A stretch of 64,000 bases of DNA, taken from NCBI GenBank assembly GCA_965243625.1, contig CBDEVI010000002.1:1839751-1903750 (forward strand). The letters run 5' to 3'. This DNA comes from Chloroflexota bacterium. Lineage in GTDB: Bacteria; Chloroflexota; UBA11872. A program made the position numbers and the translations under genes. The notes under the pieces were generated by a model. It ran no database searches. It was given only the letters and a program-made list of their open reading frames with translations, and had not been told where the DNA came from. Of this stretch, positions 1 through 64,000 are shown piece after piece. Position 1 is the first letter of the stretch. Each line of letters starts with the position of its first letter.

Positions 1-264
1 CAGCAGCAACGCGTGGCGATTGCGCGCGCCCTGGTGGGCAACCCCAGCATGGTGCTGGCCGACGAGCCGACCGGAAATCTCGACACGGCCACGGCCAACG
101 AGATCATAGAGCTGCTCGTCCTCCTGAATGAGGAGCGCCGCATCACCACGCTGATCGTGACGCACGAGGCCGATGTGGCGGCGCGCACGCAGCGCGTGAT
201 TCGCATGGTGGACGGAACAGTCGCCGCCGATGACCTCACCGCTCGGGCGGAGAGCGGCGAATGA
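1..264 (+). CDS. ABC transporter ATP-binding protein, MacB/LolD-like; C-terminal part, 5' end outside the window
   Basis: Translation carries the ABC signature/Walker B/H-loop region (QQQRVAIARAL...LADEPTGNLD...IVTHE). The reading frame is open to the window start. Its TGA overlaps the ATG of the downstream permease (ATGA). Confidence 0.85.
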   Translation, partial: QQQRVAIARALVGNPSMVLADEPTGNLDTATANEIIELLVLLNEERRITTLIVTHEADVAARTQRVIRMVDGTVAADDLTARAESGE

Positions 265-1511
265 GCCTCGCGGACGGCGTGCGCCTGGCGCTGCGGGCGC
301 TGGCCGCCAACAAGCTGCGCACCAGCCTGACGGTGCTGGGCATGGTGATCGGGGTGGCGGCGGTGATCGCGCTCATGTCGCTGGGCGCCGGCGCGCAGGC
401 GTCCATTGAGGCGAACATCCGCGGCACGGGTTCCAACCTGCTCTTCATCAGCCCCGGCGTGCAGTCGGCGACCGGCGGCCGGTTCGTGGACGTGAGCGCC
501 ACGTCGCCGACGCTCACCTTCGAGGACGCCGAGGCCATTCGCGACGCGGCCATTCCGGGCATCGTGGACATCGCCCCCACGCGCAACACAAACGCCTCGC
601 TGGTGGCGGGCGGCAACGCGTTCTCGACGCAGATCATCGGCGTGACGCCCAGCTATGCCGAGGTGCGCACCTTCCAGCCGCAGGCCGGTCGCTTCATCAC
701 CGAGGATGACCTGAGTCGACGCGCCCGCGTGATCGCCCTGGGGCAGACGATTGCCACCGAGCTGTTCCCGGGGCAGAACCCCATCGGCGCGACGGTGCGG
801 CTCAACAACCAGACGTTCACCGTGATCGCCGTGATGGAGGAGTCGGGCCAGGCGACGTTCCAGAGCCGCGACAACCAGGCGCTGGTGCCGCTGACCACTC
901 TGCAGACGCGCATCAGCCCGTCGCGCACGCTGGCCGGCGACGACATCGTGTCCGAAATCAGCGTGACGCTCGCGGACGAAGACGAGGCGACGATCGAGGC
1001 GGTCACCAACGAGGTCAGCGCGCTGCTGCGGCTGCGGCACGACGTGACCGAGGACGACTTCACCATCCGCACGCAGCAGGACATCATCGAGGCGCTGGGC
1101 GAAGTGACGGGCACACTGACGCTGTTCCTGGGCGCGATTGCCGGCATTTCGCTGCTGGTCGGCGGCATCGGCATCATGAACATCATGCTGGTGTCCGTGA
1201 CCGAGCGAACGCGCGAGATCGGCATCCGCAAGGCCATCGGCGCGCGCCGCCGGGACATCCTGGTGCAGTTCCTGATCGAGGCCGTGCTGGTCAGCCTGGG
1301 CGGCGGGATCGCGGGCGCGGTCATCGGCGGCCTGCTGGCGACGTACATGGGCGGCGTGAGCTTTGGCGGCCGGGCCCTGGAGGGCCACCTGACGCCCGAG
1401 CCGGTGATCCTGGCGCTGGCCGTGTCGGTGGCCATCGGCCTGGTGTTCGGCATCTACCCCGCCAATCGCGCGGCGAGGCTGCGGCCGATCGAGGCGCTGC
1501 GGTACGAGTAG
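261..1511 (+). CDS. ABC transporter permease, MacB/FtsX family (N-terminal TM, periplasmic MacB domain, C-terminal FtsX 4-TM bundle)
   Basis: 416 aa. The N-terminus 'LRALAANKLRTSLTVLGMVIGVAAVIALMSLG' and C-terminal region '...GIMNIMLVSVTERTREIGIRKAIGARRRDIL...' are typical of MacB-type permeases. It is translationally coupled to the upstream ATPase. Confidence 0.85.
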   Translation: MSLADGVRLALRALAANKLRTSLTVLGMVIGVAAVIALMSLGAGAQASIEANIRGTGSNLLFISPGVQSATGGRFVDVSATSPTLTFEDAEAIRDAAIPGIVDIAPTRNTNASLVAGGNAFSTQIIGVTPSYAEVRTFQPQAGRFITEDDLSRRARVIALGQTIATELFPGQNPIGATVRLNNQTFTVIAVMEESGQATFQSRDNQALVPLTTLQTRISPSRTLAGDDIVSEISVTLADEDEATIEAVTNEVSALLRLRHDVTEDDFTIRTQQDIIEALGEVTGTLTLFLGAIAGISLLVGGIGIMNIMLVSVTERTREIGIRKAIGARRRDILVQFLIEAVLVSLGGGIAGAVIGGLLATYMGGVSFGGRALEGHLTPEPVILALAVSVAIGLVFGIYPANRAARLRPIEALRYE

Positions 1512-1616
1512 GGCGGCGCCGGACTCCCGGGAAGTGGTAACGCCGGCCGGCACGGCAGCGGGGATACGCATGCGGGTGAGGTGATCGGCAGCATCCTCGA
1601 TTCGTCGGTGGGCAAG

Positions 1617-1795
1617 CGGGGATGGATTCCCGCCTCCAGAGACCTTTCCGTAACCCCTTCGTCATTCCGGCGGAGGCCGGAATCCAGTTCGGTCGAATCT
1701 GGAGGCGCACCGGAAGCTTGGCGCCGGGCGGGTCTGAGACCCGCCCCTACCGAATTTTGCAACGTCTCCCTCCGCCGGAATGACGGAATCAAATT
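1617..1795. repeat. Composite dispersed palindromic repeat (MITE/REP-like): hairpin GTCATTCCGGCGGAGGCCGGAATCCAG (1661-1687), hairpin GGGCGGGTCTGAGACCCGCCC (1726-1746) and a partial inverted copy CCGCCGGAATGACGG (1772-1786)
   Basis: Direct reading finds the same modules at ~8.9, 17.0, 35.5, 50.8, 56.8, 60.4 and 62.5 kb. Short ORFs over this span (e.g. 1581..1847, 1454..1792) translate the characteristic 'IPASAGMT'-type peptides and are artefacts. Confidence 0.6.
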
Positions 1796-1821
1796 GGTCC
1801 ACGACCGCTTGGGTGCCCTAT

Positions 1822-1842
1822 CTCTGTTCGGTTTTTGTTTGG
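1822..1842 (+). promoter_or_regulatory. Candidate SOS/LexA operator (GTTC-N7-GTTT direct-repeat-like) next to a TATAGT -10-like hexamer, upstream of imuA
   Basis: 'tctGTTCggtttttGTTTggTATAGTg' lies ~30-50 nt upstream of the imuA reading frame. It has one mismatch to the GTTC-N7-GTTC LexA box of some lineages. The appropriate LexA motif for this organism is unknown. Confidence 0.2.
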
Positions 1843-1876
1843 TATAGTGGCGTCCCGTCCTACCTAGGGCTTCCCA

Positions 1877-2713
1877 CTGCCTCTACCCGACCGCGAGCGT
1901 CCCGCCGCGCTGCGGCGCGCGGTCCGCGACATCGAGCAGCGCCTGGGGCTGCACGCCGCCGGCCGACTGTTCGGCGTCAATCCGCCGGAGGCCGGCTTTG
2001 CCACCGGCATCCCCGTGCTGGATCAGGCCACCGGCTTTGCGGGGATCCCTCGGGGCCGCGTGAGCGAGCTCACCGGCCCGCGCGGCGGCGGCGCACTGGC
2101 GCTGGGACTGCGCACCCTGGCCGCTGCGCTCGATCAGGGCGGGTTGGCGGCCTACGTCGATCTGCCCGGCACGTTCGCTCCCACCGCGGGCGCGGCCCTG
2201 AGCCTGGATCTGTCGCGCCTGGTGGTGGTGCGCCCGCCGGACGCCGACGCGGCGTTGCAGGCGACGGCCACGCTGCTGCGCAGCAACGCCTTCGAGGCTC
2301 TTCTGCTGGACCTGGAGGCCACCCGGCCGCCCGTCAACCGCTGGTCGCACCTGGCCGACCTAGCGGGGCGCGGGGCGGCGGGGCTGGTGGTGGTGACGGC
2401 GTCCGGCGGGCGGCGCGTCACCGGGCTGCCCTACCTGGCATCCCTGCGCCTCGGCGTGGCCTGCCGCGGCTGGCGCTGGCAGCGCAGCCGTCTGACCCAG
2501 GCGCCGGTCGGGCTGACGCTGGAGGTCCGGGTGCTGAAGTCGCGCAGCGGCACGGGCGCGCGGCGCCTCGTCATCGACTGTCCGTTTCTCAGGAGGTCCG
2601 GTGGACCGCAAGACGCTTTGCCTCTGGATGCCGCGCTTCCGCACCACGGTGGAAGCGCAGACGCACCCGGAGTGGTCGGCGCAGCCGCTGGCGATCTACG
2701 CGCGGCAAGCTAG
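1877..2713 (+). CDS. imuA: ImuA (RecA-fold SOS mutagenesis protein; cell-division-inhibitor SulA-like family)
   Basis: Frame-2 translation 'RALRRAVRDIEQRLGLHAAGRLFGVNPPEAGFATGIPVLDQATGFAGIPRGRVSELTGPRGGGALALGLRTLAAAL...' matches the ImuA N-terminus/RecA-like core. It sits directly upstream of imuB and dnaE2. The frame opens after the TAG at 1865-1867, but there is no ATG/GTG/TTG before the GTG at 2015; the only options are CTG at 1877 or 1910. The true start is therefore uncertain, and the track ORF starts at 2015. Confidence 0.65.
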   Translation: MPLPDRERPAALRRAVRDIEQRLGLHAAGRLFGVNPPEAGFATGIPVLDQATGFAGIPRGRVSELTGPRGGGALALGLRTLAAALDQGGLAAYVDLPGTFAPTAGAALSLDLSRLVVVRPPDADAALQATATLLRSNAFEALLLDLEATRPPVNRWSHLADLAGRGAAGLVVVTASGGRRVTGLPYLASLRLGVACRGWRWQRSRLTQAPVGLTLEVRVLKSRSGTGARRLVIDCPFLRRSGGPQDALPLDAALPHHGGSADAPGVVGAAAGDLRAAS

Positions 2714-4157
2714 CCAGCGGCGACTGATCGAGATTTCCGACGCCGCCCACGGCGCGGGGCTGCGGCTGGGAATGGCGGTCAAGGAGGCGGCGCAGCGCTG
2801 CCCGCAGGGCGTCTTCGTGCCCGACGACCCGCCGCGATACACCCGCGCGTTCGCGGCGGTGCTTGACGTGCTGGACCGCTTCTCCCCGTTGGTGGAGGAC
2901 GCCGGCGTGGGGCTGGCATTTGCCGACGCGGCGGGCCTGGAGCCGCTCTACGGCCCCGACGCGGCGCTGGGCGCGCGGGTGCGCCGCGACGTCGCGGCGG
3001 CGACCGGACACGCGGCCCACATCGGGCTGGCGACGGGACGCCTGGCGGCGGAGATTGCGGCGCGCACGGCGGGCGTCGAAGGCGTCACCGTCGTCGCCAC
3101 CTCCGACCGGGCCTACCTGGCCGAGCAGCCCGTGGAACGGCTGCCGCTGGACGAGCGGACGCTGGCCACCTTGCAAACGCTGGGCATTGACACGATCGGC
3201 GCATTTGCCGTCTTGCCGGCCAACGCCGTGCGGACTCGCTATGGGGTCGAGGGCGCACAGGCCCGGCGGCTGGCCCGCGGCGAGGAGCTCAGACCCCTGC
3301 GCGGTCGGACGCGGCCGCTCGTGCTGCACGAGGCGGTCGACTTCGAGTGGGAGGAGCACAACGTCGACCGCCTGGCCTTCGCGCTGCAGGCCCTGGCGCA
3401 GCGCCTGGTCGCGCGGCTGGCCCAGCGGGGCCTGATGGCGCAGCAGGTCGGCGGCCGGATCGAGCGCGCGGACGGCACGGTGCAGCGGTTCGGGCTGCCG
3501 CTGCCCGAGCCGTCCGCCGCGGCCGCCACCTTTCGCGACGCGGCCCGCTGGCGCTTCGAAGCGTGGGCCGACACGGCCCAAGCCGGCGCGGTGATGCCGG
3601 AGATTTCATCCCACCAGCCCGGCGTGGTGCGCATGAGCCTGGACGTGCGGCACCTGGCGCCGGGCGCCGGCACGCAACGGTCGCTGCTGGGCAACCGGTC
3701 GGAGCGCATGGCGCGCGCCAACCACGCGATCAGCCGCCTGCGGGCGCAGTTGGGCGACGCCGCGCTGTTCCGCATGGCGCTCCGTCCCGACGCCTTCACG
3801 CTCGACACGGCCAGCCGCCGGCTTGACGCCTACGTCGAGCCAAGCCCCACACCTGACGCCTCCCCGCCCTCGGCGGCGTGGCTGACCGGCCTGGTAGGCG
3901 CGCGCGGGCTCACGCGGCTCTTCACCCCGCCCCGTCCGGTGCGCCTCGGCCAAGACAAGGACGCCCGCTGGGTGACGCTGGAAGGCACGACCAGGAAAGT
4001 CGTCGCCAGCTATGGGCCGCAGCGGGTGCAGACGGAGTGGTGGGCGGAACCCGTCGACCGGGACTATCTGCACGTGCAGTTGGACGACGGCCGCGGCCTG
4101 GTGCTCTACCGCGACCGCGCCCGGGGGCGTTGGTTTGCCCAGGGAGCGCTCGATTGA
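2601..4157 (+). CDS. imuB: ImuB (inactive Y-family DNA polymerase-like scaffold of the ImuA-ImuB-DnaE2 mutasome)
   Basis: 518 aa. N-terminus 'LCLWMPRF...PLAIYA' fits the ImuB pattern. A strong AGGAGG sits 11 nt upstream of the GTG at 2601. It overlaps the imuA 3' end by ~110 nt and ends with a TGA that overlaps the dnaE2 start. Confidence 0.8.
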   Translation: MDRKTLCLWMPRFRTTVEAQTHPEWSAQPLAIYARQASQRRLIEISDAAHGAGLRLGMAVKEAAQRCPQGVFVPDDPPRYTRAFAAVLDVLDRFSPLVEDAGVGLAFADAAGLEPLYGPDAALGARVRRDVAAATGHAAHIGLATGRLAAEIAARTAGVEGVTVVATSDRAYLAEQPVERLPLDERTLATLQTLGIDTIGAFAVLPANAVRTRYGVEGAQARRLARGEELRPLRGRTRPLVLHEAVDFEWEEHNVDRLAFALQALAQRLVARLAQRGLMAQQVGGRIERADGTVQRFGLPLPEPSAAAATFRDAARWRFEAWADTAQAGAVMPEISSHQPGVVRMSLDVRHLAPGAGTQRSLLGNRSERMARANHAISRLRAQLGDAALFRMALRPDAFTLDTASRRLDAYVEPSPTPDASPPSAAWLTGLVGARGLTRLFTPPRPVRLGQDKDARWVTLEGTTRKVVASYGPQRVQTEWWAEPVDRDYLHVQLDDGRGLVLYRDRARGRWFAQGALD

Positions 4158-7100
4158 CCCAGCCCGCCTACGCCGAGTTGCACGCGCACAGCAATTTCTC
4201 GTTCCTGGACGGCGCGTCGCATCCCGAGGAAATGGCGGCGCGCGCGGCCGAGCTTGGGTTGACGGCGCTGGCGATCACGGATCACGACGGGGTCTACGGC
4301 GCGGTGCGGTTCTCCCACGCGGCGCGCGAGCACGGCCTGCATCCCATCGTGGGCATGGAAGCCAGCATGTCCGGCGGCTGCCACCTCACCCTGCTGGCAC
4401 GCGATCGGGAGGGCTACGCCAACATCTGCCGGATGGCCACGGCGGCGCACCGCGACCGGCCCAAGGGGACGGCGGAGCTGGACCTCGACACCCTGGCGCG
4501 GCACACGCGCGGGTTGGTTGGCCTGTCGGGTTGCCTGCGGGGCGCGATTCCAACCGCGGCGCTGCGCGGTGAGGAGCGCGAGGCCGTCGAGCTGGCGGGG
4601 ACCTATGCCGAGCTGTTCGAGCCCGGCGGCTTCTTCCTCGAGCTCCAGGACCATCGTCTCGAGGCGGAGCACCTGGCCAACGCCGGACTGCTCGAGGTCG
4701 CGCGGCGCACCGGCCTGCCGCTGGTAGCCACCAACAACGTCCACTACCACGACCGATCCCGTGCGCGACTGCAGGACGTGCTGGTTTGCATCAAGCACAC
4801 CGCCACGCTGGAAACGGCGGGGCGGCGGCTGCGGCCCAATCACGAGTTCGCGCTCAAGTCCGCCGATGAAATGGCGCGGCTCTTCGCCGGCGTCCCCGAG
4901 GCAATCAGCAACACCCTGCGCATCGCCGAGATGTGCGACTTCGACCTGAGCCGCAAGCTCGAATACGGCTTGCCCACGTTTCCCACGCCCGACGGCAAGT
5001 CGGAGTACGGCTACATGGAGCGCCTGGTCTGGGAGGGCGCGCGGCGGCGGTATCCCGACCTCGGCGAGACCGTGCGCGAGCGTGTGCGGCGGGAGCTGCG
5101 GTACGTCAAGGACCTGCGGCTGGCGGGCTATTTCCTCACCGTCCGCGACCTGGTGGACTTCTGCCACCGCCACGACATCCTGGTCAACACCCGCGGCTCG
5201 GCGCCCGGATCGATCCTCTGCTACGCCCTCGGCATCTCGATGGTCGACCCCATCGCCGCCGGGCTGATGTTCGAGCGGTTCATGTCGCCGGACCGGGACG
5301 AGCCGCCCGACATCGACCTGGACATCGAGCACCAGGAGCGCGAGCGGGTGATCCAGTACGTCTACCAGCGCCATGGCCGCCGCCGGGCGGCCATGGTGGC
5401 GAACGTCATCTGCTTTCGCGGGCGCTCGGCCATCCGCGACGTGGGCAAGGCGCTGGGTCTGCCGCAAGCCCAGGTGGACCGCCTGGCGCAGCGGCTGCAA
5501 TGGCATCCCAGCGTGGAGATGCCGCACCCGGACCAGGCGGGCGGCGACGTGCCGCGTGAGGTCTCCAATCGCGTGGGCCGCGATCTGCTGGAGCTGAGCC
5601 GGCAGATCGTGGACTTCCCCCGGCACCTGGGCATTCACACCGGGGGCATGATCATCGCCTCGCACCCGCTGGATGCGTCGGTGCCGATCGAGCCGGCGAC
5701 GATGGAGGGGCGCACCGTGGCGCAGTGGGACAAGGACGACTGCGCCGACGCCGGCCTGCTGAAGATCGACCTGCTGGGGCTGGGCATGCTGACGCTGATC
5801 CAGCGGGCGTTCCGGCTCATCGAACGGCGGCACGGCCGACGCCTGGCGCTGGCGGATTTCAGCTTCGACGACCCCGAGGTCTACGACGCGATCTGCGCGG
5901 CCGACACCATCGGCATGTTCCAGGTGGAAAGCCGCGCCCAGATGCACGTGCTGCCGCAGACCCGGCCGCGGTGCTTCTATGACCTGGTGGTGCAGGTGGC
6001 GATCATCCGGCCCGGGCCCATGACCACCAAGATGCACCGGCGGTGGATCCTGCGCCGCACCGGGCTGGAGGCGGACGATCCCGTGTGGCCCGGCCTGGCG
6101 ACGGTGCTGCAACGCACGCTGGGGCTGCCGATCTTCCAGGAGCAGTGCCTCCAGATCGCCATGGTCGCGGCCGGATTTTCGGCGACCAAGGCCGACGCGC
6201 TGCGGCGGGCGATGAGCCGCAAGCGCTCCCTGGCGCATATCCAGGCGCTGCAGGACGACCTGATGCAGGGCATGACCCGCAGCGGCATCCCCGCGGCGAC
6301 GGCGGAGCAGATCTATGCCCAGATCGAGGGCTATGCGGGCTATGGATTTCCCGAGGCGCATTCCTGTGCCTTCGCGCTGCTGGTGTACGTCTCGGCGTGG
6401 CTGAAGGTGCATCACCACGCGGAGTTCACTTGCGCGATCCTCAACAGCCAGCCGATGGGCTTCTACAGCCCGCACACGCTGGTGGGCGACGCCCAGCGGC
6501 ACGGGGTGACGGTGCGCCCGGTGGACATCCGGCACAGCCGCTTCGAGTGCACGGTGGAGCCGGACGGCGCGGTGCGAATGGGCTATCAGTACGTGGAGGG
6601 GCTCGGCGAGGCCCACCGCGAGCGCCTGGATGAGGCGTCGGCCCGCGGGCCGTATCGCTCCCTGGAAGACTTTTGCCGCCGGACGCGGTTGCCGATCAAC
6701 GTCCTGGAAGCGCTGGCCACGGCTGGGGCCTTTCGAGGCCTGGGGCTGAACCGGCGCGCGGCGCTCTGGCAGGTGCAGGCCCACGCGCCGGCGGCCCACG
6801 GCGGGGAGCTGCCGAACCTGGTGGCGGAGCTGGAGGAGCCGGTGGCGCTGCCGCCGGCCGACGAACTGGTGCAGGTGCGGATGGACTTCGCCGCCACCAG
6901 CCTCTCGACCCGCTGGCGCGGCTTGGAGTTCCTGCGGCCGGCCTTGGCGCACGCCGGCGTGCTGCGCGCCGCCGATCTGCTGGACCTGGCCGCCAAGCGG
7001 CGCGCAGGCTCGGATAGCGCAGCGACGGTCACGGCGCGGCGCGCGCGCATTCCCCGGGTCTCAATTCCGGCCGGCGTGCGCCCACCGATGCCGCGCGCAC

Positions 7101-7543
7101 GCCGCGGTCGAGGTCGATCGCTCCGCCAACCCACGGCGGGGCGCTATGGCGAGCGCGCCCGCCGCACCGGGAATCACTACGACGGCCAGAGCAGCGGGCG
7201 GCAGTTCCAGGGCCTGGGCGACAGCGGCGTTCCCGACGCCCTGCGGGAACAGGCTCGCACCGGAGTCATGGTCACCGTGGCCGGCATCGTGATCAACCGC
7301 CAGCACCCGCCCACCGCGCGCGGCTACACCTTCCTGTCGCTGGAGGATGAAACCGGGCTGGTGAACATCATCATTCGCCCGTCGGTCTTCACCCGCTACC
7401 AGCGCGCGATTTTGGATTCGCCGGTGATGCTGGTCTACGGCGAGATGCAGGACGAGCACGGGGCGGTGCAGGTGATGGCCCACACCTGCCACCCCGCCAC
7501 GAGCGACGGGCTGGGCGCACCGCCCTCGCGGGATTGGTCATGA
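4154..7543 (+). CDS. dnaE2: Error-prone DNA polymerase DnaE2 (PolIII alpha paralogue; PHP domain, polymerase core, C-terminal OB fold)
   Basis: 'AYAELHAHSNFSFLDGASHPEEMAARAAELGLTALAITDHDGVYGAVRF' is the PHP N-terminus of DnaE2. The product is ~1130 aa and ends in an OB-fold tail (VTVAGIVINRQHPPTARGYTFLSLEDETGLVNII). The likely start is TTG 4154, overlapping the imuB stop; the track ORF extends upstream to 3878 in the same frame. Confidence 0.9.
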   Translation: MTQPAYAELHAHSNFSFLDGASHPEEMAARAAELGLTALAITDHDGVYGAVRFSHAAREHGLHPIVGMEASMSGGCHLTLLARDREGYANICRMATAAHRDRPKGTAELDLDTLARHTRGLVGLSGCLRGAIPTAALRGEEREAVELAGTYAELFEPGGFFLELQDHRLEAEHLANAGLLEVARRTGLPLVATNNVHYHDRSRARLQDVLVCIKHTATLETAGRRLRPNHEFALKSADEMARLFAGVPEAISNTLRIAEMCDFDLSRKLEYGLPTFPTPDGKSEYGYMERLVWEGARRRYPDLGETVRERVRRELRYVKDLRLAGYFLTVRDLVDFCHRHDILVNTRGSAPGSILCYALGISMVDPIAAGLMFERFMSPDRDEPPDIDLDIEHQERERVIQYVYQRHGRRRAAMVANVICFRGRSAIRDVGKALGLPQAQVDRLAQRLQWHPSVEMPHPDQAGGDVPREVSNRVGRDLLELSRQIVDFPRHLGIHTGGMIIASHPLDASVPIEPATMEGRTVAQWDKDDCADAGLLKIDLLGLGMLTLIQRAFRLIERRHGRRLALADFSFDDPEVYDAICAADTIGMFQVESRAQMHVLPQTRPRCFYDLVVQVAIIRPGPMTTKMHRRWILRRTGLEADDPVWPGLATVLQRTLGLPIFQEQCLQIAMVAAGFSATKADALRRAMSRKRSLAHIQALQDDLMQGMTRSGIPAATAEQIYAQIEGYAGYGFPEAHSCAFALLVYVSAWLKVHHHAEFTCAILNSQPMGFYSPHTLVGDAQRHGVTVRPVDIRHSRFECTVEPDGAVRMGYQYVEGLGEAHRERLDEASARGPYRSLEDFCRRTRLPINVLEALATAGAFRGLGLNRRAALWQVQAHAPAAHGGELPNLVAELEEPVALPPADELVQVRMDFAATSLSTRWRGLEFLRPALAHAGVLRAADLLDLAAKRRAGSDSAATVTARRARIPRVSIPAGVRPPMPRARRGRGRSLRQPTAGRYGERARRTGNHYDGQSSGRQFQGLGDSGVPDALREQARTGVMVTVAGIVINRQHPPTARGYTFLSLEDETGLVNIIIRPSVFTRYQRAILDSPVMLVYGEMQDEHGAVQVMAHTCHPATSDGLGAPPSRDWS

Positions 7544-7561
7544 GCCGCCGGCACGATTCGC

Positions 7562-8725
7562 CTAGTGATGGTGATGATGGTGGCCGTGCCAGCCGCGGGC
7601 GACGGCGTCGATGACCTTGCCGCCCTTGACGACCTTGACGGGCACCAGGCGGCGCTCGCCGATTCGGGTTTGGCCGTGGGCGTCCTCGAAGGTGTGGGCG
7701 CCGATCTCTTCGCGGAACAGCGCGGCGTCGGCGTGGGCGCCGACGGCGAGGGTGCCGATCTGGCCTTGCATGCCGAGGATCTCGGCCGGGGTGACGGTGC
7801 AGCGGCGCAGGGCGTCGGGCAGGTCCAGACCCAGGTGCAGGAACTTGCTGAGGGTGGTGGCGAGGTCGAAGACCGGACCGTCGAAGTTGTAGGCGTGCAG
7901 ATCGCTGCTGATGGTGCTCGGGACCAGGTCCTGCGCCATCGCCGACTCGGCCACGCTCCAGGAAAAGCTGCCCTGGCCGTGCCCCACGTCGAGATGAACG
8001 CCGCGACTCACAGCGGCGCGGACCGAGGCGCGCACGCGGCCGTCGTCGTCCAGGATGCCCTCATCCAAGCCGTGATAGCAGTGGGTGAGCAGGTCGCCGG
8101 CCTTCATCTCGCGGAGGATGTCGTCCAGGGTGCAGACGGGGGCGTTGGGGTGAATCATGATCGGCAGCCCCACGGCGTCCGCCGCCTCGCGGGCGCGGTG
8201 CAGCGCCGGCAGCGCGTTGTTTCCGGCCAGGTTTTCGCTGATCCGGGCCTTGACGCCGACGATCACGTCGCTATGCCGCTCGCAGACCTCGATGGCTTTC
8301 TTCGGGTCGATGAGCCGGATGTCCTCGAGCTCGCCCACGACCGGCGAGACCATGCCGGTCGTCGAGATGTTGAGACAGGCCTTGAGACGCGTTTCGGAGA
8401 CCTCGATCACGTAGCGTCTGAGCCCCTCGAAGGTGTCGGCGCCTGCCGATCCGGCGTCGATGGCCGTGGTGACGCCGCTGGGCAGGACGTAGGTGTCGGC
8501 GTCGACGCCGTAGTGGCTCACGCCGTCGTAGACGTGCACGTGGACGTCGACGAGGCCCGGCGTGACGAGCAGACCGGAGGCATCGAGGACGTGGTGCGCC
8601 TGCGCGGGGTCGATGCGCTCGGCGACGGCACGCACACGGCCGCCCGCGATCGCCACGTCGCGGCGGTGGTTGAGGTCCTGCGCGGGGTCGACGACGGTGC
8701 CGCCGGATATCAGGAGGTCGTACAT
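7562..8725 (-). CDS. Metal-dependent amidohydrolase (dihydroorotase/D-aminoacylase-like superfamily) with a native C-terminal HGHHHHHH tail
   Basis: 387 aa. It has the amidohydrolase hallmarks: 'GLVDVHVHV' (HxH metal site), later His/Asp motifs and 'GGKV' near the C-terminus. The last codons CAC CAT CAC CAT CAT CAC CAT are read directly (…GWHGHHHHHH*). Confidence 0.8.
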   Translation of the reverse strand: MYDLLISGGTVVDPAQDLNHRRDVAIAGGRVRAVAERIDPAQAHHVLDASGLLVTPGLVDVHVHVYDGVSHYGVDADTYVLPSGVTTAIDAGSAGADTFEGLRRYVIEVSETRLKACLNISTTGMVSPVVGELEDIRLIDPKKAIEVCERHSDVIVGVKARISENLAGNNALPALHRAREAADAVGLPIMIHPNAPVCTLDDILREMKAGDLLTHCYHGLDEGILDDDGRVRASVRAAVSRGVHLDVGHGQGSFSWSVAESAMAQDLVPSTISSDLHAYNFDGPVFDLATTLSKFLHLGLDLPDALRRCTVTPAEILGMQGQIGTLAVGAHADAALFREEIGAHTFEDAHGQTRIGERRLVPVKVVKGGKVIDAVARGWHGHHHHHH

Positions 8726-8820
8726 CGGCAGGTCCTCCGCTGACGGGAGACGCCATGGTAGCGGTCGCGCCGGGGAAGGCGTTCCGCCAGTTGGTCGACA
8801 TGCCGCGTTCGAGGACTTCG

Positions 8821-8880
8821 GATCGCCCTCACCCCGGCCCTCTCCCCAACGAGACCTCTGCGAGCTTCGGTCGGACGAAG
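8821..8880. repeat. Short dispersed repeat of the 'PSPxPSPxxGEG'-peptide family
   Basis: 'gatcgccctcaccccggccctctccccaacgagacctctgcgagcttcggtcgg' is a Pro/Ser-rich repeat motif seen in intergenic DNA of several high-GC phyla. It is a single copy here and the call is weak. Confidence 0.3.
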
Positions 8881-8902
8881 GATGGTCCGAGGAATCTCGC
8901 CA

Positions 8903-8965
8903 GCCCCCAGGTTCAGTGAAGGGTGGATTCCCGCCTTCGCGGGAATGACGGAGGCGTTGCGTCAG
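8903..8965. repeat. Palindromic MITE/REP-like repeat copy (…aggttcaGtgaagGGTGGATTCCCGCCTTCGCGGGAATGACGGAGG…)
   Basis: Same core as the copies at 35.5, 50.8 and 56.8 kb. The ORF 8882..9124 translating 'WIPAFAGMTEALRQGF' is an artefact of it. Confidence 0.6.
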
Positions 8966-9039
8966 GGATTCGATGGGCGGCCTTGCGCCATTCTGGCGTG
9001 TACCCTCGGGAACCGAATCACTGACAGAGAGAAACGCTC

Positions 9040-9420
9040 ATGGGAATCCAGCGCATCAACCCGGACAGCATGTCCGCGCCGATTGCTCCTTACACGCTCG
9101 TGGTCCGCAAGAACAACATCGTGACGACCGCCGGCATGCTGGGCCTCGACGCCGACGGCAAGCTGGTGGGTGACGACATCACCTCACAGACGCGGCAGAC
9201 GCTCGAGAACGTCAAGACCGCGCTCGCGGCCGCCGGGGCGACGCTCGAAGACGTGGTGAAGGTGACGGTGTTCATCACCGACATCGCCAATTTCTCCGGC
9301 ATGAACGAGGTTTACATCGAATACTTCGGCGACCTCAAGCCCGCGCGCTCGACGGTGGGCGTGGAATTGGCACTGCCGGGCGGCCTGGTGGAAATCGAGG
9401 CGACGGCGGTGCTCGACTAG
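9040..9420 (+). CDS. RidA/YjgF/TdcF family reactive-intermediate (enamine/imine) deaminase
   Basis: 126 aa: '...APYTLVV...NIVTTAGMLGLDADGKLVGDDITSQTRQTLENVKTALAAAGATLEDVVKVTVFITDIANFSGMNEVYIEYFGD..ARSTVGV..LPGGLVEIEATAVL' is a canonical RidA. Confidence 0.85.
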   Translation: MGIQRINPDSMSAPIAPYTLVVRKNNIVTTAGMLGLDADGKLVGDDITSQTRQTLENVKTALAAAGATLEDVVKVTVFITDIANFSGMNEVYIEYFGDLKPARSTVGVELALPGGLVEIEATAVLD

Positions 9421-9496
9421 CGGACGAGGGACTAGCCGCGGCGCCCGAAAGTTCTGTCGAACGGATAGTTCGCGCAGGGGACTAGGTTCCGCTCGT

Positions 9497-9565
9497 GGTG
9501 AGCCCTTCGGCAGGCTCAGGACAGGCTCCGTCGAACCACGCCCTTCGACAAGCTCAGGGCAAACG
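9497..9565. repeat. Two tandem degenerate copies of a short 'CCCTTCG[GA]CA[AG]GCTCAGG[AG]CA' repeat ('PFDKLRA'-peptide family)
   Basis: 'gagCCCTTCGGCAGGCTCAGGACAGGctccgtcgaaccacgCCCTTCGACAAGCTCAGGGCAAAcgg'. A related copy lies at ~17.07 kb ('gcccttcgaccggccgcagcggcatgcccgg'). Confidence 0.4.
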
Positions 9566-9600
9566 GATTCGGAGCGATATGGGCTGTGGAGCTCGCTTGT

Positions 9601-10314
9601 TCAAGGGTTCTCTAGCTGACGGGATTTACCGCGCCGTCCGATCCATTCGCTCAGGCGCGCCGCCGGGCCCCTGACAAGCGGCGCCAGGCGCCGGCGAAAG
9701 CGGAGCATCACGAGAACCGCAAGAACGCCACCGACGGCGGCGCCCACGATGACCGCCAGCGTCGGGTCCTCCAGCAGGGTCGTCACGAGGTGCTCGACCG
9801 TGTCGCCGAAGGCCCATCCGATGCCCATGTAGAGCAGGGCCCACAGCGAGATTCCGGCGGCCGCGGCGGGCACGAAGCGTCGAAAATCGCCGCGAGCGAC
9901 CCCGGCAATGACGGGGATGATGAGGCGCACGGCCGGCACGACGCGGCCGATCACGACGACCGGGAAGGCACGCCGGGCGAACCAGCGTTCGAGGCGCTCC
10001 AGGTGCGTGGGGCGAATCCGCAGGATTCGTCCGTATCGATCGAGCAACGGTCGGCCGATGCCGCGCGCAATCCAATACTGCACGCTCACGCCCGCCGTGG
10101 CGGAGGCCACCACGGTGCCCATCACCGCCCACGGGTTTGCCTCGCCGCGGTAGACCTGAAACCCCATCGTGACCACGACCACCTCGGCGGAGATCGGCAG
10201 CGGCACGCCGGCGCCCTCGAGACCAACGGCGAGGGCGAGCGCGAGGTATTGGTGATCTTCGAGCAAGGCCAGCAGCAGCTGTCCCTGCTCGGCTACCCAC
10301 TCGACCATGGCCAT
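9601..10314 (-). CDS. DedA/SNARE-associated (TVP38/TMEM64) family inner-membrane protein
   Basis: 237 aa, multi-TM. The family pattern is present: '...LALAVGLEGAGVPLPISAEVVVV...YWIARGIGRPLLDRYG...VIGRVVPAVRLIIPVIAGVARG'. Confidence 0.75.
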   Translation of the reverse strand: MAMVEWVAEQGQLLLALLEDHQYLALALAVGLEGAGVPLPISAEVVVVTMGFQVYRGEANPWAVMGTVVASATAGVSVQYWIARGIGRPLLDRYGRILRIRPTHLERLERWFARRAFPVVVIGRVVPAVRLIIPVIAGVARGDFRRFVPAAAAGISLWALLYMGIGWAFGDTVEHLVTTLLEDPTLAVIVGAAVGGVLAVLVMLRFRRRLAPLVRGPAARLSEWIGRRGKSRQLENP

Positions 10315-10473
10315 CGCACGTTGTGTGGTCCCAGGTCCACGGTAGCAACGAGCGGACCGGCAGTGGGCGGCGAGTGTCGGCCATCACGGTCGCGTTGACG
10401 CTCTATCCGCTGCTGGCCGACAATCGCGGCTCAGAGTGCTCCCGCACCGACCCGACACGGGACGGAGGTTGCG

Positions 10474-11556
10474 ATGGACGTCGGATTGTTCGCCATGCCC
10501 CTGCACCCTCCGGGGTCGAACGTCACCGAGACGCTCGAAAACGACCTCGACATGCTCATCACGCTCGAGAAGCTGGGCTATAGCGAAGCCTGGATCGGGG
10601 AGCACTTCACGACGCAGTGGGAAAACATCCCCGCGCCCGACATTTTCATCGCGCACGCGCTGGCGAAAACCGAGCGCATGAAGTTCGGGACGGGCGTGAC
10701 CTGCATGCCCAACCACAACCCGTTCATGATCGCCCACCGGATCGCCCAGCTCGACCACATGGCCAAGGGCCGCTTCATGTGGGGTGTGGGGTCCGGCGGC
10801 TTCCCCGGAGACTTCGAGGTGTTTGGCTTCGATCCGAAGACGGGCGAGCACCGGGCCATGACGCGCGAAGCCATCGAAACCGTGCTCATGCTCTGGAACG
10901 ACCCGAAGCCGGGGCGCTACCGAACGGCGTTCTGGGACTTCAACATTCCCGAGCCGGACGACCTGATCGGCCTGCGGGTGCACATGGAGCCCTACCAGAA
11001 GCCGCATCCTCCGATCGGGGTAGCCGGAGTGTCGGAAAACTCGGGCACGCTGACGCTGGCGGGCGCGCGCGGGTGGATTCCGATGAGCATCAACCTGGTG
11101 CCGACGCGCGTGATCAAGACGCACTGGGAATCGGTGGAGGAGGGCGCGCTGGAGGCCGGCCGAACGCCCGACCGGTCGCAGTGGCGCATCGCGCGCGAGG
11201 TCTACATCGCCGAAACCACCGAGAAGGCGCGGAAAGAAGCCCTGGAAGGCACGCTGGCCCGCGATTTCCGCCACTACTTCCTGCACATCATGCCGAAGGT
11301 GCGCATGCTGGACGCGATGAAGATCGACACGGACATGCCCGACTCCGACGTGACGGTGGAGTACCTGGTGGACAACGTCTTCATCGTGGGCAGCCCGGAC
11401 GACGTCACCGCCAAGCTGCAGAAGCTCTACGACGACGTGGGCGGGTTTGGCGTGCTGCTGGCCATGGCGCACGAGTGGCAGCCGCGCGACCAGTGGGTGC
11501 AGTCGATGACGCTGCTGGTGGACGAGGTGATGCCGCGGTTAAATGGGGCGAGCTAG
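10474..11556 (+). CDS. LLM-class (luciferase-like) flavin-dependent monooxygenase/oxidoreductase
   Basis: 360 aa TIM-barrel family: 'MDVGLFAMPLHPPGS...LEKLGYSEAWIGEHFTTQWENIPAPDIFIAHALAKTERMKFGTGVTCMPNHNPF'. Confidence 0.85.
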   Translation: MDVGLFAMPLHPPGSNVTETLENDLDMLITLEKLGYSEAWIGEHFTTQWENIPAPDIFIAHALAKTERMKFGTGVTCMPNHNPFMIAHRIAQLDHMAKGRFMWGVGSGGFPGDFEVFGFDPKTGEHRAMTREAIETVLMLWNDPKPGRYRTAFWDFNIPEPDDLIGLRVHMEPYQKPHPPIGVAGVSENSGTLTLAGARGWIPMSINLVPTRVIKTHWESVEEGALEAGRTPDRSQWRIAREVYIAETTEKARKEALEGTLARDFRHYFLHIMPKVRMLDAMKIDTDMPDSDVTVEYLVDNVFIVGSPDDVTAKLQKLYDDVGGFGVLLAMAHEWQPRDQWVQSMTLLVDEVMPRLNGAS

Positions 11557-11594
11557 CGGGGAGCTCGCTCGGCACCTGCGATTAGATTGTCCGG

Positions 11595-12680
11595 CTATCC
11601 GCCGATGACGTGCACCGCCTCCGGCGGGATGTGGATGCGCCAGTTGCGGTGGGCGGGGACGTTGAGTACCTGGTAGGGGTGCGCCGGGACGTCGATTTCC
11701 AGGGTTGGCGCGCCGGACGCGGCGTCGTCGACTCGGACAAACAGCGTGTGCGAGAAGCCGAACGCGGCCTCGTCGATGATGGTGACTTGGAAGCGGTTCT
11801 CGCGGTGGGTCGAGGGCCGGTCGGGCCGCTCGAGGATGATCTGCTCAGCGCGAACGGCGAGTTGGACGTGGTCGGGTTGGGGACGGGACTCGGCCTGTGC
11901 CGCGACCATGCCGAGCCCGGTGGCGACCTGCACGCGGCCACCGTCGGCGCCCACGACTCGCCCCGACAGGATGTTCTGGACCCCGAGCAGCTCCGCGGCG
12001 CGCCCGGTGGCGGGACGGTGGAAGACCTCGTCGCGCGGGCCCGCTTGCAGCACGCGCCCGCGATCGATCACCGCCAGCCGGTCGCCCACGTTGTAGGCCT
12101 CGGTGAGGTCGTGGGTGACCATGACCACGCTGAGATCGAGGCGTTGCGCGAGCTGCCGGAGCTCCCGCCGCATGGTGCGTCGGTTGCTCGAGTCGACGGC
12201 CGCGAACGGCTCGTCCAACAGCAGCACCCGAGGCTCACGCACGAGCGCACGCGCCAGGGCCACGCGCTGCGCCTGGCCGCCCGATATGCGCGCCGGCCGG
12301 CGACCCAGCAGGTCGTCCACGCCGAACATGCGCGCGAAGCTCGCCACCCGCTCGCGCCGCTCGGAATGGCGGACATGACCGAGGCCGTAGGCGATATTTT
12401 GCGCCACGGTCAGATGCGGGAAAAGCGCGTAGCTCTGCACCAGATATCCGAGATCGCGCCGTTGCGGAGGCACGTTGACGCCGGCCGAACTGTCGAACAC
12501 GACCCGGTCGTGCAGCGTGATCCGACCCTGGCGGGGCGTGAGGAGTCCGGCGATGGCTTCGAGCGTCAGCGTCTTGCCGGCGCCGGAGTGCCCATAGAGC
12601 ACGGTGATCTCGCGGTCCACGGCAAGGTCGACCGCGAGGTCGAAGCTGCCGACGGTGGTGCGGATGTCGGCCCGAATCAC
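11595..12680 (-). CDS. modC: Molybdate ABC transporter ATP-binding protein ModC (NBD plus C-terminal TOBE/MOP domain)
   Basis: Walker A 'GHSGAGKT', signature 'ISGGQAQRVALARAL' and a C-terminal MOP domain. It is the last gene of a modA-modB-modC run on the minus strand. Confidence 0.85.
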   Translation of the reverse strand: MIRADIRTTVGSFDLAVDLAVDREITVLYGHSGAGKTLTLEAIAGLLTPRQGRITLHDRVVFDSSAGVNVPPQRRDLGYLVQSYALFPHLTVAQNIAYGLGHVRHSERRERVASFARMFGVDDLLGRRPARISGGQAQRVALARALVREPRVLLLDEPFAAVDSSNRRTMRRELRQLAQRLDLSVVMVTHDLTEAYNVGDRLAVIDRGRVLQAGPRDEVFHRPATGRAAELLGVQNILSGRVVGADGGRVQVATGLGMVAAQAESRPQPDHVQLAVRAEQIILERPDRPSTHRENRFQVTIIDEAAFGFSHTLFVRVDDAASGAPTLEIDVPAHPYQVLNVPAHRNWRIHIPPEAVHVIGG

Positions 12681-13537
12681 AGGACCCGTCCTCCGAGCCG
12701 CGCGAGCGCCTTGAACACCAGCAGCCCCGCGAATGCCAGCACGATGAGGACGATGGCGATGGCGAGCGCGGCGTCGATGTCGGTCTCAATGGCTTCGAGG
12801 ATCGCCAGCGGCATCGTCTGGGTGCGGCCGAAGACGTTGCCGGCGAACATGATCGTGGCGCCGAACTCGCCCAGGGCGCGCGCCCAGCACATCACCGCGC
12901 CGCCGATCAGCGACGGCAGGGCCAGGGGCACCGTGACCCGCCGGAAGGTGCGCCATCCGCCGGCACCGAGCGTTGCGGAAACGGCTTCGAGCCGGCGATC
13001 GACGCTCTCGAATCCGGCGCGCGCGGCGCGAATGTAGAACGGCACGGCGACGAAGAGCTGCGCCAGGACCACCGCCCCGGTGGTGAACGCCACGTCCACG
13101 CCGGCGGCGTCCAGCGGGCCGCCGATGACTCCATGGCGACCAAGCGCCACGAGCAGCGCCAGCCCACCGACGACCGGCGGCAACACCACCGGCAGATCGA
13201 TCAGGGTGTCGACGATGCTTCGGCCGGGGAAGGCGTGGCGCGCGAGGAGGTAGGCCGCCGGCGTTCCCAGCACCACGGCCACGGCGACGGCGATGGCCGA
13301 GGTGGCCAGCGAAAGCCACAGCGCGGTGGTGGCCACCGGGCTGCGCAGCGCCGCGAGCACGTCGCCTTCAATGAACCCGCGGGCGATCAATGCCCCCACG
13401 GGAATGCCGATGAAGGCAACGAGGATCGCGGCGGACGCGGCAAGGGCAAGCCTGCTCCACGTGAGGGACTGGGCGCGCCGCATTGCGGAGATTCCTCGGC
13501 GAGTTTCAGCCGGCGGGCCGAAAGCCGTGCGACGCAA
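12677..13537 (-). CDS. modB: Molybdate ABC transporter permease ModB
   Basis: Six-TM MetI-like permease containing '[51 protein letters not shown]'. It overlaps modC by 4 nt (ATGA-type coupling). The real start may be the internal Met at ~13486. Confidence 0.85.
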   Translation of the reverse strand: [286 protein letters not shown]

Positions 13538-14321
13538 GCATGCGCTGGCCGGCCGGCGAATGCACGAAGTCGGTGAAGGCCGTCGCGGCCTCTCGATCGA
13601 CTCCGCGCTTCGTCACCGCGATGGGATAGGGCGCTGCGATTACGGCCTCGGGCGGAAGCGGAATCTCGACCAGCGCGCCGTCGGACGCGAGAACATCGGT
13701 GCGATAGACGAACCCGGCATCCACCACGCCCAGCTCCAGCTTCGCCGCCACGTGGCGAACGTTTTTCTCGAATGAGACCACATTGTCGAGCACGGCCTGC
13801 ACGAATCCGTCGCGTCCAATCGCCGCGACATAGCGTTCCAACGCCGTGCGGGCATAGCGTCCTACGGGTACGTCCGCAATGCCCATTACGAGGCGCACGT
13901 CCGGCGCGGCCAGGTCCGTCACGTCCGCAATCCCACGTGGATTTCCGTCAGGCACGGCGAGCACCAGCGCGTTCTCGGCGAAGGAGCGCGGCGAGGCCGC
14001 CAGCAGACCGGCCGCCTCCAACTGCTGTACGTGCACCTCGTCCGCCGTGGCAACGACATCGGCCGGAGCCCCGCGCTCGATCTGGGCCCGAAGCACCTGC
14101 GAGCCCGCGAAGTTGAGCACCACACGCGAATGGGAGTGAGCTTCCTCGAACTCGCGAGCGATTTCGGTGAAGGCATCGCGCAGGGAGGCCGCGGCATAGA
14201 CGTTGAGCTCCTCATCGCGCGGAGCGACACAGGCGCCGGTCACCAGCACCACCGCGAGGCCGGCCACGGCCGCAGCGCGCCAGATCCCCAGCGAGACCGC
14301 CATACGGCGCCGATCCGCCAT
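13506..14321 (-). CDS. modA: Molybdate ABC transporter substrate-binding lipoprotein ModA
   Basis: 'NVYAAASLRDAFTEIAREFE...RVVLNFAGSQVLRAQIERGAPADVVATAD' is the ModA/PBP2 fold. A lipoprotein signal '...GLAVVLVTGAC' follows the Met at ~14321 or 14303. The track ORF extends to 14426, where its start would share a CATG with the sthA ATG, which is implausible. Confidence 0.8.
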   Translation of the reverse strand: MADRRRMAVSLGIWRAAAVAGLAVVLVTGACVAPRDEELNVYAAASLRDAFTEIAREFEEAHSHSRVVLNFAGSQVLRAQIERGAPADVVATADEVHVQQLEAAGLLAASPRSFAENALVLAVPDGNPRGIADVTDLAAPDVRLVMGIADVPVGRYARTALERYVAAIGRDGFVQAVLDNVVSFEKNVRHVAAKLELGVVDAGFVYRTDVLASDGALVEIPLPPEAVIAAPYPIAVTKRGVDREAATAFTDFVHSPAGQRMLASHGFRPAG

Positions 14322-14424
14322 CGCCAGCGCGCTCAGCCGCTTTGGAACGGTCGCCGCCAAGACTCCCGCGACGATTGTCACGCTACGATGCCTGCGGAAC
14401 TGTTGCGGCAGACGGTTTGTGTAC

Positions 14425-15855
14425 ATGCAGGCAACTCAACGCCCTGGCTCCGGCGGCCCTTCGAACGATAAGCCGCACTACGACATTGTGGTCATCGGCA
14501 CGGGACCGGCGGGACGGCGCGCAGCGATTCAGGCCGCCAAAGGCGGCAAGCGCGTAGCCGCGGTCGATCGCCAGCGCTACGTCGGCGGCCAGGCGGTACA
14601 TCGGGGCACCATTCCCTCGAAGACCCTGCGCGAGGCCGTGATCCACGTGACCGGCATCGGCCAGCGGTCGTTCTACGGCGAGTCCTACCGCGTGATGGCC
14701 GACGTGACCATGCACGATCTGCTGCTGCGCACGGCCCAGGTCGTTCAGGCCGAGGTGGACGTGGTCCGCGACGGGTTCTTGCGCAACGACGTGGAGCTGC
14801 TCAACGGCGTCGCGCACTTCGTCGACCCCCACATGCTCGCGATTCATACCGAGAACTCCATCATCGAGGTTCGCGCCGACAAGGTCATTTTGGCGACCGG
14901 GTCGAACCCGTCGCGGCCGGCGCACATCCCCTTCGACCAGGAGCGGGTCGTCGACAGCGACGGAATCCTGGACCTGCCAAGGATTCCAAAGTCGCTGACC
15001 GTGGTGGGCGGCGGAATCATCGGCACGGAGTACGCCAGCATCTTCGCCACGCTCGGCGTCGCGGTGACGCTGATCGACGGGCGCAAGGAACTGCTCGACA
15101 TCGTCGACGAGGAGATCGGCGAAGCGCTCAAATTCCGCATGCGTGAAGACGGCATCACCATGCGCCTCGGGCACCGGGTGGAGAACGTGGAGTTCGACGC
15201 CAGAGGCCGTCCGGTCACGGTGCTCGAAACCGGCGCCCGCACGGTCAGCGACGTGGTGATGTACTCCATCGGACGGCGCGGCGCCACGGGACTGCTGAAT
15301 CTGGACGCGGCCGGGCTGGCCGCCGACGACCGCGGACGGGTGAAGGTCAACAAATTCTTCCAGACGGAGTTGGAGCACGTCTACGCCGTGGGCGACGTGA
15401 TCGGACAGCCCGCGCTCGCGTCCACGTCGGCCGAGCAGGGCCGCCTGGCCGCGCGCCATGCTTTGGGTTTGGACTGCCCCAGCATCGACGACGAGCTGCC
15501 CATCGGCATCTACACCATTCCCGAGATCGCCCTGGTCGGAAAGACCGAAGAGCAGCTCACGATGGAGGGGGCGGCCTACGAAAGCGGCGTGGCGCGCTAC
15601 AAGGAGATTGCGCGGGGCGCGATCATCGGTGACGACTTCGGCATTCTGAAGCTGCTGTTCGATCCCGACACGCGCAAGGTGCTGGGCGTCCATATCTTCG
15701 GCAACCAGGCCAGCGAGCTGCTGCACATCGGCCAGGCGGTGATGCAACTCGAGGGCACCATCGACTACTTCGTGGAAACGATCTTCAACTATCCGACGTT
15801 CGCCGAGGCCTACAAGGTCGCCGGACTGAACGGGGTCAACAAGCTGGTCCGGTAG
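14425..15855 (+). CDS. sthA: Soluble pyridine nucleotide transhydrogenase SthA/UdhA (FAD-dependent disulfide oxidoreductase family)
   Basis: 'YDIVVIGTGPAGRRAAIQAAKGGKRVAAVDRQRYVGGQAVHRGTIPSKTLREAV' is the FAD-binding fold. It also has an NAD-binding GGG motif and a C-terminal dimerisation domain, giving ~477 aa from the ATG at ~14425. Confidence 0.85.
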   Translation: MQATQRPGSGGPSNDKPHYDIVVIGTGPAGRRAAIQAAKGGKRVAAVDRQRYVGGQAVHRGTIPSKTLREAVIHVTGIGQRSFYGESYRVMADVTMHDLLLRTAQVVQAEVDVVRDGFLRNDVELLNGVAHFVDPHMLAIHTENSIIEVRADKVILATGSNPSRPAHIPFDQERVVDSDGILDLPRIPKSLTVVGGGIIGTEYASIFATLGVAVTLIDGRKELLDIVDEEIGEALKFRMREDGITMRLGHRVENVEFDARGRPVTVLETGARTVSDVVMYSIGRRGATGLLNLDAAGLAADDRGRVKVNKFFQTELEHVYAVGDVIGQPALASTSAEQGRLAARHALGLDCPSIDDELPIGIYTIPEIALVGKTEEQLTMEGAAYESGVARYKEIARGAIIGDDFGILKLLFDPDTRKVLGVHIFGNQASELLHIGQAVMQLEGTIDYFVETIFNYPTFAEAYKVAGLNGVNKLVR

Positions 15856-15927
15856 ACCACGCGGCGCGTTGGGGCAACTGCCAGTGGCACTATGGGCTGT
15901 TCCCATTCGCCGTCAAGGTCATCCCCC

Positions 15928-16989
15928 ATGTCGGAGCCTGCCAACACCCCCGCCGCCGAACGACGCCGCATCCTGACCGGCCTGCGCCCCTCGGGGCCGT
16001 CACACGTGGGCCACTACGCCGGGGCGTTTTCGCAGTGGCTGGAGCTGCAGGACGAGTACGAATCGTTCTTCCTGCTGGCGGACTACCAGGTTTCGGACTA
16101 CGCCGACAACCTCCCCTGGATTCGTTGGGGGCTCTGGGAAGTGACGCTGGACTGGCTGGGCGTCGGGCTGGATCCGGACAAGTCGCACTTCGTCATCGAG
16201 AGCGGTGTGCCGGAGTTTGCCGAGCTCACGCTGCACCTGAGCTGGTTTCTGGGGCTGGGCCACCTGCAGCGCAATCCAACGCTGAAGGCCGAGCTGGCGG
16301 ACCTGGAAGCGACGACCAAGTCGGTTCCCGTGGCCTTCTTCAACTACCCCGTCATGCAGATCGCCAACATCCTGCTGCCGCTGGCGCACCTGGTGCCGGT
16401 GGGCGACGACCAGCTGCCGCACATCGAGATGACGCGCGACGTCGCCATCCGCTTCAACCGGCGATTCGGGGACACGTTCGTGGTGCCCGAGGCGCGGATC
16501 GGCGCGGTGCCGCGACTGGTCGGCATCGACGGCAAGGGCAAGATGGGCACGTCGGCCGGCAACGCGATCTTTCTCAAGGACTCCGAGGAGACGCTGCGGG
16601 CCAAGGTGCGCAGCATGTTCACCGATCCCAAGCGGCTGCGAGCCACCGATCCGGGCACCGTGGAGGGAAATCCGGTGTTCATGTATCACGACGCCTTCAA
16701 TCCGAATACGGACGAGGTGGACGACCTGAAGGCACGCTATCGGACCGGACGGGTGGGCGACGTCGAGGTCAAGGACCGGCTGTTCGACGCCATGAACGCC
16801 CTCTTGGCGCCGATCCGCGACCGGCGCGAGCACTGGGCGGCGCGTCCCGACGACGTGCGGGACGTACTGGCGGCGGGGACAGCCGCGACCAAGCGCCGCG
16901 GCGAGGCGCTGGTGGAGCAAGTCCGCACGGCGCTCAGCCTCGACTACTTGGCCGACGGTCCGCCCCCTCCGCCGGAGGGCGCGCCGTAG
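15928..16989 (+). CDS. trpS: Tryptophan--tRNA ligase (class I aaRS)
   Basis: HIGH-type motif 'PSGPSHVGHYAG', KMSKS-type 'KMGTSAGNAI' and the TrpRS core 'FFLLADYQV'. ~354 aa from the Met at 15928; the track ORF starts at 15892. Confidence 0.85.
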   Translation: MSEPANTPAAERRRILTGLRPSGPSHVGHYAGAFSQWLELQDEYESFFLLADYQVSDYADNLPWIRWGLWEVTLDWLGVGLDPDKSHFVIESGVPEFAELTLHLSWFLGLGHLQRNPTLKAELADLEATTKSVPVAFFNYPVMQIANILLPLAHLVPVGDDQLPHIEMTRDVAIRFNRRFGDTFVVPEARIGAVPRLVGIDGKGKMGTSAGNAIFLKDSEETLRAKVRSMFTDPKRLRATDPGTVEGNPVFMYHDAFNPNTDEVDDLKARYRTGRVGDVEVKDRLFDAMNALLAPIRDRREHWAARPDDVRDVLAAGTAATKRRGEALVEQVRTALSLDYLADGPPPPPEGAP

Positions 16990-16999
16990 GGTAGTGCGG

Positions 17000-17150
17000 C
17001 AAATGTGTCCGTCATTCCGGCGAAAGCCGGAATCCAGGTCTGCGCCTCGCGGGCAACGTGCCCTTCGACCGGCCGCAGCGGCATGCCCGGGCCCAGCGGT
17101 GGGACTGCCGCTCTATTTCGGCCACGGGGCCGACCGGCTGGTTCGGATGG
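17000..17150. repeat. Composite MITE/REP-like repeat (hairpin GTCATTCCGGCGAAAGCCGGAATCCAG plus a 'CCCTTCGACCGGCCGCAGCGGCATGCCCGG' module)
   Basis: Same palindrome family as at 1661-1687. The first 51 codons of track ORF 17005..17601 ('MSVIPAKAGIQV...') come from this repeat and are not part of the NUDIX protein. Confidence 0.55.
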
Positions 17151-17157
17151 CGCCCTG

Positions 17158-17601
17158 ATGTCTGAGAAGCGAAAGTCCCGGTCCCGCATACGCCCGGTCG
17201 CGCTGGCGGTCATTCGCGACGGTTCGCGCCTGCTGGTGCGGCGGTACACCGCGCCCGACGGCGACCGCTACTACCGACCGCTGGGCGGCGCGATCGAGTT
17301 TGGCGAGCGGGCGGCGCTGGCCGTCAAGCGAGAGATCCTGGAGGAGATCGAGGCGGAAATCGAGCACGTGCGGCATCTGACCACCGTCGAAAACATCTTC
17401 GAGCGGGACGGTGAGCACGCGCACCAGATCGAGTTTCTCTTCGAGGCGCAGTTCGTGGATCGGTCGCTCTACCGCGCCGAGCTGATCAATGGGACGGAGT
17501 CGAGCGGCAATCGCATCGAGGCCGTGTGGCTCGACCTCGCCGAGCCGCTCGACGGCCCGCTGTATCCCTCGGGTTTGCGGGAAATGCTGGCGACGGACTA
17601 A
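17158..17601 (+). CDS. NUDIX hydrolase
   Basis: Nudix box 'LGGAIEFGERAALAVKREILEEIEAEI' (GX5EX7REUXEEXGU pattern). ~147 aa from the Met at 17158. Confidence 0.8.
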   Translation: MSEKRKSRSRIRPVALAVIRDGSRLLVRRYTAPDGDRYYRPLGGAIEFGERAALAVKREILEEIEAEIEHVRHLTTVENIFERDGEHAHQIEFLFEAQFVDRSLYRAELINGTESSGNRIEAVWLDLAEPLDGPLYPSGLREMLATD

Positions 17602-17830
17602 CGGCGCCAAACGAGTTGGCGAAGGCCCGCAAAGCCCACTGATCAACTCGCCGCTGGAATCGTCCGCCAACGGCTTTCGATTTCGCGAAATCCCGTCATC
17701 GGGCAGCGGACCATCGGGTACCCTTTGAGGCGCCTTTCGCGTGCCGCGGCCGAGGCGGCGTGTCTCGTTCGCCGCGTGACGGGCGCACCCGGGGAAGACT
17801 GACGATGCCCCTCCCCCGGCCTCCACTCTC

Positions 17831-17836
17831 AAGGAG
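17831..17836 (+). promoter_or_regulatory. Shine-Dalgarno AAGGAG for the transketolase-like gene
   Basis: 'ctcAAGGAGcagcgattgATGgcg'. The spacer is ~9 nt to the ATG at 17846, or 6 nt to the in-frame TTG at 17843. Confidence 0.45.
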
Positions 17837-17845
17837 CAGCGATTG

Positions 17846-20407
17846 ATGGCGCACAGCAACGGCAGCCAAAGCGTCACCGCCCGCGCGAGCGCGGTGCAGA
17901 CGGTGGCGATCGACGACACGGTTGAGGTCCCCGCCTACGACCGCGAGCGGATCGAAGACGTCGGGTTCATGACCGCCATGACGCTGGTGCTGCTGGGTAA
18001 CTACGCCCAGACCGGGCACTTCGGCGGGCCGCTGGCCTATACGCCGTACAACGTGGCGCTGCACCTGGGCGGACCCGAGAACGGCGCCCTGCGCTACGAC
18101 TACCGCCGGCCCAAGCACCCGTTCTGTGACCGCTTCATGCTGGCCGGGGGTCACAACATCCCCACGGCCTACGCCCTCTGGATGATCATGGGCGAGGCCA
18201 TGGCCCAGAAGCACGCCACGACGGGTGATGACCGCTACGCCGTCGACCCCAACGTGGGAATGCTGCCGATCGACGCGCTCGGGTTCCGCCGCGGACGCGG
18301 CGCCCTGGACACGCTGCTGCAGGACCACGGGCTCGAGGACCACCCGCTCTTCGCGCAGGCCAAGATCCGGGGGATTCGCTCGCTGGCCGGTCACTCCGAG
18401 ACCACCGACCTGACCAACGACGTCAACGGCGGACCGTCGGGCATCGGCGTCGCCACGGCGGCGGGCAAGGCGGCGTTTTGGGACTTCGTCGGCGCCGACG
18501 ACTCGCTCAAGGTGATCGCGCTCGAGGGCGAGTTCGCCATGACCGAGGGGCACGCGCAGGAGCTGAAGACCCAGGCGCTGGCGCAGCAGGTCGGCAAGCG
18601 GCTGCGCGTGCTGCTCTCCTATAACAACGCCGGCATCGACGATTCGCTCGTCGGCGGCGTCATCGATCCGTCGCTCACCCAGGGCTACGTGATCGAGGAC
18701 CAGTGGACGTCCTACGGCTGGAACGTGATCTCGCTGGAGGACGGCAACGACTACGACCAGGTCATGGCCGCCCTGCGGGCGATGGAAGAGTGGGACCCGA
18801 ACGACCGCCGCCCGATCATCGTCGTTGGGACGACGACCAAGGGTTGGTGGCCGGCCGCCGACAACGGCCACGTGCCCGGATTCGGCGACCAGCTCGTCGG
18901 GTATCACAGCCACCCCTACGAGCTGAAGATGAACGAGCCCTACTTCGTGGCGCTGGCCGAGACCTTCGAGCGGCGCTACGGCGTGGAGTTCGACGGCATC
19001 CGCGACGGCCCGGTGGCCGACGAACGCGAGCGGTTGATCCAGTTCAAGACCAACATCGACGTGGCGATGTCGGTGCTCAACCAGAACGGTTTGGGCGATT
19101 GGCTGGCGGACCGGCTGGTCGAGATTGGCGACTCGCTAAACGACGAGCTGCCGCTGCGCATCGACCCGACGACCAATCCATTCATGGACGAGCGGCTGTG
19201 CCCGGAGAACATTCCGCTTGAGCCGCAGTCAGTCGAGGTCACCAATGACCTGACCGGCGAGACGGCGACGGTGGACATCGAGCTGGCCAAAAAGCCGGGC
19301 GACGTTGCCGGCACCCGGCGCGCCATCTCCGAGCTGATCAAATGGGTCAACTACGTCACGGACAACCGCTTCATCACCCTCGCCGCCGACCTGTCCAGCT
19401 CGATCAACGTCGAGAAGGGCGCGCTGTGGGGGCACTACGACCCGGTGGACAACCCGTTGGGCACGCGCATGAAGGCGCCAATCGAGGAGGCCGGAAACGC
19501 CTCGTCGGCGATCGGGCTGGTGAGCCAGTCGGCGTCGCTCGATCCCGACCGGCACGCCGGCGTGTGGGCCCTGAGCGGCACCTACGGCGCATTCACGCCG
19601 CTGATGTATCTGCCGGCGCGCGTCTGGAGCCAGCAGAACCAGGACAGCCCGTTCCGGATGGGCGTGCTGCACATCCTGGCGGGACACTCCGGACCGGAAA
19701 CCGCCGCGGACGCGCGCACACACTTCGGCATATTCGCGCCGCAGGTGTGGAAGCTGTTCCCGCGCGACCAGGCCATCAACCTGAGCTTCTGGGACTACAA
19801 CGACGTGGCGCCGGGCTACTTCGCGGCGGCATCACTGGCGGCGCGCGATCCGAAGATTGGGCTCATCACCATCGAGGTGGCGCGGCCGGACTTCCCGGTG
19901 GCCGACCGCAACGGATTTGCCGACTCAGATCCGCTGGCGGCGGCCAAGGGGATGTATCTGATCCGCGACTGGGACGCCGGCAGCGAGCCGCAGGGCACGG
20001 TGTTCGTGCAAGGTTCGAACTCGACGGTCAACTTGATGCGCGTGCTGCCGCAGCTCGAAGCCGAGGGCGTGAACGTGCGGGTGATCGCCGTGGTGAGCGA
20101 AGAACTCTTCCAACGCCAGCCGCAGGACTATCGCGATCGCCTCATTCCGGCCGGAGCGCGCTATGACGCGATGGTGGTATCCACCGGCACGCGGCGCGTG
20201 CCGCCGGTGCGCGACCTGGGACCGCTGACCGACGAGTACTCGCTGTGGTCCGACTGGGACAACCAGTGGCTCACCGGCGGAACCGAGCCGGACGTGATCG
20301 CGGAGGCAAATCTCGACGCCGATTCGATTCACGCCGGCATCAAGCGGTTCGCCGCGGCCCGCTCCGAGCGGCTGGCGCGGCAGCGCGAGGTGTTGGCGGC
20401 GCTGTAG
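17846..20407 (+). CDS. TPP-dependent transketolase/phosphoketolase-superfamily enzyme, unusually long (~854 aa) and divergent
   Basis: N-terminal 'TGHFGGPLAYTPYN' (compare TK 'GHPG') and 'LEGEFAMTEGHAQE' (compare the TK 'GDGCxMEG' metal/TPP motif; here Asp→Glu and Cys→Phe). The length is closer to phosphoketolase (~800 aa) than to TktA (~660 aa). Confidence 0.65.
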   Translation: MAHSNGSQSVTARASAVQTVAIDDTVEVPAYDRERIEDVGFMTAMTLVLLGNYAQTGHFGGPLAYTPYNVALHLGGPENGALRYDYRRPKHPFCDRFMLAGGHNIPTAYALWMIMGEAMAQKHATTGDDRYAVDPNVGMLPIDALGFRRGRGALDTLLQDHGLEDHPLFAQAKIRGIRSLAGHSETTDLTNDVNGGPSGIGVATAAGKAAFWDFVGADDSLKVIALEGEFAMTEGHAQELKTQALAQQVGKRLRVLLSYNNAGIDDSLVGGVIDPSLTQGYVIEDQWTSYGWNVISLEDGNDYDQVMAALRAMEEWDPNDRRPIIVVGTTTKGWWPAADNGHVPGFGDQLVGYHSHPYELKMNEPYFVALAETFERRYGVEFDGIRDGPVADERERLIQFKTNIDVAMSVLNQNGLGDWLADRLVEIGDSLNDELPLRIDPTTNPFMDERLCPENIPLEPQSVEVTNDLTGETATVDIELAKKPGDVAGTRRAISELIKWVNYVTDNRFITLAADLSSSINVEKGALWGHYDPVDNPLGTRMKAPIEEAGNASSAIGLVSQSASLDPDRHAGVWALSGTYGAFTPLMYLPARVWSQQNQDSPFRMGVLHILAGHSGPETAADARTHFGIFAPQVWKLFPRDQAINLSFWDYNDVAPGYFAAASLAARDPKIGLITIEVARPDFPVADRNGFADSDPLAAAKGMYLIRDWDAGSEPQGTVFVQGSNSTVNLMRVLPQLEAEGVNVRVIAVVSEELFQRQPQDYRDRLIPAGARYDAMVVSTGTRRVPPVRDLGPLTDEYSLWSDWDNQWLTGGTEPDVIAEANLDADSIHAGIKRFAAARSERLARQREVLAAL

Positions 20408-20510
20408 CGCGGGACGGGCGGGCTCGACTGGTCCGGGGTCGACCCGACGGGACGCTCGGCGACTGGTCGAGGCGGGCGCCGTGGTGCATGCCATAGGCTC
20501 CGCCCTCCAT

Positions 20511-20534
20511 TTCCAATCAAAGTTCGAATTGGAA
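20511..20534 (+). promoter_or_regulatory. Inverted repeat TTCCAAT-N10-ATTGGAA (candidate operator) abutting the ppk2 promoter
   Basis: 'TTCCAATcaaagttcgaATTGGAA' has perfect 7-bp arms. Its centre contains TTCGAA. It sits immediately 5' of the -35 hexamer. Confidence 0.3.
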
Positions 20535-20535
20535 A

Positions 20536-20564
20536 TTGACGGGTGTGAGACGCGGAAATAGGGT
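20536..20564 (+). promoter_or_regulatory. Sigma70-like promoter (TTGACG-17 nt-TAGGGT) predicting a leaderless ppk2 mRNA
   Basis: TTGACG 20536-20541, 17-nt spacer, TAGGGT 20559-20564. The ATG at 20571 lies ~7 nt downstream, so there is no room for a Shine-Dalgarno sequence. Confidence 0.35.
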
Positions 20565-20570
20565 ATTCGC

Positions 20571-21464
20571 ATGGCAACCGCAACCGCAGTACGAGACGAC
20601 ACTGGTCTCCTGATTCCCACGAAAGGGATTCCCAAGGAGATCCTGCGGAAAGTGGAGCGCGCCGGGCGCCGCGAGATCATCAGCGACTCCTACCCCTACG
20701 ACACCAAAATGGGTCGGCGGGCGTACGAACGTCGGAAGGCCGCGCTCCAGGTCGAGCTGCTCAAGATGCAGAAGTGGGTCAAGGAAACCGGGCAGCGCGT
20801 CGTGCTGCTGTTCGAGGGGCGGGACGCCGCGGGCAAGGGCGGCACGATCAAGCGTTTCATGGAGCACCTCAACCCCCGTGGCGCCACGGTCGTTGCGCTG
20901 CCGGCGCCGTCCGAGCGGGAGCGCGGCCAGTGGTATTTCCAGCGCTACGTGCAGCACCTCCCATCCGAGGGAGAGATCGTGTTCTTCGACCGCTCCTGGT
21001 ACAACCGCGCGGTCGTTGAGCCGGTGATGGGCTTCTGCACGCCGGCAGAGACGGTGCGCTTCCTGCGGGACACCGTGTTGTTCGAGCAGATGCTGATCAG
21101 CGACGGCCTGCGGCTGTTCAAGTTCTGGTTCTCGGTGAGCCAGGAGGAGCAGCTCAGGCGCGTAATGTCTCGCGCCCAGGACAGCCTCAAGCAGTGGAAG
21201 CTGAGCCCCGTCGATAGGCGATCGCTGCCGCTGTGGGACGACTTCACCGAGGCGAAGAAGGTGATGTTCGCCGGCACCGATACGAAGGCCTCACCGTGGG
21301 TGGTGGTGAAGTCGGACGACAAGAAGCGCGCCCGGCTGAACTGCATGCGCTTCGTGCTGCGGAACCTGGAGTACGACCCCAACGTCGACCGGCGCGTTCC
21401 GAAGCCCGATCCCAAGCTGATCGGGCCCGCAAAGTCGCTCTACGCCAAGGACGAGGTCTGGTAG
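20571..21464 (+). CDS. ppk2: Polyphosphate kinase 2 (PPK2, polyphosphate:nucleotide phosphotransferase)
   Basis: Walker A 'FEGRDAAGKGGTIKR', Walker B/lid 'VFFDRSWYNRA' and '...ASPWVVVKSDDKKRARLN' are characteristic of single-domain PPK2. Confidence 0.85.
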   Translation: MATATAVRDDTGLLIPTKGIPKEILRKVERAGRREIISDSYPYDTKMGRRAYERRKAALQVELLKMQKWVKETGQRVVLLFEGRDAAGKGGTIKRFMEHLNPRGATVVALPAPSERERGQWYFQRYVQHLPSEGEIVFFDRSWYNRAVVEPVMGFCTPAETVRFLRDTVLFEQMLISDGLRLFKFWFSVSQEEQLRRVMSRAQDSLKQWKLSPVDRRSLPLWDDFTEAKKVMFAGTDTKASPWVVVKSDDKKRARLNCMRFVLRNLEYDPNVDRRVPKPDPKLIGPAKSLYAKDEVW

Positions 21465-21571
21465 CTCACGCTTGGGCGGCGTAACCGGCGGCACATTCCA
21501 GTCGGAACCATCGCCCCGCGCCCACGGGACACTCTGCCCGAGCGGCTCATCGAGGTAGTCTCCCAGGCGCG

Positions 21572-22474
21572 CTAGCCAGGCTCGGGAAACGTCAGGCTCA
21601 AGCCGTCGGCGCCGCCGATGACGCAGCCGTCGAAGACCTGCTTCGCCTCCTTCACCATCGCCTTCATATACGCCGGGTCGTCGGCTTCGGTCATGACGTG
21701 CACCAGCACCAGACGCTGGACGCCGGCGGCGGCCGCGATCTCGCCGGCGCCGCGGGCCGTGGTGCAGGCGGCGTAGATGTCGGGCCACTGTTCGCGCGCG
21801 GCGTCAACCTCCATGGCCATGTGGACGAGCGTGTGGGCCCCGCGCGCCAGCTCGACGATTTCCGGCAAGGGGCGCGTGTCCCCAGAGATGACAATAGAGC
21901 CGCCCTCGGCGTCGAGCCGGTAGGCCAGTGAGGTGAGGTAGGGCTGGGCGTGCCGGGCATGCCCCACGCGAACCCTCCACCCTTCGGCTGAAACCGTGTC
22001 TCCGACGGCAAGCTCTCGAACGTCAATCCGCGGGCGCCGGCGCGGCATGACACCGCCGCGATTGCGGTAGGCCTGCAAGCTCATGGGATGGTTGGTGCGC
22101 GCGACGAGATCGGGGGCAAAGGCGCCGTCATGGCCGAAGAGTCGCTCCGTCATGCGCTCCAGCGGTCGCGGGCCAAAGACGGAGAGCTCGTCGCCGCGTC
22201 CGGCGCCCTGGTCCCAGCGCGACAGCGCGAAGTGCGCATAGTCGGTGGAGTGGTCGAAGTGCAGGTGGGTGAAGAACACATGGCCAATCGTGGCCAGGTC
22301 GATGCCCGCCGCCGCGAGGTTCCGCGTCGCCCCGGGTCCCAGGTCGAAGACCAGGCCGGCATCACCCACGCCGACGTACGTGGACGACCCACCGCGATGG
22401 GGTCGCGGGTCGGGCGTGCCGGTGCCGAGCAGCACCATTCGCAACGGCTGGCTCATGCGCCGGGCCTTTCGCAC
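21572..22474 (-). CDS. MBL-fold metallo-hydrolase (RNase Z/beta-lactamase-like)
   Basis: 'VFFTHLHFDHSTDY' (HxHxDH zinc motif) with additional downstream His/Asp residues. 300 aa; an alternative start is the Met at ~22456. Confidence 0.75.
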   Translation of the reverse strand: MRKARRMSQPLRMVLLGTGTPDPRPHRGGSSTYVGVGDAGLVFDLGPGATRNLAAAGIDLATIGHVFFTHLHFDHSTDYAHFALSRWDQGAGRGDELSVFGPRPLERMTERLFGHDGAFAPDLVARTNHPMSLQAYRNRGGVMPRRRPRIDVRELAVGDTVSAEGWRVRVGHARHAQPYLTSLAYRLDAEGGSIVISGDTRPLPEIVELARGAHTLVHMAMEVDAAREQWPDIYAACTTARGAGEIAAAAGVQRLVLVHVMTEADDPAYMKAMVKEAKQVFDGCVIGGADGLSLTFPEPG

Positions 22475-22488
22475 AATGCGGGCGGATT

Positions 22489-23661
22489 GTGAGCGCCGGA
22501 GGCACTGCCCGCGTGTCTGATTGGGATGTCATCGTAGTCGGCGTTGGCGCCATGGGCAGCGCCACGGCCTTCCACCTGGCGCGCCGGGGCGTGCGCGTGC
22601 TGGCGCTGGAGCAGTTCGACCTGGCGCACGACCAGGGGAGCTCCCACGGGTACACCCGCATCATGCGGCACGCGTACTACAACGCCCCTGGCTATGTGCC
22701 GCTAGTGCAGCGGGCCCAGACGTTGTGGCGCGAACTCGAGGGAGTCAGCGGCGAGACGCTGTTCATCCACACGGGCGGACTCTCGATGGGGCGCCCCGAT
22801 GCGCTCGTGGTGCGCGGCGCGCTGCTGGCCGCCGAGCGGTTCGGGCTGGAGCACGACGTGCTGGATCCCGCCGAGGTTCAGCAGCGGTATCCCGCGATTC
22901 GGCTCTCCGAGGACATGATCGGCGTGCACGATCCGTCGGCTGGGTTCTTGCTCCCGGAGCGGGCGATTCTGGCGCACGCCGCGGCGGCTCGCTCGCACGG
23001 AGCGGAGGTTCGGACGCAGGAAGCCATCACCGGCTGGGAGGCCACAACGGACGGCGTGGAGGTCCAAACCGAGCACCACGTCTACAGGGCGCAGCGGCTG
23101 GTGCTGACGGCCGGAGCGTGGATGAAGGAATTGCTGGCGGATCTCCGCCTGCCGCTGGAAGTGACCCGCCAGGTGGTGGGATGGTTCGAGCCGGACGAAC
23201 CGGCGCTCTGCGAGCCGGACCGTCTGCCGGTGTGGCTGCTGCAGCCGCCGGGCGACGAGGAGTATTTCTACGGCCTGCCGCGATACGGTCCACCCGGGCT
23301 CAAGCTCGGGCGCATGCACCACCTGCAGTCCGCGGTGACGCCGGCAGCGCTTCAGCGTTCGACGGACGATGCCGACGAGGCGCTCTTGCGAACCTGCCTG
23401 GCGCCCTACTTTCCGGGCGCCAACGGCCGTGCGCTGGAGCTGATGACCTGCATGTTCACCAGCACCCCGGACGGCCACTTCATCATGGATGCGCATCCAC
23501 GACACCCCAACGTCACCGTGGTTTCGGCTTGTTCGGGGCACGGGTTCAAGTTTGCCTCGGTGGTTGGCGAAATCGCGGCTGAACTGGCATTGGACGGAGA
23601 GTCCCAACATGACATCGAGATGTTCCGCCTCGACCGCTTCGAGACCGGCGCGACCGGATAG
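22489..23661 (+). CDS. FAD-dependent oxidoreductase, monomeric sarcosine oxidase / N-methyltryptophan oxidase (MTOX/SolA)-like
   Basis: 'DVIVVGVGAMGSATAFHLARRGVRVLALEQ' (GxGxxG Rossmann fold). Length (390 aa) and architecture fit the DAO/MSOX family. A C-terminal 'CSGHGFK' resembles the covalent-FAD Cys region. Confidence 0.7.
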   Translation: MSAGGTARVSDWDVIVVGVGAMGSATAFHLARRGVRVLALEQFDLAHDQGSSHGYTRIMRHAYYNAPGYVPLVQRAQTLWRELEGVSGETLFIHTGGLSMGRPDALVVRGALLAAERFGLEHDVLDPAEVQQRYPAIRLSEDMIGVHDPSAGFLLPERAILAHAAAARSHGAEVRTQEAITGWEATTDGVEVQTEHHVYRAQRLVLTAGAWMKELLADLRLPLEVTRQVVGWFEPDEPALCEPDRLPVWLLQPPGDEEYFYGLPRYGPPGLKLGRMHHLQSAVTPAALQRSTDDADEALLRTCLAPYFPGANGRALELMTCMFTSTPDGHFIMDAHPRHPNVTVVSACSGHGFKFASVVGEIAAELALDGESQHDIEMFRLDRFETGATG

Positions 23662-23664
23662 GGC

Positions 23665-25440
23665 CTAGATCGGCCACACGATCGGCACGACGATCAGCGA
23701 CGTGACGAGGATTAGCAGCGTCAACGGCGCGCCCACCTTCAGGAAGTCCACGAAGCGGTAACCGCCGGCGTTGTACACGAGCAGGTTGGCCTGGTGGCCG
23801 ATGGGTGTGAGAAAGGCCGTCGAGGCCGAAATGGCCACGATCATGAGGGCCGGCTGCGGGGCGATGCCCGCGCCGGCGGCGATTTCGAGCGCCAACGGGG
23901 CGATGAGCACCACGGCGGCGGCGTTGGACATCAGCTGCGTCAAGATCGCGGTGGCGACGAACAGACCGGCGAGCACGGCCAGCGGCCCAATGGGGCTCAC
24001 ATATTCCTCGGCCCACTCTGCGGCAAGATCGGCGAGCCCGGTGGACGTGATCGCGTCGCCCAGCGGGATGAGCGTGCCGATGAGCACGATCGTGCGCCAG
24101 TCCACGGCCGTGTAGAGCCGCTGATAGGGCAACACGCGGAAGAGCAGCATCAGAATGATGCCGGCAGCGGCCGTGACGGCAATCGGCGCGATGCCCGCGG
24201 CAGCCAACGCGACGACGGCTCCGAGAATGAGCACGGCCACGGCCATGTGCGGTCGAACGGCCGGCCGTGCCGGTCGACGACCGATCAGGATGAACTCGCG
24301 AGAGCGGGCGAATGTGTCGATGCGTTCGATCGGCACCCGGACCACCAGCACGTCGCCCGGCCGGATTCGAACCTCGCGGATGGGTCGCCCCAATCGCTGA
24401 CCCTGGCGCCAGATGCCGAGCACCATGCCGCCGTAGCGCCGTCGAAAGTTCATTTGCACGACCGTTTGGTGCGCAAATCTCAAGCCCGGCCCGGCGACGA
24501 GCTCGATCACGGCCGTTCCATCGCTCACCTTATCGAGGGAAGTTCCGGAGTGTTCACCGGCAAAGCGCAGGCGCTCGGATTGGGCAAAGCGGGTGACCTC
24601 CTCGAGCTCGCCTTCCACGATCAGCCGGTCGCCGGCATAGATCGCGTCCGACGATCCCGGGAATCTGTTGCGGACGCCGAGGTGGGTGATTTCGACCACG
24701 GCGATGCGGAAGCGCGGCCGCCAGCGAAGCTGCGACAGGGTGCGCCCCGCGAGATCCGAGTCGCCCGGCACCTCGAGCTCGACCATGAAGTCACGTCGCT
24801 GTTGGATTTCTTGTTCAACGTCCGCACCCTCGCGCGCGGGGATGAGCCGCGGCCCGGCAAGTAGGAGGTAGAGCAGCCCGACGGCCATGACCGCCAGGCC
24901 GGTCGGTGCGTAGTCGAACATGCCGAACGGCGTCTCGCCGGCCCGCGCGAGCGCGTCGCTGACGAGCAAGTTTGGCGGCGTGCCGATGAGGGTGACGAGC
25001 CCGCCGAGCAGGGAGCCGAATGAGACCGGGATGAGCAGCTTGGACGGAACGGTCTTTGCGCCGAGGGCGAGGGACGTTGCCGCGGGTATCAGGATCACGG
25101 TGGCGGCGATGTTGTTCATCACCGCCGACATCACGCCCACGATCAGCACCAGCAGCGCCATGCGGAGGCGCAGGCCGCCGCCGAGACGCGCGATGACGGC
25201 GGCGATGGCGGCCGGTACGCGGGCCTCGACGAGACCCGCGCTCAAGACGAACATGCCCGCCACCGTGATCACCGCGGGGCTGCTGAATCCGCTGAACACC
25301 CGGTCCGGCGTCACGAGGCCGGCGAAGGCCACCGCCAGCAACGCGAGTACGCCGACCAAATCCGGGCGCACCCGTTCGCTGGCGAAGAGCGCCAGGGCGC
25401 CGCCCAGCACGCCGATGAGGATCCAGGCGTCGGTGGTCAT
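23665..25440 (-). CDS. SLC13/DASS-family anion (di/tricarboxylate/sulfate) permease with two central TrkA-C (RCK_C) domains
   Basis: ~590 aa. N- and C-terminal multi-TM halves with 'SNAAAVVLIAPLA' and 'MNNIAATVILIP' (SLC13/CitT-like hairpins). Two internal soluble regions are TrkA-C-like ('IPAREGADVEQ...', 'GDVLVVRVP'). The start is at Met 'MTTDAW' (~25440); the track ORF extends to 25602. Confidence 0.75.
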   Translation of the reverse strand: MTTDAWILIGVLGGALALFASERVRPDLVGVLALLAVAFAGLVTPDRVFSGFSSPAVITVAGMFVLSAGLVEARVPAAIAAVIARLGGGLRLRMALLVLIVGVMSAVMNNIAATVILIPAATSLALGAKTVPSKLLIPVSFGSLLGGLVTLIGTPPNLLVSDALARAGETPFGMFDYAPTGLAVMAVGLLYLLLAGPRLIPAREGADVEQEIQQRRDFMVELEVPGDSDLAGRTLSQLRWRPRFRIAVVEITHLGVRNRFPGSSDAIYAGDRLIVEGELEEVTRFAQSERLRFAGEHSGTSLDKVSDGTAVIELVAGPGLRFAHQTVVQMNFRRRYGGMVLGIWRQGQRLGRPIREVRIRPGDVLVVRVPIERIDTFARSREFILIGRRPARPAVRPHMAVAVLILGAVVALAAAGIAPIAVTAAAGIILMLLFRVLPYQRLYTAVDWRTIVLIGTLIPLGDAITSTGLADLAAEWAEEYVSPIGPLAVLAGLFVATAILTQLMSNAAAVVLIAPLALEIAAGAGIAPQPALMIVAISASTAFLTPIGHQANLLVYNAGGYRFVDFLKVGAPLTLLILVTSLIVVPIVWPI

Positions 25441-25532
25441 CGCGCGTCCGCCGTCATCCCGTGCGCACGCAATGGGATAGGCTAAAGCCCGCGAATCGCG
25501 AACCGCCGCCGCGATCGGGAGGAGTGAGGGGA

Positions 25533-26648
25533 ATGGCCGAGAAAGGCGTAGCCGCCGCGTTCCTTGGTTTTCGCAAGCCCTTCGAGTTGCGCGAGTTTCC
25601 AATCCCGGACCCAGAGCCGGGCGCCGCGGTGGTCAAGATGAGCCTCGCAAACATCTGCGGATCGGACATGCACTACTGGCGGGGCGAGATGGACATGGTC
25701 AAGATGGGCCGGCCGATGCCGGCATGTCTGGGGCACGAAGGCACCGGCGAGATCTACCGCCTGGGAAACGGCGTGACGACCGACACGATGGGCGAGCCGC
25801 TCCAGGAAGGGGACCGGGTTCTCTTTTCATATCTATATCCCGACCTGCAATGCCCCACCTGCCTCAAGGGTCATACCTACGCTTGTCCCACCCGACAGCA
25901 CGATCGCATGGGTGGGCTGGAGGAGTGGCCGCATTTCCGGGGCACGTTTGCACAGTACTACTACCTGCACCCCAACCACACCATGTACAAGGTGCCCGAC
26001 CACCTCACCGACGACATGGTGGCGGGGCTCAACTGCGCGCTGGTGCAGGTGATTTCCGGTCTGCGGCGCGCCCGGCTGTCGTTCAACGAGACTGTGGCCA
26101 TCCAGGGCGCGGGCGGACTCGGCGTCTACGCAGCGGCGGTGGCCAAGGCGCACGGAGCCTCGAAGGTCATCGCGATCGACGGCGTGGATGAGCGCATCGA
26201 CCTGGTCCGCTCATTCGGCGCGGACGAGATCGTGGACTTGCGGGAGTTCGAGACGCCGGAGCAACGCGTGGATCGCGTGCGCGAGCTCACCGACGGGCTG
26301 GGCGCCGACGTGACCCTAGAGCTCGTGGGGCATCCGGGAGTGGTCTCCGAGGGTCTGCAGATGACGGCCCCGGGTGGGCGATACCTGGAGATCGGCAACA
26401 TCAACGTCGGTTGGCATACCGAGTTCGATCCGTCGTGGATCGTCTTTCGCAGCATCTCGATCATCGGCGTGGCGCACTACACGTCGCAGGACCTGCGGCA
26501 TGCCCTGGACTTCCTGACGGACAACGTGACGCGCTTGCCATTCGACCGGGTGCTGTCGCATCACTTCCCGCTGGCCGACATCAACGAAGCCTTCGCGCAG
26601 CAGGACTCCGGGCGGATCACGCGTAGCGCCCTGGTCCCGCACGGTTAG
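25533..26648 (+). CDS. Zinc-dependent alcohol dehydrogenase (MDR superfamily)
   Basis: 'CGSDMHYW' and 'GHEGTGE' (catalytic Zn), a 'CPTCLKGHTYAC' structural-Zn cluster and 'IQGAGGLGV' (NAD Rossmann fold). The start is at the Met of 'MAEKGV'. Confidence 0.8.
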   Translation: MAEKGVAAAFLGFRKPFELREFPIPDPEPGAAVVKMSLANICGSDMHYWRGEMDMVKMGRPMPACLGHEGTGEIYRLGNGVTTDTMGEPLQEGDRVLFSYLYPDLQCPTCLKGHTYACPTRQHDRMGGLEEWPHFRGTFAQYYYLHPNHTMYKVPDHLTDDMVAGLNCALVQVISGLRRARLSFNETVAIQGAGGLGVYAAAVAKAHGASKVIAIDGVDERIDLVRSFGADEIVDLREFETPEQRVDRVRELTDGLGADVTLELVGHPGVVSEGLQMTAPGGRYLEIGNINVGWHTEFDPSWIVFRSISIIGVAHYTSQDLRHALDFLTDNVTRLPFDRVLSHHFPLADINEAFAQQDSGRITRSALVPHG

Positions 26649-26713
26649 GAAAGCCGCGGTTCGCCTTAGCTAATATTCGGCATTAGCCAAGGCTTGCGCG
26701 TTAGGATGCGCGG

Positions 26714-27817
26714 ATGACGCCCGAAGCGCCGCCGATCGCGCTGCACTGCGAGGGCCTGAGCAAGAGCTTTGGCGCGGCCACCGCCGTGGACGACGCATCG
26801 TTTCACGTCAGGGCCGGATCCATCCTGGCGCTGCTGGGCCCGAGCGGGTGCGGCAAGACGACGACGCTGCGACTCATCGCCGGGCTGGACCGGCCTGACG
26901 CGGGAACCATCGTGCTGGGCGGCTCGGTCGTCCAGGGACCCGACGTGAGCGTGCCGCCGGAGCGCCGTCGGGTTGGCCTGGTGTTTCAGGACTATGCGCT
27001 GTTTCCGCACCTCGACGTGCAGGCGAACGTGGGATTCGGCTTGTCGCGGTGGAACGGACGTGCCGCCAGGGTTTCCGAGACGCTGGAGCTGGTGGGGCTC
27101 TCGGCGCTGGCGTCACGCATGCCACACGAGCTGTCCGGCGGGCAGCAGCAGCGCGTGGCCTTGGCCCGCGCGCTGGCGCCCAACCCGCGCGTGGTGCTGC
27201 TGGACGAGCCGTTCTCGAACCTCGACGCGGCGCTGCGCAACGACCTGCGGAACGACGTGCGCCGCGTGCTGCGTGAGTCCGGCACGACCGCCGTGTTCGT
27301 GACCCACGATCAAGAGGAGGCCCTGAGCCTGGCCGACCGAGTGGCCGTGATGATTGACGGCCGCGTGCTGCAGGTCGCGCCGCCGCACGAAATCTATCGC
27401 CAGCCCGTCGGTCGAGCCGTGGCCGACTTTATTGGCCAGTTCAACGTGATCGAGGCCGCGGGCATCGGTCGCGCGGTGGTGTGCGACCTCGGCACGGTGA
27501 CGATTTCGGAGCCGATGATCGGTACGGTCGATCTCTATGTGCGGCCGGAGGCGCTCCAAATCTCCGAGGACCCTAGCGGCCAGGGCGTGATCGAGTCGCG
27601 GCGATTCTTTGGGCACGACCAGCTCGTGCGTGTGCGATTCGACTCCGGCCTCATGGTCGAGTGCCGCGCGGGCCCGACGTTCCTGCCCCCGCCCGGGACG
27701 CGCGCGAGAGTGCAGCTCGACGGCGACGTGCTGGCGTTCCTGCGCGCGGGCGTGGCGCCGCGACGGCAACCCGGCGCGGCCTTCGCACCGCCCGCCGCCC
27801 GCGGACGCCCGGCCTAA
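26714..27817 (+). CDS. ABC transporter ATP-binding protein (PotA/FbpC/MalK-like, with C-terminal TOBE domain); no cognate permease nearby
   Basis: Walker A 'GPSGCGKTT', signature 'LSGGQQQRVALARAL', Walker B 'LLLDEPFSNLD' and a C-terminal beta-rich TOBE-like region. Confidence 0.8.
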   Translation: MTPEAPPIALHCEGLSKSFGAATAVDDASFHVRAGSILALLGPSGCGKTTTLRLIAGLDRPDAGTIVLGGSVVQGPDVSVPPERRRVGLVFQDYALFPHLDVQANVGFGLSRWNGRAARVSETLELVGLSALASRMPHELSGGQQQRVALARALAPNPRVVLLDEPFSNLDAALRNDLRNDVRRVLRESGTTAVFVTHDQEEALSLADRVAVMIDGRVLQVAPPHEIYRQPVGRAVADFIGQFNVIEAAGIGRAVVCDLGTVTISEPMIGTVDLYVRPEALQISEDPSGQGVIESRRFFGHDQLVRVRFDSGLMVECRAGPTFLPPPGTRARVQLDGDVLAFLRAGVAPRRQPGAAFAPPAARGRPA

Positions 27818-27853
27818 CCGCGTTCGCGCAGGTCGCCGCCCCGTCTTCCCCTC

Positions 27854-28534
27854 GTGGCAGAATGCATGACTATGGCGCTGACAAGTACGGCTGAAGACTA
27901 TCTACTGGCGATCTATGGGTTGCGCGCCGAGGGCGGTCCCGTCATCGCCGCCCGCCTCGCGGAGCGCCTGGGAGTTTCGGCCCCAACCGTTTCGGCGTCG
28001 CTCGACCGGCTGGTGCGCGATGGGCACGTGTGGATCGCTCCGCAACGCGAGGTGTTCCTGACGCTTGGCGGCGAGCGCACCGCCGAGAAGCTGGCCCGCC
28101 GCCACCGGCTGATCGAGCACTGGCTGATCCGGACGCTGGGGCTCGGCTGGGCCGAGGTGCACCACGAGGCCGACCGCTTGGAGCACGCCATTTCGCCTGA
28201 GCTGACCGACCGGATTTCGGCGGCGCTGGGCCATCCGCCGACTTGCCCGCACGGATTGCCGATCCCGGGCAACTATCCGGAAACCGACGTGGGCAATCTC
28301 TTCAAGCTGTCGACGGCCGAGGTCGGGTCCAAAGTGCGGGTGGTGCGGCTCTCCGAGCCCGCGGAGGATGACAGCGAGCTTCTGCGCTATTTCGAGGAGA
28401 AGCAACTCGTCCCAGGACGCGTGATCGACGTCGTGGAGCAGACGCCGGCCGGGCACATCGTGGTGCAGGTGGACGACCAGCCGGCCGTGGTTGACGACAC
28501 GGTCGCCGCCAATCTGTGGGTGATGGCGGCGTAG
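27854..28534 (+). CDS. DtxR/IdeR/MntR-family metal-dependent transcriptional regulator with C-terminal FeoA/SH3-like domain
   Basis: 'EDYLLAIYGL...ARLAERLGVSAPTVSASLDRLVRDGHV' (wHTH), 'HRLIEHWL...AEVHHEADRLEHAIS' (metal sites) and a C-terminal 'VRVVRLSEP...GRVIDVVEQTPAGHIVVQVD' FeoA-like domain. Confidence 0.85.
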   Translation: MAECMTMALTSTAEDYLLAIYGLRAEGGPVIAARLAERLGVSAPTVSASLDRLVRDGHVWIAPQREVFLTLGGERTAEKLARRHRLIEHWLIRTLGLGWAEVHHEADRLEHAISPELTDRISAALGHPPTCPHGLPIPGNYPETDVGNLFKLSTAEVGSKVRVVRLSEPAEDDSELLRYFEEKQLVPGRVIDVVEQTPAGHIVVQVDDQPAVVDDTVAANLWVMAA

Positions 28535-28631
28535 CCGCCCGCCGCAAACGCCCCCGCGCCATGATCACTCGTCGTTCGCCGCACGCTGCGCCAATGCGCC
28601 GACGTTTTCCCCCGCACGAGCCGGCCGGCGC

Positions 28632-31214
28632 ATGACAGCCGAGGTTCGCCCGAGCCGAGTCTTTACCGTTCGGCCGGCGCTTCCGCAGCGGCTCGAGCGC
28701 TTGCGCGATCTCGCGTTCAACGTGTGGTGGGCGTGGACGCCCGCGGCGCAGGACCTGTTTCGGCGCATCGACGCCGAAGCCTGGCACGCTTCGCAGGGGA
28801 ATCCGGTGGCCGTGCTCACCCGAGCCGCTCCGGGGCAGCTCCAGGTGTTGGCCGAGGACCCGATCTTCGTCGCCGACCTCGACCGCGTGTCCGAAGCCTA
28901 TGACCAGTACTTAAGCCGCCCCACGTGGTTCGAGCAAGTGCACGGGCATTTGGAGGGACTGCGGGTGGCCTACGTCTCCATGGAGTTCGGCGTGGCGGAG
29001 TCGGTGCCCTTGTATTCAGGCGGCCTGGGCGTGCTGGCGGGCGACCAGCTTAAGGCCGCCAGCGATCTCGGGGTGCCGCTGGTCGGCGTCGGCATGCTCT
29101 ACCGCCAGGGGTACTTCCGGCAGTCGATCGATCCCTCCGGCGCGCAGCGCGAGCAGTTTCCGGAAAACGACGTGGAGGTCCTGCCCGTGGTCGCGGTGCG
29201 GGCGGGAGACGGGCAGCCGCTGACGGTCCGGGTGCCGATTGACGGGCATGAGATTGCGGTTCGGCTGTGGCGAATGGACGTGGGTCGCGTGCCGCTGATC
29301 CTGCTCGATGCCAACACGCCGGAGAACAGCCCGGCGGACCGCGAGCTCACCTCCCGCCTGTACATCGGTGACAGCGACATTCGCATTCGACAGGAGCTGC
29401 TGCTGGGCGTCGCCGGCATGCGCGCGTTGGACGCGCTCGATCTGACGCCGACCGTGGCCCATTTGAACGAGGGGCATAGCGCGTTTCTGATTCTGGAGCG
29501 CTTCCAGGCGCTGCGCGCACAGACCGGTCTCAGCGAGGCCGCGGCGATGCAGATCGTGCGCGCGACCAATGTCTTCACCACGCACACGCCGGTCGCGGCC
29601 GGCCACGACGAGTTTTCGGGGGACCAGGTCAAGCGTCATGCCGGCGCCTTCCTGCAAGCGTCGAACATCGATATCGACCACGCCCTGGCGCTGGGCCGGG
29701 TTGACGGCGCCAACGACGGCGAGCCGTTTGGCATTACCACTCTGGCCATGCGCGGTTCCGCCTGGCGCAATGGCGTGAGCGCGCTTCACGGCACCGTGAG
29801 CCGTCGGATGTGGGAGCGGCTGTGGCCGGGCGTACCGATCACCGAGGTTCCCATCGGACACGTGACCAATGGGGTGCATTTGCGCACGTGGGTGTCGCGG
29901 GAACTGAACGGCCTGCTCCAGCGCTACATGGGGCGCCATTGGGCCGAGCGCACCGATCCACAAGGCATCGAGGAAGGCTTGGCCGCCATTCCCGACGACG
30001 AGCTTTGGCGAGTGCATACGCAACGTCGCGAGCGCCTGGTGGCCAACGTCCGCCGACGCCTGCGAGCGCAAGCGGAGCATCGGGGAGCCGCGGCGCACGA
30101 GCTGGCGCAGGCGTCCGCCGCCCTACACAGCGACGTGCTCACGGTTGGGTTCGCGCGCCGCTTCGCGCTCTACAAGCGCCCAACCCTGCTGCTGCACGAC
30201 GTGGAACGGCTCAAGGCCATCGTCGCGAACTCGCACCGACCGGTGCAGATCATCTTCGCGGGCAAGGCCCATCCCAACGACGACCTGGCCAAGGACTTGC
30301 TGCGCGAAATCACGGCCATCAGCCGCGATCCGGCGTTCGAAGGTCGGCTGGTTTTCGTGGAGGACTACGACATGGGACTGGCGCGCGACCTGGTGCAGGG
30401 TTGCGACGTGTGGCTGAACCTGCCCATTCCACCGCAGGAGGCCAGCGGCACGAGCGGGATGAAGGCGGCCGCCAACGGCGTGCTCAACGCCAGCGTTCTC
30501 GACGGTTGGTGGGACGAGGCCTACACGCCCGAGGCGGGTTGGGCGATTGGCCGGGCGGATGTTGACGACGAACGGCAGCGGGACGCGAGCGACGCTGGGG
30601 CGATCTACGACCTGCTCGAGCACACGGTGGCCCCACTGTTCTACGACGTCGGGGCGGGAGAGACGCCGACGGCCTGGGTCCGAATGGCGCGGCGCTCGAT
30701 GGCCCTGGCGCTGACGAGGTTCAGCGCGAATCGAATGGTCCAAGATTATGTCGAGTCATTCTACGGTCCCGCGCACCTCCTCGGCCGGAGCCTGCGCGAG
30801 CACCAGGGCAGTGCGGCCACCGAGCTCGCCCACTGGCTCGACCACGTGGTGACGCAATGGCCCCACGTGCACATCATGGAGGTTCAGGCCGACGGACCAA
30901 GCCAGGTTGACGCCGGCGTGGTCGTGCCGGTGCGAACCCGTGTGGCCCTGGCGGGGCTGAGTCCCGACGACGTGACGGTCGAGGTGTTCGTGGGACACGT
31001 GGACTTCGACGGTGCACTGATCGGCGGTCGGGCCGAGGTGACGGAGCATGCAAGCGCGGACTCAGACGGCGCCCACTGGTTCGCGGGACGCGCGGTGCTG
31101 TCCCAAAGCGGACGCCTGGGCATTGCCGTCCGAGTGATTCCACGCCATTCCCTGCTGGCCGGGCCGTACGATACCGGGCTGATTCGCTGGAGCGAGGCGG
31201 CGGGCGCGACCTGA
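28632..31214 (+). CDS. glgP: Alpha-glucan (glycogen/maltodextrin) phosphorylase, GT35, DUF3417-type N-terminus
   Basis: 860 aa: 'LAFNVWWAWTPAAQDLFRRID', 'YVSMEFGVAESVPLYSGGLGVLAGD' and the PLP-lysine region 'IIFAGKAHPND'. Confidence 0.85.
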   Translation: MTAEVRPSRVFTVRPALPQRLERLRDLAFNVWWAWTPAAQDLFRRIDAEAWHASQGNPVAVLTRAAPGQLQVLAEDPIFVADLDRVSEAYDQYLSRPTWFEQVHGHLEGLRVAYVSMEFGVAESVPLYSGGLGVLAGDQLKAASDLGVPLVGVGMLYRQGYFRQSIDPSGAQREQFPENDVEVLPVVAVRAGDGQPLTVRVPIDGHEIAVRLWRMDVGRVPLILLDANTPENSPADRELTSRLYIGDSDIRIRQELLLGVAGMRALDALDLTPTVAHLNEGHSAFLILERFQALRAQTGLSEAAAMQIVRATNVFTTHTPVAAGHDEFSGDQVKRHAGAFLQASNIDIDHALALGRVDGANDGEPFGITTLAMRGSAWRNGVSALHGTVSRRMWERLWPGVPITEVPIGHVTNGVHLRTWVSRELNGLLQRYMGRHWAERTDPQGIEEGLAAIPDDELWRVHTQRRERLVANVRRRLRAQAEHRGAAAHELAQASAALHSDVLTVGFARRFALYKRPTLLLHDVERLKAIVANSHRPVQIIFAGKAHPNDDLAKDLLREITAISRDPAFEGRLVFVEDYDMGLARDLVQGCDVWLNLPIPPQEASGTSGMKAAANGVLNASVLDGWWDEAYTPEAGWAIGRADVDDERQRDASDAGAIYDLLEHTVAPLFYDVGAGETPTAWVRMARRSMALALTRFSANRMVQDYVESFYGPAHLLGRSLREHQGSAATELAHWLDHVVTQWPHVHIMEVQADGPSQVDAGVVVPVRTRVALAGLSPDDVTVEVFVGHVDFDGALIGGRAEVTEHASADSDGAHWFAGRAVLSQSGRLGIAVRVIPRHSLLAGPYDTGLIRWSEAAGAT

Positions 31215-31341
31215 TGCATGGGCGTCGGGCAGCGGCCGCGTCTTTTGTGAGTGACCCCTCAAGCGTTTACCCTGAGGTACCGTTCCGGCCGGCAGACCGG
31301 TCGGACAGCGCTTGCGCCGACACAGGAGGAATCCCCCGTCG

Positions 31342-31599
31342 ATGACGTACGTAATTGCCGAGCCATGCATCGGTACGAAGGACGCCTCGTGCGTGGACGT
31401 TTGCCCTGTCGACTGCATCCATCCGGGTCCAGACGCGCCCGAGCATGAGGCGGCCGACATGCTCTACATCGACCCCGTGGAGTGCATCGACTGCGGCGCC
31501 TGTGAGCCGGTATGCCCCGTGACGGCGATCTTCCCGGACTTCGACGTGCCCGAGGAGTGGGCGCACTACACGGAGATCAACGCGGACTACTTCGCGTAG
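31342..31599 (+). CDS. fdxA: Ferredoxin (7Fe/2x[4Fe-4S]-type, FdxA-like)
   Basis: '[29 protein letters not shown]...[18 protein letters not shown]' carries two Cys clusters. 85 aa from the Met at 31342. Confidence 0.8.
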
Positions 31600-31609
31600 C
31601 CCGCCGCTC

Positions 31610-31626
31610 GGCGCCTAGGCGGCGCC
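31610..31626. terminator. GC-rich hairpin GGCGCC-tag gc-GGCGCC between convergent fdx and glycoside-hydrolase genes (possible bidirectional terminator)
   Basis: Read directly. It overlaps the GH stop codon and has no clear U-tract. Confidence 0.25.
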
Positions 31627-32991
31627 CTTGTGCATGGCCGCCAGCGCCTCATATGAGGGGCGGGGCGAGCCGTCGGGGCGCAGGACGCCGAAGGGGAACT
31701 TCTCATCTTCCGGTCCCACGACGGACTGGAAGTTGAGATTCCACACGAAAGCGTGGGTGATGTAGTCGTATTGCTCGCGCACGAGCCGAATGGCATCGAC
31801 GAGAAACTCCGCCTGATCGGCCTCGGAGTTGTCGACGCCGTAGCCGTAGGCCGGATCCTGATTGGCGGTTGACCAGCCGAATTCGGTCATCCAGATGGGC
31901 TTCGCCCCGTCGCCGAACTCCTCCATGACCGCCCGGTGCTGCGTGAAGCGCTGGAAGTAGAAGCTCGCATGACCGTTCCAGCCATCGCCGCGCGGAGATC
32001 CGATCTCCTGGCGCGGAGCATTGTTGAATCCCCCCGGGTGGATGCCCCAGGCGTCGAATCCGTCGCGGACGATCCCGTCGTTGTACTCATACATGCGGCG
32101 GAGGAACGACACATCGTCCACGGCCTGCACCTGCTGGTCGGGAATGTCGACATCGCCGGCGGGTGTGAGGGCGCCGCCAATGCTCACGGCGTCGGGATCG
32201 CCGGCGCGCACTCCACGGCGGCCCGCCAGGAGAAGCTCCACGAACTCTCCGGCGTTGATGCGGCCGTAGCCCCACTCGCGTGAGAGATTGGCCTCGTTCC
32301 ACAGCTCGTAGGCCTGCACGGCGCCCCGATACCGGGACGAAATGACCTGCATGAAGTCTTCGAAGTCCTTGGGGTCGGCTGGAGGGCCGTGCGCCCCCTC
32401 GCCGAGCGCCCAGCCGGGCGCGCGCACGACGCTGAGCAGCAAGTTCAATCCGGCGTCCGAAGTGGCGGTCACGATCTTGTCCAGCTCCCGCCAGTCGTAG
32501 CCACCCTTTTCGATCGGCTCGGTCTGGCTCCATTCCACCTGCTGCTTGAGCCAGTTGAATCCGGCGTCGAGCGTCCGGCTGACAATGAGGTCGCGGTCCT
32601 GGTTATAGATATGGGCCTGAAAGCCATAGCCATCGAGGCGGCGAAGCGCCGCGTCGGGGTCATTCGGATCGGGAGTCGGCACCGCCGGACTTGGCGCCAC
32701 CGGGGCCGGGGTGACGGGACTCGGCGTGGCCGGGTCCGGCGTGGATGGGCTCGGCGTGACTGGGCTCGGCGTAATGACCTTGGGCGTGAGCACGCCCGCG
32801 GTGACCGCGGAGCCCGCCGGCGTCGGCGTCGGCTCGGCGGGTGCGGAAACGGTTGCGGCGTCGGTCACACCGTTTCCGGATTCGCCACAGGCCAGAGTGG
32901 CCGCTCCGGCCGCGAGGACGGTGAGCAAGCGTCGCCTCGACCACCGTGGCGGCATGGAAATCGGCACTGTGCGACGTATCCTTGAGTACAA
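31615..32991 (-). CDS. Secreted glycoside hydrolase (clan GH-A, cellulase/GH5- or GH39-like) with Tat/lipoprotein-like signal and Pro/Thr/Ser-rich linker
   Basis: 'YELWNEAN' and 'IWMTEFGW' are the clan GH-A acid/base and nucleophile motifs. N-terminal 'SRRRLLTVLAAGAATLACG' resembles a Tat signal plus lipobox. A linker 'TPSPVTPSPSTPDPATPSPVTPAPVAPSP' follows. A possible start is the Met at ~32955. Confidence 0.7.
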   Translation of the reverse strand: MYSRIRRTVPISMPPRWSRRRLLTVLAAGAATLACGESGNGVTDAATVSAPAEPTPTPAGSAVTAGVLTPKVITPSPVTPSPSTPDPATPSPVTPAPVAPSPAVPTPDPNDPDAALRRLDGYGFQAHIYNQDRDLIVSRTLDAGFNWLKQQVEWSQTEPIEKGGYDWRELDKIVTATSDAGLNLLLSVVRAPGWALGEGAHGPPADPKDFEDFMQVISSRYRGAVQAYELWNEANLSREWGYGRINAGEFVELLLAGRRGVRAGDPDAVSIGGALTPAGDVDIPDQQVQAVDDVSFLRRMYEYNDGIVRDGFDAWGIHPGGFNNAPRQEIGSPRGDGWNGHASFYFQRFTQHRAVMEEFGDGAKPIWMTEFGWSTANQDPAYGYGVDNSEADQAEFLVDAIRLVREQYDYITHAFVWNLNFQSVVGPEDEKFPFGVLRPDGSPRPSYEALAAMHKGAA

Positions 32992-33079
32992 ACCGCGTGG
33001 ATGGTATCAAGGCGGGGATGGCGCGCCGGCGACCGCCAACCCGCGCCTCCCAACCAACCGTCGCTAGAGGAAGGTCCGC

Positions 33080-33943
33080 ATGGCCCAGCGTAGATACGGC
33101 AATTCAGCCCTTGGCATCGGTGTAATCCTTGTGATCGCGGTGATCATCATCGGGCTGTTCAGCATCCGCTTCGTGGGTGTTGGCGAGGTCGGGGTGATTC
33201 ACACGTTCGGGGTCGTGGACCCGGTACCAAAGCCGCAGGGCCTGCTGCTGAAGCTGCCGTGGGCGACGCTGGACACCTACAGCGTGCGGACGCAGTCGAT
33301 CACGATGAGCTCGCGCGCCGAGGAAGTTGGAGCCTCCGATCAGACCGTGCGGACGCTGACCTCCGAAGGGTTGTCAGTCGGCCTCGACATCACGACGCTC
33401 TTTGTGCTCAATTTCGCCAATGCGCCGGAGGTGCGCAATAACGTCGGGCCGGAAGGCGTCTACCAGGAAATCATTGTTCGGCCGGCCATTCGCGACGCGA
33501 TTCGCGACGTCGTGGCCCAATACACGGCCGAGGCGCTCTACACGACGGCTCGTGAGGAAATCAGCAGCCGCATCCAAGACCAGTTGGACGAGTTGCTCAA
33601 TCCGCGCGGCGTTGCCATCCAGAACGTGCTGTTGCGCGACGTGACCCTGCCGGCGGTGATCACCCAGGCCATCGAGAACAAGCTGGCCGCCGAGCAAGCG
33701 ATTCAGGAACGCCGCTTCCGGGTCGACGAGGCCAAGGAAGAGGCCCAGCGGCGAATCGAAGAGGCGAACGGTATCGCCGAAGCCAACAATCGCATCAACG
33801 AATCGCTGACTCCCAGGGTGCTGCAGGACAAGTACATCCAGGCGCTGCGCGAGATGGGCTCGGGGAGCGTGGTGTACGTGCCCACGAATCCCGAAACCGG
33901 GTTGCCGGTGATTTTGGGCACCCCGGAGCTCGGATCGAGCTAG
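33080..33943 (+). CDS. SPFH/band-7 (prohibitin/HflC-like) membrane protein
   Basis: N-terminal TM 'LGIGVILVIAVIIIGLF', then an SPFH core ('GEVGVIHTFGVV...', 'LSVGLDITTLFVL') and a coiled-coil tail 'AAEQAIQERRFRVDEAKEEAQRRIEEANGIAEANN'. Confidence 0.8.
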   Translation: MAQRRYGNSALGIGVILVIAVIIIGLFSIRFVGVGEVGVIHTFGVVDPVPKPQGLLLKLPWATLDTYSVRTQSITMSSRAEEVGASDQTVRTLTSEGLSVGLDITTLFVLNFANAPEVRNNVGPEGVYQEIIVRPAIRDAIRDVVAQYTAEALYTTAREEISSRIQDQLDELLNPRGVAIQNVLLRDVTLPAVITQAIENKLAAEQAIQERRFRVDEAKEEAQRRIEEANGIAEANNRINESLTPRVLQDKYIQALREMGSGSVVYVPTNPETGLPVILGTPELGSS

Positions 33944-34004
33944 CGACTGACGGAAGCGTCCGAGCCGTAGGGCAGGATGCCGCCGGGCTCGACCCGGCGG
34001 CGAT

Positions 34005-34079
34005 GGGCGATTAGCTCAGCTGGGAGAGCGCTACGTTTACACCGTAGAAGTCGCAGGTTCGAGTCCTGCATCGCCCACC
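34005..34079 (+). tRNA. tRNA-Val (anticodon TAC)
   Basis: GGGCGAT-TA-GCTC-AGCTGGGA-GAGC-G-CTACG-TTTACAC-CGTAG-AAGTC-GCAGG-TTCGAGT-CCTGC-ATCGCCC-A-CC folds as a cloverleaf with 7/4/5/5-bp stems and a TTCGA T-loop. CC is encoded; the final A is not. Confidence 0.9.
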
Positions 34080-34314
34080 GGGGCCGGGCGTCACCGGCAA
34101 TCGCAGCGTCCTCACTTGTGACGGCGCGGCCACGCCGACACTCCCGAGGCGACCAGCGCCGGTGACATCGGCCACCGCTCCCCAGGCGCCACCGACCCCG
34201 ACGTGACGGCAGGAATCACGGGGGACGCCCTGTGCGTGACGGACGAGGTTTGCTTGCTATCCCCACCGCCAACGCCGGCGGCTGGGATAGCGGTTCTGGA
34301 TGCGAGCCAACCCC

Positions 34315-35007
34315 TTAGCTCGGAACCTCGAGCAGCGCCAGAATTGGCTCGACATGTGCGTGAGTCGGCAGGGGCTCCCGCCGGTCCCACCAGCGAAAGT
34401 CTCTGATTTCGGCTCCGAGCCGCACCTCACCGTCCGCCTCGACACGGAAGACGTGGTGCCGGTTCACGGAACTCGCCCACTGGAACAGGTAGTCCACCCG
34501 TGTCGCCGTGAGGCCCGTTTCCTCGCGCAACTCTCGAACCGCCGCTTCCGCAGGCTGCTCCCCCGGCTCGATGCCTCCGCCTGGAATCGAGAAGTGGCCG
34601 GACCCGCCCCGGACGAGCAGCACGCTGCCACTTCGAATGACTACCACGGTGGCCCGCTGGCGGAGTCCATCCGTCGGGGGCGCCGGGTGCACGCACTCGT
34701 ACTCCCAGCGCCAGCGGCGTAGGTGCCGCCCCGCCTCCAAATCTCCATCACCCCAGACGCGATAGAACAGATCACCGATTTCGTACGGCTCTTGGTGGAG
34801 CGTGCGCCCGTCCCAGGTGACGATGCGGGGGTCGCCTGGATCCCAGGCGGGCGTGCACACATCGAGGCCTGATGGCTGGTCAGGAATCGCGCCATCGGCG
34901 GCGGATACCGCGGATACCGAAAGGGCCGTGGCGACCAGAATGGCCGTCACCACGCCGGCAACCCGCCTCATGCTCACGGCCTCGTCATCTCTCGGACGTG
35001 CGTGCAC
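34315..35007 (-). CDS. NUDIX hydrolase with N-terminal signal peptide and an extra Cys-containing domain (predicted exported)
   Basis: Nudix box 'IPGGGIEPGEQPAEAAVRELREETGL'. It is preceded by 'MRRVAGVVTAILVATALSVSAVSAADG' (signal-peptide-like) and a ~100-aa region with three Cys. Confidence 0.7.
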   Translation of the reverse strand: MHARPRDDEAVSMRRVAGVVTAILVATALSVSAVSAADGAIPDQPSGLDVCTPAWDPGDPRIVTWDGRTLHQEPYEIGDLFYRVWGDGDLEAGRHLRRWRWEYECVHPAPPTDGLRQRATVVVIRSGSVLLVRGGSGHFSIPGGGIEPGEQPAEAAVRELREETGLTATRVDYLFQWASSVNRHHVFRVEADGEVRLGAEIRDFRWWDRREPLPTHAHVEPILALLEVPS

Positions 35008-35304
35008 ATCTGACCAGAACGATGTGACTACCGGTCATTCGCCACAATCGCACCAGAACTGCCGCCTGACTGCAACCCGCGCCCGGTCCGACGACCGGGC
35101 CCAACCATGGGATCGGTGCGTCGAATGCCTGTCAACGACTTCGCGCACGGTCACCGGCCCTCGGGTGACTGACTTCCCGCGGATTGACGATTCGAGGCTA
35201 CGGTGGCGGAGTGAGCTGCACCGACGTTTCGCAGCAGAAGGCCCGTAGTACAGTGCAGGCTCGCCCACCGGCATCGCGCGATGACCCGTCGGGGCCGTGC
35301 GCAT

Positions 35305-35380
35305 GGCGAGATAGCTCAGTCGGTAGAGCAGTGGACTGAAAATCCATGTGTCGCCAGTTCGATTCTGGCTCTCGCCACCA
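35305..35380 (+). tRNA. tRNA-Phe (anticodon GAA)
   Basis: GGCGAGA-TA-GCTC-AGTCGGTA-GAGC-A-GTGGA-CTGAAAA-TCCAT-GTGTC-GCCAG-TTCGATT-CTGGC-TCTCGCC-A-CCA is a canonical cloverleaf with CCA encoded. Confidence 0.9.
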
Positions 35381-35509
35381 GGAAGTTCTTCCTATCCGAT
35401 TGGCGCAGGGGGCGCAGCGCCCCACGGACTCAACCTGGCACTAGATTCCTGCCTTCGGAGACTCTTGCAAAACCAGGCCAAGTTTGAGGATTACCGGGTG
35501 AGTCCTATC

Positions 35510-35640
35510 CGCTCCGAGGTTCAATGAAGGGTGGATTCCCGCCTTCGCGGGAATGACGAAGGATTACGCAACGGTCTCCCTTCGCGGGAATGACGGAGGG
35601 GGCCGCCGAGGATTCTCTTCGTCGGAACGACGCATCAGGG
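35510..35640. repeat. MITE/REP-like composite repeat with two 'CTTCGCGGGAATGACG' hairpin halves
   Basis: 'ccgaggttcaatgaagGGTGGATTCCCGCCTTCGCGGGAATGACGaaggattacgcaacggtctcCCTTCGCGGGAATGACGGAGGgg…' is near-collinear with the copies at 8.9, 50.8 and 56.8 kb. Confidence 0.6.
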
Positions 35641-35671
35641 TGGCTCACTCGCCGACCCTGCGCCAGCGGTG

Positions 35672-36352
35672 CTAGCAGCCGCTGTAGATAGTCATGCTGG
35701 GTAGGCAGCCGAAGTTGATCTTGGTGGTCCGAATCGTGACTTCCTCCACCGGCGCCGACGTCTCGCCGTCCGGTCCCGGACCCAGCGCCACGCCGCCGAT
35801 CTTGTCCAGCGTCGCCAACGACGGCGCGTGGTTCTCCTTGACGCGTCCGAAGATGGTGTAGTTGGGCGGCAACTCGGCGTCCGAGAGGTCGTTGAGAATG
35901 ATGTAGAAGCGTGATCCGTTCGAGTTTGGCGCGCCGGTATTGGCCATGACCAGATCACCGCGACGGTAGGGCTGCTGCGGGGCCTCGATCTCGAACGTAT
36001 AGCCCGCGTCGCCCGTTCCCGTGCCGGTGGCGTCGCCGGTCTCGATGAGCACGCCCGGCACCACGCGATGCACGGTGATGCCGTCGTAGTAGCCCTCCTG
36101 GGCCAGGAACAGGAAGCTATTGACCGCCCGCGGCGCCTCTTGCGGCACCAGGTTGAAGGTCATCCGTCCAAGGCTCGTGGTGAGAACGACGCTGTAGGGT
36201 CGAAGCTCCTCAACCGTCATCTCCGGCTCGGCGGCGAACGTCGGCGGGCCCTCGGGCTCCGCCTCTCCGCACGCGGCGACCGCAACTGCCGCGATCGCTA
36301 CGACCAACGCAATCACGATTGCTCGCCACATTGACGTTTGCTCCGCATCCAT
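35672..36352 (-). CDS. Cyclophilin-type peptidyl-prolyl cis-trans isomerase, lipoprotein, with C-terminal Cys-X11-Cys tail (…KINFGCLPSMTIYSGC)
   Basis: The cyclophilin core 'FHRVVPGVLIETGD', 'GYTFEIEAPQQPYRRGDLVMANTGAPNSNGSRFYIIL' and signal 'MWRAIVIALVVAIAAVAVAACGE' (lipobox). The track ORF extends to 36583; the start is chosen at the Met before the signal peptide. Confidence 0.8.
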   Translation of the reverse strand: MDAEQTSMWRAIVIALVVAIAAVAVAACGEAEPEGPPTFAAEPEMTVEELRPYSVVLTTSLGRMTFNLVPQEAPRAVNSFLFLAQEGYYDGITVHRVVPGVLIETGDATGTGTGDAGYTFEIEAPQQPYRRGDLVMANTGAPNSNGSRFYIILNDLSDAELPPNYTIFGRVKENHAPSLATLDKIGGVALGPGPDGETSAPVEEVTIRTTKINFGCLPSMTIYSGC

Positions 36353-36430
36353 CCGCCGGTTCTCCCGACATTCTGCCGTGTCGGCCGCCCTCTCGCCATG
36401 CAAGGCCCGCTGAGCTGACCAACGACCCGC

Positions 36431-37249
36431 ATGCGCTACGGTTTGCGGACGCGCCCGGAACGCCGGCAGGCGAGAGGGGAGTTCGTGAGCGTCGACATCG
36501 ACCAATGCGTCGCCGACGTCCTGGACATTGGCCACTGCGTCTTGCCCAATCACTTTCCCAAGTCGGCGATCGACGCGTTCCACGAAGGATTCCTACCGCT
36601 GCTGGGGGAGGTGGCGGCCCGCATTCCCGAAGGCAATCGCCGCGCCAACCGCTGGGCCATCGGCCTGCCCTTCGCCCCGCCGTTCTATCAGTCCGCGTTC
36701 TTTGGGGACGACACGGTGAACGAGATCGTGGGACGCATCCTGGGCGAAGGCATGTTCATCGCCTACTACGGCACCGATACGCCGGTCGCGGGATCCGAAG
36801 ACCAGCAGGTGCACTCGGACATCCGCCCGCTGTTCCCGGAGCAACCGGACCTGCGCTATCCGCCGCCGACGCTCTCCGTGCGGTTCACGAGCGTGGACAT
36901 GGCGCTCGAAAACGGGCCCTACAGCACGTCGGAGCGCACCCAGCACCTCACGCGCGACGAGGCACAGGCCAAACTCGCCGCGGGGGAGATCGAGCTCGCG
37001 CCGCTGCTGCTCCGCGCCGGCGACGTGCTCATCAGCGACGCCCGCACGCTGCACCGCGGCACGGCGAATCGCACGGACGAGCCGCGTCCCTTCGCCGTGA
37101 TCGTCTACAACCGCGACTGGTACCACCTGGAAGGCGAACTGCGGCTGGAGGCCAACGAAAACACGCCGATGCTGCTGGAGTCGTTCTACCAGTCGCTGCC
37201 GCCGGCCGAGCAAAACCTCCTCCGGCGAGTACCAAGGACGGATGGCTAG
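36431..37249 (+). CDS. Phytanoyl-CoA dioxygenase (PhyH)-family Fe(II)/2-oxoglutarate oxygenase
   Basis: 'QVHSDIRPLFPEQ' (HxD...) and 'LHRGTANRT' (distal His/Arg) in a double-stranded beta-helix family context. 272 aa; an alternative start is the GTG at ~36485. Confidence 0.65.
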   Translation: MRYGLRTRPERRQARGEFVSVDIDQCVADVLDIGHCVLPNHFPKSAIDAFHEGFLPLLGEVAARIPEGNRRANRWAIGLPFAPPFYQSAFFGDDTVNEIVGRILGEGMFIAYYGTDTPVAGSEDQQVHSDIRPLFPEQPDLRYPPPTLSVRFTSVDMALENGPYSTSERTQHLTRDEAQAKLAAGEIELAPLLLRAGDVLISDARTLHRGTANRTDEPRPFAVIVYNRDWYHLEGELRLEANENTPMLLESFYQSLPPAEQNLLRRVPRTDG

Positions 37250-37811
37250 GACACGGCGCCCGATCGTCCGAGCGGCTGCCGAGACGCGCCTGGTTGTCGT
37301 CCCCTACGATCCGGAGTGGCCGGCCATGTACGAGCGCGAACGCGCGGAGATTTCCGCGTGCATTGGTCAACACATCCGGCGCATCGAGCATGCGGGCAGC
37401 ACGTCGATTCCGGGCATGGCCGGAAAGCCGACCATCGACATCATGGTGGGCGTCCGCGACTGGGACGCGGCCAGGGTCACCTTCGGGCCGTTGGCCGAGA
37501 TTGGATGGGAGTTTCGCGGCGAGCGCGGCATGCCGCGGCGGCACTTCTTTCGCCGGCTCAATGCGCAGGGCCGCCGCACGCACCAGCTGCACATGCTGGA
37601 AGTGACCCACCCCGACTGGGTCGCGATGCTGCTCTTCCGCGACTATGTGCGCAGCCATCCGGACGTGGCGGCGGAGTATCAGCGGCTGAAGCTTGACCTG
37701 GCGCGGAGGTATCCGAACAGCAGGGGCGCGTACACGGCCGGGAAGGAGGCGTTCGTAATGAGGGTGCTGGAGCAAGCACGGCGAACGCCTGACGAGACGA
37801 CGGAAGGGTGA
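37242..37811 (+). CDS. GrpB-family protein (UPF0157; nucleotidyltransferase-fold, glutamate-rich protein GrpB)
   Basis: 'VVPYDPEWPAMYERERAEI...IEHAGSTSIPGMAGKPTIDIMVGV...RRHFF...HLHMLEV..PDW...LLFRDYVRSHPDVAAEYQRLKLDLA' matches the GrpB family end to end. Confidence 0.75.
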   Translation: MARTRRPIVRAAAETRLVVVPYDPEWPAMYERERAEISACIGQHIRRIEHAGSTSIPGMAGKPTIDIMVGVRDWDAARVTFGPLAEIGWEFRGERGMPRRHFFRRLNAQGRRTHQLHMLEVTHPDWVAMLLFRDYVRSHPDVAAEYQRLKLDLARRYPNSRGAYTAGKEAFVMRVLEQARRTPDETTEG

Positions 37812-37883
37812 TCTCGCCGTCCACGCGACCGTTTCGTCGCTAGACTTGACACCGTGCGGTCGACTAGATGAAGGGTCGGCATC

Positions 37884-38732
37884 ATGACGCTTTCCGACCA
37901 GCAACTGGCGTTCTTCGAGACCTTCGGCTACCTGACCTTTCCCGGAGCCTTCGCCGACGAAGCCGAGAAGATCACCGAGGCGTTCGAACAAGTGTGGGCG
38001 GATCATGGCGGCGGCCACAACCGGCAGGCGCACGATCATGAGCGCCGGTCGGCCCTGGTCCCGTTCATCGACCAGAGCGAGTATCTGAGCGCGCTGCTGG
38101 ACGACCCGCGCATCGACGGCGTTGTCAGCGCGTTGCTTGGCGACGATTACAACTACACCGGGAGCGACGGCAACTTCTACGTGGGCGACACGCGTTGGCA
38201 CTCCGACGGGTTCGCCCGCATGAAATACCGCTCCATCAAGATCGCGCTGTACCTGGACCCCGTCACGCGCGACTCCGGGTGCTTGCGGGTGATTCCCGGC
38301 AGCCACATTCGCGGTGACGGCTATGCCGAGGGGCTGCAGCAGATCATGCCGAGCAGTCGGTCGACGTCGCTCGAGGAGCACCTGGGCGTCGAAGGCCGCG
38401 ACGTGCCTGCGGTGGCGCTGGAATCGCAGCCGGGCGACATGGTGCTGTTCATTCACGACCTGAAGCACGCGTCGTTCGGCGGCGGAACCCGCCGGCGCAT
38501 GTTCACGATCAATATGTCCCAACGCTTCGCAGACGAAGACATCGAGGCGCTGCGGGAGGACGTTGCGACGATGGTCAGGTTCTGGGCCGAGCGGGCGTAC
38601 GGCGACGTGATGATCCAAACCGCCGGTCCGGGCCGCATGCGGCATCTGGAGCAACGGCTGGCCAACGACGACCACTTGCCCGAGCTTGTGCGCCAGGCCC
38701 GCCGGGAGATGCACGAGCCGTCCCGCAGCTAG
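37884..38732 (+). CDS. Phytanoyl-CoA dioxygenase (PhyH)-family Fe(II)/2-oxoglutarate oxygenase (second copy)
   Basis: 'MTLSDQQLAFFETFGYLTFPGAF', 'WHSDG' (HxD), 'GCLRVIPGSH' and 'HDLKHASFGG' are typical of PhyH. Confidence 0.75.
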   Translation: MTLSDQQLAFFETFGYLTFPGAFADEAEKITEAFEQVWADHGGGHNRQAHDHERRSALVPFIDQSEYLSALLDDPRIDGVVSALLGDDYNYTGSDGNFYVGDTRWHSDGFARMKYRSIKIALYLDPVTRDSGCLRVIPGSHIRGDGYAEGLQQIMPSSRSTSLEEHLGVEGRDVPAVALESQPGDMVLFIHDLKHASFGGGTRRRMFTINMSQRFADEDIEALREDVATMVRFWAERAYGDVMIQTAGPGRMRHLEQRLANDDHLPELVRQARREMHEPSRS

Positions 38733-38828
38733 CCCGCGTGCCGCTCCCACGATCGCAGAAGGCGGTTGCCACTGGAGGCCGCTAGGCTGTGCGCACCGCC
38801 ACAGCAACAAGCCGGCATGGGTGAAGCA

Positions 38829-40124
38829 ATGACCAAGACGATTCCAGGCGACCACGAGTGTTTCAGCGAGGACTGGCGGCGCACCGATCCCGACCTGGTG
38901 CTCTATCTGCCTGAGGAGCCCTCGTACTGGATCGAGGCGGTGGACCACGTCCTGGTGGACGTCACGCCGGGCGGCGACCTGCTGGCGATCTTCGCGCTGG
39001 CCAGCCAGCCGCACGGGGCCGACTATCGGGTGGCGTACTCACGCAGCGCCGACGGCGGCCGGACGTGGTCGCCGGTGGGCGTCATCGACGGTCCGGGGGC
39101 CAAGCCCGGACAGGTGAGCGCCTTTGGATTCCCGGTCATCAGCCGGCGCGGGCGCATCTACTGCTTCTACAACCACGGCCGAGCGATCGGCGACAGCTAT
39201 CAGACGAGCTTTCTGCGCTGCAAGTACTCGGACGACGACGGCCGGACCTGGATTAACGGGGAGGTCGTGATTCCGTACCGCTCCAGCGCCAACGACCACC
39301 CGGACCGCTCCATCGGCGCCAACTGCGTGGTGTGGCAGAAGCCCATCCGCGACGCGCAGGGCCGCCCCATCATTGGCTTCACGCGCTGGACGAACTCCTA
39401 CGTCAAGACGGCACGCCGCGAGGACGACTTCACCATGTCTCGCCGCGATAGCCAGGCGGAGTTCATGCGGTTCGAGAACATCGACGACTCACCACATCCG
39501 CGCGACGTTGAGATCACCTGGCTGCAAGACGACGACACGGCCATTCGGGTGCCGGTGCCGTACGAGCCCGAGGCTTCACGCAACTATTCCTATTGCGAGG
39601 AGCCCAGCGCGGTGCTGCTGCCGGATGGCCGCCTATTCACCGTGGCGCGTACGGCGACGGGGCAGATCTGGTACACAGTTTCGACCGACGACGGCGTCAC
39701 CTGGCGGCCAACGGAACCGCTGCTGAACCGCGACGATGGCCGGCCCATGCTCAACCCAGTCTCGCCGTGTCCCATCTTTGCGCTGGAGGACGGCCGGTTC
39801 CTGCTCATGCTGCAAAATCATGACGGGCATGGACACGGCGGTCGCGGGCCCCGCGACTTTCATGCGCGGCGTCCACAGTTCATCGCCGTGGGCGAGTTCC
39901 GGCCCAACGCCCACCAGCCAATCTGGTTCAGCCAGCCCCAACTGCTCTTCGACACGCAGAACATCGGGGTGTTTCCCTTCTACATGAAGTGGCTGTCGAT
40001 GTACGCCAGCGTCACGGAGCATCGCGGCGAGCGGATTCTTTGGTACGCCGACCGCAAGATCTTCGGCCTGGGACGCTACATCACGGACGAGCTGCTGGCC
40101 CCGTTGACGGTTCCCTCGGGATAG
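38829..40124 (+). CDS. BNR/Asp-box repeat glycoside hydrolase, sialidase (exo-alpha-sialidase)-like beta-propeller; no signal peptide seen
   Basis: Three Asp-boxes: 'SRSADGGRTW', 'SDDDGRTW', 'STDDGVTW'. The start is chosen at the Met of 'MTKTIPGD'; the track ORF starts at 38766. Confidence 0.65.
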   Translation: MTKTIPGDHECFSEDWRRTDPDLVLYLPEEPSYWIEAVDHVLVDVTPGGDLLAIFALASQPHGADYRVAYSRSADGGRTWSPVGVIDGPGAKPGQVSAFGFPVISRRGRIYCFYNHGRAIGDSYQTSFLRCKYSDDDGRTWINGEVVIPYRSSANDHPDRSIGANCVVWQKPIRDAQGRPIIGFTRWTNSYVKTARREDDFTMSRRDSQAEFMRFENIDDSPHPRDVEITWLQDDDTAIRVPVPYEPEASRNYSYCEEPSAVLLPDGRLFTVARTATGQIWYTVSTDDGVTWRPTEPLLNRDDGRPMLNPVSPCPIFALEDGRFLLMLQNHDGHGHGGRGPRDFHARRPQFIAVGEFRPNAHQPIWFSQPQLLFDTQNIGVFPFYMKWLSMYASVTEHRGERILWYADRKIFGLGRYITDELLAPLTVPSG

Positions 40125-40207
40125 CCCGGAATCTGGCGGGGCGCTGCTACGATTGGCGCCCCAATTCCCGCAGGACGCGCGGGGCTCCCCGAAATCGAGA
40201 CGGCTCC

Positions 40208-41062
40208 ATGGCGATAGAGGTCAGGCCGATTTCGCGCGCCCTCGGCGCGGAGGTCATTGGCGCCGACTTGACGCAGCCGGACGACGACGAGCAGTTCGAG
40301 GTCATCCACCAGGCGCTGCTGGATCACAACGTGGTCGTCATCCGCGACCAGCAGATCTCGCCGGCGGACCACGCGGCGTTCAGCGGCCGGTTCGGCAAGC
40401 TCGAGCTGCACGTGTTGAACCAGTTCCTGCTGCCCGAGCAGCCGGAGGTCCTGGTGCTGTCGAACAAGCGCATCAACGGAGTGCCCGTCGGACTGCAAGA
40501 CGCGGGCCGCGAGTGGCATAGCGACCTCTCCTACATGCGACTCCCCTCGCTGGGCTCATTGCTGTACGCGTTGGAAATCCCGCCGACCGGCGGCGACACG
40601 CTTTACGCCAATCTCTATTCGGCCTACGAGACGCTGTCGCCCGAGATGAAGGAACGCGTCGAAGGGCTTCGGCTGCGGCACTCCTACGCCGACTTCATTA
40701 ATCGCCGGTTCCAGGAGTCCGCGATGGAGCGGCCCACGCTGACCGCGGAGCAGGCGGCCAAGGTGCCCACGGCCGTGCATCCGTTGGTGCGCACGCATCC
40801 GGAAACCGGCCGCAAGGCGCTGTACGTGAGCCCGTCGCTCGTGGCCGGGATCGACGACATGGACGACGCCGAGGGACAGGCGCTGCTGCAAGAGCTCAAC
40901 GACCACGCCACGCAGCCCGAGTTCGTCTACCGGCACGTGTGGCGGCTCCACGACATCGTGTTCTGGGACAACCGCTGCACGCTGCACCAGGCCACGGCAT
41001 TCGACCCGAAATACACGCGCCACATGCACCGCACCACAATTCAGGGCGACCTGCCGGTCTGA
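40208..41062 (+). CDS. TauD/TfdA-family Fe(II)/2-oxoglutarate dioxygenase
   Basis: 'WHSDLSY' (HxD), 'GGDTLYANLYSAYETLS', 'HVWRLHDIVFWDNRCTLHQA' (distal His) and 'TRHMHRTTIQG' (Arg). 284 aa from the Met of 'MAIEV'. Confidence 0.8.
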   Translation: MAIEVRPISRALGAEVIGADLTQPDDDEQFEVIHQALLDHNVVVIRDQQISPADHAAFSGRFGKLELHVLNQFLLPEQPEVLVLSNKRINGVPVGLQDAGREWHSDLSYMRLPSLGSLLYALEIPPTGGDTLYANLYSAYETLSPEMKERVEGLRLRHSYADFINRRFQESAMERPTLTAEQAAKVPTAVHPLVRTHPETGRKALYVSPSLVAGIDDMDDAEGQALLQELNDHATQPEFVYRHVWRLHDIVFWDNRCTLHQATAFDPKYTRHMHRTTIQGDLPV

Positions 41063-41087
41063 CCGACGGCTGCCGGGTGCACCTCGC

Positions 41088-41915
41088 GTGAGCGCCGGGT
41101 CCAGCAAGTCCGTCGATCCCGACGGTTCCTACACGGCGGCGAATCGCGCCGCCTGGGACGCGATTGCGGATAGGCGGCAGAAGATTTGGCCGCCGGCGGA
41201 GTTCTTCGCCGAGGGCGGGTCGGTGCTCGACAAGCGCGATCGCGAGGCCGCCGGCGACGTGCGGGGACTGCGGCTGTGCCACTTGCAGTGCGGGAGCGGG
41301 GAAGAGGCGCTCTCGTGGGCGAACTTGGGCGCCGAGGTGACTGGCGTCGACATCAGCCCGAAGCAGATCGAGCTGGCAACCGCCAAGGCCAAGGCAGCTA
41401 GGATCTCCGCCGACTTTGTCGTGGCAGATGTCGACGCGCTCTCCAAAGCCCCGCTGCCTCCCGGGACTTTCGACATCGTTTACACGGGCGGCGGCGCCCT
41501 CGTATGGATCCCCGATCTCGACCGCTGGGCAGCGCCGGTGCAGCAGCTTCTTAGACCTGGCGGACGGTTAATCTGTCGGGAGGAGCATCCCGTTATCGGG
41601 TGTGTCGAGGTCCGCGACGGCTCGATCGCACTCACGGAGGACTACTTCGAGCGTCAGCCCCAGCCGGCCACCGGTTGGCTTCACTTTCCCGGCGGCGAAA
41701 GCGCCCCCGAGACCTATTGGGGGTTCACGTGGACGCTGGGCGAGATCATCACGAGCCTGGCGCAGGCCGGTCTCCGCATTGAACGCTTGGCGGAGTTTCC
41801 GAGCACGGCCACATGGCGTTTCGGCGACGATTTGCCGCGTCTTCAGAAACTGCCGGGCTCGTTTCTTCTCGTTGCCAGCAAGCCTTCCGACGTCGGTCGA
41901 CAAGCACCCGCGTAG
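41088..41915 (+). CDS. Class I SAM-dependent methyltransferase
   Basis: 'LRLCHLQCGSGEEALSWANLGAEVTGVDIS' (motif I GxGxG region), 'FDIVYTGGGALVW' (motif II) and 'LLRPGGRLI' (motif III). Confidence 0.7.
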   Translation: MSAGSSKSVDPDGSYTAANRAAWDAIADRRQKIWPPAEFFAEGGSVLDKRDREAAGDVRGLRLCHLQCGSGEEALSWANLGAEVTGVDISPKQIELATAKAKAARISADFVVADVDALSKAPLPPGTFDIVYTGGGALVWIPDLDRWAAPVQQLLRPGGRLICREEHPVIGCVEVRDGSIALTEDYFERQPQPATGWLHFPGGESAPETYWGFTWTLGEIITSLAQAGLRIERLAEFPSTATWRFGDDLPRLQKLPGSFLLVASKPSDVGRQAPA

Positions 41916-42012
41916 GGCGATTGGCTCACGAGCCGCCGACGTGGGAGACAGGCGGGATCCGTGGCTCAAGCGGCGCGAGAACGTGAGCGCTTAGAGCTGC
42001 ACCCTGTCGAAT

Positions 42013-43911
42013 CTAGTCCGGCCGATCCGCAGCCTCGTCCGTTGTCTGGGCGCTACGCAAGGCAGTGAATCGACCGCCGGCTTGGAGAAGTTCGGCGGGA
42101 GTCCCCAGTTCGAGCACCCGGCCTCGATCCATCACGACGATCCGGTCCGCGTCCATCACCGTTTCGATCCGGTGGGTAACGACGACCAGGGTGCGGCCGC
42201 GTCGCGAGGACGCCAGCGCGAGACGCAGGTCTCGCTCGGTCGCCACGTCCAGGGAGGCGGTAGCTTCGTCCAGAATCAGCAGGCGCGGGTCGCGCAGCAG
42301 CGCGCGGGCGATGGCGATGCGCTGTCGCTCGCCGGCGGAAATACTCTGGCCAAGCTCGCCAACAGTGGTCTCGAGCCCCTGAGGCAGTCTGGTGAGGAAA
42401 TCTTCGAGCTGGGCGTCCCGCAGCGCCCGCGCCAACTCGTCGGCATCGGCCTCCCCGGTTGGATAGCGGATGTTGTCGGCGATGGTCGCGTCCCATAGCC
42501 GCGGCTCCTGCGGGACGAATCCGATCTGCCGACGCAGCCACGAGAGATCGATCTCGCGTGTGTCGACCCCATCGACACGCACCGATCCCGCGTGCGGCAC
42601 GTAGAGCCCGACCAACAGGTCCAGCAGCGTCGACTTGCCGCTCCCCGTTTCTCCCACGATGCCGAGGAATTCGCCCGGCAGCCCTGAGAACGAGACGTCG
42701 AAGACTCCCGCGTCTTCCCTCGAATAGCGAAAGGTGGCTTCGTGGAATTCGACGCGCGCACCCATATCACCCGCCTGAAGTCTCGGCGTCCGGCCGCCGG
42801 CCCGTTCCGGAGCCAGGCCGAACACGGCGTCCATCAGTTCATATTCGGCTTGAACCCGCGCTCGCTCTGCCTGCAGGGTCAGAAGACGCTGCAGGGCCGC
42901 ATAGGCTCGGGGGACCAGCGTCACCGTGGCGATGAGCCCACCGACTGAGAGGAGACCACCGGCGATGAGCACGGCACCGAGTCCGAAGACCGCCGCAGTC
43001 ACCAGCACCTGAGCAGCCGGGGCCACGTGTGCGATCACCAAGTCGTGGAGGACGACGGTCTTGGATCTCACCTGCCACACGCTGTCGATCCAAGCCAGCC
43101 ATCGACGCTGCTCGCGCGCCGTGGCGTCGAAAACGCGCACAACCCGAATGCCCGCCAACACTTCCTGCAGGAATACCTGCCCTCGCTGGAGACGACGCAA
43201 CAACTCCTGATTGAGGCGGGTCGACAGCGGTCCCAGGCGGGCGGCGCCAAGCGTCGTCGCGGGAATTGCGATCACAGCCAGCAGCCCCAGTTGCCAGTCG
43301 ACCAAGAGCATGGCTATTCCGGCGGCCGCCAGCACAAAGGACTGCGAGATTGCAGGAAGCAGCGATTCCTTGACGTACACGTCGCCGATCCGCCCACATG
43401 ATCTGGTGAGTCGAAAGACCAGTTGCTCGGTCGGGATCTCCTCGAGCTCCTCGAACCGGGCAGTGGCGACGGTGTTGAAGGCGCGTTCGCGAAGATGCAT
43501 TGACACTCCCTCGCCAATCGCGGCTCGCATGTAGGTCTCGACGGACGCCAAAAGGAGCTGCACGAAGGCCGCTCCGGCCATCCCGCCGGCGAGCGCCGCC
43601 GCCAATCGGAGGTCGCCAACGGGCAGGGCGTGATCGATCAGGGCGGCGACAAGCAGGGCCGGAACAATGCCGACGGCCGCCCCGCCGAGCATCAGCCCGG
43701 ACGTGAGCGCAATGGACCGCCAGCGCCGACGGAGCTCCTGCCGCACGATGGCGGCGGACGCGGAGGCCTTGGGAGGTTCTGGCTTGGCGGCGATTGCGGG
43801 TGCGGGAATCCACGGCGTCGGGACTCCAATAGTCTGACGGCGATCGCCGCCGCCGTCAGTGCCGATTCCCGCCGAGGGTTCGAAAAATCGGGGATATAAT
43901 GAAGTGGGCAA
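42013..43911 (-). CDS. ABC exporter, fused transmembrane-domain (6 TM) plus ATPase half-transporter (MsbA/MdlB-like)
   Basis: C-terminal NBD: 'GIVGETGSGKSTL', 'ISAGERQRIAIARALL', 'ILILDEATASLD', 'VVVTHR'. N-terminal TMD with 'WQVRSKTVVLHDL…'. The start is uncertain; the Met is taken from the track. Confidence 0.8.
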   Translation of the reverse strand: MPTSLYPRFFEPSAGIGTDGGGDRRQTIGVPTPWIPAPAIAAKPEPPKASASAAIVRQELRRRWRSIALTSGLMLGGAAVGIVPALLVAALIDHALPVGDLRLAAALAGGMAGAAFVQLLLASVETYMRAAIGEGVSMHLRERAFNTVATARFEELEEIPTEQLVFRLTRSCGRIGDVYVKESLLPAISQSFVLAAAGIAMLLVDWQLGLLAVIAIPATTLGAARLGPLSTRLNQELLRRLQRGQVFLQEVLAGIRVVRVFDATAREQRRWLAWIDSVWQVRSKTVVLHDLVIAHVAPAAQVLVTAAVFGLGAVLIAGGLLSVGGLIATVTLVPRAYAALQRLLTLQAERARVQAEYELMDAVFGLAPERAGGRTPRLQAGDMGARVEFHEATFRYSREDAGVFDVSFSGLPGEFLGIVGETGSGKSTLLDLLVGLYVPHAGSVRVDGVDTREIDLSWLRRQIGFVPQEPRLWDATIADNIRYPTGEADADELARALRDAQLEDFLTRLPQGLETTVGELGQSISAGERQRIAIARALLRDPRLLILDEATASLDVATERDLRLALASSRRGRTLVVVTHRIETVMDADRIVVMDRGRVLELGTPAELLQAGGRFTALRSAQTTDEAADRPD

Positions 43912-43934
43912 AAAGAACGGTCGTCTCGACGCTG

Positions 43935-44927
43935 TTATCCCAGATCAAACAGTTGTTTCCACGATCTGGCGTTCAGAATGCGTTGGACAACATCGTTCCA
44001 GCACCCTGGCCACCCGTCGATCCACGCGAACTCCGAGGGCTCTGCTCCAAGTAGCCGAAGCTTGATGAGGTCGAACTCCGGCGTGGCCCCATAGCCGTCA
44101 AACAGTGCCTCCCACCAGTGGTCGCATGCCGGCAACAGAGCGGCGAGCTCGACGCACAGCTTGGCGAGGTCCTCACCAGCGTCGCCTGCCGATGCCACCT
44201 CCAAGTCGAGGGGCCCGGTGACCTGCCAATTGTCACCGTCCTCGACGAGAAAGAACGAGTTGGCGTGGCAATCCCCATGGACGAAGCGGGGCGGCTCGAA
44301 GCACGAGCCTAGACGGTCGGGCATTGTCGCGATGGCGCGATCCAGCCGCGCTCGCACATCCTCTGAGAGTTTGGCGGCCTCCGCCTCAAGCGTGTCCCGG
44401 GCATGATTCTGTCGCGACTCGACTGTCCAGCAGCGGTGCTGCCACTTGCCAGTCTGCCTGGGCGAGGTTGGCCCCTGCACGCTGGAAACGTAGCCAGGAA
44501 ACGCGAACTCAATCGTGTGCATCCGGCGCAGGTAATCGCCTACGGCGCCGAGCGGTGGTCCGGCTGCATGGCCCTGTCGCAGCACTGTTCCCAGCGCCTT
44601 CCCGGCCAGCTCGCGCGTCAAAAGGTAGGGTCGACCCAGGGGGTTGCTGGTGCCAGTCTCCTCTGCGACGACCTCCGGCGTTAGGAGTCCGTGAGCCTCG
44701 AGACATCGCCAGGCGCCCGCCTCGTGGGCGACGGGAAAGGCGTGCGAGTCGCCATGGGCCGCATACCAGGACTTCGTGTAGGTCTTTAGGAAGAATGATC
44801 CGGCTTCGCCGACCAGTCGCCAGACGTGGTTGCGCTCGTGCACCAACTCGATGCCAATCGGCCCGGACACGCCGACGCCGCCAAGGACGTGACTCGCCTG
44901 GCGCGCCGAGAGCGAAGTCGGGTTCAC
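43935..44927 (-). CDS. Phosphotransferase-enzyme-family protein (aminoglycoside-phosphotransferase/CotS/homoserine-kinase-II-like kinase fold)
   Basis: Catalytic loop 'FVHGDCHANSFFL' (HGDxxxxN), a downstream 'DLEVASAGDAGED' (DxE/D metal site) and an N-terminal lobe 'VWRLVGEAGSFFLKTY'. Confidence 0.7.
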   Translation of the reverse strand: MNPTSLSARQASHVLGGVGVSGPIGIELVHERNHVWRLVGEAGSFFLKTYTKSWYAAHGDSHAFPVAHEAGAWRCLEAHGLLTPEVVAEETGTSNPLGRPYLLTRELAGKALGTVLRQGHAAGPPLGAVGDYLRRMHTIEFAFPGYVSSVQGPTSPRQTGKWQHRCWTVESRQNHARDTLEAEAAKLSEDVRARLDRAIATMPDRLGSCFEPPRFVHGDCHANSFFLVEDGDNWQVTGPLDLEVASAGDAGEDLAKLCVELAALLPACDHWWEALFDGYGATPEFDLIKLRLLGAEPSEFAWIDGWPGCWNDVVQRILNARSWKQLFDLG

Positions 44928-45067
44928 GTGCTCCCCTCAAGAGGCCCGCACTGGAGATCTGCGACCGCGGACTCCCGACGAGGATAGATTCCTCTCCCCG
45001 GGGCCATACGACCACATACTCGCCACTCGCGGGCCGCATAGCTCAATTTCGCTTGCGCGATCGTGAC

Positions 45068-45976
45068 ATGGACATCGCCCGCGGCGCCGCCCACAATCGC
45101 GCACCTCCCGGTCAGAACGAGGGCGCCGTGAAGCTCGGCTACTTTCACAACGGGCACTTTCCGCCGATCGAGTTCGAGGAGTTCGTGCGTTGGGGCGCGG
45201 CCAACGGCTATCAGGCCGTCGACGTGCCGCTGTTCCAGCCCGGCGCCCGCGCCATCTGCGAGCGTCACGGCCTGGAACCGACTTCGACCACGGGCATGAT
45301 CTGCCAGCCCATTGCCACCGATGCGGAGGCTCGGGCGGAGCAGGTGGACGAGGCCCGCCGGGCGTTGGACTACGCCGCCGCCGAGCACATCCCGCTGGCG
45401 TGGCTGGGACACCAGATGGCACCAGACCTTGGATTCGACGCCAACGTGCGCCTCTTCGCCGAGGGCGCGGCGCCGGTGCTGGACCACGCGCAGCGGGTCG
45501 GCATGCGCCTGGTGATGGAGAACTGGGCGGACGGCGGGCGCAACCTGGCCTATGCCCCGGCGCACTGGGAGGCCATTTTCGACGCCGTCCCGCACGAGGC
45601 GTTGGGGCTGTGCTTCGATCCCTCGCACCTGGTCTGGCTGGGCATCGACTATCTCCGCGCGGCGCGCGAGTTCGGCCCGCGCATCTACCAGGCGCACGCC
45701 AAGGACACCGAGTTCCTGCCCGAGGCGCGCTACCGGTTCGGCGTCATCGGCGCCGACCGCGGACGGATCGGCCAGGGAACGTATCGCTTCCGGATTCCGG
45801 GATTCGGCGTGATCGACTGGCCGGCCTTCATCACCGCACTGCTCGACGTCGGCTACACCGGCCCGCTGGTGGTGGAGCACGAGGACCCGTTCTGGAGCGC
45901 CAGGACCGATCCCGGGCACGACGCGCTCAAGGGACTAGTGCTGGCCCAACGATTTCTGGCGCCGCTGCTGGTCTAG
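45068..45976 (+). CDS. Sugar-phosphate isomerase/epimerase (xylose-isomerase-like TIM barrel, AP-endonuclease-2 superfamily)
   Basis: 'LVMENWADGG', 'LGLCFDPSHLVWLGID' and 'YQAHAKDTEF...GPLVVEHED' fit the family. The start is at the Met of 'MDIARG' (45068); the track ORF starts at 44324 and its N-terminal third is Arg-rich junk. Confidence 0.75.
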   Translation: MDIARGAAHNRAPPGQNEGAVKLGYFHNGHFPPIEFEEFVRWGAANGYQAVDVPLFQPGARAICERHGLEPTSTTGMICQPIATDAEARAEQVDEARRALDYAAAEHIPLAWLGHQMAPDLGFDANVRLFAEGAAPVLDHAQRVGMRLVMENWADGGRNLAYAPAHWEAIFDAVPHEALGLCFDPSHLVWLGIDYLRAAREFGPRIYQAHAKDTEFLPEARYRFGVIGADRGRIGQGTYRFRIPGFGVIDWPAFITALLDVGYTGPLVVEHEDPFWSARTDPGHDALKGLVLAQRFLAPLLV

Positions 45977-46002
45977 AACTGCAGCGGAAGCCGACGAGTC
46001 CG

Positions 46003-47028
46003 CTATACGCTTGGCCAGCCGTCGGGAATCTCGTTGGCGTCGAGCGCGGACTTGATGGCTTCGGCGGCCTCGGGCGTCACCCAGCCTGACCATACGCTCA
46101 CGTTGCTCTTGAGCCACCAGAGCGCTGTTTCGTTGATGCTGGCATCCCTGTTTTCGAGCCGCCACTTGCCGACGTCTTTGTAGAGTTCGAGATTTAGATT
46201 CCAGGCCCGCAGCATCTCGACGATTTCCGGCGCCCGATCAGGGATATCTCGATGCACGGCAATGGAAATCGTGGCGTCTCGGTAGGCGCAAGCCCTCGTC
46301 GTATCCCAGCACTCATCGGTGTACTCGGGCTCCTTCAATCGGACCAGATCAAGCTCCGCCGCCGGATCGTTCGTGCCCCATTGATATCCAAGCCACGGTT
46401 CCCGTCGCTCGTATGCGCCGTAGAGGTCGGCATTCGCCGCTGCGCCGTCTCCTGGATTGATGATGTGGACATGGTCCGAGAGTCCATAGGCCTCGATCTG
46501 CTGGGCGTTGATCTCCTCGCACACCCACCCGATGACGCAAGACACCAGCCGCGCTTTACCGCGCGTTTCGACCGTGGCGAACAGCGCCTTGAACTTCTCG
46601 TCTTTCAGATCCTCGACACTGTCCAGCTCCGGATACTGCTCCTGAAGGTATGCGGGGATTACGAATGCGGACTGCCAGTCGCGGCCGAGGCTTTCGCCGA
46701 CCAATTCGACGTCGCCCGCTGCCAGCGCATCCACCCAGGCATCTTCCTGGTTCGGCAGCCAGATCTCCATGGTCACGTGGGTGTCGCCTCGGCGCAGTCC
46801 CTGCAACAACGGAAGGGTGGCGCCGAATACCAGATCGGTCGGGTAGCCGTAGCCCTTTTCAACGAGGTATTGGGCGACGCGATTCTGAAACTGCGCACTG
46901 GTCCAGTTCAGATCGCTGAAGACGATGGGGTCCTTCTCCGCAACGACTTCAGTCTCGGAGCAGGCGGTTCCAAATATGACGGCAATCAGCGCAATTGCCA
47001 TGACCGATCGTCTGGACATGGCCAACAT
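46003..47028 (-). CDS. Glycine-betaine/proline-betaine (ProX/OpuAC-type) ABC substrate-binding lipoprotein; orphan (no permease/ATPase adjacent)
   Basis: Signal 'MAIALIAVIFGTACSE' (lipobox), 'IVFSDLNWTSAQFQNRVAQYLVEKGYGY' and later Trp-rich cage residues ('WLGYQWG', 'ALWWLKSNVSVWSGWV') typical of betaine binders. Confidence 0.7.
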   Translation of the reverse strand: MLAMSRRSVMAIALIAVIFGTACSETEVVAEKDPIVFSDLNWTSAQFQNRVAQYLVEKGYGYPTDLVFGATLPLLQGLRRGDTHVTMEIWLPNQEDAWVDALAAGDVELVGESLGRDWQSAFVIPAYLQEQYPELDSVEDLKDEKFKALFATVETRGKARLVSCVIGWVCEEINAQQIEAYGLSDHVHIINPGDGAAANADLYGAYERREPWLGYQWGTNDPAAELDLVRLKEPEYTDECWDTTRACAYRDATISIAVHRDIPDRAPEIVEMLRAWNLNLELYKDVGKWRLENRDASINETALWWLKSNVSVWSGWVTPEAAEAIKSALDANEIPDGWPSV

Positions 47029-47212
47029 GCGTCAGGTCTCCCTTCTCATTTCCCTCAGGCTGCTTTCAGAGTGCCTGTTGGAGATACCGTCATCGTGCAA
47101 TCGGGAATCACCGGCCCCGATTCGAGGATGCTACTGCCTGCGTTCCGGTCCGGCCAATCGTCAGGGCCGGGCCTGCATGCCACTTCGCATTCGGTGATCT
47201 GACGCGGTCCCG

Positions 47213-47638
47213 CTACAGCACGCCCTTGGTGAGAATCAAGTTGCCGTAGAGCCGCCGCTCGCCGGTGGCGACGATCGCGAAGGCCCGCCGCGCCCGCTCG
47301 TAGAAGGCGAAGCGCTCCACCCGCTCGAAGCTCACGGGCGCCCCGTGGGCTGCCTCGACGAGGCGGCGGAAGTCGGCGAAGACGGGCCGCTCGGCGTCCG
47401 GGTCGCCGACCACCGCCATCACCGCCGCCGGCGCCTCGACATACTCGTCGAGCGGCAGCACCGACAGGATGGCCTGGGCCGTGCGCGTGGCGTCGACGCC
47501 GTCGAGGCGCACCAGCCGCCGGGCGCTGGCTTCGGCCGGAAAGTTGGCATCGACAATCACGATCTCGTCGCCATGCCCCATGGCCGCAAGCACACGCAGC
47601 AGATCCGGTCCAAGGAGGGGGTCGATGCCTTTCAGCAT
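47213..47638 (-). CDS. RbsD/FucU-family sugar mutarotase (D-ribose pyranase / L-fucose mutarotase)
   Basis: 'MLKGIDPLLGPDLLRVLAAMGHGDEIVIVDANFP' is the family N-terminal signature. ~141 aa from this Met; the track ORF extends to 47749. Confidence 0.7.
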   Translation of the reverse strand: MLKGIDPLLGPDLLRVLAAMGHGDEIVIVDANFPAEASARRLVRLDGVDATRTAQAILSVLPLDEYVEAPAAVMAVVGDPDAERPVFADFRRLVEAAHGAPVSFERVERFAFYERARRAFAIVATGERRLYGNLILTKGVL

Positions 47639-47739
47639 GAGGGCGTTCCTTAGCGTTGGCGCGGCGGCATGGTGGCACATGCGGACGGATATGCTCCGCA
47701 GCATGGGCGAAGACGAAGCGAACGGACCGGGGAGGCGCT

Positions 47740-48930
47740 GTGACGTCACGCGCTAACTCGGACCGCACTGGCGCGGAGGGCGCTGGCCCGGCGCTCAAGG
47801 AGTTCGTCGAGCACGTGCCGGTGACGCTCAACGATGCCGGCGACACCGCCGGCTGGGTGTCCAAGGAGTCGGTCGACCGCCTGTGGATCGAAGCGGACGG
47901 GGAGCTGGTCAGCCAACTCTGGGTCGTCGATGTCACGGTGCGAGCGTGGGGCGCCGAGCTGCGCAGCGCCGGCGTGGCCGGCGTGGGGACGCCCGAGCCG
48001 CATCGCATGAAAGGCTACGCCCGGCGGCTGATGGAGGCTTGCGAGCGGTATTCGGCCGACCGCGGCTACCCGATCAGCACGCTATTCGGGATTCCGGACT
48101 TCTATCACCGCTTCGGCTACGCCTCGGTCTGCCCGGAATACGAAATCCGGATCGAACTCGACGCCCTCGAGACGGATGGGCCAACCGCTTCGCTCGAGGA
48201 TCTCCAGCCCTCGGATTGGGATCCAATTGCTCGCATGTGCAACGCGGCGTACGGATCGCTCGACGGCTCGGTCGTCCGGCGCGAAGGCGCGTGGCGAGGT
48301 GCCAGGCAGGGTACGGATTGGTTCAAGAAACCCCAGGCGCTGGTGAGTCGCGATGCGCACGGGCAACCTGCGGGGTACGCGGTGGTCGACACCGAGCTGA
48401 CGGACGGTTGCCTGTCGGTGTCGGAAGCGGCGGCGCGCGATGACGCCGCTGGGAGAGCCCTTGCGAGCGGTTTGGCCGAGATGGTCAGATCGCGCGGCGC
48501 GACGGGCCTGCTGGCCAGTCTGCATCCGGGCACGGGGTTGGGACCGCTGCTGACTCGACTTGGTGGCGCGGTCGAGGTGACACGACCGGACGACGCCGGC
48601 TACATGGCGTGCATCGTCGATCTGGACGCCATGTTGCAGAGGTGCACGCCGGCGCTCGTCGACCGTGCAGCGGCCGGCGAGCTGCCATTGCCCGAAACGC
48701 TGCAAGTGAAGACCGATATCGGCCATGGCTGCATCGCGCTCGGCGGACAGTCGCCGCCCGCCGAGCTGTCAATCGGTCGGCGAGGGCTCGTGCAGCTTCT
48801 GTTCGGTTACCGGACGTTTGGAGAACTTCAGGAGATCGGCCAGGCCCGCGCGACCGGCGTCTCCGACGCCGTGCTAGCGAAACTCTTTCCACGCAATGAC
48901 GGCTACTGTTTCTGGCCCGACCGGTATTGA
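47740..48930 (+). CDS. Eis-like GNAT acetyltransferase (tandem GNAT folds plus C-terminal SCP2-like domain)
   Basis: 'VAGVGTPEPHRMKGYARRLMEACERYSADRGYPISTLFGIPDFYHRFGYA' (acetyl-CoA pocket, 'YGRFGY'-like) and a ~400-aa three-domain layout. The GTG at 47740 is preceded by GGAGG 5 nt upstream; the track ORF starts at 47656. Confidence 0.7.
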   Translation: MTSRANSDRTGAEGAGPALKEFVEHVPVTLNDAGDTAGWVSKESVDRLWIEADGELVSQLWVVDVTVRAWGAELRSAGVAGVGTPEPHRMKGYARRLMEACERYSADRGYPISTLFGIPDFYHRFGYASVCPEYEIRIELDALETDGPTASLEDLQPSDWDPIARMCNAAYGSLDGSVVRREGAWRGARQGTDWFKKPQALVSRDAHGQPAGYAVVDTELTDGCLSVSEAAARDDAAGRALASGLAEMVRSRGATGLLASLHPGTGLGPLLTRLGGAVEVTRPDDAGYMACIVDLDAMLQRCTPALVDRAAAGELPLPETLQVKTDIGHGCIALGGQSPPAELSIGRRGLVQLLFGYRTFGELQEIGQARATGVSDAVLAKLFPRNDGYCFWPDRY

Positions 48931-49006
48931 TGCGGGAGCCTCATTTGCGGTGGAACCCATCCAAGGCCAACCTCCGAAACTGAAACCGTCAGAGGGGTGT
49001 TGACCG

Positions 49007-49885
49007 TCAGCCGAACCGCTTGATGAAACCCGGAAACGTCCCCATCGTCGGCATCTCGAGGTCGAACGCTTCGTAGCCCGCGCGGCGGATCCGGTCCAGG
49101 ATTTCCGAATCACTCGGTCGGCACGGCGCCAGCATGAGGGCGGTCCCGCCGGGCTTCACCACACGATCGATCTCGCGCAGCTCCTCGTCCGGCTTCCAAC
49201 CGAACGATCCGTTGGTCAAAATCGCCGCGTCCACGGCGTCGTCGGTCAGCGGCACCCGCTCGACGAGCGCGTTGAGCGTGGTGACGTTGTGGAATCCGTG
49301 GGCGGACAGCTTCCGCTCGATGAACTCGCGCAGCACGGCGACAGGCTCCAATGCGAACACCCGCTCGGCGTAGGGCGCGCACCGCAGGGTGGCCTGGCCG
49401 GTGCCCGCGCCAATATCGAGGACCACGCGACCGCCTACGTCCACCCGGTCGTGAATCTCGCGAGGGTCCCAATGGCTCCACGTCAAGGCGTCCCACGTCG
49501 CCGGTGACTTGGCCATGCCGACGTTCCACGCGCAGCGTTGCAGGATCGCATCCTGCGTGGATCGCAACTCCTCAGGTGAAAGCGCCGGTGCATGGGCGCG
49601 AGCCGCTCGCAGTCCGGCACGGAACGTTGGCGAGGCCTTCGAGAAGTGGTCGATGACCTCGGGCAGCGGCATCAGCGCCGCGTACAGGCGATCCCCAAAC
49701 TCGCGCAGAAGCCCGGGTGTTCCGCGTTCGTCTTCTAGAAACGTATTGACGAAGTACGTGTCCAGGTGGCGCAAGTCCGAGAGCCGCAGATCGAACATTC
49801 GAATGGGATCGATCACCATTCGCGGCCAGCCACGGGCAGGTGCCGAGCTCACCGGCGTGGAGCGTTCGAATTCGCGGCGCAGCAT
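49007..49885 (-). CDS. Class I SAM-dependent methyltransferase
   Basis: 'VVLDIGAGTGQATL' (motif I), 'AVDAAILTNGSFGW' and 'VKPGGTALM'. Confidence 0.7.
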   Translation of the reverse strand: MLRREFERSTPVSSAPARGWPRMVIDPIRMFDLRLSDLRHLDTYFVNTFLEDERGTPGLLREFGDRLYAALMPLPEVIDHFSKASPTFRAGLRAARAHAPALSPEELRSTQDAILQRCAWNVGMAKSPATWDALTWSHWDPREIHDRVDVGGRVVLDIGAGTGQATLRCAPYAERVFALEPVAVLREFIERKLSAHGFHNVTTLNALVERVPLTDDAVDAAILTNGSFGWKPDEELREIDRVVKPGGTALMLAPCRPSDSEILDRIRRAGYEAFDLEMPTMGTFPGFIKRFG

Positions 49886-49898
49886 GGGGCGATGGGCG

Positions 49899-50603
49899 TC
49901 AGGACCCCAATACCAGCGCCGGCAGTTCGGTGAGGCGGGTTATTCGGGTGACGCCTGCTGGCTCGTTGCCTATGTCGTGACGGTCGAGCCACACGCCCGT
50001 GAGCCCCGCGTCGCGCGCCCCGATCGCGTCCACGGCCAAGCGATCGCCCACGTGCACGCACGCCGCGGGTGGCGCTCCTACGGCCCGGCAAGCTACCTCG
50101 AAGATGCCCGGATGGGGTTTCGCCACTCCTTCGTCCTCGGAAGCCACGACTGCCGCAAAGCGGTCCAAGACGCCAACCCCTTCGAGCTTCTGTCGCTGGT
50201 GCACCGACCCTCCGTTGGTGATGACACCGAGGCGGAAGCCGCGCAACGCCTCCACGGAGTCGAGGACGTCGGGGAACAGCTCCCAATTCTCTTCATAGGC
50301 ACGGCGGTAGACGGCGAAGGTCTCATCGGCTTCGGCGTCGGACATTTCGCTTGGTGTGACGTCGAACAAGTCCCGAATCCGCCACCGCCGTTGGCCGACA
50401 TAAGAGGTTTCGCCGCGCAGGTAGCGATCGAAGTGCAGCTCCGTCGAATCTTCCCAGCGCCGGAGAAGACTCTCGTCACTACCTGTGAGCCGGTCTCGGT
50501 ACCTGCTGAACATGCCAAGCGCTCCGGCGCGAGTGGCCGCGTCGTGGTCGAGCAGCGTGCCATCGAGGTCGAAGAAGACGGCTTGGATGGGTGAACCTGG
50601 CAT
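49899..50603 (-). CDS. HAD-superfamily hydrolase (subfamily IA)
   Basis: 'AVFFDLDGTLLD' (motif I DxDGT), 'GVITNG' (motif II), 'KPHPGIF' (motif III) and 'VHVGDRLAVDAIGARDAG' (motif IV). Confidence 0.8.
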   Translation of the reverse strand: MPGSPIQAVFFDLDGTLLDHDAATRAGALGMFSRYRDRLTGSDESLLRRWEDSTELHFDRYLRGETSYVGQRRWRIRDLFDVTPSEMSDAEADETFAVYRRAYEENWELFPDVLDSVEALRGFRLGVITNGGSVHQRQKLEGVGVLDRFAAVVASEDEGVAKPHPGIFEVACRAVGAPPAACVHVGDRLAVDAIGARDAGLTGVWLDRHDIGNEPAGVTRITRLTELPALVLGS

Positions 50604-50769
50604 ATGACGAAGTTGGGGAGGACGAGCTCAATTCGATCGCCTCCCGCAGCATATCCTGACGCCCTTGTCGCCAAACGGCTGACCGGCGATTGTCCGGACC
50701 TCCCTGATTCGGCCGATTGAGACCCCTGTGGGACTCGGACCGGCGATGGACTTTCGGACGAATCCTGGA

Positions 50770-50915
50770 GGCTTCGAGGTGAGGCGGCGGGTGGATTCCC
50801 GCCCCGTATCAAGTACGGGGCAGGCTCTTCGCGGGAATGACGGAGGGGTTACGCGAAGGCCTCCCTGCGATGGGACATGCTTCGCGGGAATGACGAGGGC
50901 TTTGCCGGAGTCTCC
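50770..50915. repeat. MITE/REP-like composite repeat with nested hairpin (GGGTGGATTCCCGCCCCGTATCAAGTACGGGGCAGG…CTTCGCGGGAATGACG ×2)
   Basis: Near-identical to the copy at 56.77-56.92 kb. Track ORF 50728..50934 ('VDSRPVSSTGQALRGNDGG…FAGMT') is its translation artefact. Confidence 0.6.
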
Positions 50916-51062
50916 AATTCAGGGGCGAATGTGAGAGACCCCCTATGGCGAGTCTCCGGCGCGGCTATGACAAAATCTCCAGTTGCATGAGGCCCAATGG
51001 CGTAGCCCGTGATGACAATCGGCGGGGATCCGGGTCCTGAGCCCAGCGTGATCGGCTGACCC

Positions 51063-51986
51063 ATGGCCACCCTCAGCGCGGCATGGACCGCGTCCCTCGG
51101 CTACACGCGCCGGGGACTGCGCATCCTGGGGGCGACTCCCTGGTTGTACGTCCAGATCCTGAGCGCGTTTGCGGCGCCGGCGGCGGTCGCCGCGTATGTG
51201 ACGGCATCGGACATTCCGGAGGGGTTTGGCCGATCGGCGCTGCTCTACGTCCTAAACGCCGTCTCGGCGTCGGCCGCGCCGGTCGTGGTGATGACGGCCG
51301 TGGCGGCTGGGTTTCATGGCGTCAACCTGGGCTTCATCAACGCCATGCGGCAGGGGCTCTGGTGGCTGCCGCGCTATCTGTGGACGAACGTGCACACCAC
51401 GGTCATCTTTTGGGCGCCGATCCTCGTCTTGTTGAACCTCTTCGAGTGGCAGCGGAACGAGGCGCCGGTCGAAGGCGCAGCGGGCCTAGCCGTGACGGCC
51501 GCCTGGGTGGTGCTGATCGGCGCCGCGGCTCTCTACATCCACTCGCGCACGCTCCTGGCACCGTTCTTCGCGGTGCATGGCAACTTGCCCGCCACGCTGG
51601 CGACGATCGAGTCGTGGCGCATGAGCGGCCGCCGCTTCCCCATCGTGTTCGGCACCTTCATCGTGTCGTCGGCGCCCACGGCGGTGCCGCTGGCGATTGT
51701 GCTGACGACGTTGGCGTTCACGCTTGACGAACCAAGCGGGACCAGGGCGACGTACGCGGCCATGCTGCCGGCGCTCGTGTGGGCGACCATCAAGCTCGTA
51801 CGGCCATTCCTCATCACGGCAACCTACGGCATGTATTCGGATCTCTGGACCGAGGAGCAGGCGCGGCGGGCGGAGCACGGGTCGCCTGCGGTGCCGTTAT
51901 TGGCGCGGCCGTTGCTGGCGTTTTCACGCTGGGTCCCGCGTCTATTCGGTCGCGCGATCGGGCGTCGCATCGAGTGGACCGCGTGA
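51063..51986 (+). CDS. Hypothetical polytopic membrane protein (no family recognised)
   Basis: 307 aa with good GC3 codon bias and ≥6 hydrophobic helices (e.g. 'ILSAFAAPAAVAAYV', 'AAPVVVMTAVAAGF', 'VIFWAPILVLLNLF', 'VTAAWVVLIGAAALYI'). Its stop overlaps the next start (GTGA). Confidence 0.5.
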   Translation: MATLSAAWTASLGYTRRGLRILGATPWLYVQILSAFAAPAAVAAYVTASDIPEGFGRSALLYVLNAVSASAAPVVVMTAVAAGFHGVNLGFINAMRQGLWWLPRYLWTNVHTTVIFWAPILVLLNLFEWQRNEAPVEGAAGLAVTAAWVVLIGAAALYIHSRTLLAPFFAVHGNLPATLATIESWRMSGRRFPIVFGTFIVSSAPTAVPLAIVLTTLAFTLDEPSGTRATYAAMLPALVWATIKLVRPFLITATYGMYSDLWTEEQARRAEHGSPAVPLLARPLLAFSRWVPRLFGRAIGRRIEWTA

Positions 51987-52912
51987 CCTCGCACCCACCG
52001 GCCATGGGTACCGCCGGCCGGCTAGTCCGGGCGCTGTCGCTCGACGCGGAACGGCGCGTGCGCGGCGGCAGCGTCGAGGCGCTCGCCGACGCGATCCGGC
52101 GGGGCGCCGACCTGCACATCGGCACGGAGTTCCGCCACAACGAGCACGTGGATACGTCGTCCGACAATCCGGAGGTCGTGCAGGAGCTGGCGGAATTCCG
52201 GACGACCTACCTGGTCGACGACCGCTGGACGGCGGGCATCATGACGCTCAGGCAGCCGGTGAGCCTGCCGGACGCCTTTGGCCCGCGGCCGTCGATGTCG
52301 TTTTTTCTCTACAACCAGGACGGCACGCAGGCCATTGCGCGACCGCACCTGGACGGGATGGCGAGCGCCGGCGCGACCGGCGCGGCGCCGATCGACAGCC
52401 ATCCCGACATGCCCAAGTATCACGTGCTGGACAGCTGGGACGCCGACTCCAACGCCCCGAGCAGCACCTTCATCTACGACTTCGAGCACTTCGACTTTCT
52501 GGTGCGGGACAACTGGACGGAGGTCCTGGCGCACGATGCCGCGGGGGCCGTCGTCCACGGTGCCGCAGGCGCACTGGGCGATGTTTGCGCCGACGGCGGC
52601 GAAGTCAAAGCCGCGATTCGCGGGCTTTGCACCGATCTCGCGGCTCGGGAAGTCGCCGCGACCGACCACGAGGTCTTCGTCCAGGTCGGATCGAGCTACT
52701 ACTACACGGATCAACGGCTCTTCATCGGCGGGACGCACCCGCTGCCGAGAGTCCGGGCATCAATTCCGCTGCGGTATGCGACCCGGGCCTGGGACTTTGG
52801 CTGGTTGATCTTGCGCACCGACGGCCGCGTGGTCCGCCGCCTGTGCGATCCCTACACGCTGCGCTTTCACGACAGCGAGTCGCGCCACGCGATCCGCTGG
52901 TTCGCGCGGTGA
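51983..52912 (+). CDS. Hypothetical protein (soluble, Asp/His-rich, no family recognised), translationally coupled to the upstream membrane protein
   Basis: Coding-like frame 'MGTAGRLVRALSLDAERRVRGGSVEALADAIRRGADLHIGTEFRHNEHVD…SWDADSNAPSSTFIYDFEHFDFLVRDNW…'. The start is GTG 51983 overlapping the stop, or ATG ~52004. Confidence 0.45.
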   Translation: MTSHPPAMGTAGRLVRALSLDAERRVRGGSVEALADAIRRGADLHIGTEFRHNEHVDTSSDNPEVVQELAEFRTTYLVDDRWTAGIMTLRQPVSLPDAFGPRPSMSFFLYNQDGTQAIARPHLDGMASAGATGAAPIDSHPDMPKYHVLDSWDADSNAPSSTFIYDFEHFDFLVRDNWTEVLAHDAAGAVVHGAAGALGDVCADGGEVKAAIRGLCTDLAAREVAATDHEVFVQVGSSYYYTDQRLFIGGTHPLPRVRASIPLRYATRAWDFGWLILRTDGRVVRRLCDPYTLRFHDSESRHAIRWFAR

Positions 52913-52920
52913 GCGTGTAC

Positions 52921-52941
52921 GGGCGGGTTTGAAACCCGCCC
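52921..52941. terminator. Perfect GC-rich hairpin GGGCGGGTTT-g-AAACCCGCCC between convergent genes (bidirectional terminator candidate; member of the GGGCGGGTnnnnnACCCGCCCCTACC family)
   Basis: 10-bp stem read directly. It lies 9 nt after the hypothetical-gene stop and 14 nt after the PPIase stop on the other strand. Confidence 0.45.
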
Positions 52942-52954
52942 CTACCTCAGACGC

Positions 52955-53623
52955 TCAGGGCCGGCAGTTGAAGCCAGCCGCGGTCGAACCGTCGCCGGAG
53001 CAATTGAGGGTCACGCCGGTTTTCATCGCCGAGATCGTGATCGCCTGCTGCGGCGCCGACGACTCGCCGTCCGCGGCCGTGCCGACCGGCACCGCCTCGA
53101 TCTTGGCCAACGTGTCGAACGACGCCTGGTGCCCTTCCTTGATCTGGCCGAAGAGCGTGAAGTCCGGCGACAGCCGGCCCTGCTCGCTGAGGTCGTCCAG
53201 GACGATGAAGAACTGCGAGCCGTTGGAGTTGGCCACGCCCTTATTGGCCATTGCCAGCCCGCCGCGGACGTAAGGCCGCTGCGGCGGCTCGATCTCGAAC
53301 GAGTAGCCCGGTCCTCCCGTGCCGGTGCCGGAGGGGTCGCCGCCCTGCACCATGAAGCCCGGGATCAGCCGATGGAACGTCACCCCGTCGAAGTAGCCCT
53401 CGTTGGCCAGGAATAGGAAGTTGTTGACGGCCAGCGGCGCTTCTTCGGAGAAGAGCGTGAAGGTCATGCGCCCCAGGCTGGTGGTGATGATCACCCAGGG
53501 CTCACCGGCGGGAATGTCCATGGCCGGATAGGCGGCGTAGGTCTTGGGGCCCTCGGGCTCGGCTTCACCGCATCCCACCACCACCACAACCAGCAGCAAC
53601 GACACCAGTGCGAGTCGCAACAT
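52955..53623 (-). CDS. Cyclophilin-type PPIase lipoprotein with C-terminal Cys-X11-Cys tail (…TLNCSGDGSTAAGFNCRP)
   Basis: 'MLRLALVSLLLVVVVVGCGEAEP' (lipobox), then the cyclophilin core 'FHRLIPGFMVQGGDPSGTGTGGPGYSFEIE…GGLAMANKGVANSNGSQFFIVL'. An AAGGAG Shine-Dalgarno lies 9 nt upstream. Confidence 0.8.
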   Translation of the reverse strand: MLRLALVSLLLVVVVVGCGEAEPEGPKTYAAYPAMDIPAGEPWVIITTSLGRMTFTLFSEEAPLAVNNFLFLANEGYFDGVTFHRLIPGFMVQGGDPSGTGTGGPGYSFEIEPPQRPYVRGGLAMANKGVANSNGSQFFIVLDDLSEQGRLSPDFTLFGQIKEGHQASFDTLAKIEAVPVGTAADGESSAPQQAITISAMKTGVTLNCSGDGSTAAGFNCRP

Positions 53624-53721
53624 TTCTCACGCTCCTTCGCCCGCCTCCGCACCGTCCGCATTGTCGCAGCGCGTCCAAGGCTTTGTCGCACGCGGATCAT
53701 GTGGTGGACGGTCAATGCCAC

Positions 53722-53741
53722 GGGCGGTTCGCGAACCGCCC
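53722..53741. terminator. Hairpin GGGCGGTTCG-CGAACCGCCC (same family as 52921)
   Basis: Read directly; it lies between the two duplicated PPIase genes. Confidence 0.35.
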
Positions 53742-53822
53742 CTGACCATGGTCGGGAGTCAGTTCACGTCGGTGCGGGACTTCGGCGCCGGCGCCTGAGC
53801 ACTCCGCGTCGGCGCCGAGTCC

Positions 53823-54485
53823 TCACGGCTTGCAGGTGAAGCCGATCGCTCCCTCGCCTGAGCAGTTGAGCGTCACGCCGGTTTTCATCGCCGAGATCGT
53901 GATCGCCTGCTGCGGCGCCGACGACTCGCCGTCCGCGGCCGTGCCGACCGGTACCGCCTCGATCTTGGCCAACGTGTCGAACGATGCCTGGTGCCCTTCC
54001 TTGATCTGGCCGAAGAGCGTGAAGTCCGGCGACAGCCGGCCCTGCTCGCTGAGGTCGTCCAGGATGATGAAAAACTGCGAGCCGTTGGTGTTTGGCGTGC
54101 CCTTGTTGGCCATCGCCAATCCGCCGCGGACGTAGGGCCGCTGCGGCGGCTCGATCTCGAACGAGTAGCCCGGTCCTCCCGTGCCGGTGCCGGAGGGATC
54201 GCCGCCCTGCACCATGAAGCCGGGAATCAGGCGATGGAAGGTCACCCCGTCGAAGTAGCCCTCGTTGGCCAGGAAGAGGAAGTTGTTGACGGCCAGCGGC
54301 GCCTCTTCGGAGAAGAGCGTGAACGTCATGCGCCCCAGGCTGGTGGTGATGATCACCCAGGGCTCACCGGCGGGAATGTCCATGGCCGGATAGGCGGCGT
54401 AGGTCTTGGGGCCCTCGGGCTCGGCTTCACCGCATCCCACCACCACAACAACCAGCAGCAACGCCACCAATGCGAGTCGCAACAT
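53823..54485 (-). CDS. Cyclophilin-type PPIase lipoprotein, tandem paralogue with C-terminal tail …TLNCSGEGAIGFTCKP
   Basis: Nearly identical to 52955..53623 apart from the last ~15 residues. The start is at the Met of 'MLRLALVALLLVVVVVGCGE'; the track ORF extends to 54620. Confidence 0.8.
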   Translation of the reverse strand: MLRLALVALLLVVVVVGCGEAEPEGPKTYAAYPAMDIPAGEPWVIITTSLGRMTFTLFSEEAPLAVNNFLFLANEGYFDGVTFHRLIPGFMVQGGDPSGTGTGGPGYSFEIEPPQRPYVRGGLAMANKGTPNTNGSQFFIILDDLSEQGRLSPDFTLFGQIKEGHQASFDTLAKIEAVPVGTAADGESSAPQQAITISAMKTGVTLNCSGEGAIGFTCKP

Positions 54486-54618
54486 TTCCCACGCTCCTTC
54501 ACCCGCATCCGCACCGTCGGCATTGTCGCAGCGCCTTCGCCTCTCCGTCGCGCGGTCGTGCGGTCGCAGTTCTAAACTGTTCCGTGCGTACTGGGCCGCC
54601 ATTGACAAGGGACGCGCC

Positions 54619-55050
54619 ATGACCCATCGCCTCTACCGGAGCCAGGTCGATCGCATGCTCACCGGCGTTGCCGGCGGGATGGCGGAATATCTGCGCGTGG
54701 ACCCGGTGATCGTCCGCATGCTCTGGGTGGTGGCCGTGTTCCTCTCCAGCGGCGTGGGGCTGCTGGTGTACGTCGCCCTGGCGATCGTCATGCCGACCGC
54801 TCCACAACTCGACGACGCCGTCGAAGCTCCGGATGACGCCTCGGCACAGACGGCGGACGGCAGCCAACCGGCCACACCAGCCCGATACGTCGCCGCCACG
54901 AACGGCGCCGCGCTTGTGGTGGGCTCGGCTTTGATCATCATCGGCGCCGCTGCGCTCATGAGCCAGTTCGGGTGGTTTGACGCCTGGCGGCTCTGGCCGC
55001 TGGCCCTGATCGCGATTGGCGGTCTGTTGATCTTCAACCAGCGGCGCTAG
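54619..55050 (+). CDS. PspC-domain membrane protein (phage-shock-protein-C family)
   Basis: 'MTHRLYRSQVDRMLTGVAGGMAEYLRVDPVIVRMLWVVAVFLSSGVGLLVYVALAIVMP' is the canonical PspC domain. It is followed by a second TM, 'LVVGSALIIIGAAAL'. Confidence 0.8.
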   Translation: MTHRLYRSQVDRMLTGVAGGMAEYLRVDPVIVRMLWVVAVFLSSGVGLLVYVALAIVMPTAPQLDDAVEAPDDASAQTADGSQPATPARYVAATNGAALVVGSALIIIGAAALMSQFGWFDAWRLWPLALIAIGGLLIFNQRR

Positions 55051-55056
55051 GCAAGC

Positions 55057-55959
55057 GTGGACCAACGCGGATTCGGCTTCGGCGGTGCGCTGATCCTTGT
55101 CGGGATCGTTGCTCTGCTGTGGAATTTCGACGTCCTTCCCGACCGCTTCTGGCCCGTGGCCTGGTCACTGTGGCCAGTTGCACTGGTGGCGGTGGGCGCC
55201 GGGCTGGCGCTCTCGCGGATGCGCGCCTGGCTGGGATCGACGGCGTTTCTGGTCGTTCTGATTGCCGGATTCGGCACGGCGTGGGGCCTGGCGGCCGCCG
55301 GGCAAGGGCCGGTCCTTCACCGTCAGACGATCGCCGTGGAACTGGGGCGTGCCACCGCCGCGCGCTTGGAAATACACGTGGGGGCAGGCTCGCTCTCCCT
55401 AGGCGCGCAGGCGCCGACCAATCTGCTGGTCGCCGGCAAGCTGGAATCGCGCGCGGTCGACCACGCCTACGCAATCACCGAATCGCATCAGCCCGGCGGT
55501 CGGAGCGTCGTAACGCTCGGAAGTGCGCCCGGTCGGGAATTCTCGTTTTGGCCCGGCCATGACCCGTCCGAGGACTGGACGCTGCATCTCACGCCGGACA
55601 TTCCCACCGAGATCCGCGTGGAGGCCGGCGCCGCGGACATCGACCTGGATCTTCGCGACCTCATCCTCCAGCGCCTCGAGATCGAGGGCGGCGCCGCCGA
55701 CATTGACGTGGTGATGCCTGCCGCCGCCGGAACCACCGAAGCCAGCATCGAGGTGGGCGCGGCCAGCCTGCGGATCACCGTGCCGCAGGGAGTGGCGGCG
55801 CGGATCGAAGTCGATGCCGGGCTCTCCAGCGTGCGGATCAACGAGAGCCGATTTCCAAAAGTCTCCGACGACGTTTACATTTCGCCGGATTTCGATCGCG
55901 CCGCCAACCGCGTCGATATCTCAATCGACGCCGGCGCCAGCCACGTTGAGATTCGCTGA
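55057..55959 (+). CDS. Toastrack/LiaF-C-like (DUF4097/DUF2154 'putative adhesin') membrane protein, partner of the PspC protein
   Basis: Two N-terminal TM helices, then beta-rich repeats with regularly spaced 'GAADIDL/GAADIDV/GAASLRI/DAGASHVEI' strands typical of toastrack domains. It starts 7 nt after the pspC-like stop. Confidence 0.6.
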   Translation: MDQRGFGFGGALILVGIVALLWNFDVLPDRFWPVAWSLWPVALVAVGAGLALSRMRAWLGSTAFLVVLIAGFGTAWGLAAAGQGPVLHRQTIAVELGRATAARLEIHVGAGSLSLGAQAPTNLLVAGKLESRAVDHAYAITESHQPGGRSVVTLGSAPGREFSFWPGHDPSEDWTLHLTPDIPTEIRVEAGAADIDLDLRDLILQRLEIEGGAADIDVVMPAAAGTTEASIEVGAASLRITVPQGVAARIEVDAGLSSVRINESRFPKVSDDVYISPDFDRAANRVDISIDAGASHVEIR

Positions 55960-55972
55960 GGGAGCATCCGCC

Positions 55973-56683
55973 ATGACGAACTTGCCGGACTCGGAAGTCA
56001 AGAAGCTGCTGGCCGCCACGTCCACGGCCACGCTCACCCACCTGCTGCAGCAGCGCGGCTATCGCAACGTCTATTTCAGCGGGCTGAGCCCGGTCGGAGC
56101 GGCCGTGCGGGCGATCGGCCGAGCGCGCACGCTGCGCTACACGCCCCACCGGCCCGATCTCTATCCGGAGGACCTATCGCAGAATCCGCAACGCCTGGCG
56201 ATCGAGTCGGTCGAGCCCGGCGAGGTGCTGGTGGTGGAGGCCGGAGGCGAACTGGGCGCCGGGGTGCTGGGCGACATCCTGCTCACGCGGGTAGCCAAGC
56301 GCGGCGGCGCGGCGTTCGTGGTGGATGGGGCGGTGCGAGACCCCGAGGCTATCGGGCAACTGGAGATGCCGGTGTTCGTGCGGGGCATTCACGGCGCGGC
56401 GCACATGCGCGACCTGGTGCCGATCGGACATGACGTGCCGGTTCGCTGCGCCGGGTGCACCGTGGTGCCGGGCGACTGGATCGTGTGCGATGCGAACGGC
56501 GCGGCCGTGGTGCCGCCGGTAGTCGCGGCCGAAGTCGCCGCGGAGGGCGCGGACATGGACCTCAAGGAGGAGTACGTCCTCGAATTGATCGATGGCGGTG
56601 CGTCCACCGTCGACGTCTATCCGCCCACTGAGGACAACATGCAGGGCTTCCCCGCGTGGAAAGCCGCGCGGGGACACAAGTAG
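55973..56683 (+). CDS. RraA-family protein (RNase E inhibitor RraA / 4-hydroxy-4-methyl-2-oxoglutarate aldolase family)
   Basis: 'GEVLVVEAGGELGAGVLGDILLTRVAKRGGAAFVVDGAVRDPEAIGQLEMPVFVRG' matches the RraA/DlpA core. The start is at the Met of 'MTNLPDSE'. Confidence 0.8.
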   Translation: MTNLPDSEVKKLLAATSTATLTHLLQQRGYRNVYFSGLSPVGAAVRAIGRARTLRYTPHRPDLYPEDLSQNPQRLAIESVEPGEVLVVEAGGELGAGVLGDILLTRVAKRGGAAFVVDGAVRDPEAIGQLEMPVFVRGIHGAAHMRDLVPIGHDVPVRCAGCTVVPGDWIVCDANGAAVVPPVVAAEVAAEGADMDLKEEYVLELIDGGASTVDVYPPTEDNMQGFPAWKAARGHK

Positions 56684-56769
56684 TCGCGCCCACAGCCTGG
56701 AGACCTTCCAACTTGGAGGCAGGGGGCGACGCATGCGTCGCCCCTACGCACGGGCTAACAGGTTGACCG

Positions 56770-56915
56770 TCCGCTGATTTCCCGCCCCCAGGTTCAATGA
56801 CGGGTGGATTCCCGCCCCGTATCAAGTACGGGGCAGGCTCTTCGCGGGAATGACGGAGAGGTTACGCAAAGGTCTCCCTTCGCGGGAATGACGGAGGGGT
56901 TAGGCAGAGGTTTCC
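56770..56915. repeat. MITE/REP-like composite repeat (near-identical to 50770-50915)
   Basis: 'ccccaggttcaatgacGGGTGGATTCCCGCCCCGTATCAAGTACGGGGCAGGctCTTCGCGGGAATGACGGAGAGgttacgcaaaggtctcCCTTCGCGGGAATGACGGAGGGG'. The first 58 codons of track ORF 56804..57415 derive from it. Confidence 0.6.
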
Positions 56916-56977
56916 TACCTGGGGATACTGAGGCATATGGCGTCGGCCGGCGGCACAAGTCCAGTGGACATCAACGC

Positions 56978-57415
56978 ATGACGCAGCACTCGATCGTCGG
57001 AGTGTGGCGGCTTGTGTCGTACGAGTCGCGACCGGAGTCCGGAGCGACTCGGCTGCCGTATGGCGAGCAAGTCAGCGGCTACCTGATCTATACGCCTCAG
57101 GGCTACATGTCGGTGACGATCATGGGCGCCAATCGGGCAGACCTCGCCTCCGAGGACCGCCTCGCAGGCACGCCCGACGAGTACGCCCGAGCCATGAAGT
57201 CCTATGTGTCCTACTGCGGGCGCTACACGTTGCTGCCCGACCGCGTCGTCCACCACATCGAGCTCAGCCACTTTCCGAATTGGTGCGGCGTGGACCAAGA
57301 GCGCTTCTACGAGCTCGAGGGTGATCGCCTGAAGCTGCGAACGCCGCCATTCGTGCTCGGCGGCGTCGAGCAGACCGCGAATCTGGTCTTGGAGCGCGTG
57401 CGGGACGGCGAGTAG
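56978..57415 (+). CDS. Lipocalin-like-domain protein (small beta-barrel, DUF1794-like)
   Basis: 'SIVGVWRLVSYESRPESGA…PYGEQVSGYLIYTPQGYMSVTIMGANRADLASE…YVSYCGRYTLLPDRVVHHIELSHFPNW' follows the lipocalin-like 'GxWxL' start. 145 aa. Confidence 0.55.
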   Translation: MTQHSIVGVWRLVSYESRPESGATRLPYGEQVSGYLIYTPQGYMSVTIMGANRADLASEDRLAGTPDEYARAMKSYVSYCGRYTLLPDRVVHHIELSHFPNWCGVDQERFYELEGDRLKLRTPPFVLGGVEQTANLVLERVRDGE

Positions 57416-57497
57416 CGCCACCGGGACGACGCTCGCGACCGCGGGCGACTCGTGCCGGCGCGTACGATGCGCTGAGGCGTGAGACGGGGAGTCCTCA

Positions 57498-58652
57498 GTG
57501 AGCTATCCGCTGGCCTTCTCCAAGAGCGAATTCGAGCGCCGCGCCGCCGCGGTCACCACACGCATGCGCGATGTCGGATTGGACGCGCTGATTGCGTATT
57601 CGGTTCGCAATAGCCAGGGCCCGGTGGCCTACCTTGGCGGCTACGAGCCCGACCTGGGCCTGCACGACGTGTCGTATTTCCTGTTGATCCCCGGCGGGCG
57701 GCCCGACGCCGTCCTGGTGACCAATGGGTTCTGGGACGATCCGGCCTCGCGGACGTGGGTCGACGACGTGGTGATCTCCTACAAGTTCGAGTCGAGCCTG
57801 CCGGAGCTGCTGCCGAGCGCGGCATCGCGGATCGGCGTCGCGGGATTCGACTACCTGCCCGCTCCGGTCTATCTGGGCCTGAAGGCGGCTCACCCGCAGT
57901 GCGAGATCGTGGACGCCACGCGCCTGGTGAAGGAAGTCGCGCAGATCAAGAGTCCGGCCGAGATCGAGGTGATTCGCACCTGCATGTCGATCAACGATTG
58001 CGGGGGGCGGGCATTCCTTGCGAACGTCCACGAGGGCGCGAACGAGCGGTTGCTGCAAGTTGCCGTCGACCAAGCCCTGTTGCAGGCGGGCGCCGACGGC
58101 CTCTACTACAACCCGCAGATCTACAGCGGAGCGAGCGTGGCGCACGGCATGGGCATGCGCACGGACCGAGTCCTCCAGGCAGGCGACCAGGTGCAGGTGG
58201 ACTGCGGGGCGATGTATCGCGGCTACCGGGGCGATCTCTCGCGGGTCACCACCGTCGGCCGCGCGTCGCCGGAGGTCAGGCGCATCATGGAGGCCACGGC
58301 GCTGATGTACGAAGCCATGGTGGAGTCGCTGCGCCCGGGAACGGCCGCGGCCGACGTGGCCCGCGCGGGGATTCGAGTGGCGGAAGCCAATGGGCTCGGC
58401 GACGGCCTGTATCGCCCGACGCCGGACCATCCGCCGGGCATGCTGGGCCACGGCATCGGCTGCTGGGTGCACGAGCTGCCGGACATTCAACTCGATTCGA
58501 CCGACGTGATTCAGCCCGGCATGGTGGTGGTGTTCGAGACCATCCTGGGACGGCCTGGCACCGGCGGGGCGAAGATCGAGGACGCCGTGCTGGTGACCGA
58601 TGGCGCGCCCGAACGGCTTTCCAGCATCCCGGTGCGCACGTGGCCGCTGTGA
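57498..58652 (+). CDS. M24-family metallopeptidase (Xaa-Pro aminopeptidase/creatinase-like; creatinase N-domain plus pita-bread fold)
   Basis: 'GDQVQVDCGAMYRGYRGDLSRVTTVG' (DxG...D metal ligands), 'HGIGCWVHELP' (His, Glu) and 'GMVVVFET' (Glu). Confidence 0.8.
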   Translation: MSYPLAFSKSEFERRAAAVTTRMRDVGLDALIAYSVRNSQGPVAYLGGYEPDLGLHDVSYFLLIPGGRPDAVLVTNGFWDDPASRTWVDDVVISYKFESSLPELLPSAASRIGVAGFDYLPAPVYLGLKAAHPQCEIVDATRLVKEVAQIKSPAEIEVIRTCMSINDCGGRAFLANVHEGANERLLQVAVDQALLQAGADGLYYNPQIYSGASVAHGMGMRTDRVLQAGDQVQVDCGAMYRGYRGDLSRVTTVGRASPEVRRIMEATALMYEAMVESLRPGTAAADVARAGIRVAEANGLGDGLYRPTPDHPPGMLGHGIGCWVHELPDIQLDSTDVIQPGMVVVFETILGRPGTGGAKIEDAVLVTDGAPERLSSIPVRTWPL

Positions 58653-58704
58653 AATCGGTGGTAGCGTACGCGTCGGCTGCCTCGTGCCGACGTAAGGTCC
58701 CCGC

Positions 58705-60357
58705 ATGAAAACCACGGTCGCGATTGCCCACATCCTGCAGGCCGAGGGCATTGAGTTCCTCAGCGCCTACCCAACCACGCCCGTGATCGAGGCGGTGGCC
58801 GAAGTCGGCATCCGCCCGGTCATCTGCCGGCAGGAGCGCGTGGGCGTGGACATCGCCGACGGGTTTTCGCGGGTCACCAACGGCAATCCGCCCGGCGTGT
58901 TCGCGATGCAGTACGGACCGGGCGCGGAGAACGCGTTTTCCGGCATCGCCACGGCCTTCACCGACGCGTCGCCGCTGCTGGTGCTGCCGCTGGGACAGCC
59001 GGGGGATCGCGAAGGGGTGGCTCCCTTGTTCAGCTCCGTACGCGCCTATGCCCCGATCACGACGTCCATTCAGCGCTTGAATGCACCCGAGGACGTCGCG
59101 GATCGGATGCGGCGGGCATTCGCGGCGCTGCGCATGGGTCCCGGCGGACCCGTCATGCTCGAGATTCCCGCCGACGTGGCCGAGGCCGAGGTGGACGACG
59201 CCATTCCGGCCGGCTATCGACCGGTGCGACCCGTGGTGGCGGCCCCGAATCCACACGACGTCCGACGCGCCGCGCAGGCATTGCTCGACGCCCGTCACCC
59301 GGTGCTCCTCGCCGGACAAGGCGCGCTCTACGCAGGCGCGAGCGGCGAGCTTATCGAGCTCGCGGAGCTGCTCGGCGTGCCGGTGGCGACGACCATGGCC
59401 GGCAAGAGCGCATTCCCGGAAAAGCATCCGCTGGCCCTCGGCAGCGTATCGGGCGTGATGAACGAGGCCGCTCGGCACTTCGTGCAGCAGGCGGATGTCG
59501 TGTGCGGAATCGGCACCAGCTTCACCAGGCACATCATGTCAATGCCCATTCCGGCCGGGACGACCATCATTCAGCTGACCAACAACCCGCGCGACGTCGC
59601 CAAGGACTACGACGTCGACGTGGCGGCGGTCGGCGACGCGAAGCTGGCGCTGCGCAGCCTCGTGCACGCGTGTCGCGATCTCATGGGTGGGAGCTCGAGC
59701 GCCCGCGATGGAGCGCCGGCCGACGAGATCGAGCAGCTGCGGCGCGGCTGGCTGAGCGACTGGATGCCGAAGCTGGCCTCGGACGCAAAGCCCATCAATC
59801 CCTACCGGGTCATCTGGGAATTCATGCAGCGGGTCGACCCGGACGAGGCCATCGTGACGCACGACTCGGGGAGCCCGCGCGACCAGATCATGCCGTTCTA
59901 CCAGGCCGGCGGACCGCGGACGTATCTCGGGTGGGGCAAGTCGCACGGGCTGGGCACGGGCCTGGGCCTGAGTCTCGGCGCCAAGCTCGCGGCCCCCGAT
60001 AAGTTCGTCGTCAACTACATGGGCGACGCCGCCTTCGGGATGACCGGGCTCGACATCGAGACGGCCGTGCGCTGCAAGATTCCGATTCTGACCATCGTGC
60101 TCAACAACTCGTCAATGGCCATCGAGGCCCGCCATCTGCCGCTCTCGCACGCGAAATACGGTACGCGAGACATCGGCGGCGACTATGCGGACATGGCGGC
60201 GGCCATGGGGGCGTGGAGCGAACGCGTGGACGAGCCGGACGACGTCGGCCCGGCCCTGGAGCGAGCCAGACGCGCAACGGAAGACGGACGCACGGCGTTG
60301 CTGGAGTTCATCACCAGCGAGGAGATCACGTTTTCGAACAAGAATGTGATTAGCTAG
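58705..60357 (+). CDS. Thiamine-pyrophosphate-dependent enzyme (acetolactate-synthase/benzoylformate-decarboxylase/sulfoacetaldehyde-acetyltransferase-like)
   Basis: 550 aa in three domains: an N-terminal Pyr domain ('GVFAMQYGPGAENAFSGIATAFTDASPLLVL'), a central domain ('HPVLLAGQGAL…GVPVATTMAGKSAFPEKHP') and a C-terminal PP domain ('YMGDAAFGMTGLDIETAVRCKIPILTIVLNNS', the GDGx24NN motif). Confidence 0.8.
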   Translation: MKTTVAIAHILQAEGIEFLSAYPTTPVIEAVAEVGIRPVICRQERVGVDIADGFSRVTNGNPPGVFAMQYGPGAENAFSGIATAFTDASPLLVLPLGQPGDREGVAPLFSSVRAYAPITTSIQRLNAPEDVADRMRRAFAALRMGPGGPVMLEIPADVAEAEVDDAIPAGYRPVRPVVAAPNPHDVRRAAQALLDARHPVLLAGQGALYAGASGELIELAELLGVPVATTMAGKSAFPEKHPLALGSVSGVMNEAARHFVQQADVVCGIGTSFTRHIMSMPIPAGTTIIQLTNNPRDVAKDYDVDVAAVGDAKLALRSLVHACRDLMGGSSSARDGAPADEIEQLRRGWLSDWMPKLASDAKPINPYRVIWEFMQRVDPDEAIVTHDSGSPRDQIMPFYQAGGPRTYLGWGKSHGLGTGLGLSLGAKLAAPDKFVVNYMGDAAFGMTGLDIETAVRCKIPILTIVLNNSSMAIEARHLPLSHAKYGTRDIGGDYADMAAAMGAWSERVDEPDDVGPALERARRATEDGRTALLEFITSEEITFSNKNVIS

Positions 60358-60396
60358 GCGCCCTGCCATGCCGGTCGTCTCCGCAGCGCCACTCGT

Positions 60397-60478
60397 GTCA
60401 TTCCGAAACGAAGTGAGGAATCCAAGGACGTTGTGCCTTCTCGCTGCTCCTTAGATTCCTCGCGTTGCTCGGAATGAC
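60397..60478. repeat. Long imperfect inverted repeat GTCATTCCGAAACGAAGTGAGGAATC…GATTCCTCGCGTTGCTCGGAATGAC between convergent genes
   Basis: ~25-bp arms around a ~30-nt loop. It is a variant of the GTCATTCC…GGAATGAC palindrome family and may act as a transcription terminator. Confidence 0.45.
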
Positions 60479-60521
60479 AAATCAAACCGACAAGCGTCGC
60501 GTAAATCCCGCAGCTGACTAG

Positions 60522-61337
60522 TCAGCCACACGGCTCGATATCGACGACCAGCAGCGATTCCTCGTTGCCGGCGTTTTTCGCCAGCAGTTCGCCGCCCGGG
60601 CCGAAGACCGCCGACCGGCCGGTGACCCGGTGCGGCCAATTTGGGCGCTCATCGAAGTCGCCGCGCGGGTCCTTGGCGTCGAGGTAGAGCGCAAACACCC
60701 CCAGCCGTTCGGCCAGGTCCTCGGCACGGCGCTTGAGCGTGTCGCGCTGGTTGAAGTCCAAGATTTCGTCCCATGAATCCCCGGCATCCTGGAAATCCTT
60801 GATGCAGTCGAAGTGCGGCTCGACGATGACGCGAGCGCCCTGACCCACGAGCGTGTCGTGGATGGCGGGGGACTCGTTGTCGGCGCAGATGGTCACGCCA
60901 ATGGTGTGTGGGCCAAGCCGGAATGGCGCCATGTCGTCGCCGCCGCCGCGGTAGAAGTCCATTTCGCTGGTGGTCGGTTGCAGCTTGCGCTGGACGTGCC
61001 GCACGCCGTCGCCGTCCACGATGACGTACGCATTGAACGGCTTTTGCGCGAGCCCGCGTTCGGCAATGCCGACGCCGATCGCCAGACCAAGTCGCGCCGC
61101 GAGTCGCGCCAGCCGCTCGGTCGAGGGGCCGGGAATCGGCTCAGATCGCGTCTCCAGGTCGTCGAGGTCGGCGTCCGCGTCGTAGGTCACCCAGGGACCG
61201 TGCACGGAGAATTCGGGGAAGAGCACCAGGTTGCACCCGGCGGCGGCCGCCTGCTCCGCGAAGGCTTCGATCTTCTCCAAATTCGCGTCCCGCTGCCCGC
61301 GCAGCGAGCACAGGGTGACCATGCCGATTCGCATCAA
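60522..61337 (-). CDS. Carbon-nitrogen hydrolase family protein (nitrilase/amidase superfamily)
   Basis: 'LVLFPEFSVHG' (catalytic Glu), 'RHVQRKLQP' (Lys) and 'IGVTICADNESP' (Cys nucleophile). 271 aa. Confidence 0.8.
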   Translation of the reverse strand: MMRIGMVTLCSLRGQRDANLEKIEAFAEQAAAAGCNLVLFPEFSVHGPWVTYDADADLDDLETRSEPIPGPSTERLARLAARLGLAIGVGIAERGLAQKPFNAYVIVDGDGVRHVQRKLQPTTSEMDFYRGGGDDMAPFRLGPHTIGVTICADNESPAIHDTLVGQGARVIVEPHFDCIKDFQDAGDSWDEILDFNQRDTLKRRAEDLAERLGVFALYLDAKDPRGDFDERPNWPHRVTGRSAVFGPGGELLAKNAGNEESLLVVDIEPCG

Positions 61338-61790
61338 GGCCTCGATCGCGGCGGTTCCGACGCCCGCTAAGCCTCACACAGGCGGAGACTGCCTGCGTAT
61401 CGGGAACTCCGCCGAACGCTTGGCAAGACGCCGCTCGTTTTCGGGGGGTGGCGCGGGTGGTGAGCCATCGCGGCCGACGACTCGCGAATCGAGGCACGTC
61501 GTGCACGGTTTTCCGCGTGACAGTGGCTATGCTTACAGTCGTACCAGCCAACGTGCGGCGACTCTTGGGCTGGGCGTGTAGGGCTGAAGCTCATTCCACC
61601 CGCCGCGAGCAGTGCCGGGATGGGCGCCGGGGCAGGTCATGCGATCTATCGGGCGGCCTCGAGACGACGACTGGAACGCGCGACGAGGCGCGAACCCGCG
61701 TCCAGCCGGGTGAGAATCCCGCCGCACGTCGCGTGGTTGTCGAACGGCTAGGGCCTTAGGTCCTGCCCTTTCATGGACGGAGCATGTGCC

Positions 61791-62384
61791 ATGGCCCGCT
61801 TGGCGATTTTCATTGATGGCGCGTACCTGGAGTCGGTGCTCAAGTACGAGTTCGGCGGCGTTCGGATCGATCTGACGAAGCTCGTCGATGAGATTCAGAA
61901 CCACGTCGAGGACAACAGCCCGGATCCCGTCGAAGTCCTGCGGACGTACTACTACAACTGCCGTCCGTATCAGAGCGACCCCCCAACGCCGGAGGAGTTG
62001 GATCGATACTCGAACTCCCGGCGCTTCGAGGACGCGCTGCGCTATCTGCCCCGCTTCGAGGTGAGACTGGGCTATCTCCGCAAGAGCGGCATCGACGAGT
62101 GGGGAAACCCGGTGTTCGAGCAAAAGCAGGTCGATCTGCTGCTCGGCCTTGACATGGCGCTGCTCGCCAGTCGGCGGCAGGTGCAGCACGTGGCGCTCGT
62201 GGCCGGCGACGGGGACCTCTATCCCGCCGTGCAGGTCCTCAAGAGCGAGGGGGCCATTGCGTGGCTGATCCACGGGCCCCGCCAAGGCAGCGACGGGCGC
62301 CCGATGTACTCGTCAAATCTCTTCAAAGCCGCGGACGAGCGATTCGAGCTGGATGAAGAGCTGATCGACCGTCTGCGGATGTAG
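61791..62384 (+). CDS. NYN-domain (LabA/DUF88-like, PIN-fold) predicted ribonuclease
   Basis: 'MARLAIFIDGAYLESVLK…IDLTKLVDEI', 'VDLLLGLDMALLA' and 'HVALVAGDGDLYPAVQVLKSEGAI' reproduce the conserved acidic positions of NYN/LabA proteins. The start is at the Met at 61791; the track ORF starts at 61773. Confidence 0.75.
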   Translation: MARLAIFIDGAYLESVLKYEFGGVRIDLTKLVDEIQNHVEDNSPDPVEVLRTYYYNCRPYQSDPPTPEELDRYSNSRRFEDALRYLPRFEVRLGYLRKSGIDEWGNPVFEQKQVDLLLGLDMALLASRRQVQHVALVAGDGDLYPAVQVLKSEGAIAWLIHGPRQGSDGRPMYSSNLFKAADERFELDEELIDRLRM

Positions 62385-62443
62385 GCAAGGTCCGCGGACT
62401 CACTTTCCCGCGCGTGGTGGCCGTTGCCTAGTCTCTCCGTCAT

Positions 62444-62614
62444 TCCCACGGAGCCTGCGCCTGCCAAGGCGGTGAGCCGGAATCCAGTCCAGTCGAATCT
62501 GGCGGCGCGCCGGATGCCTGGCCTCGGGCGGGTCACAGACCCGCCCCTACCATGGTTGGGGTACCCATTGCACCCCACGATCCCGCCCCGGTAGGGGCGG
62601 GTTTCCAACCGGCC
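62444..62614. repeat. Composite repeat: GTCATTCC-type half, 'ccggaatccagtccagtcgaatctggcggcgc' module, hairpin GGGCGGGTCACAGACCCGCCCCTACC and its inverted partner GGTAGGGGCGGGTTTCCAACCGGCCC
   Basis: 62444-62560 is collinear with 1661-1753. The two 'CGCCCCTACC / GGTAGGGGCG' copies (62541-62550 and 62589-62598) face each other across ~40 nt. Confidence 0.55.
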
Positions 62615-62726
62615 CGTCCGCGGACGCAGCCGGCGGCATAGGGTACGTTCCAGACGACACCGGACGCCCCGGGGCCCGTAGGGGCTCCGTTCACCAGACT
62701 CAAGCCGTCGATGGGGGAGCCACCTG

Positions 62727-64000
62727 ATGAAACGCCGCCTTCAGCTTGTCGGATTCGTGGCCGTGCCGCTTGGCGCCATCGCCTTGGCGGCGGTTGCCTT
62801 TCTGCTCGTCGTCAGCCTGCAGCAGCAGCTGGCGGACGCTACCGCGCGGGTCGACCGGCTCGAAGCCGCAGCCGCGGCTTTGGAGCCGCGGGTGCTTGCC
62901 CTGGAAGACGCGTCCACGTCGCTCGATGCGGTGCAACCCATGCTCAGCGCCCAACGTTTCCGCCTCGTGGACGACAGCGGCCAAGAGCGCGCGGTCCTGC
63001 AACTCGAAGAACACGGGCCGTCGTTGCGAGTTTTGGACGTGAGCGGCGAGTCGCAAGTGTTCATCGGCGTGACCGACACGGGGCCGGAGCTCACCGTCAA
63101 CGGCCCGGGCCAGACTGCGAAGTCCGCCCGCGCCACGCTGAAGCTCAACGCGAACGGCCTTCCCCACCTGGAAATGGTCGACCTGGAGGGGCGTCCGCGG
63201 ACGGCGCTGGCTCTCAGCTCCGTCTCCGGAAACGGCGATGGCTTCCTGCGTTTCTGGGATCAAGAGGGCGACCGGCGCCTGCTCGTGGGTGTGCGCGACA
63301 ACGCGCCCGAAGTCGTGCTGGCAGACAGGGAAGACATCGCGCGCGCGAGACTGAGCGCCGGCCCCTATGGACCGAGCCTCAAGCTCCACGATGCCACCGG
63401 CAGCTCGCGGGCCGACTTTGGCCTCACCGATTTCGGCGAGGTTGGGATTATCCTGAGGGGCGATGACGAGGAGCAGCGCGCCGCGCTCTTGGTCGATCCC
63501 TTCGAGACATCTCTGTCGTTCTTTGGGCCTCGAGGCGAGGTTCGTTCCGTCCTCGAAAGCGATGATGAAGGCTCGTCGCTCTTCCTCTTCGACGCGCACG
63601 ACAGCTTCAGCGTGTCCCTCGGAGTCTCGGACGATGGATCGGTCATGGGATTCTCCGATGAGACGGGCGCCATCCGCGCCGCGTTGGGCTTCGTAGGTCC
63701 TGGGCCTTCGCTTGAATTCGCCGACGCCGAGGGCACCGTGCGCGCGCACCTGAGCGATACGGCCGACGCCACCAGGCTCGTGCTTCAGGACGAGCAGGGG
63801 ACTCCAAGGACGGCACTCGGCATCACCGACGAGGGCGTGGTGCTGGGGCTGTTCGACGAATCCGGCACGCTGCGCACCAGTGTGGGGCAGACGCCGGAGG
63901 GCTCCGCGTTTGAGATCTACGATGCCCAGGGCACGGTGCGCGCCAATCTGGGCCTCTTGCAGGGCAGCCCCGCGCTTTCGCTGAACGACTCGTCCCAGAC
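62727..64000 (+). CDS. Membrane-anchored repeat protein of unknown function (N-terminal TM, coiled coil, then ≥10 tandem ~20-22-aa 'LxLxDxxGxxRAxLGxxDxG' units); 3' end beyond the window
   Basis: The frame is open from ATG 62727 to the window edge with strong GC3 bias. It is absent from the ORF track only because there is no in-window stop. N-terminal 'LVGFVAVPLGAIALAAVAFLLVV', then 'LQQQLADATARVDRLEAAAAALEPRVLALE' (coiled coil), then repeats such as 'VLQLEEHGPSLRVLDVSGESQVFIGVTDTGPELTV', 'RAALGFVGPGPSLEFADAEGTVRAHLSDT' and 'RTALGITDEGVVLGLFDESGTLRTSVGQT'. Confidence 0.5.
   Translation, partial: MKRRLQLVGFVAVPLGAIALAAVAFLLVVSLQQQLADATARVDRLEAAAAALEPRVLALEDASTSLDAVQPMLSAQRFRLVDDSGQERAVLQLEEHGPSLRVLDVSGESQVFIGVTDTGPELTVNGPGQTAKSARATLKLNANGLPHLEMVDLEGRPRTALALSSVSGNGDGFLRFWDQEGDRRLLVGVRDNAPEVVLADREDIARARLSAGPYGPSLKLHDATGSSRADFGLTDFGEVGIILRGDDEEQRAALLVDPFETSLSFFGPRGEVRSVLESDDEGSSLFLFDAHDSFSVSLGVSDDGSVMGFSDETGAIRAALGFVGPGPSLEFADAEGTVRAHLSDTADATRLVLQDEQGTPRTALGITDEGVVLGLFDESGTLRTSVGQTPEGSAFEIYDAQGTVRANLGLLQGSPALSLNDSSQ

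Follow-up and report, generated by a model that had tools for sequence, protein, structure and literature searches.

Counterparts of several enzymes encoded in the gene block studied here are known from described systems, among them the taurine dioxygenase TauD of Escherichia coli and Pseudomonas putida (PDB 1GQW and 3PVJ). This enzyme carries an H-x-D...H iron triad, 2-oxoglutarate (2OG) residues, a sulfonate clamp (residues named in PMC12951627), and the taurine-amine residues Tyr73, Asn95, and Ser158, and TauD systems have the tauABC transporter. Other relatives include the kanamycin B dioxygenase KanJ, an aminoglycoside-deaminating enzyme, the ectoine hydroxylase EctD, GH33 sialidases such as those of Micromonospora viridifaciens (1EUR/1WCQ) and Clostridium perfringens (NanH), aminoglycoside phosphotransferases (APH), and mycobacterial Eis. 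In sponge symbionts, the PhyH family is reported to be expanded and GH33 to be enriched, with lateral transfer (Kamke 2014, PMC3909097; Robbins 2021, PMC8163846). Here, we compare with these systems a block at positions 36431 to 50603 of a 64,000-nucleotide stretch (the window) of a Chloroflexota chromosome.

An initial annotation had named 14 consecutive genes in this block, and Pfam searches uphold every family name. A co-directional run of six plus-strand genes starts with PhyH1 (36431..37249; Pfam PhyH, 1.3e-8), a PhyH-family Fe(II)/2OG oxygenase, followed by GrpB (37242..37811; Pfam GrpB, 3.2e-49), a nucleotidyltransferase-fold protein of unknown function, and PhyH2 (37884..38732; Pfam PhyH, 1.6e-15), a PhyH-family oxygenase of a 282-residue family. 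The BNR_2 protein (38826..40124; Pfam BNR_2, 2e-15), a TauD/TfdA-family Fe(II)/2OG dioxygenase (40205..41062; Pfam TauD, 3.3e-74), and MT1, a class-I SAM methyltransferase (41088..41915; Pfam Methyltransf_11/25), complete the run. The start of GrpB overlaps the stop of PhyH1 by 8 nt and the spacers within the run are short (25 to 93 nt), consistent with co-transcription. On the minus strand, an APH-fold small-molecule kinase gene (43935..44927; Pfam APH, 6.2e-18) precedes a gene for a fused ABC exporter with transmembrane and nucleotide-binding domains (42013..43911; Pfam ABC_membrane and ABC_tran). Divergent from the kinase gene is that of a xylose-isomerase-like TIM barrel (45071..45976, plus strand; AP_endonuc_2, 8.2e-33). 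A ProX/OpuAC-type substrate-binding lipoprotein with a lipobox (46003..47028; OpuAC, 2.7e-41) and an RbsD/FucU mutarotase (47213..47650; 1.3e-41) are encoded on the minus strand, the latter divergent from an Eis-type protein with GNAT-GNAT-SCP2 architecture (47764..48930, plus strand; Acetyltransf_9, Acetyltransf_17, and SCP2_2). Finally, a HAD-IA phosphatase gene (49899..50603; Hydrolase/HAD_2) lies upstream of MT2, a second class-I SAM methyltransferase (49007..49885; Methyltransf_25/11), both on the minus strand.

The coding strand switches six times across the block, at three divergent and three convergent junctions, which leaves seven same-strand runs and no fewer than six transcription units. 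We regard the block, with moderate confidence, as a vertically inherited but fluid neighborhood of at least six independent small units on the chromosome of an uncultured Chloroflexota bacterium. The proposed units would be PhyH1-GrpB-PhyH2-BNR_2-TauD-MT1; the APH kinase then the exporter; the TIM barrel; FucU, plus ProX where present; the Eis-like GNAT; and HAD then MT2. This reading draws on observed gene content and strand layout, on insertions and deletions that occur unit by unit, and on a loss of co-occurrence beyond a genus-level clade in all but the APH/TIM-barrel pair. Each unit would act on its own small polar substrate, as one element of a wide-ranging scavenging of organics that are dissolved or come from a host.

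The block is present in all four close relatives found, at the same cyclophilin-flanked position (L003, L004, L084, and L086). A conspecific contig at 95.6% nucleotide identity (L084) lacks GrpB through a precise deletion of window positions 37288 to 37808. A relative at about 80% nucleotide identity (L086) keeps 11 of the 14 genes; ProX, MT2, and HAD are missing, with approximately 390 bp in place of ProX, and an extra methyltransferase lies between PhyH2 and BNR_2. In the remaining two, an insert of about 7 kb with large secreted-protein genes separates MT1 from the exporter. The 11 core genes stay together in L086 although both flanks are unlike those of the window, and the block there is bordered by genes for a sugar ABC importer, an SGL lactonase, and Zn-dehydrogenases. 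Adjacency between changed flanks could reflect selection for linkage.

We think it unlikely that this core (PhyH1, GrpB, PhyH2, BNR_2, TauD, MT1, exporter, APH, TIM barrel, FucU, and the Eis-like protein) works as a single route that breaks down or detoxifies one amino-, sulfo-, or deoxy-sugar-like compound. In such a route, the sialidase-fold enzyme would free the sugar and the oxygenases would strip it of its amine or sulfonate groups; the carbon skeleton would then enter metabolism through the mutarotase, kinase, and TIM barrel, with a by-product leaving via the exporter. Besides the adjacency and neighbors in L086, the likeness of PhyH1 to KanJ, the retained sulfonate clamp of the TauD homologue, and the weak matches of the TIM barrel to IolE and 2-hydroxy-3-keto-glucal hydratase (8RO4; 4e-8) argue for it, but these substrate hints all come from distant relatives, with E-values of 1e-4 to 1e-9. 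Further, GrpB is dispensable in the conspecific strain, the 7-kb insert splits the set, the genes fall into seven same-strand runs, and neither a regulator with the block genes nor a riboswitch was found. Beyond the genus-level clade, moreover, no two units co-occur, save the kinase and the TIM barrel.

The initial annotation had treated the 14 genes as one functional set, a reading that the comparisons do not support. Synteny is kept within the narrow clade, but co-occurrence is lost outside, where homologues are largely dispersed and those of BNR_2, PhyH2, and APH occur singly, among unrelated genes, in genomes farther removed. BNR_2 at 85% identity occurs without other block genes in L001/L002. 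At about 50 loci with BNR_2 at 30 to 62% identity, no other block gene lies within 10 kb (E ≤ 1e-4), the exceptions being remote PhyH genes and a single Eis-like gene with 39% identity; at 37 BNR_2 loci, the 117 nearest neighbors match 116 Pfam families, PhyH just four times. Similarly, PhyH2 homologues at 54 to 75% identity are singletons elsewhere: TauD is adjacent at one of 80 metagenome loci with 54 to 66% identity (40 of them at least 8 kb), and two complete genomes carry PhyH2 at 75% and 73% identity in contexts unrelated to the block. APH at 63% identity also has a context that differs from that in the block. One combination alone recurs outside the genus-level clade, the divergent APH/TIM-barrel pair, found at 66% and 81% identity among the housekeeping genes topA, rpsB, tsf, and mfd (L088).

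The PhyH and BNR_2 families are multi-copy in Chloroflexota, Acidobacteriota, Poribacteria, and Planctomycetota MAGs, with two BNR_2 loci in several MAGs and three tandem PhyH2 paralogues in one (L095). The 14 genes appear to be a patchwork of six or more units that stay side by side in a single narrow group of uncultured Chloroflexota and nowhere else, and their adjacency would be the product of common ancestry and multi-copy families, not of a single pathway. Several unrelated MAGs (L009, L011, and L034) do carry distant PhyH genes beside a BNR_2 homologue; these cases and the co-transcription signs of the six-gene run were counted against a patchwork.

The block had also been described as bracketed by MITE-like repeats and preceded by two tRNA genes. 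Indeed, tRNA-Val (34005 to 34079) and tRNA-Phe (35305 to 35380) lie upstream, with a cyclophilin gene between tRNA-Phe and PhyH1. The repeats exist as well, each as a tandem pair of REP-like units on the plus strand (35540..35615 and 50790..50915). Their 15-mer TTCGCGGGAATGACG has 11 copies in the window (at most two mismatches) versus 0.3 expected, at 1.7, 8.9, 17.0, 35.5, 50.8, 56.8, and 62.4 kb, so they are members of a dispersed REP-like family and not block borders. A horizontally acquired island beside tRNA-Phe bounded by such repeats is therefore very improbable, the more so as Pfam detects no integrase, transposase, or relaxase in the block, no duplicated tRNA-Phe 3' end or att repeat was found, no plasmid holds more than one block gene, and the block occupies its cyclophilin-flanked position in every close relative. 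Suggestive of an island are the tRNA genes themselves, a synteny break upstream of tRNA-Phe in L004, absence from L003 of the NUDIX gene between the two tRNAs, and a mosaic identity pattern between L084 and the window. The third-position GC (GC3) of the exporter, APH, ProX, and HAD genes (0.75 to 0.76) is also below that of all 29 flanking genes (minimum, 0.789), but GC3 is typical in the first six genes.

Kinase, acetyltransferase, and exporter had been read as classic self-resistance or modification activities, an interpretation that the searches do not support. For the kinase, NCBIfam gives no match (E ≤ 0.001) and neither do PDB sequences (E ≤ 0.01), although its predicted structure (pLDDT, 92.3) resembles APH(3'), APH(7''), homoserine kinase II, and MTR kinase (TM, 0.5 to 0.65) and its HGDxxxxN and DxE motifs are invariant. 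The Eis-like protein reaches 19 to 31 bits against Eis model cutoffs of 259 to 624 and 3e-4 against PDB Eis, and the exporter, whose NCBIfam matches (MsbA and type I secretion) are all under cutoff, is a generic MsbA/type-I-secretion-like half transporter. These three genes lie in three separate transcription units, and APH homologues elsewhere adjoin the TIM barrel or HD and phosphatase genes, not resistance or biosynthesis genes. The genes scanned across the 64 kb include no polyketide synthase (PKS), nonribosomal peptide synthetase (NRPS), terpene synthase, cyclase, or aminotransferase, and the initial annotation rightly preferred a catabolic or scavenging character to a biosynthetic cluster. 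It thus seems highly unlikely that the kinase, acetyltransferase, GrpB, and exporter make up a set for modification of, and self-resistance to, compounds of the aminoglycoside or aminocyclitol type, or that the genes are what is left of a cryptic biosynthetic cluster, even with the intact APH motifs, the Eis architecture, the KanJ-like PhyH1, and the exporter in its favor. Unit-wise indels, scatter, dispersed repeats, the lack of an integrase, and weak resistance-model scores argue against one pathway, a resistance cassette, or a mobile island as the identity of the block.

Among the remaining proteins, ProX (best PDB match 7YLE, 9e-28) has no ProV/ProW partner within the window, as the initial annotation had noted, and probably serves a transporter encoded elsewhere. 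FucU scores 126 bits against the 141-bit cutoff for L-fucose mutarotase; NCBIfam equivalogs for the HAD phosphatase are all under cutoff, with generic HAD-IA subfamily models alone passing. MT1 is 70 to 95% identical in relatives. The block is ordinary, fluid accessory metabolism from multi-copy families; its more notable members are the sialidase-fold protein, which is highly conserved and probably cytoplasmic, and the kinase/TIM-barrel pair.

The TauD homologue is 40% identical to E. coli TauD over its full length and matches PDB TauD at 200 bits, but its NCBIfam taurine dioxygenase score (244.6 bits) is under the cutoff of 313. The iron triad (H104, D106, and H260), 2OG residues (Arg271 and Thr131), and sulfonate clamp (His68 and Arg275) are all kept, whereas the taurine-amine residues Tyr73, Asn95, and Ser158 are replaced by Gln, Gly, and Phe, and no tauABC transporter adjoins the gene. 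The enzyme probably frees sulfite (or sulfate) from a non-taurine sulfonate or sulfate ester. PhyH1 (HxD...H motif; 85 to 98% identical across the four relatives) and PhyH2 share a Pfam family and iron-binding motif with their best solved matches, KanJ (1.6e-9) and EctD (1e-4), respectively. These matches are remote and partial, and the block has no kanamycin or ectoine pathway context. PhyH2 belongs to a very large, well-conserved family (3,415 homologues) with invariant H106-x-D108, H195, and R204/R205. Both PhyH enzymes probably hydroxylate their substrates or deaminate them oxidatively.

The AlphaFold model of the BNR_2 protein (pLDDT, 83.5; pTM, 0.87) predicts a six-bladed propeller with three Asp boxes, and its top Foldseek matches are GH33 sialidases (E of ~1e-14; TM of ~0.6). 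Identity to these is 13 to 19%, and sequence searches align the Asp-box segments only. The protein, 93 to 94% identical across L003, L004, and L086, is probably cytoplasmic because it has no signal peptide, and no sialic acid catabolism genes (nanA, nanK, or nanE) lie near it; it probably acts intracellularly on a sugar-acid-like glycoside. The PhyH and GH33 families expanded in sponge bacteria are also those of the block, but the sponge studies cover family abundance and not this arrangement, and the sponge habitat may not be that of the window genome. The Eis-like protein shares the GNAT-GNAT-SCP2 domain order of mycobacterial Eis at very weak sequence similarity. Finally, the block kinase has the fold and catalytic motifs of aminoglycoside phosphotransferases, homoserine kinase II, and MTR kinase, with no sequence-level match to solved APHs or NCBIfam models. 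It also differs from these kinases in its conserved pairing with a xylose-isomerase-like TIM barrel, and the pair probably phosphorylates and isomerizes or dehydrates a sugar-like compound.

The block spans positions 36431 to 50603 of a window with a G+C content of 64 to 75%, and codon-position G+C together with open reading frame (ORF) tables indicates a single clear gene at each position from 36.4 to 50.6 kb. Pfam searches returned the same 14 family names that the initial annotation had assigned. The genes are arranged in seven same-strand runs, the first of which comprises six plus-strand genes separated by -8 to 93 nt: the Fe(II)/2-oxoglutarate (2OG) oxygenase gene PhyH1 (36431 to 37249), GrpB (37242 to 37811), a second oxygenase gene, PhyH2 (37884 to 38732), the sialidase-fold gene BNR_2 (38826 to 40124), TauD (40205 to 41062), and the methyltransferase gene MT1 (41088 to 41915). 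A minus-strand run consists of the APH kinase gene (43935 to 44927) followed by the fused ABC exporter gene (42013 to 43911), with the xylose-isomerase-like TIM-barrel gene (45071 to 45976, plus strand) divergent from the kinase gene. The RbsD/FucU mutarotase gene (FucU; 47213 to 47650) and the ProX/OpuAC lipoprotein gene (46003 to 47028) both lie on the minus strand with 184 nt between them, and the Eis-type GNAT gene (47764 to 48930, plus strand) is divergent from FucU. The last run, also on the minus strand, contains a HAD phosphatase gene (49899 to 50603) and then a second methyltransferase gene, MT2 (49007 to 49885).

These runs amount to six or seven transcription units, depending on whether FucU and ProX are counted as one or two. 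Promoter and terminator scans found sites no more numerous than in shuffled sequence and were uninformative on operon borders. The GC3 of the ABC, APH, ProX, and HAD genes (0.75 to 0.76) is below that of all 29 flanking genes (minimum, 0.789); values for the TIM-barrel and FucU genes (0.88 to 0.90) are typical, as are those of the six-gene run. An Rfam scan detected two tRNAs and nothing else, with no riboswitch or other RNA hinting at a ligand, and the window contains no ProV/ProW partner for ProX.

Close relatives preserve much of this arrangement. A conspecific locus (L084) is 95.6% identical at the nucleotide level over 17 kb and has the whole arrangement, including the flanking cyclophilin genes, with a clean deletion of GrpB (window 37288 to 37808; at about 17118 in L084) that places PhyH2 directly after PhyH1. 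Identity to L084 is a mosaic in which patches of 73 to 89% (window 41.7 to 42.6, 44.1 to 45.0, and 48.3 to 48.6 kb) interrupt a background of 95 to 100%. The strongest of these patches covers the N-terminal half of the kinase (73 to 89% nucleotide and 82% amino acid identity, against 95 to 100% for its neighbors), which looks like either inter-strain recombination or diversifying selection acting on the kinase. In a second relative (L086; 76 to 85% nucleotide identity), the cyclophilin gene and an 11-gene core from PhyH1 through the Eis-like gene are retained, with an extra gene for a 193-amino-acid methyltransferase between PhyH2 and BNR_2. ProX (replaced by about 390 bp), MT2, and HAD are missing from this locus, and neither of its flanks matches the window; genes for a sugar ABC importer, an SGL lactonase, and Zn-dehydrogenases lie on the far side.

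Two further relatives (L003 and L004; 82 to 85% nucleotide identity) keep the six-gene run, beyond which roughly 7 kb is taken up by genes for very large secreted proteins that have no counterpart in the window. The insert in L004 (13067 to 20214) encodes a 275-amino-acid secreted protein and ORFs of 1,196 and 843 amino acids and splits MT1 from the ABC gene, which comes after it; that in L003 (13130 to 15297) encodes a 255-amino-acid counterpart of the smaller protein and a large ORF that extends past the contig end. The insert proteins look like repeats of fibronectin-III-like and pre-peptidase-like modules. Given these differences among the four relatives, the block is syntenic in the clade, yet edited at unit boundaries and inside the six-gene run.

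The block had been described as an island bracketed by MITE-like repeats beside two tRNA genes. Repeats do exist at 35.5 and 50.8 kb, but they belong to a dispersed REP-like family that is found across the window and do not mark a border. With at most two mismatches allowed, 11 copies of the core 15-mer TTCGCGGGAATGACG are present, against 0.3 expected, at seven sites (1.7, 8.9, 17.0, 35.5, 50.8, 56.8, and 62.4 kb; units at positions 1660, 1771, 8936, 17010, 35544, 35581, 50828, 50881, 56841, 56879, and 62438). Units of about 37 nt, approximating TTCGCGGGAATGACGGAGGGGTTACGCAAAGGTCTCCC and often paired in tandem, contain hairpins; GGTGGATTCCCGCC precedes the unit and pairs with its start, and a second hairpin, CCCCGTATCAAGTACGGGG, is nested within the repeats at 50.79 and 56.8 kb. 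Tandem units of this kind at seven sites lack the organization of a MITE, in which terminal inverted repeats and a target-site duplication bound a mobile unit.

The two tRNA genes, tRNA-Val (34005 to 34079) and tRNA-Phe (35305 to 35380), precede the block, and a minus-strand cyclophilin lipoprotein gene (35672 to 36355) separates the latter from PhyH1. Insertion of a mobile island at a tRNA gene would fit this position, but the window contains no second copy of the tRNA-Phe 3' end, so that no att-type direct repeat accompanies it, and no integrase, recombinase, or transposase was found. Plasmid searches matched single genes only, with no plasmid carrying more than one block gene. Further, the block or its first part occupies the same position in all four close relatives, and no presence/absence polymorphism of the whole block was seen among them. 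We therefore regard acquisition as a mobile island as very improbable.

Between the two tRNA genes lies a minus-strand NUDIX hydrolase gene (34315 to 35007) whose product is predicted to have a membrane or signal segment at its N terminus; L084 also carries this gene, and L003, whose two tRNA regions adjoin, does not. Downstream of the block, overlapping ORFs of 307 and 377 amino acids (51063 to 52912) have high third-position G+C and no Pfam or NCBIfam match, and their conservation is limited to L084; the product of the first resembles a polytopic membrane protein. Beyond them are two tandem minus-strand genes for cyclophilin-type lipoproteins (52955 to 53623 and 53823 to 54437), 95% identical to each other and 54 to 57% identical to the upstream copy. 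Cyclophilin genes flank the entire variable region, which comprises the block and the two hypothetical genes, and the same holds for L084. The remainder of the window consists of ordinary chromosomal genes, among them an amidohydrolase, a luciferase-like monooxygenase, an ABC importer, a tryptophanyl/tyrosyl-tRNA synthetase, PPK2, glycogen phosphorylase, PspC/LiaF, an M24 peptidase, and, at 2538 to 7543, a gene for an ImuB-like Y-family polymerase followed by one for a DnaE2-type polymerase III alpha subunit, a pair that resembles a known damage-inducible mutagenesis cassette.

Outside the clade, the gene set falls apart. Window BNR_2 has its closest database relative in L004, a "Chloroflexota bacterium" metagenome-assembled genome (MAG; 94% amino acid identity), and already at 85% identity (L001 and L002) the gene is flanked by a hypothetical gene and an ornithine decarboxylase gene, beside shikimate-pathway genes. 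A BNR_2 profile search yielded 80 genome loci, about 50 of them with a 30 to 62% identical homologue. Within 10 kb of these roughly 50 loci, tblastn with every block protein as query at an E value of ≤1e-8 detected no block partner except a 39%-identical Eis-like gene in one locus (L012), and relaxing the threshold to ≤1e-4 added only a few distant PhyH genes. At 37 BNR_2 loci, the 117 nearest neighbors match 116 different Pfam families; the 25 commonest of these families do not include TauD, GrpB, or methyltransferases, and PhyH appears four times, too few to call a recurrent pair because PhyH copy number is high.

Similarly, PhyH2 belongs to a family with 3,415 hits, many of them 282 amino acids long and 60 to 75% identical. 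Among 80 metagenome loci with PhyH2 at 54 to 66% identity (40 of them at least 8 kb long), TauD lies alongside in one and three tandem PhyH2 paralogues occur in one, with no other block gene at any of them. The three paralogues, on a marine metagenome contig (L095, 9071 to 13276), lie within about 5 kb and are 59 to 62% identical to the window protein, which illustrates local PhyH2 amplification. Two complete genomes each have a lone PhyH2 gene, 75% and 73% identical, in surroundings unrelated to the block. At 63% identity, the APH gene neighbors HD-domain and phosphatase genes. The exception is a locus (L088, 8976 to 10996) at which APH (66%) and the TIM barrel (81%) are divergently arranged, as in the window (43935 to 45976), amid topA, rpsB, tsf, pyrH, frr, and mfd. 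With BNR_2, PhyH2, and APH as anchors, this pair is the sole part of the block that recurs beyond the close clade, suggesting a two-gene functional module. The proposal that the 14 genes form one functional set is thus not supported: at every depth tested beyond roughly the genus level, the genes, this pair apart, are scattered and do not co-occur.

The kinase, acetyltransferase, and exporter had been noted as the classic self-resistance or modification activities for aminoglycoside/aminocyclitol-like compounds. The kinase is predicted to have an APH fold with intact HGDxxxxN and DxE motifs, and the GNAT protein has the Eis domain order GNAT-GNAT-SCP2 (Acetyltransf_9, Acetyltransf_17, and SCP2_2). 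The kinase sequence, however, matches no NCBIfam family at an E value of ≤0.001 and no PDB sequence at ≤0.01, so that by sequence it belongs to no known APH resistance class, and the GNAT protein scores 19 to 31 bits against curated Eis cutoffs of 259 to 624. A protein 100% identical to the window's APH is encoded on an NCBI contig of 3.19 Mb. The TIM-barrel protein weakly resembles keto-glucal hydratase and IolE. As the initial annotation had noted for the block, no scaffold-forming enzyme (polyketide synthase, nonribosomal peptide synthetase, terpene or sugar cyclase, or RiPP precursor with maturase) was found, in this case among genes scanned throughout the window, which argues against a biosynthetic or resistance cluster; we consider such a cluster highly unlikely. 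A defense island was also discarded, PADLOC matches being confined to generic methyltransferase and ABC domains.

The BNR_2 protein is the most conserved in the block (93 to 94% identical where its neighbors are 70 to 90%) and lacks a signal peptide. Its structure is predicted to be a six-bladed beta-propeller (pLDDT, 83.5; pTM, 0.87) whose top Foldseek matches are GH33 sialidases at 13 to 19% identity. The sequence contains three S-x-D-x-G-x-T-W Asp boxes, and sequence searches match these boxes only. Invariant Arg, Tyr, Glu, and Asp residues are numerous in the family alignment and are at most candidates for the GH33 catalytic set (an Arg triad, a nucleophilic Tyr with Glu, and an acid/base Asp). 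Family members (loci L005 to L053) have a uniform length of about 420 to 470 amino acids and a mean column identity of 58% across 16 diverse sequences. They occur, often twice in the same genome, in MAGs assigned to Chloroflexota, Acidobacteriota, Planctomycetota, Poribacteria, Lentisphaerae, and even Paenibacillus, and no conserved gene context was seen for the family.

TauD from the window is 40% identical to E. coli TauD, a reference sequence confirmed by its residues at nine named sites. The iron triad and 2OG residues are kept (H104, D106, H260, R271, and T131, corresponding to E. coli H99, D101, H255, R266, and T126), as is the His/Arg sulfonate clamp (PMC12951627), here H68 and R275 (His70 and Arg270 in TauD). 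In contrast, the taurine amine pocket formed by Tyr73, Asn95, and Ser158 is changed to Q78, G100, and F163, and the protein scores 244.6 bits against an NCBIfam taurine-dioxygenase equivalog cutoff of 313. A sulfoquinovose dioxygenase was rejected: SqoD uses H-x-E in its triad and binds the sulfonate in a neutral pocket (Gln/backbone; PMC12951627), and the window protein, with H-x-D and a cationic clamp, is TauD-like. Among solved structures, the nearest relative of PhyH1 is the kanamycin B dioxygenase KanJ (1.6e-9), and that of PhyH2 is ectoine hydroxylase (1e-4).

Family membership and a few active-site residues allow tentative roles to be assigned. TauD may cleave a non-taurine sulfonate or a sulfate ester, the PhyH enzymes may catalyze hydroxylation or oxidative deamination, and BNR_2 would be an intracellular sialidase-like hydrolase; the kinase and TIM-barrel proteins could act as a sugar-like kinase/isomerase pair, and ProX could bind a quaternary amine for a distant transporter. 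The main alternative to independent units is that the 11-gene core, which stays together in L086 even though the flanks differ, is a single pathway. Apart from the APH/TIM-barrel pair, however, co-occurrence of these genes in distantly related genomes was not found, and we consider one pathway unlikely. More specifically, the core might be an undescribed intracellular route for a glycoside derived from a host or from DOM, in which the cytoplasmic sialidase-fold enzyme, together with the three Fe(II)/2OG oxygenases, would strip a sugar acid carrying sulfonate, amine, or methyl substituents before the kinase/TIM-barrel pair channels the skeleton into central metabolism; this scheme is speculative and, in our judgment, quite improbable. 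We favor, with some confidence, a vertically inherited, fluid neighborhood made up of small independent units whose families have multiple copies in these genomes. In support of multi-copy families, two BNR_2 loci are present in several MAGs, PhyH2 occurs as tandem paralogues, and published work on sponge-associated bacteria describes expansion of PhyH (PMC3909097) and enrichment of GH33 with lateral transfer (PMC8163846).

The block serves mainly as a caution: a dense run of "tailoring/resistance-type" genes in an uncultured Chloroflexota genome should not be taken as evidence of a pathway, resistance cassette, or island, and this run dissolves once genomes beyond one narrow clade are compared. 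Two of its parts may repay experiments: a widespread, multi-copy, strongly conserved cytoplasmic sialidase-fold family without known function, and an APH-fold kinase/TIM-barrel pair that is retained among housekeeping genes. Work on either could help to annotate the oxygenase and BNR families that are large and unexplained in marine and symbiotic Chloroflexota. From the names of related MAGs, our guess is that the genome comes from a sponge symbiont. Set against known systems, the genes of the block are uncharacterized representatives of known families, the arrangement is lineage specific, and nothing in it is categorically new.
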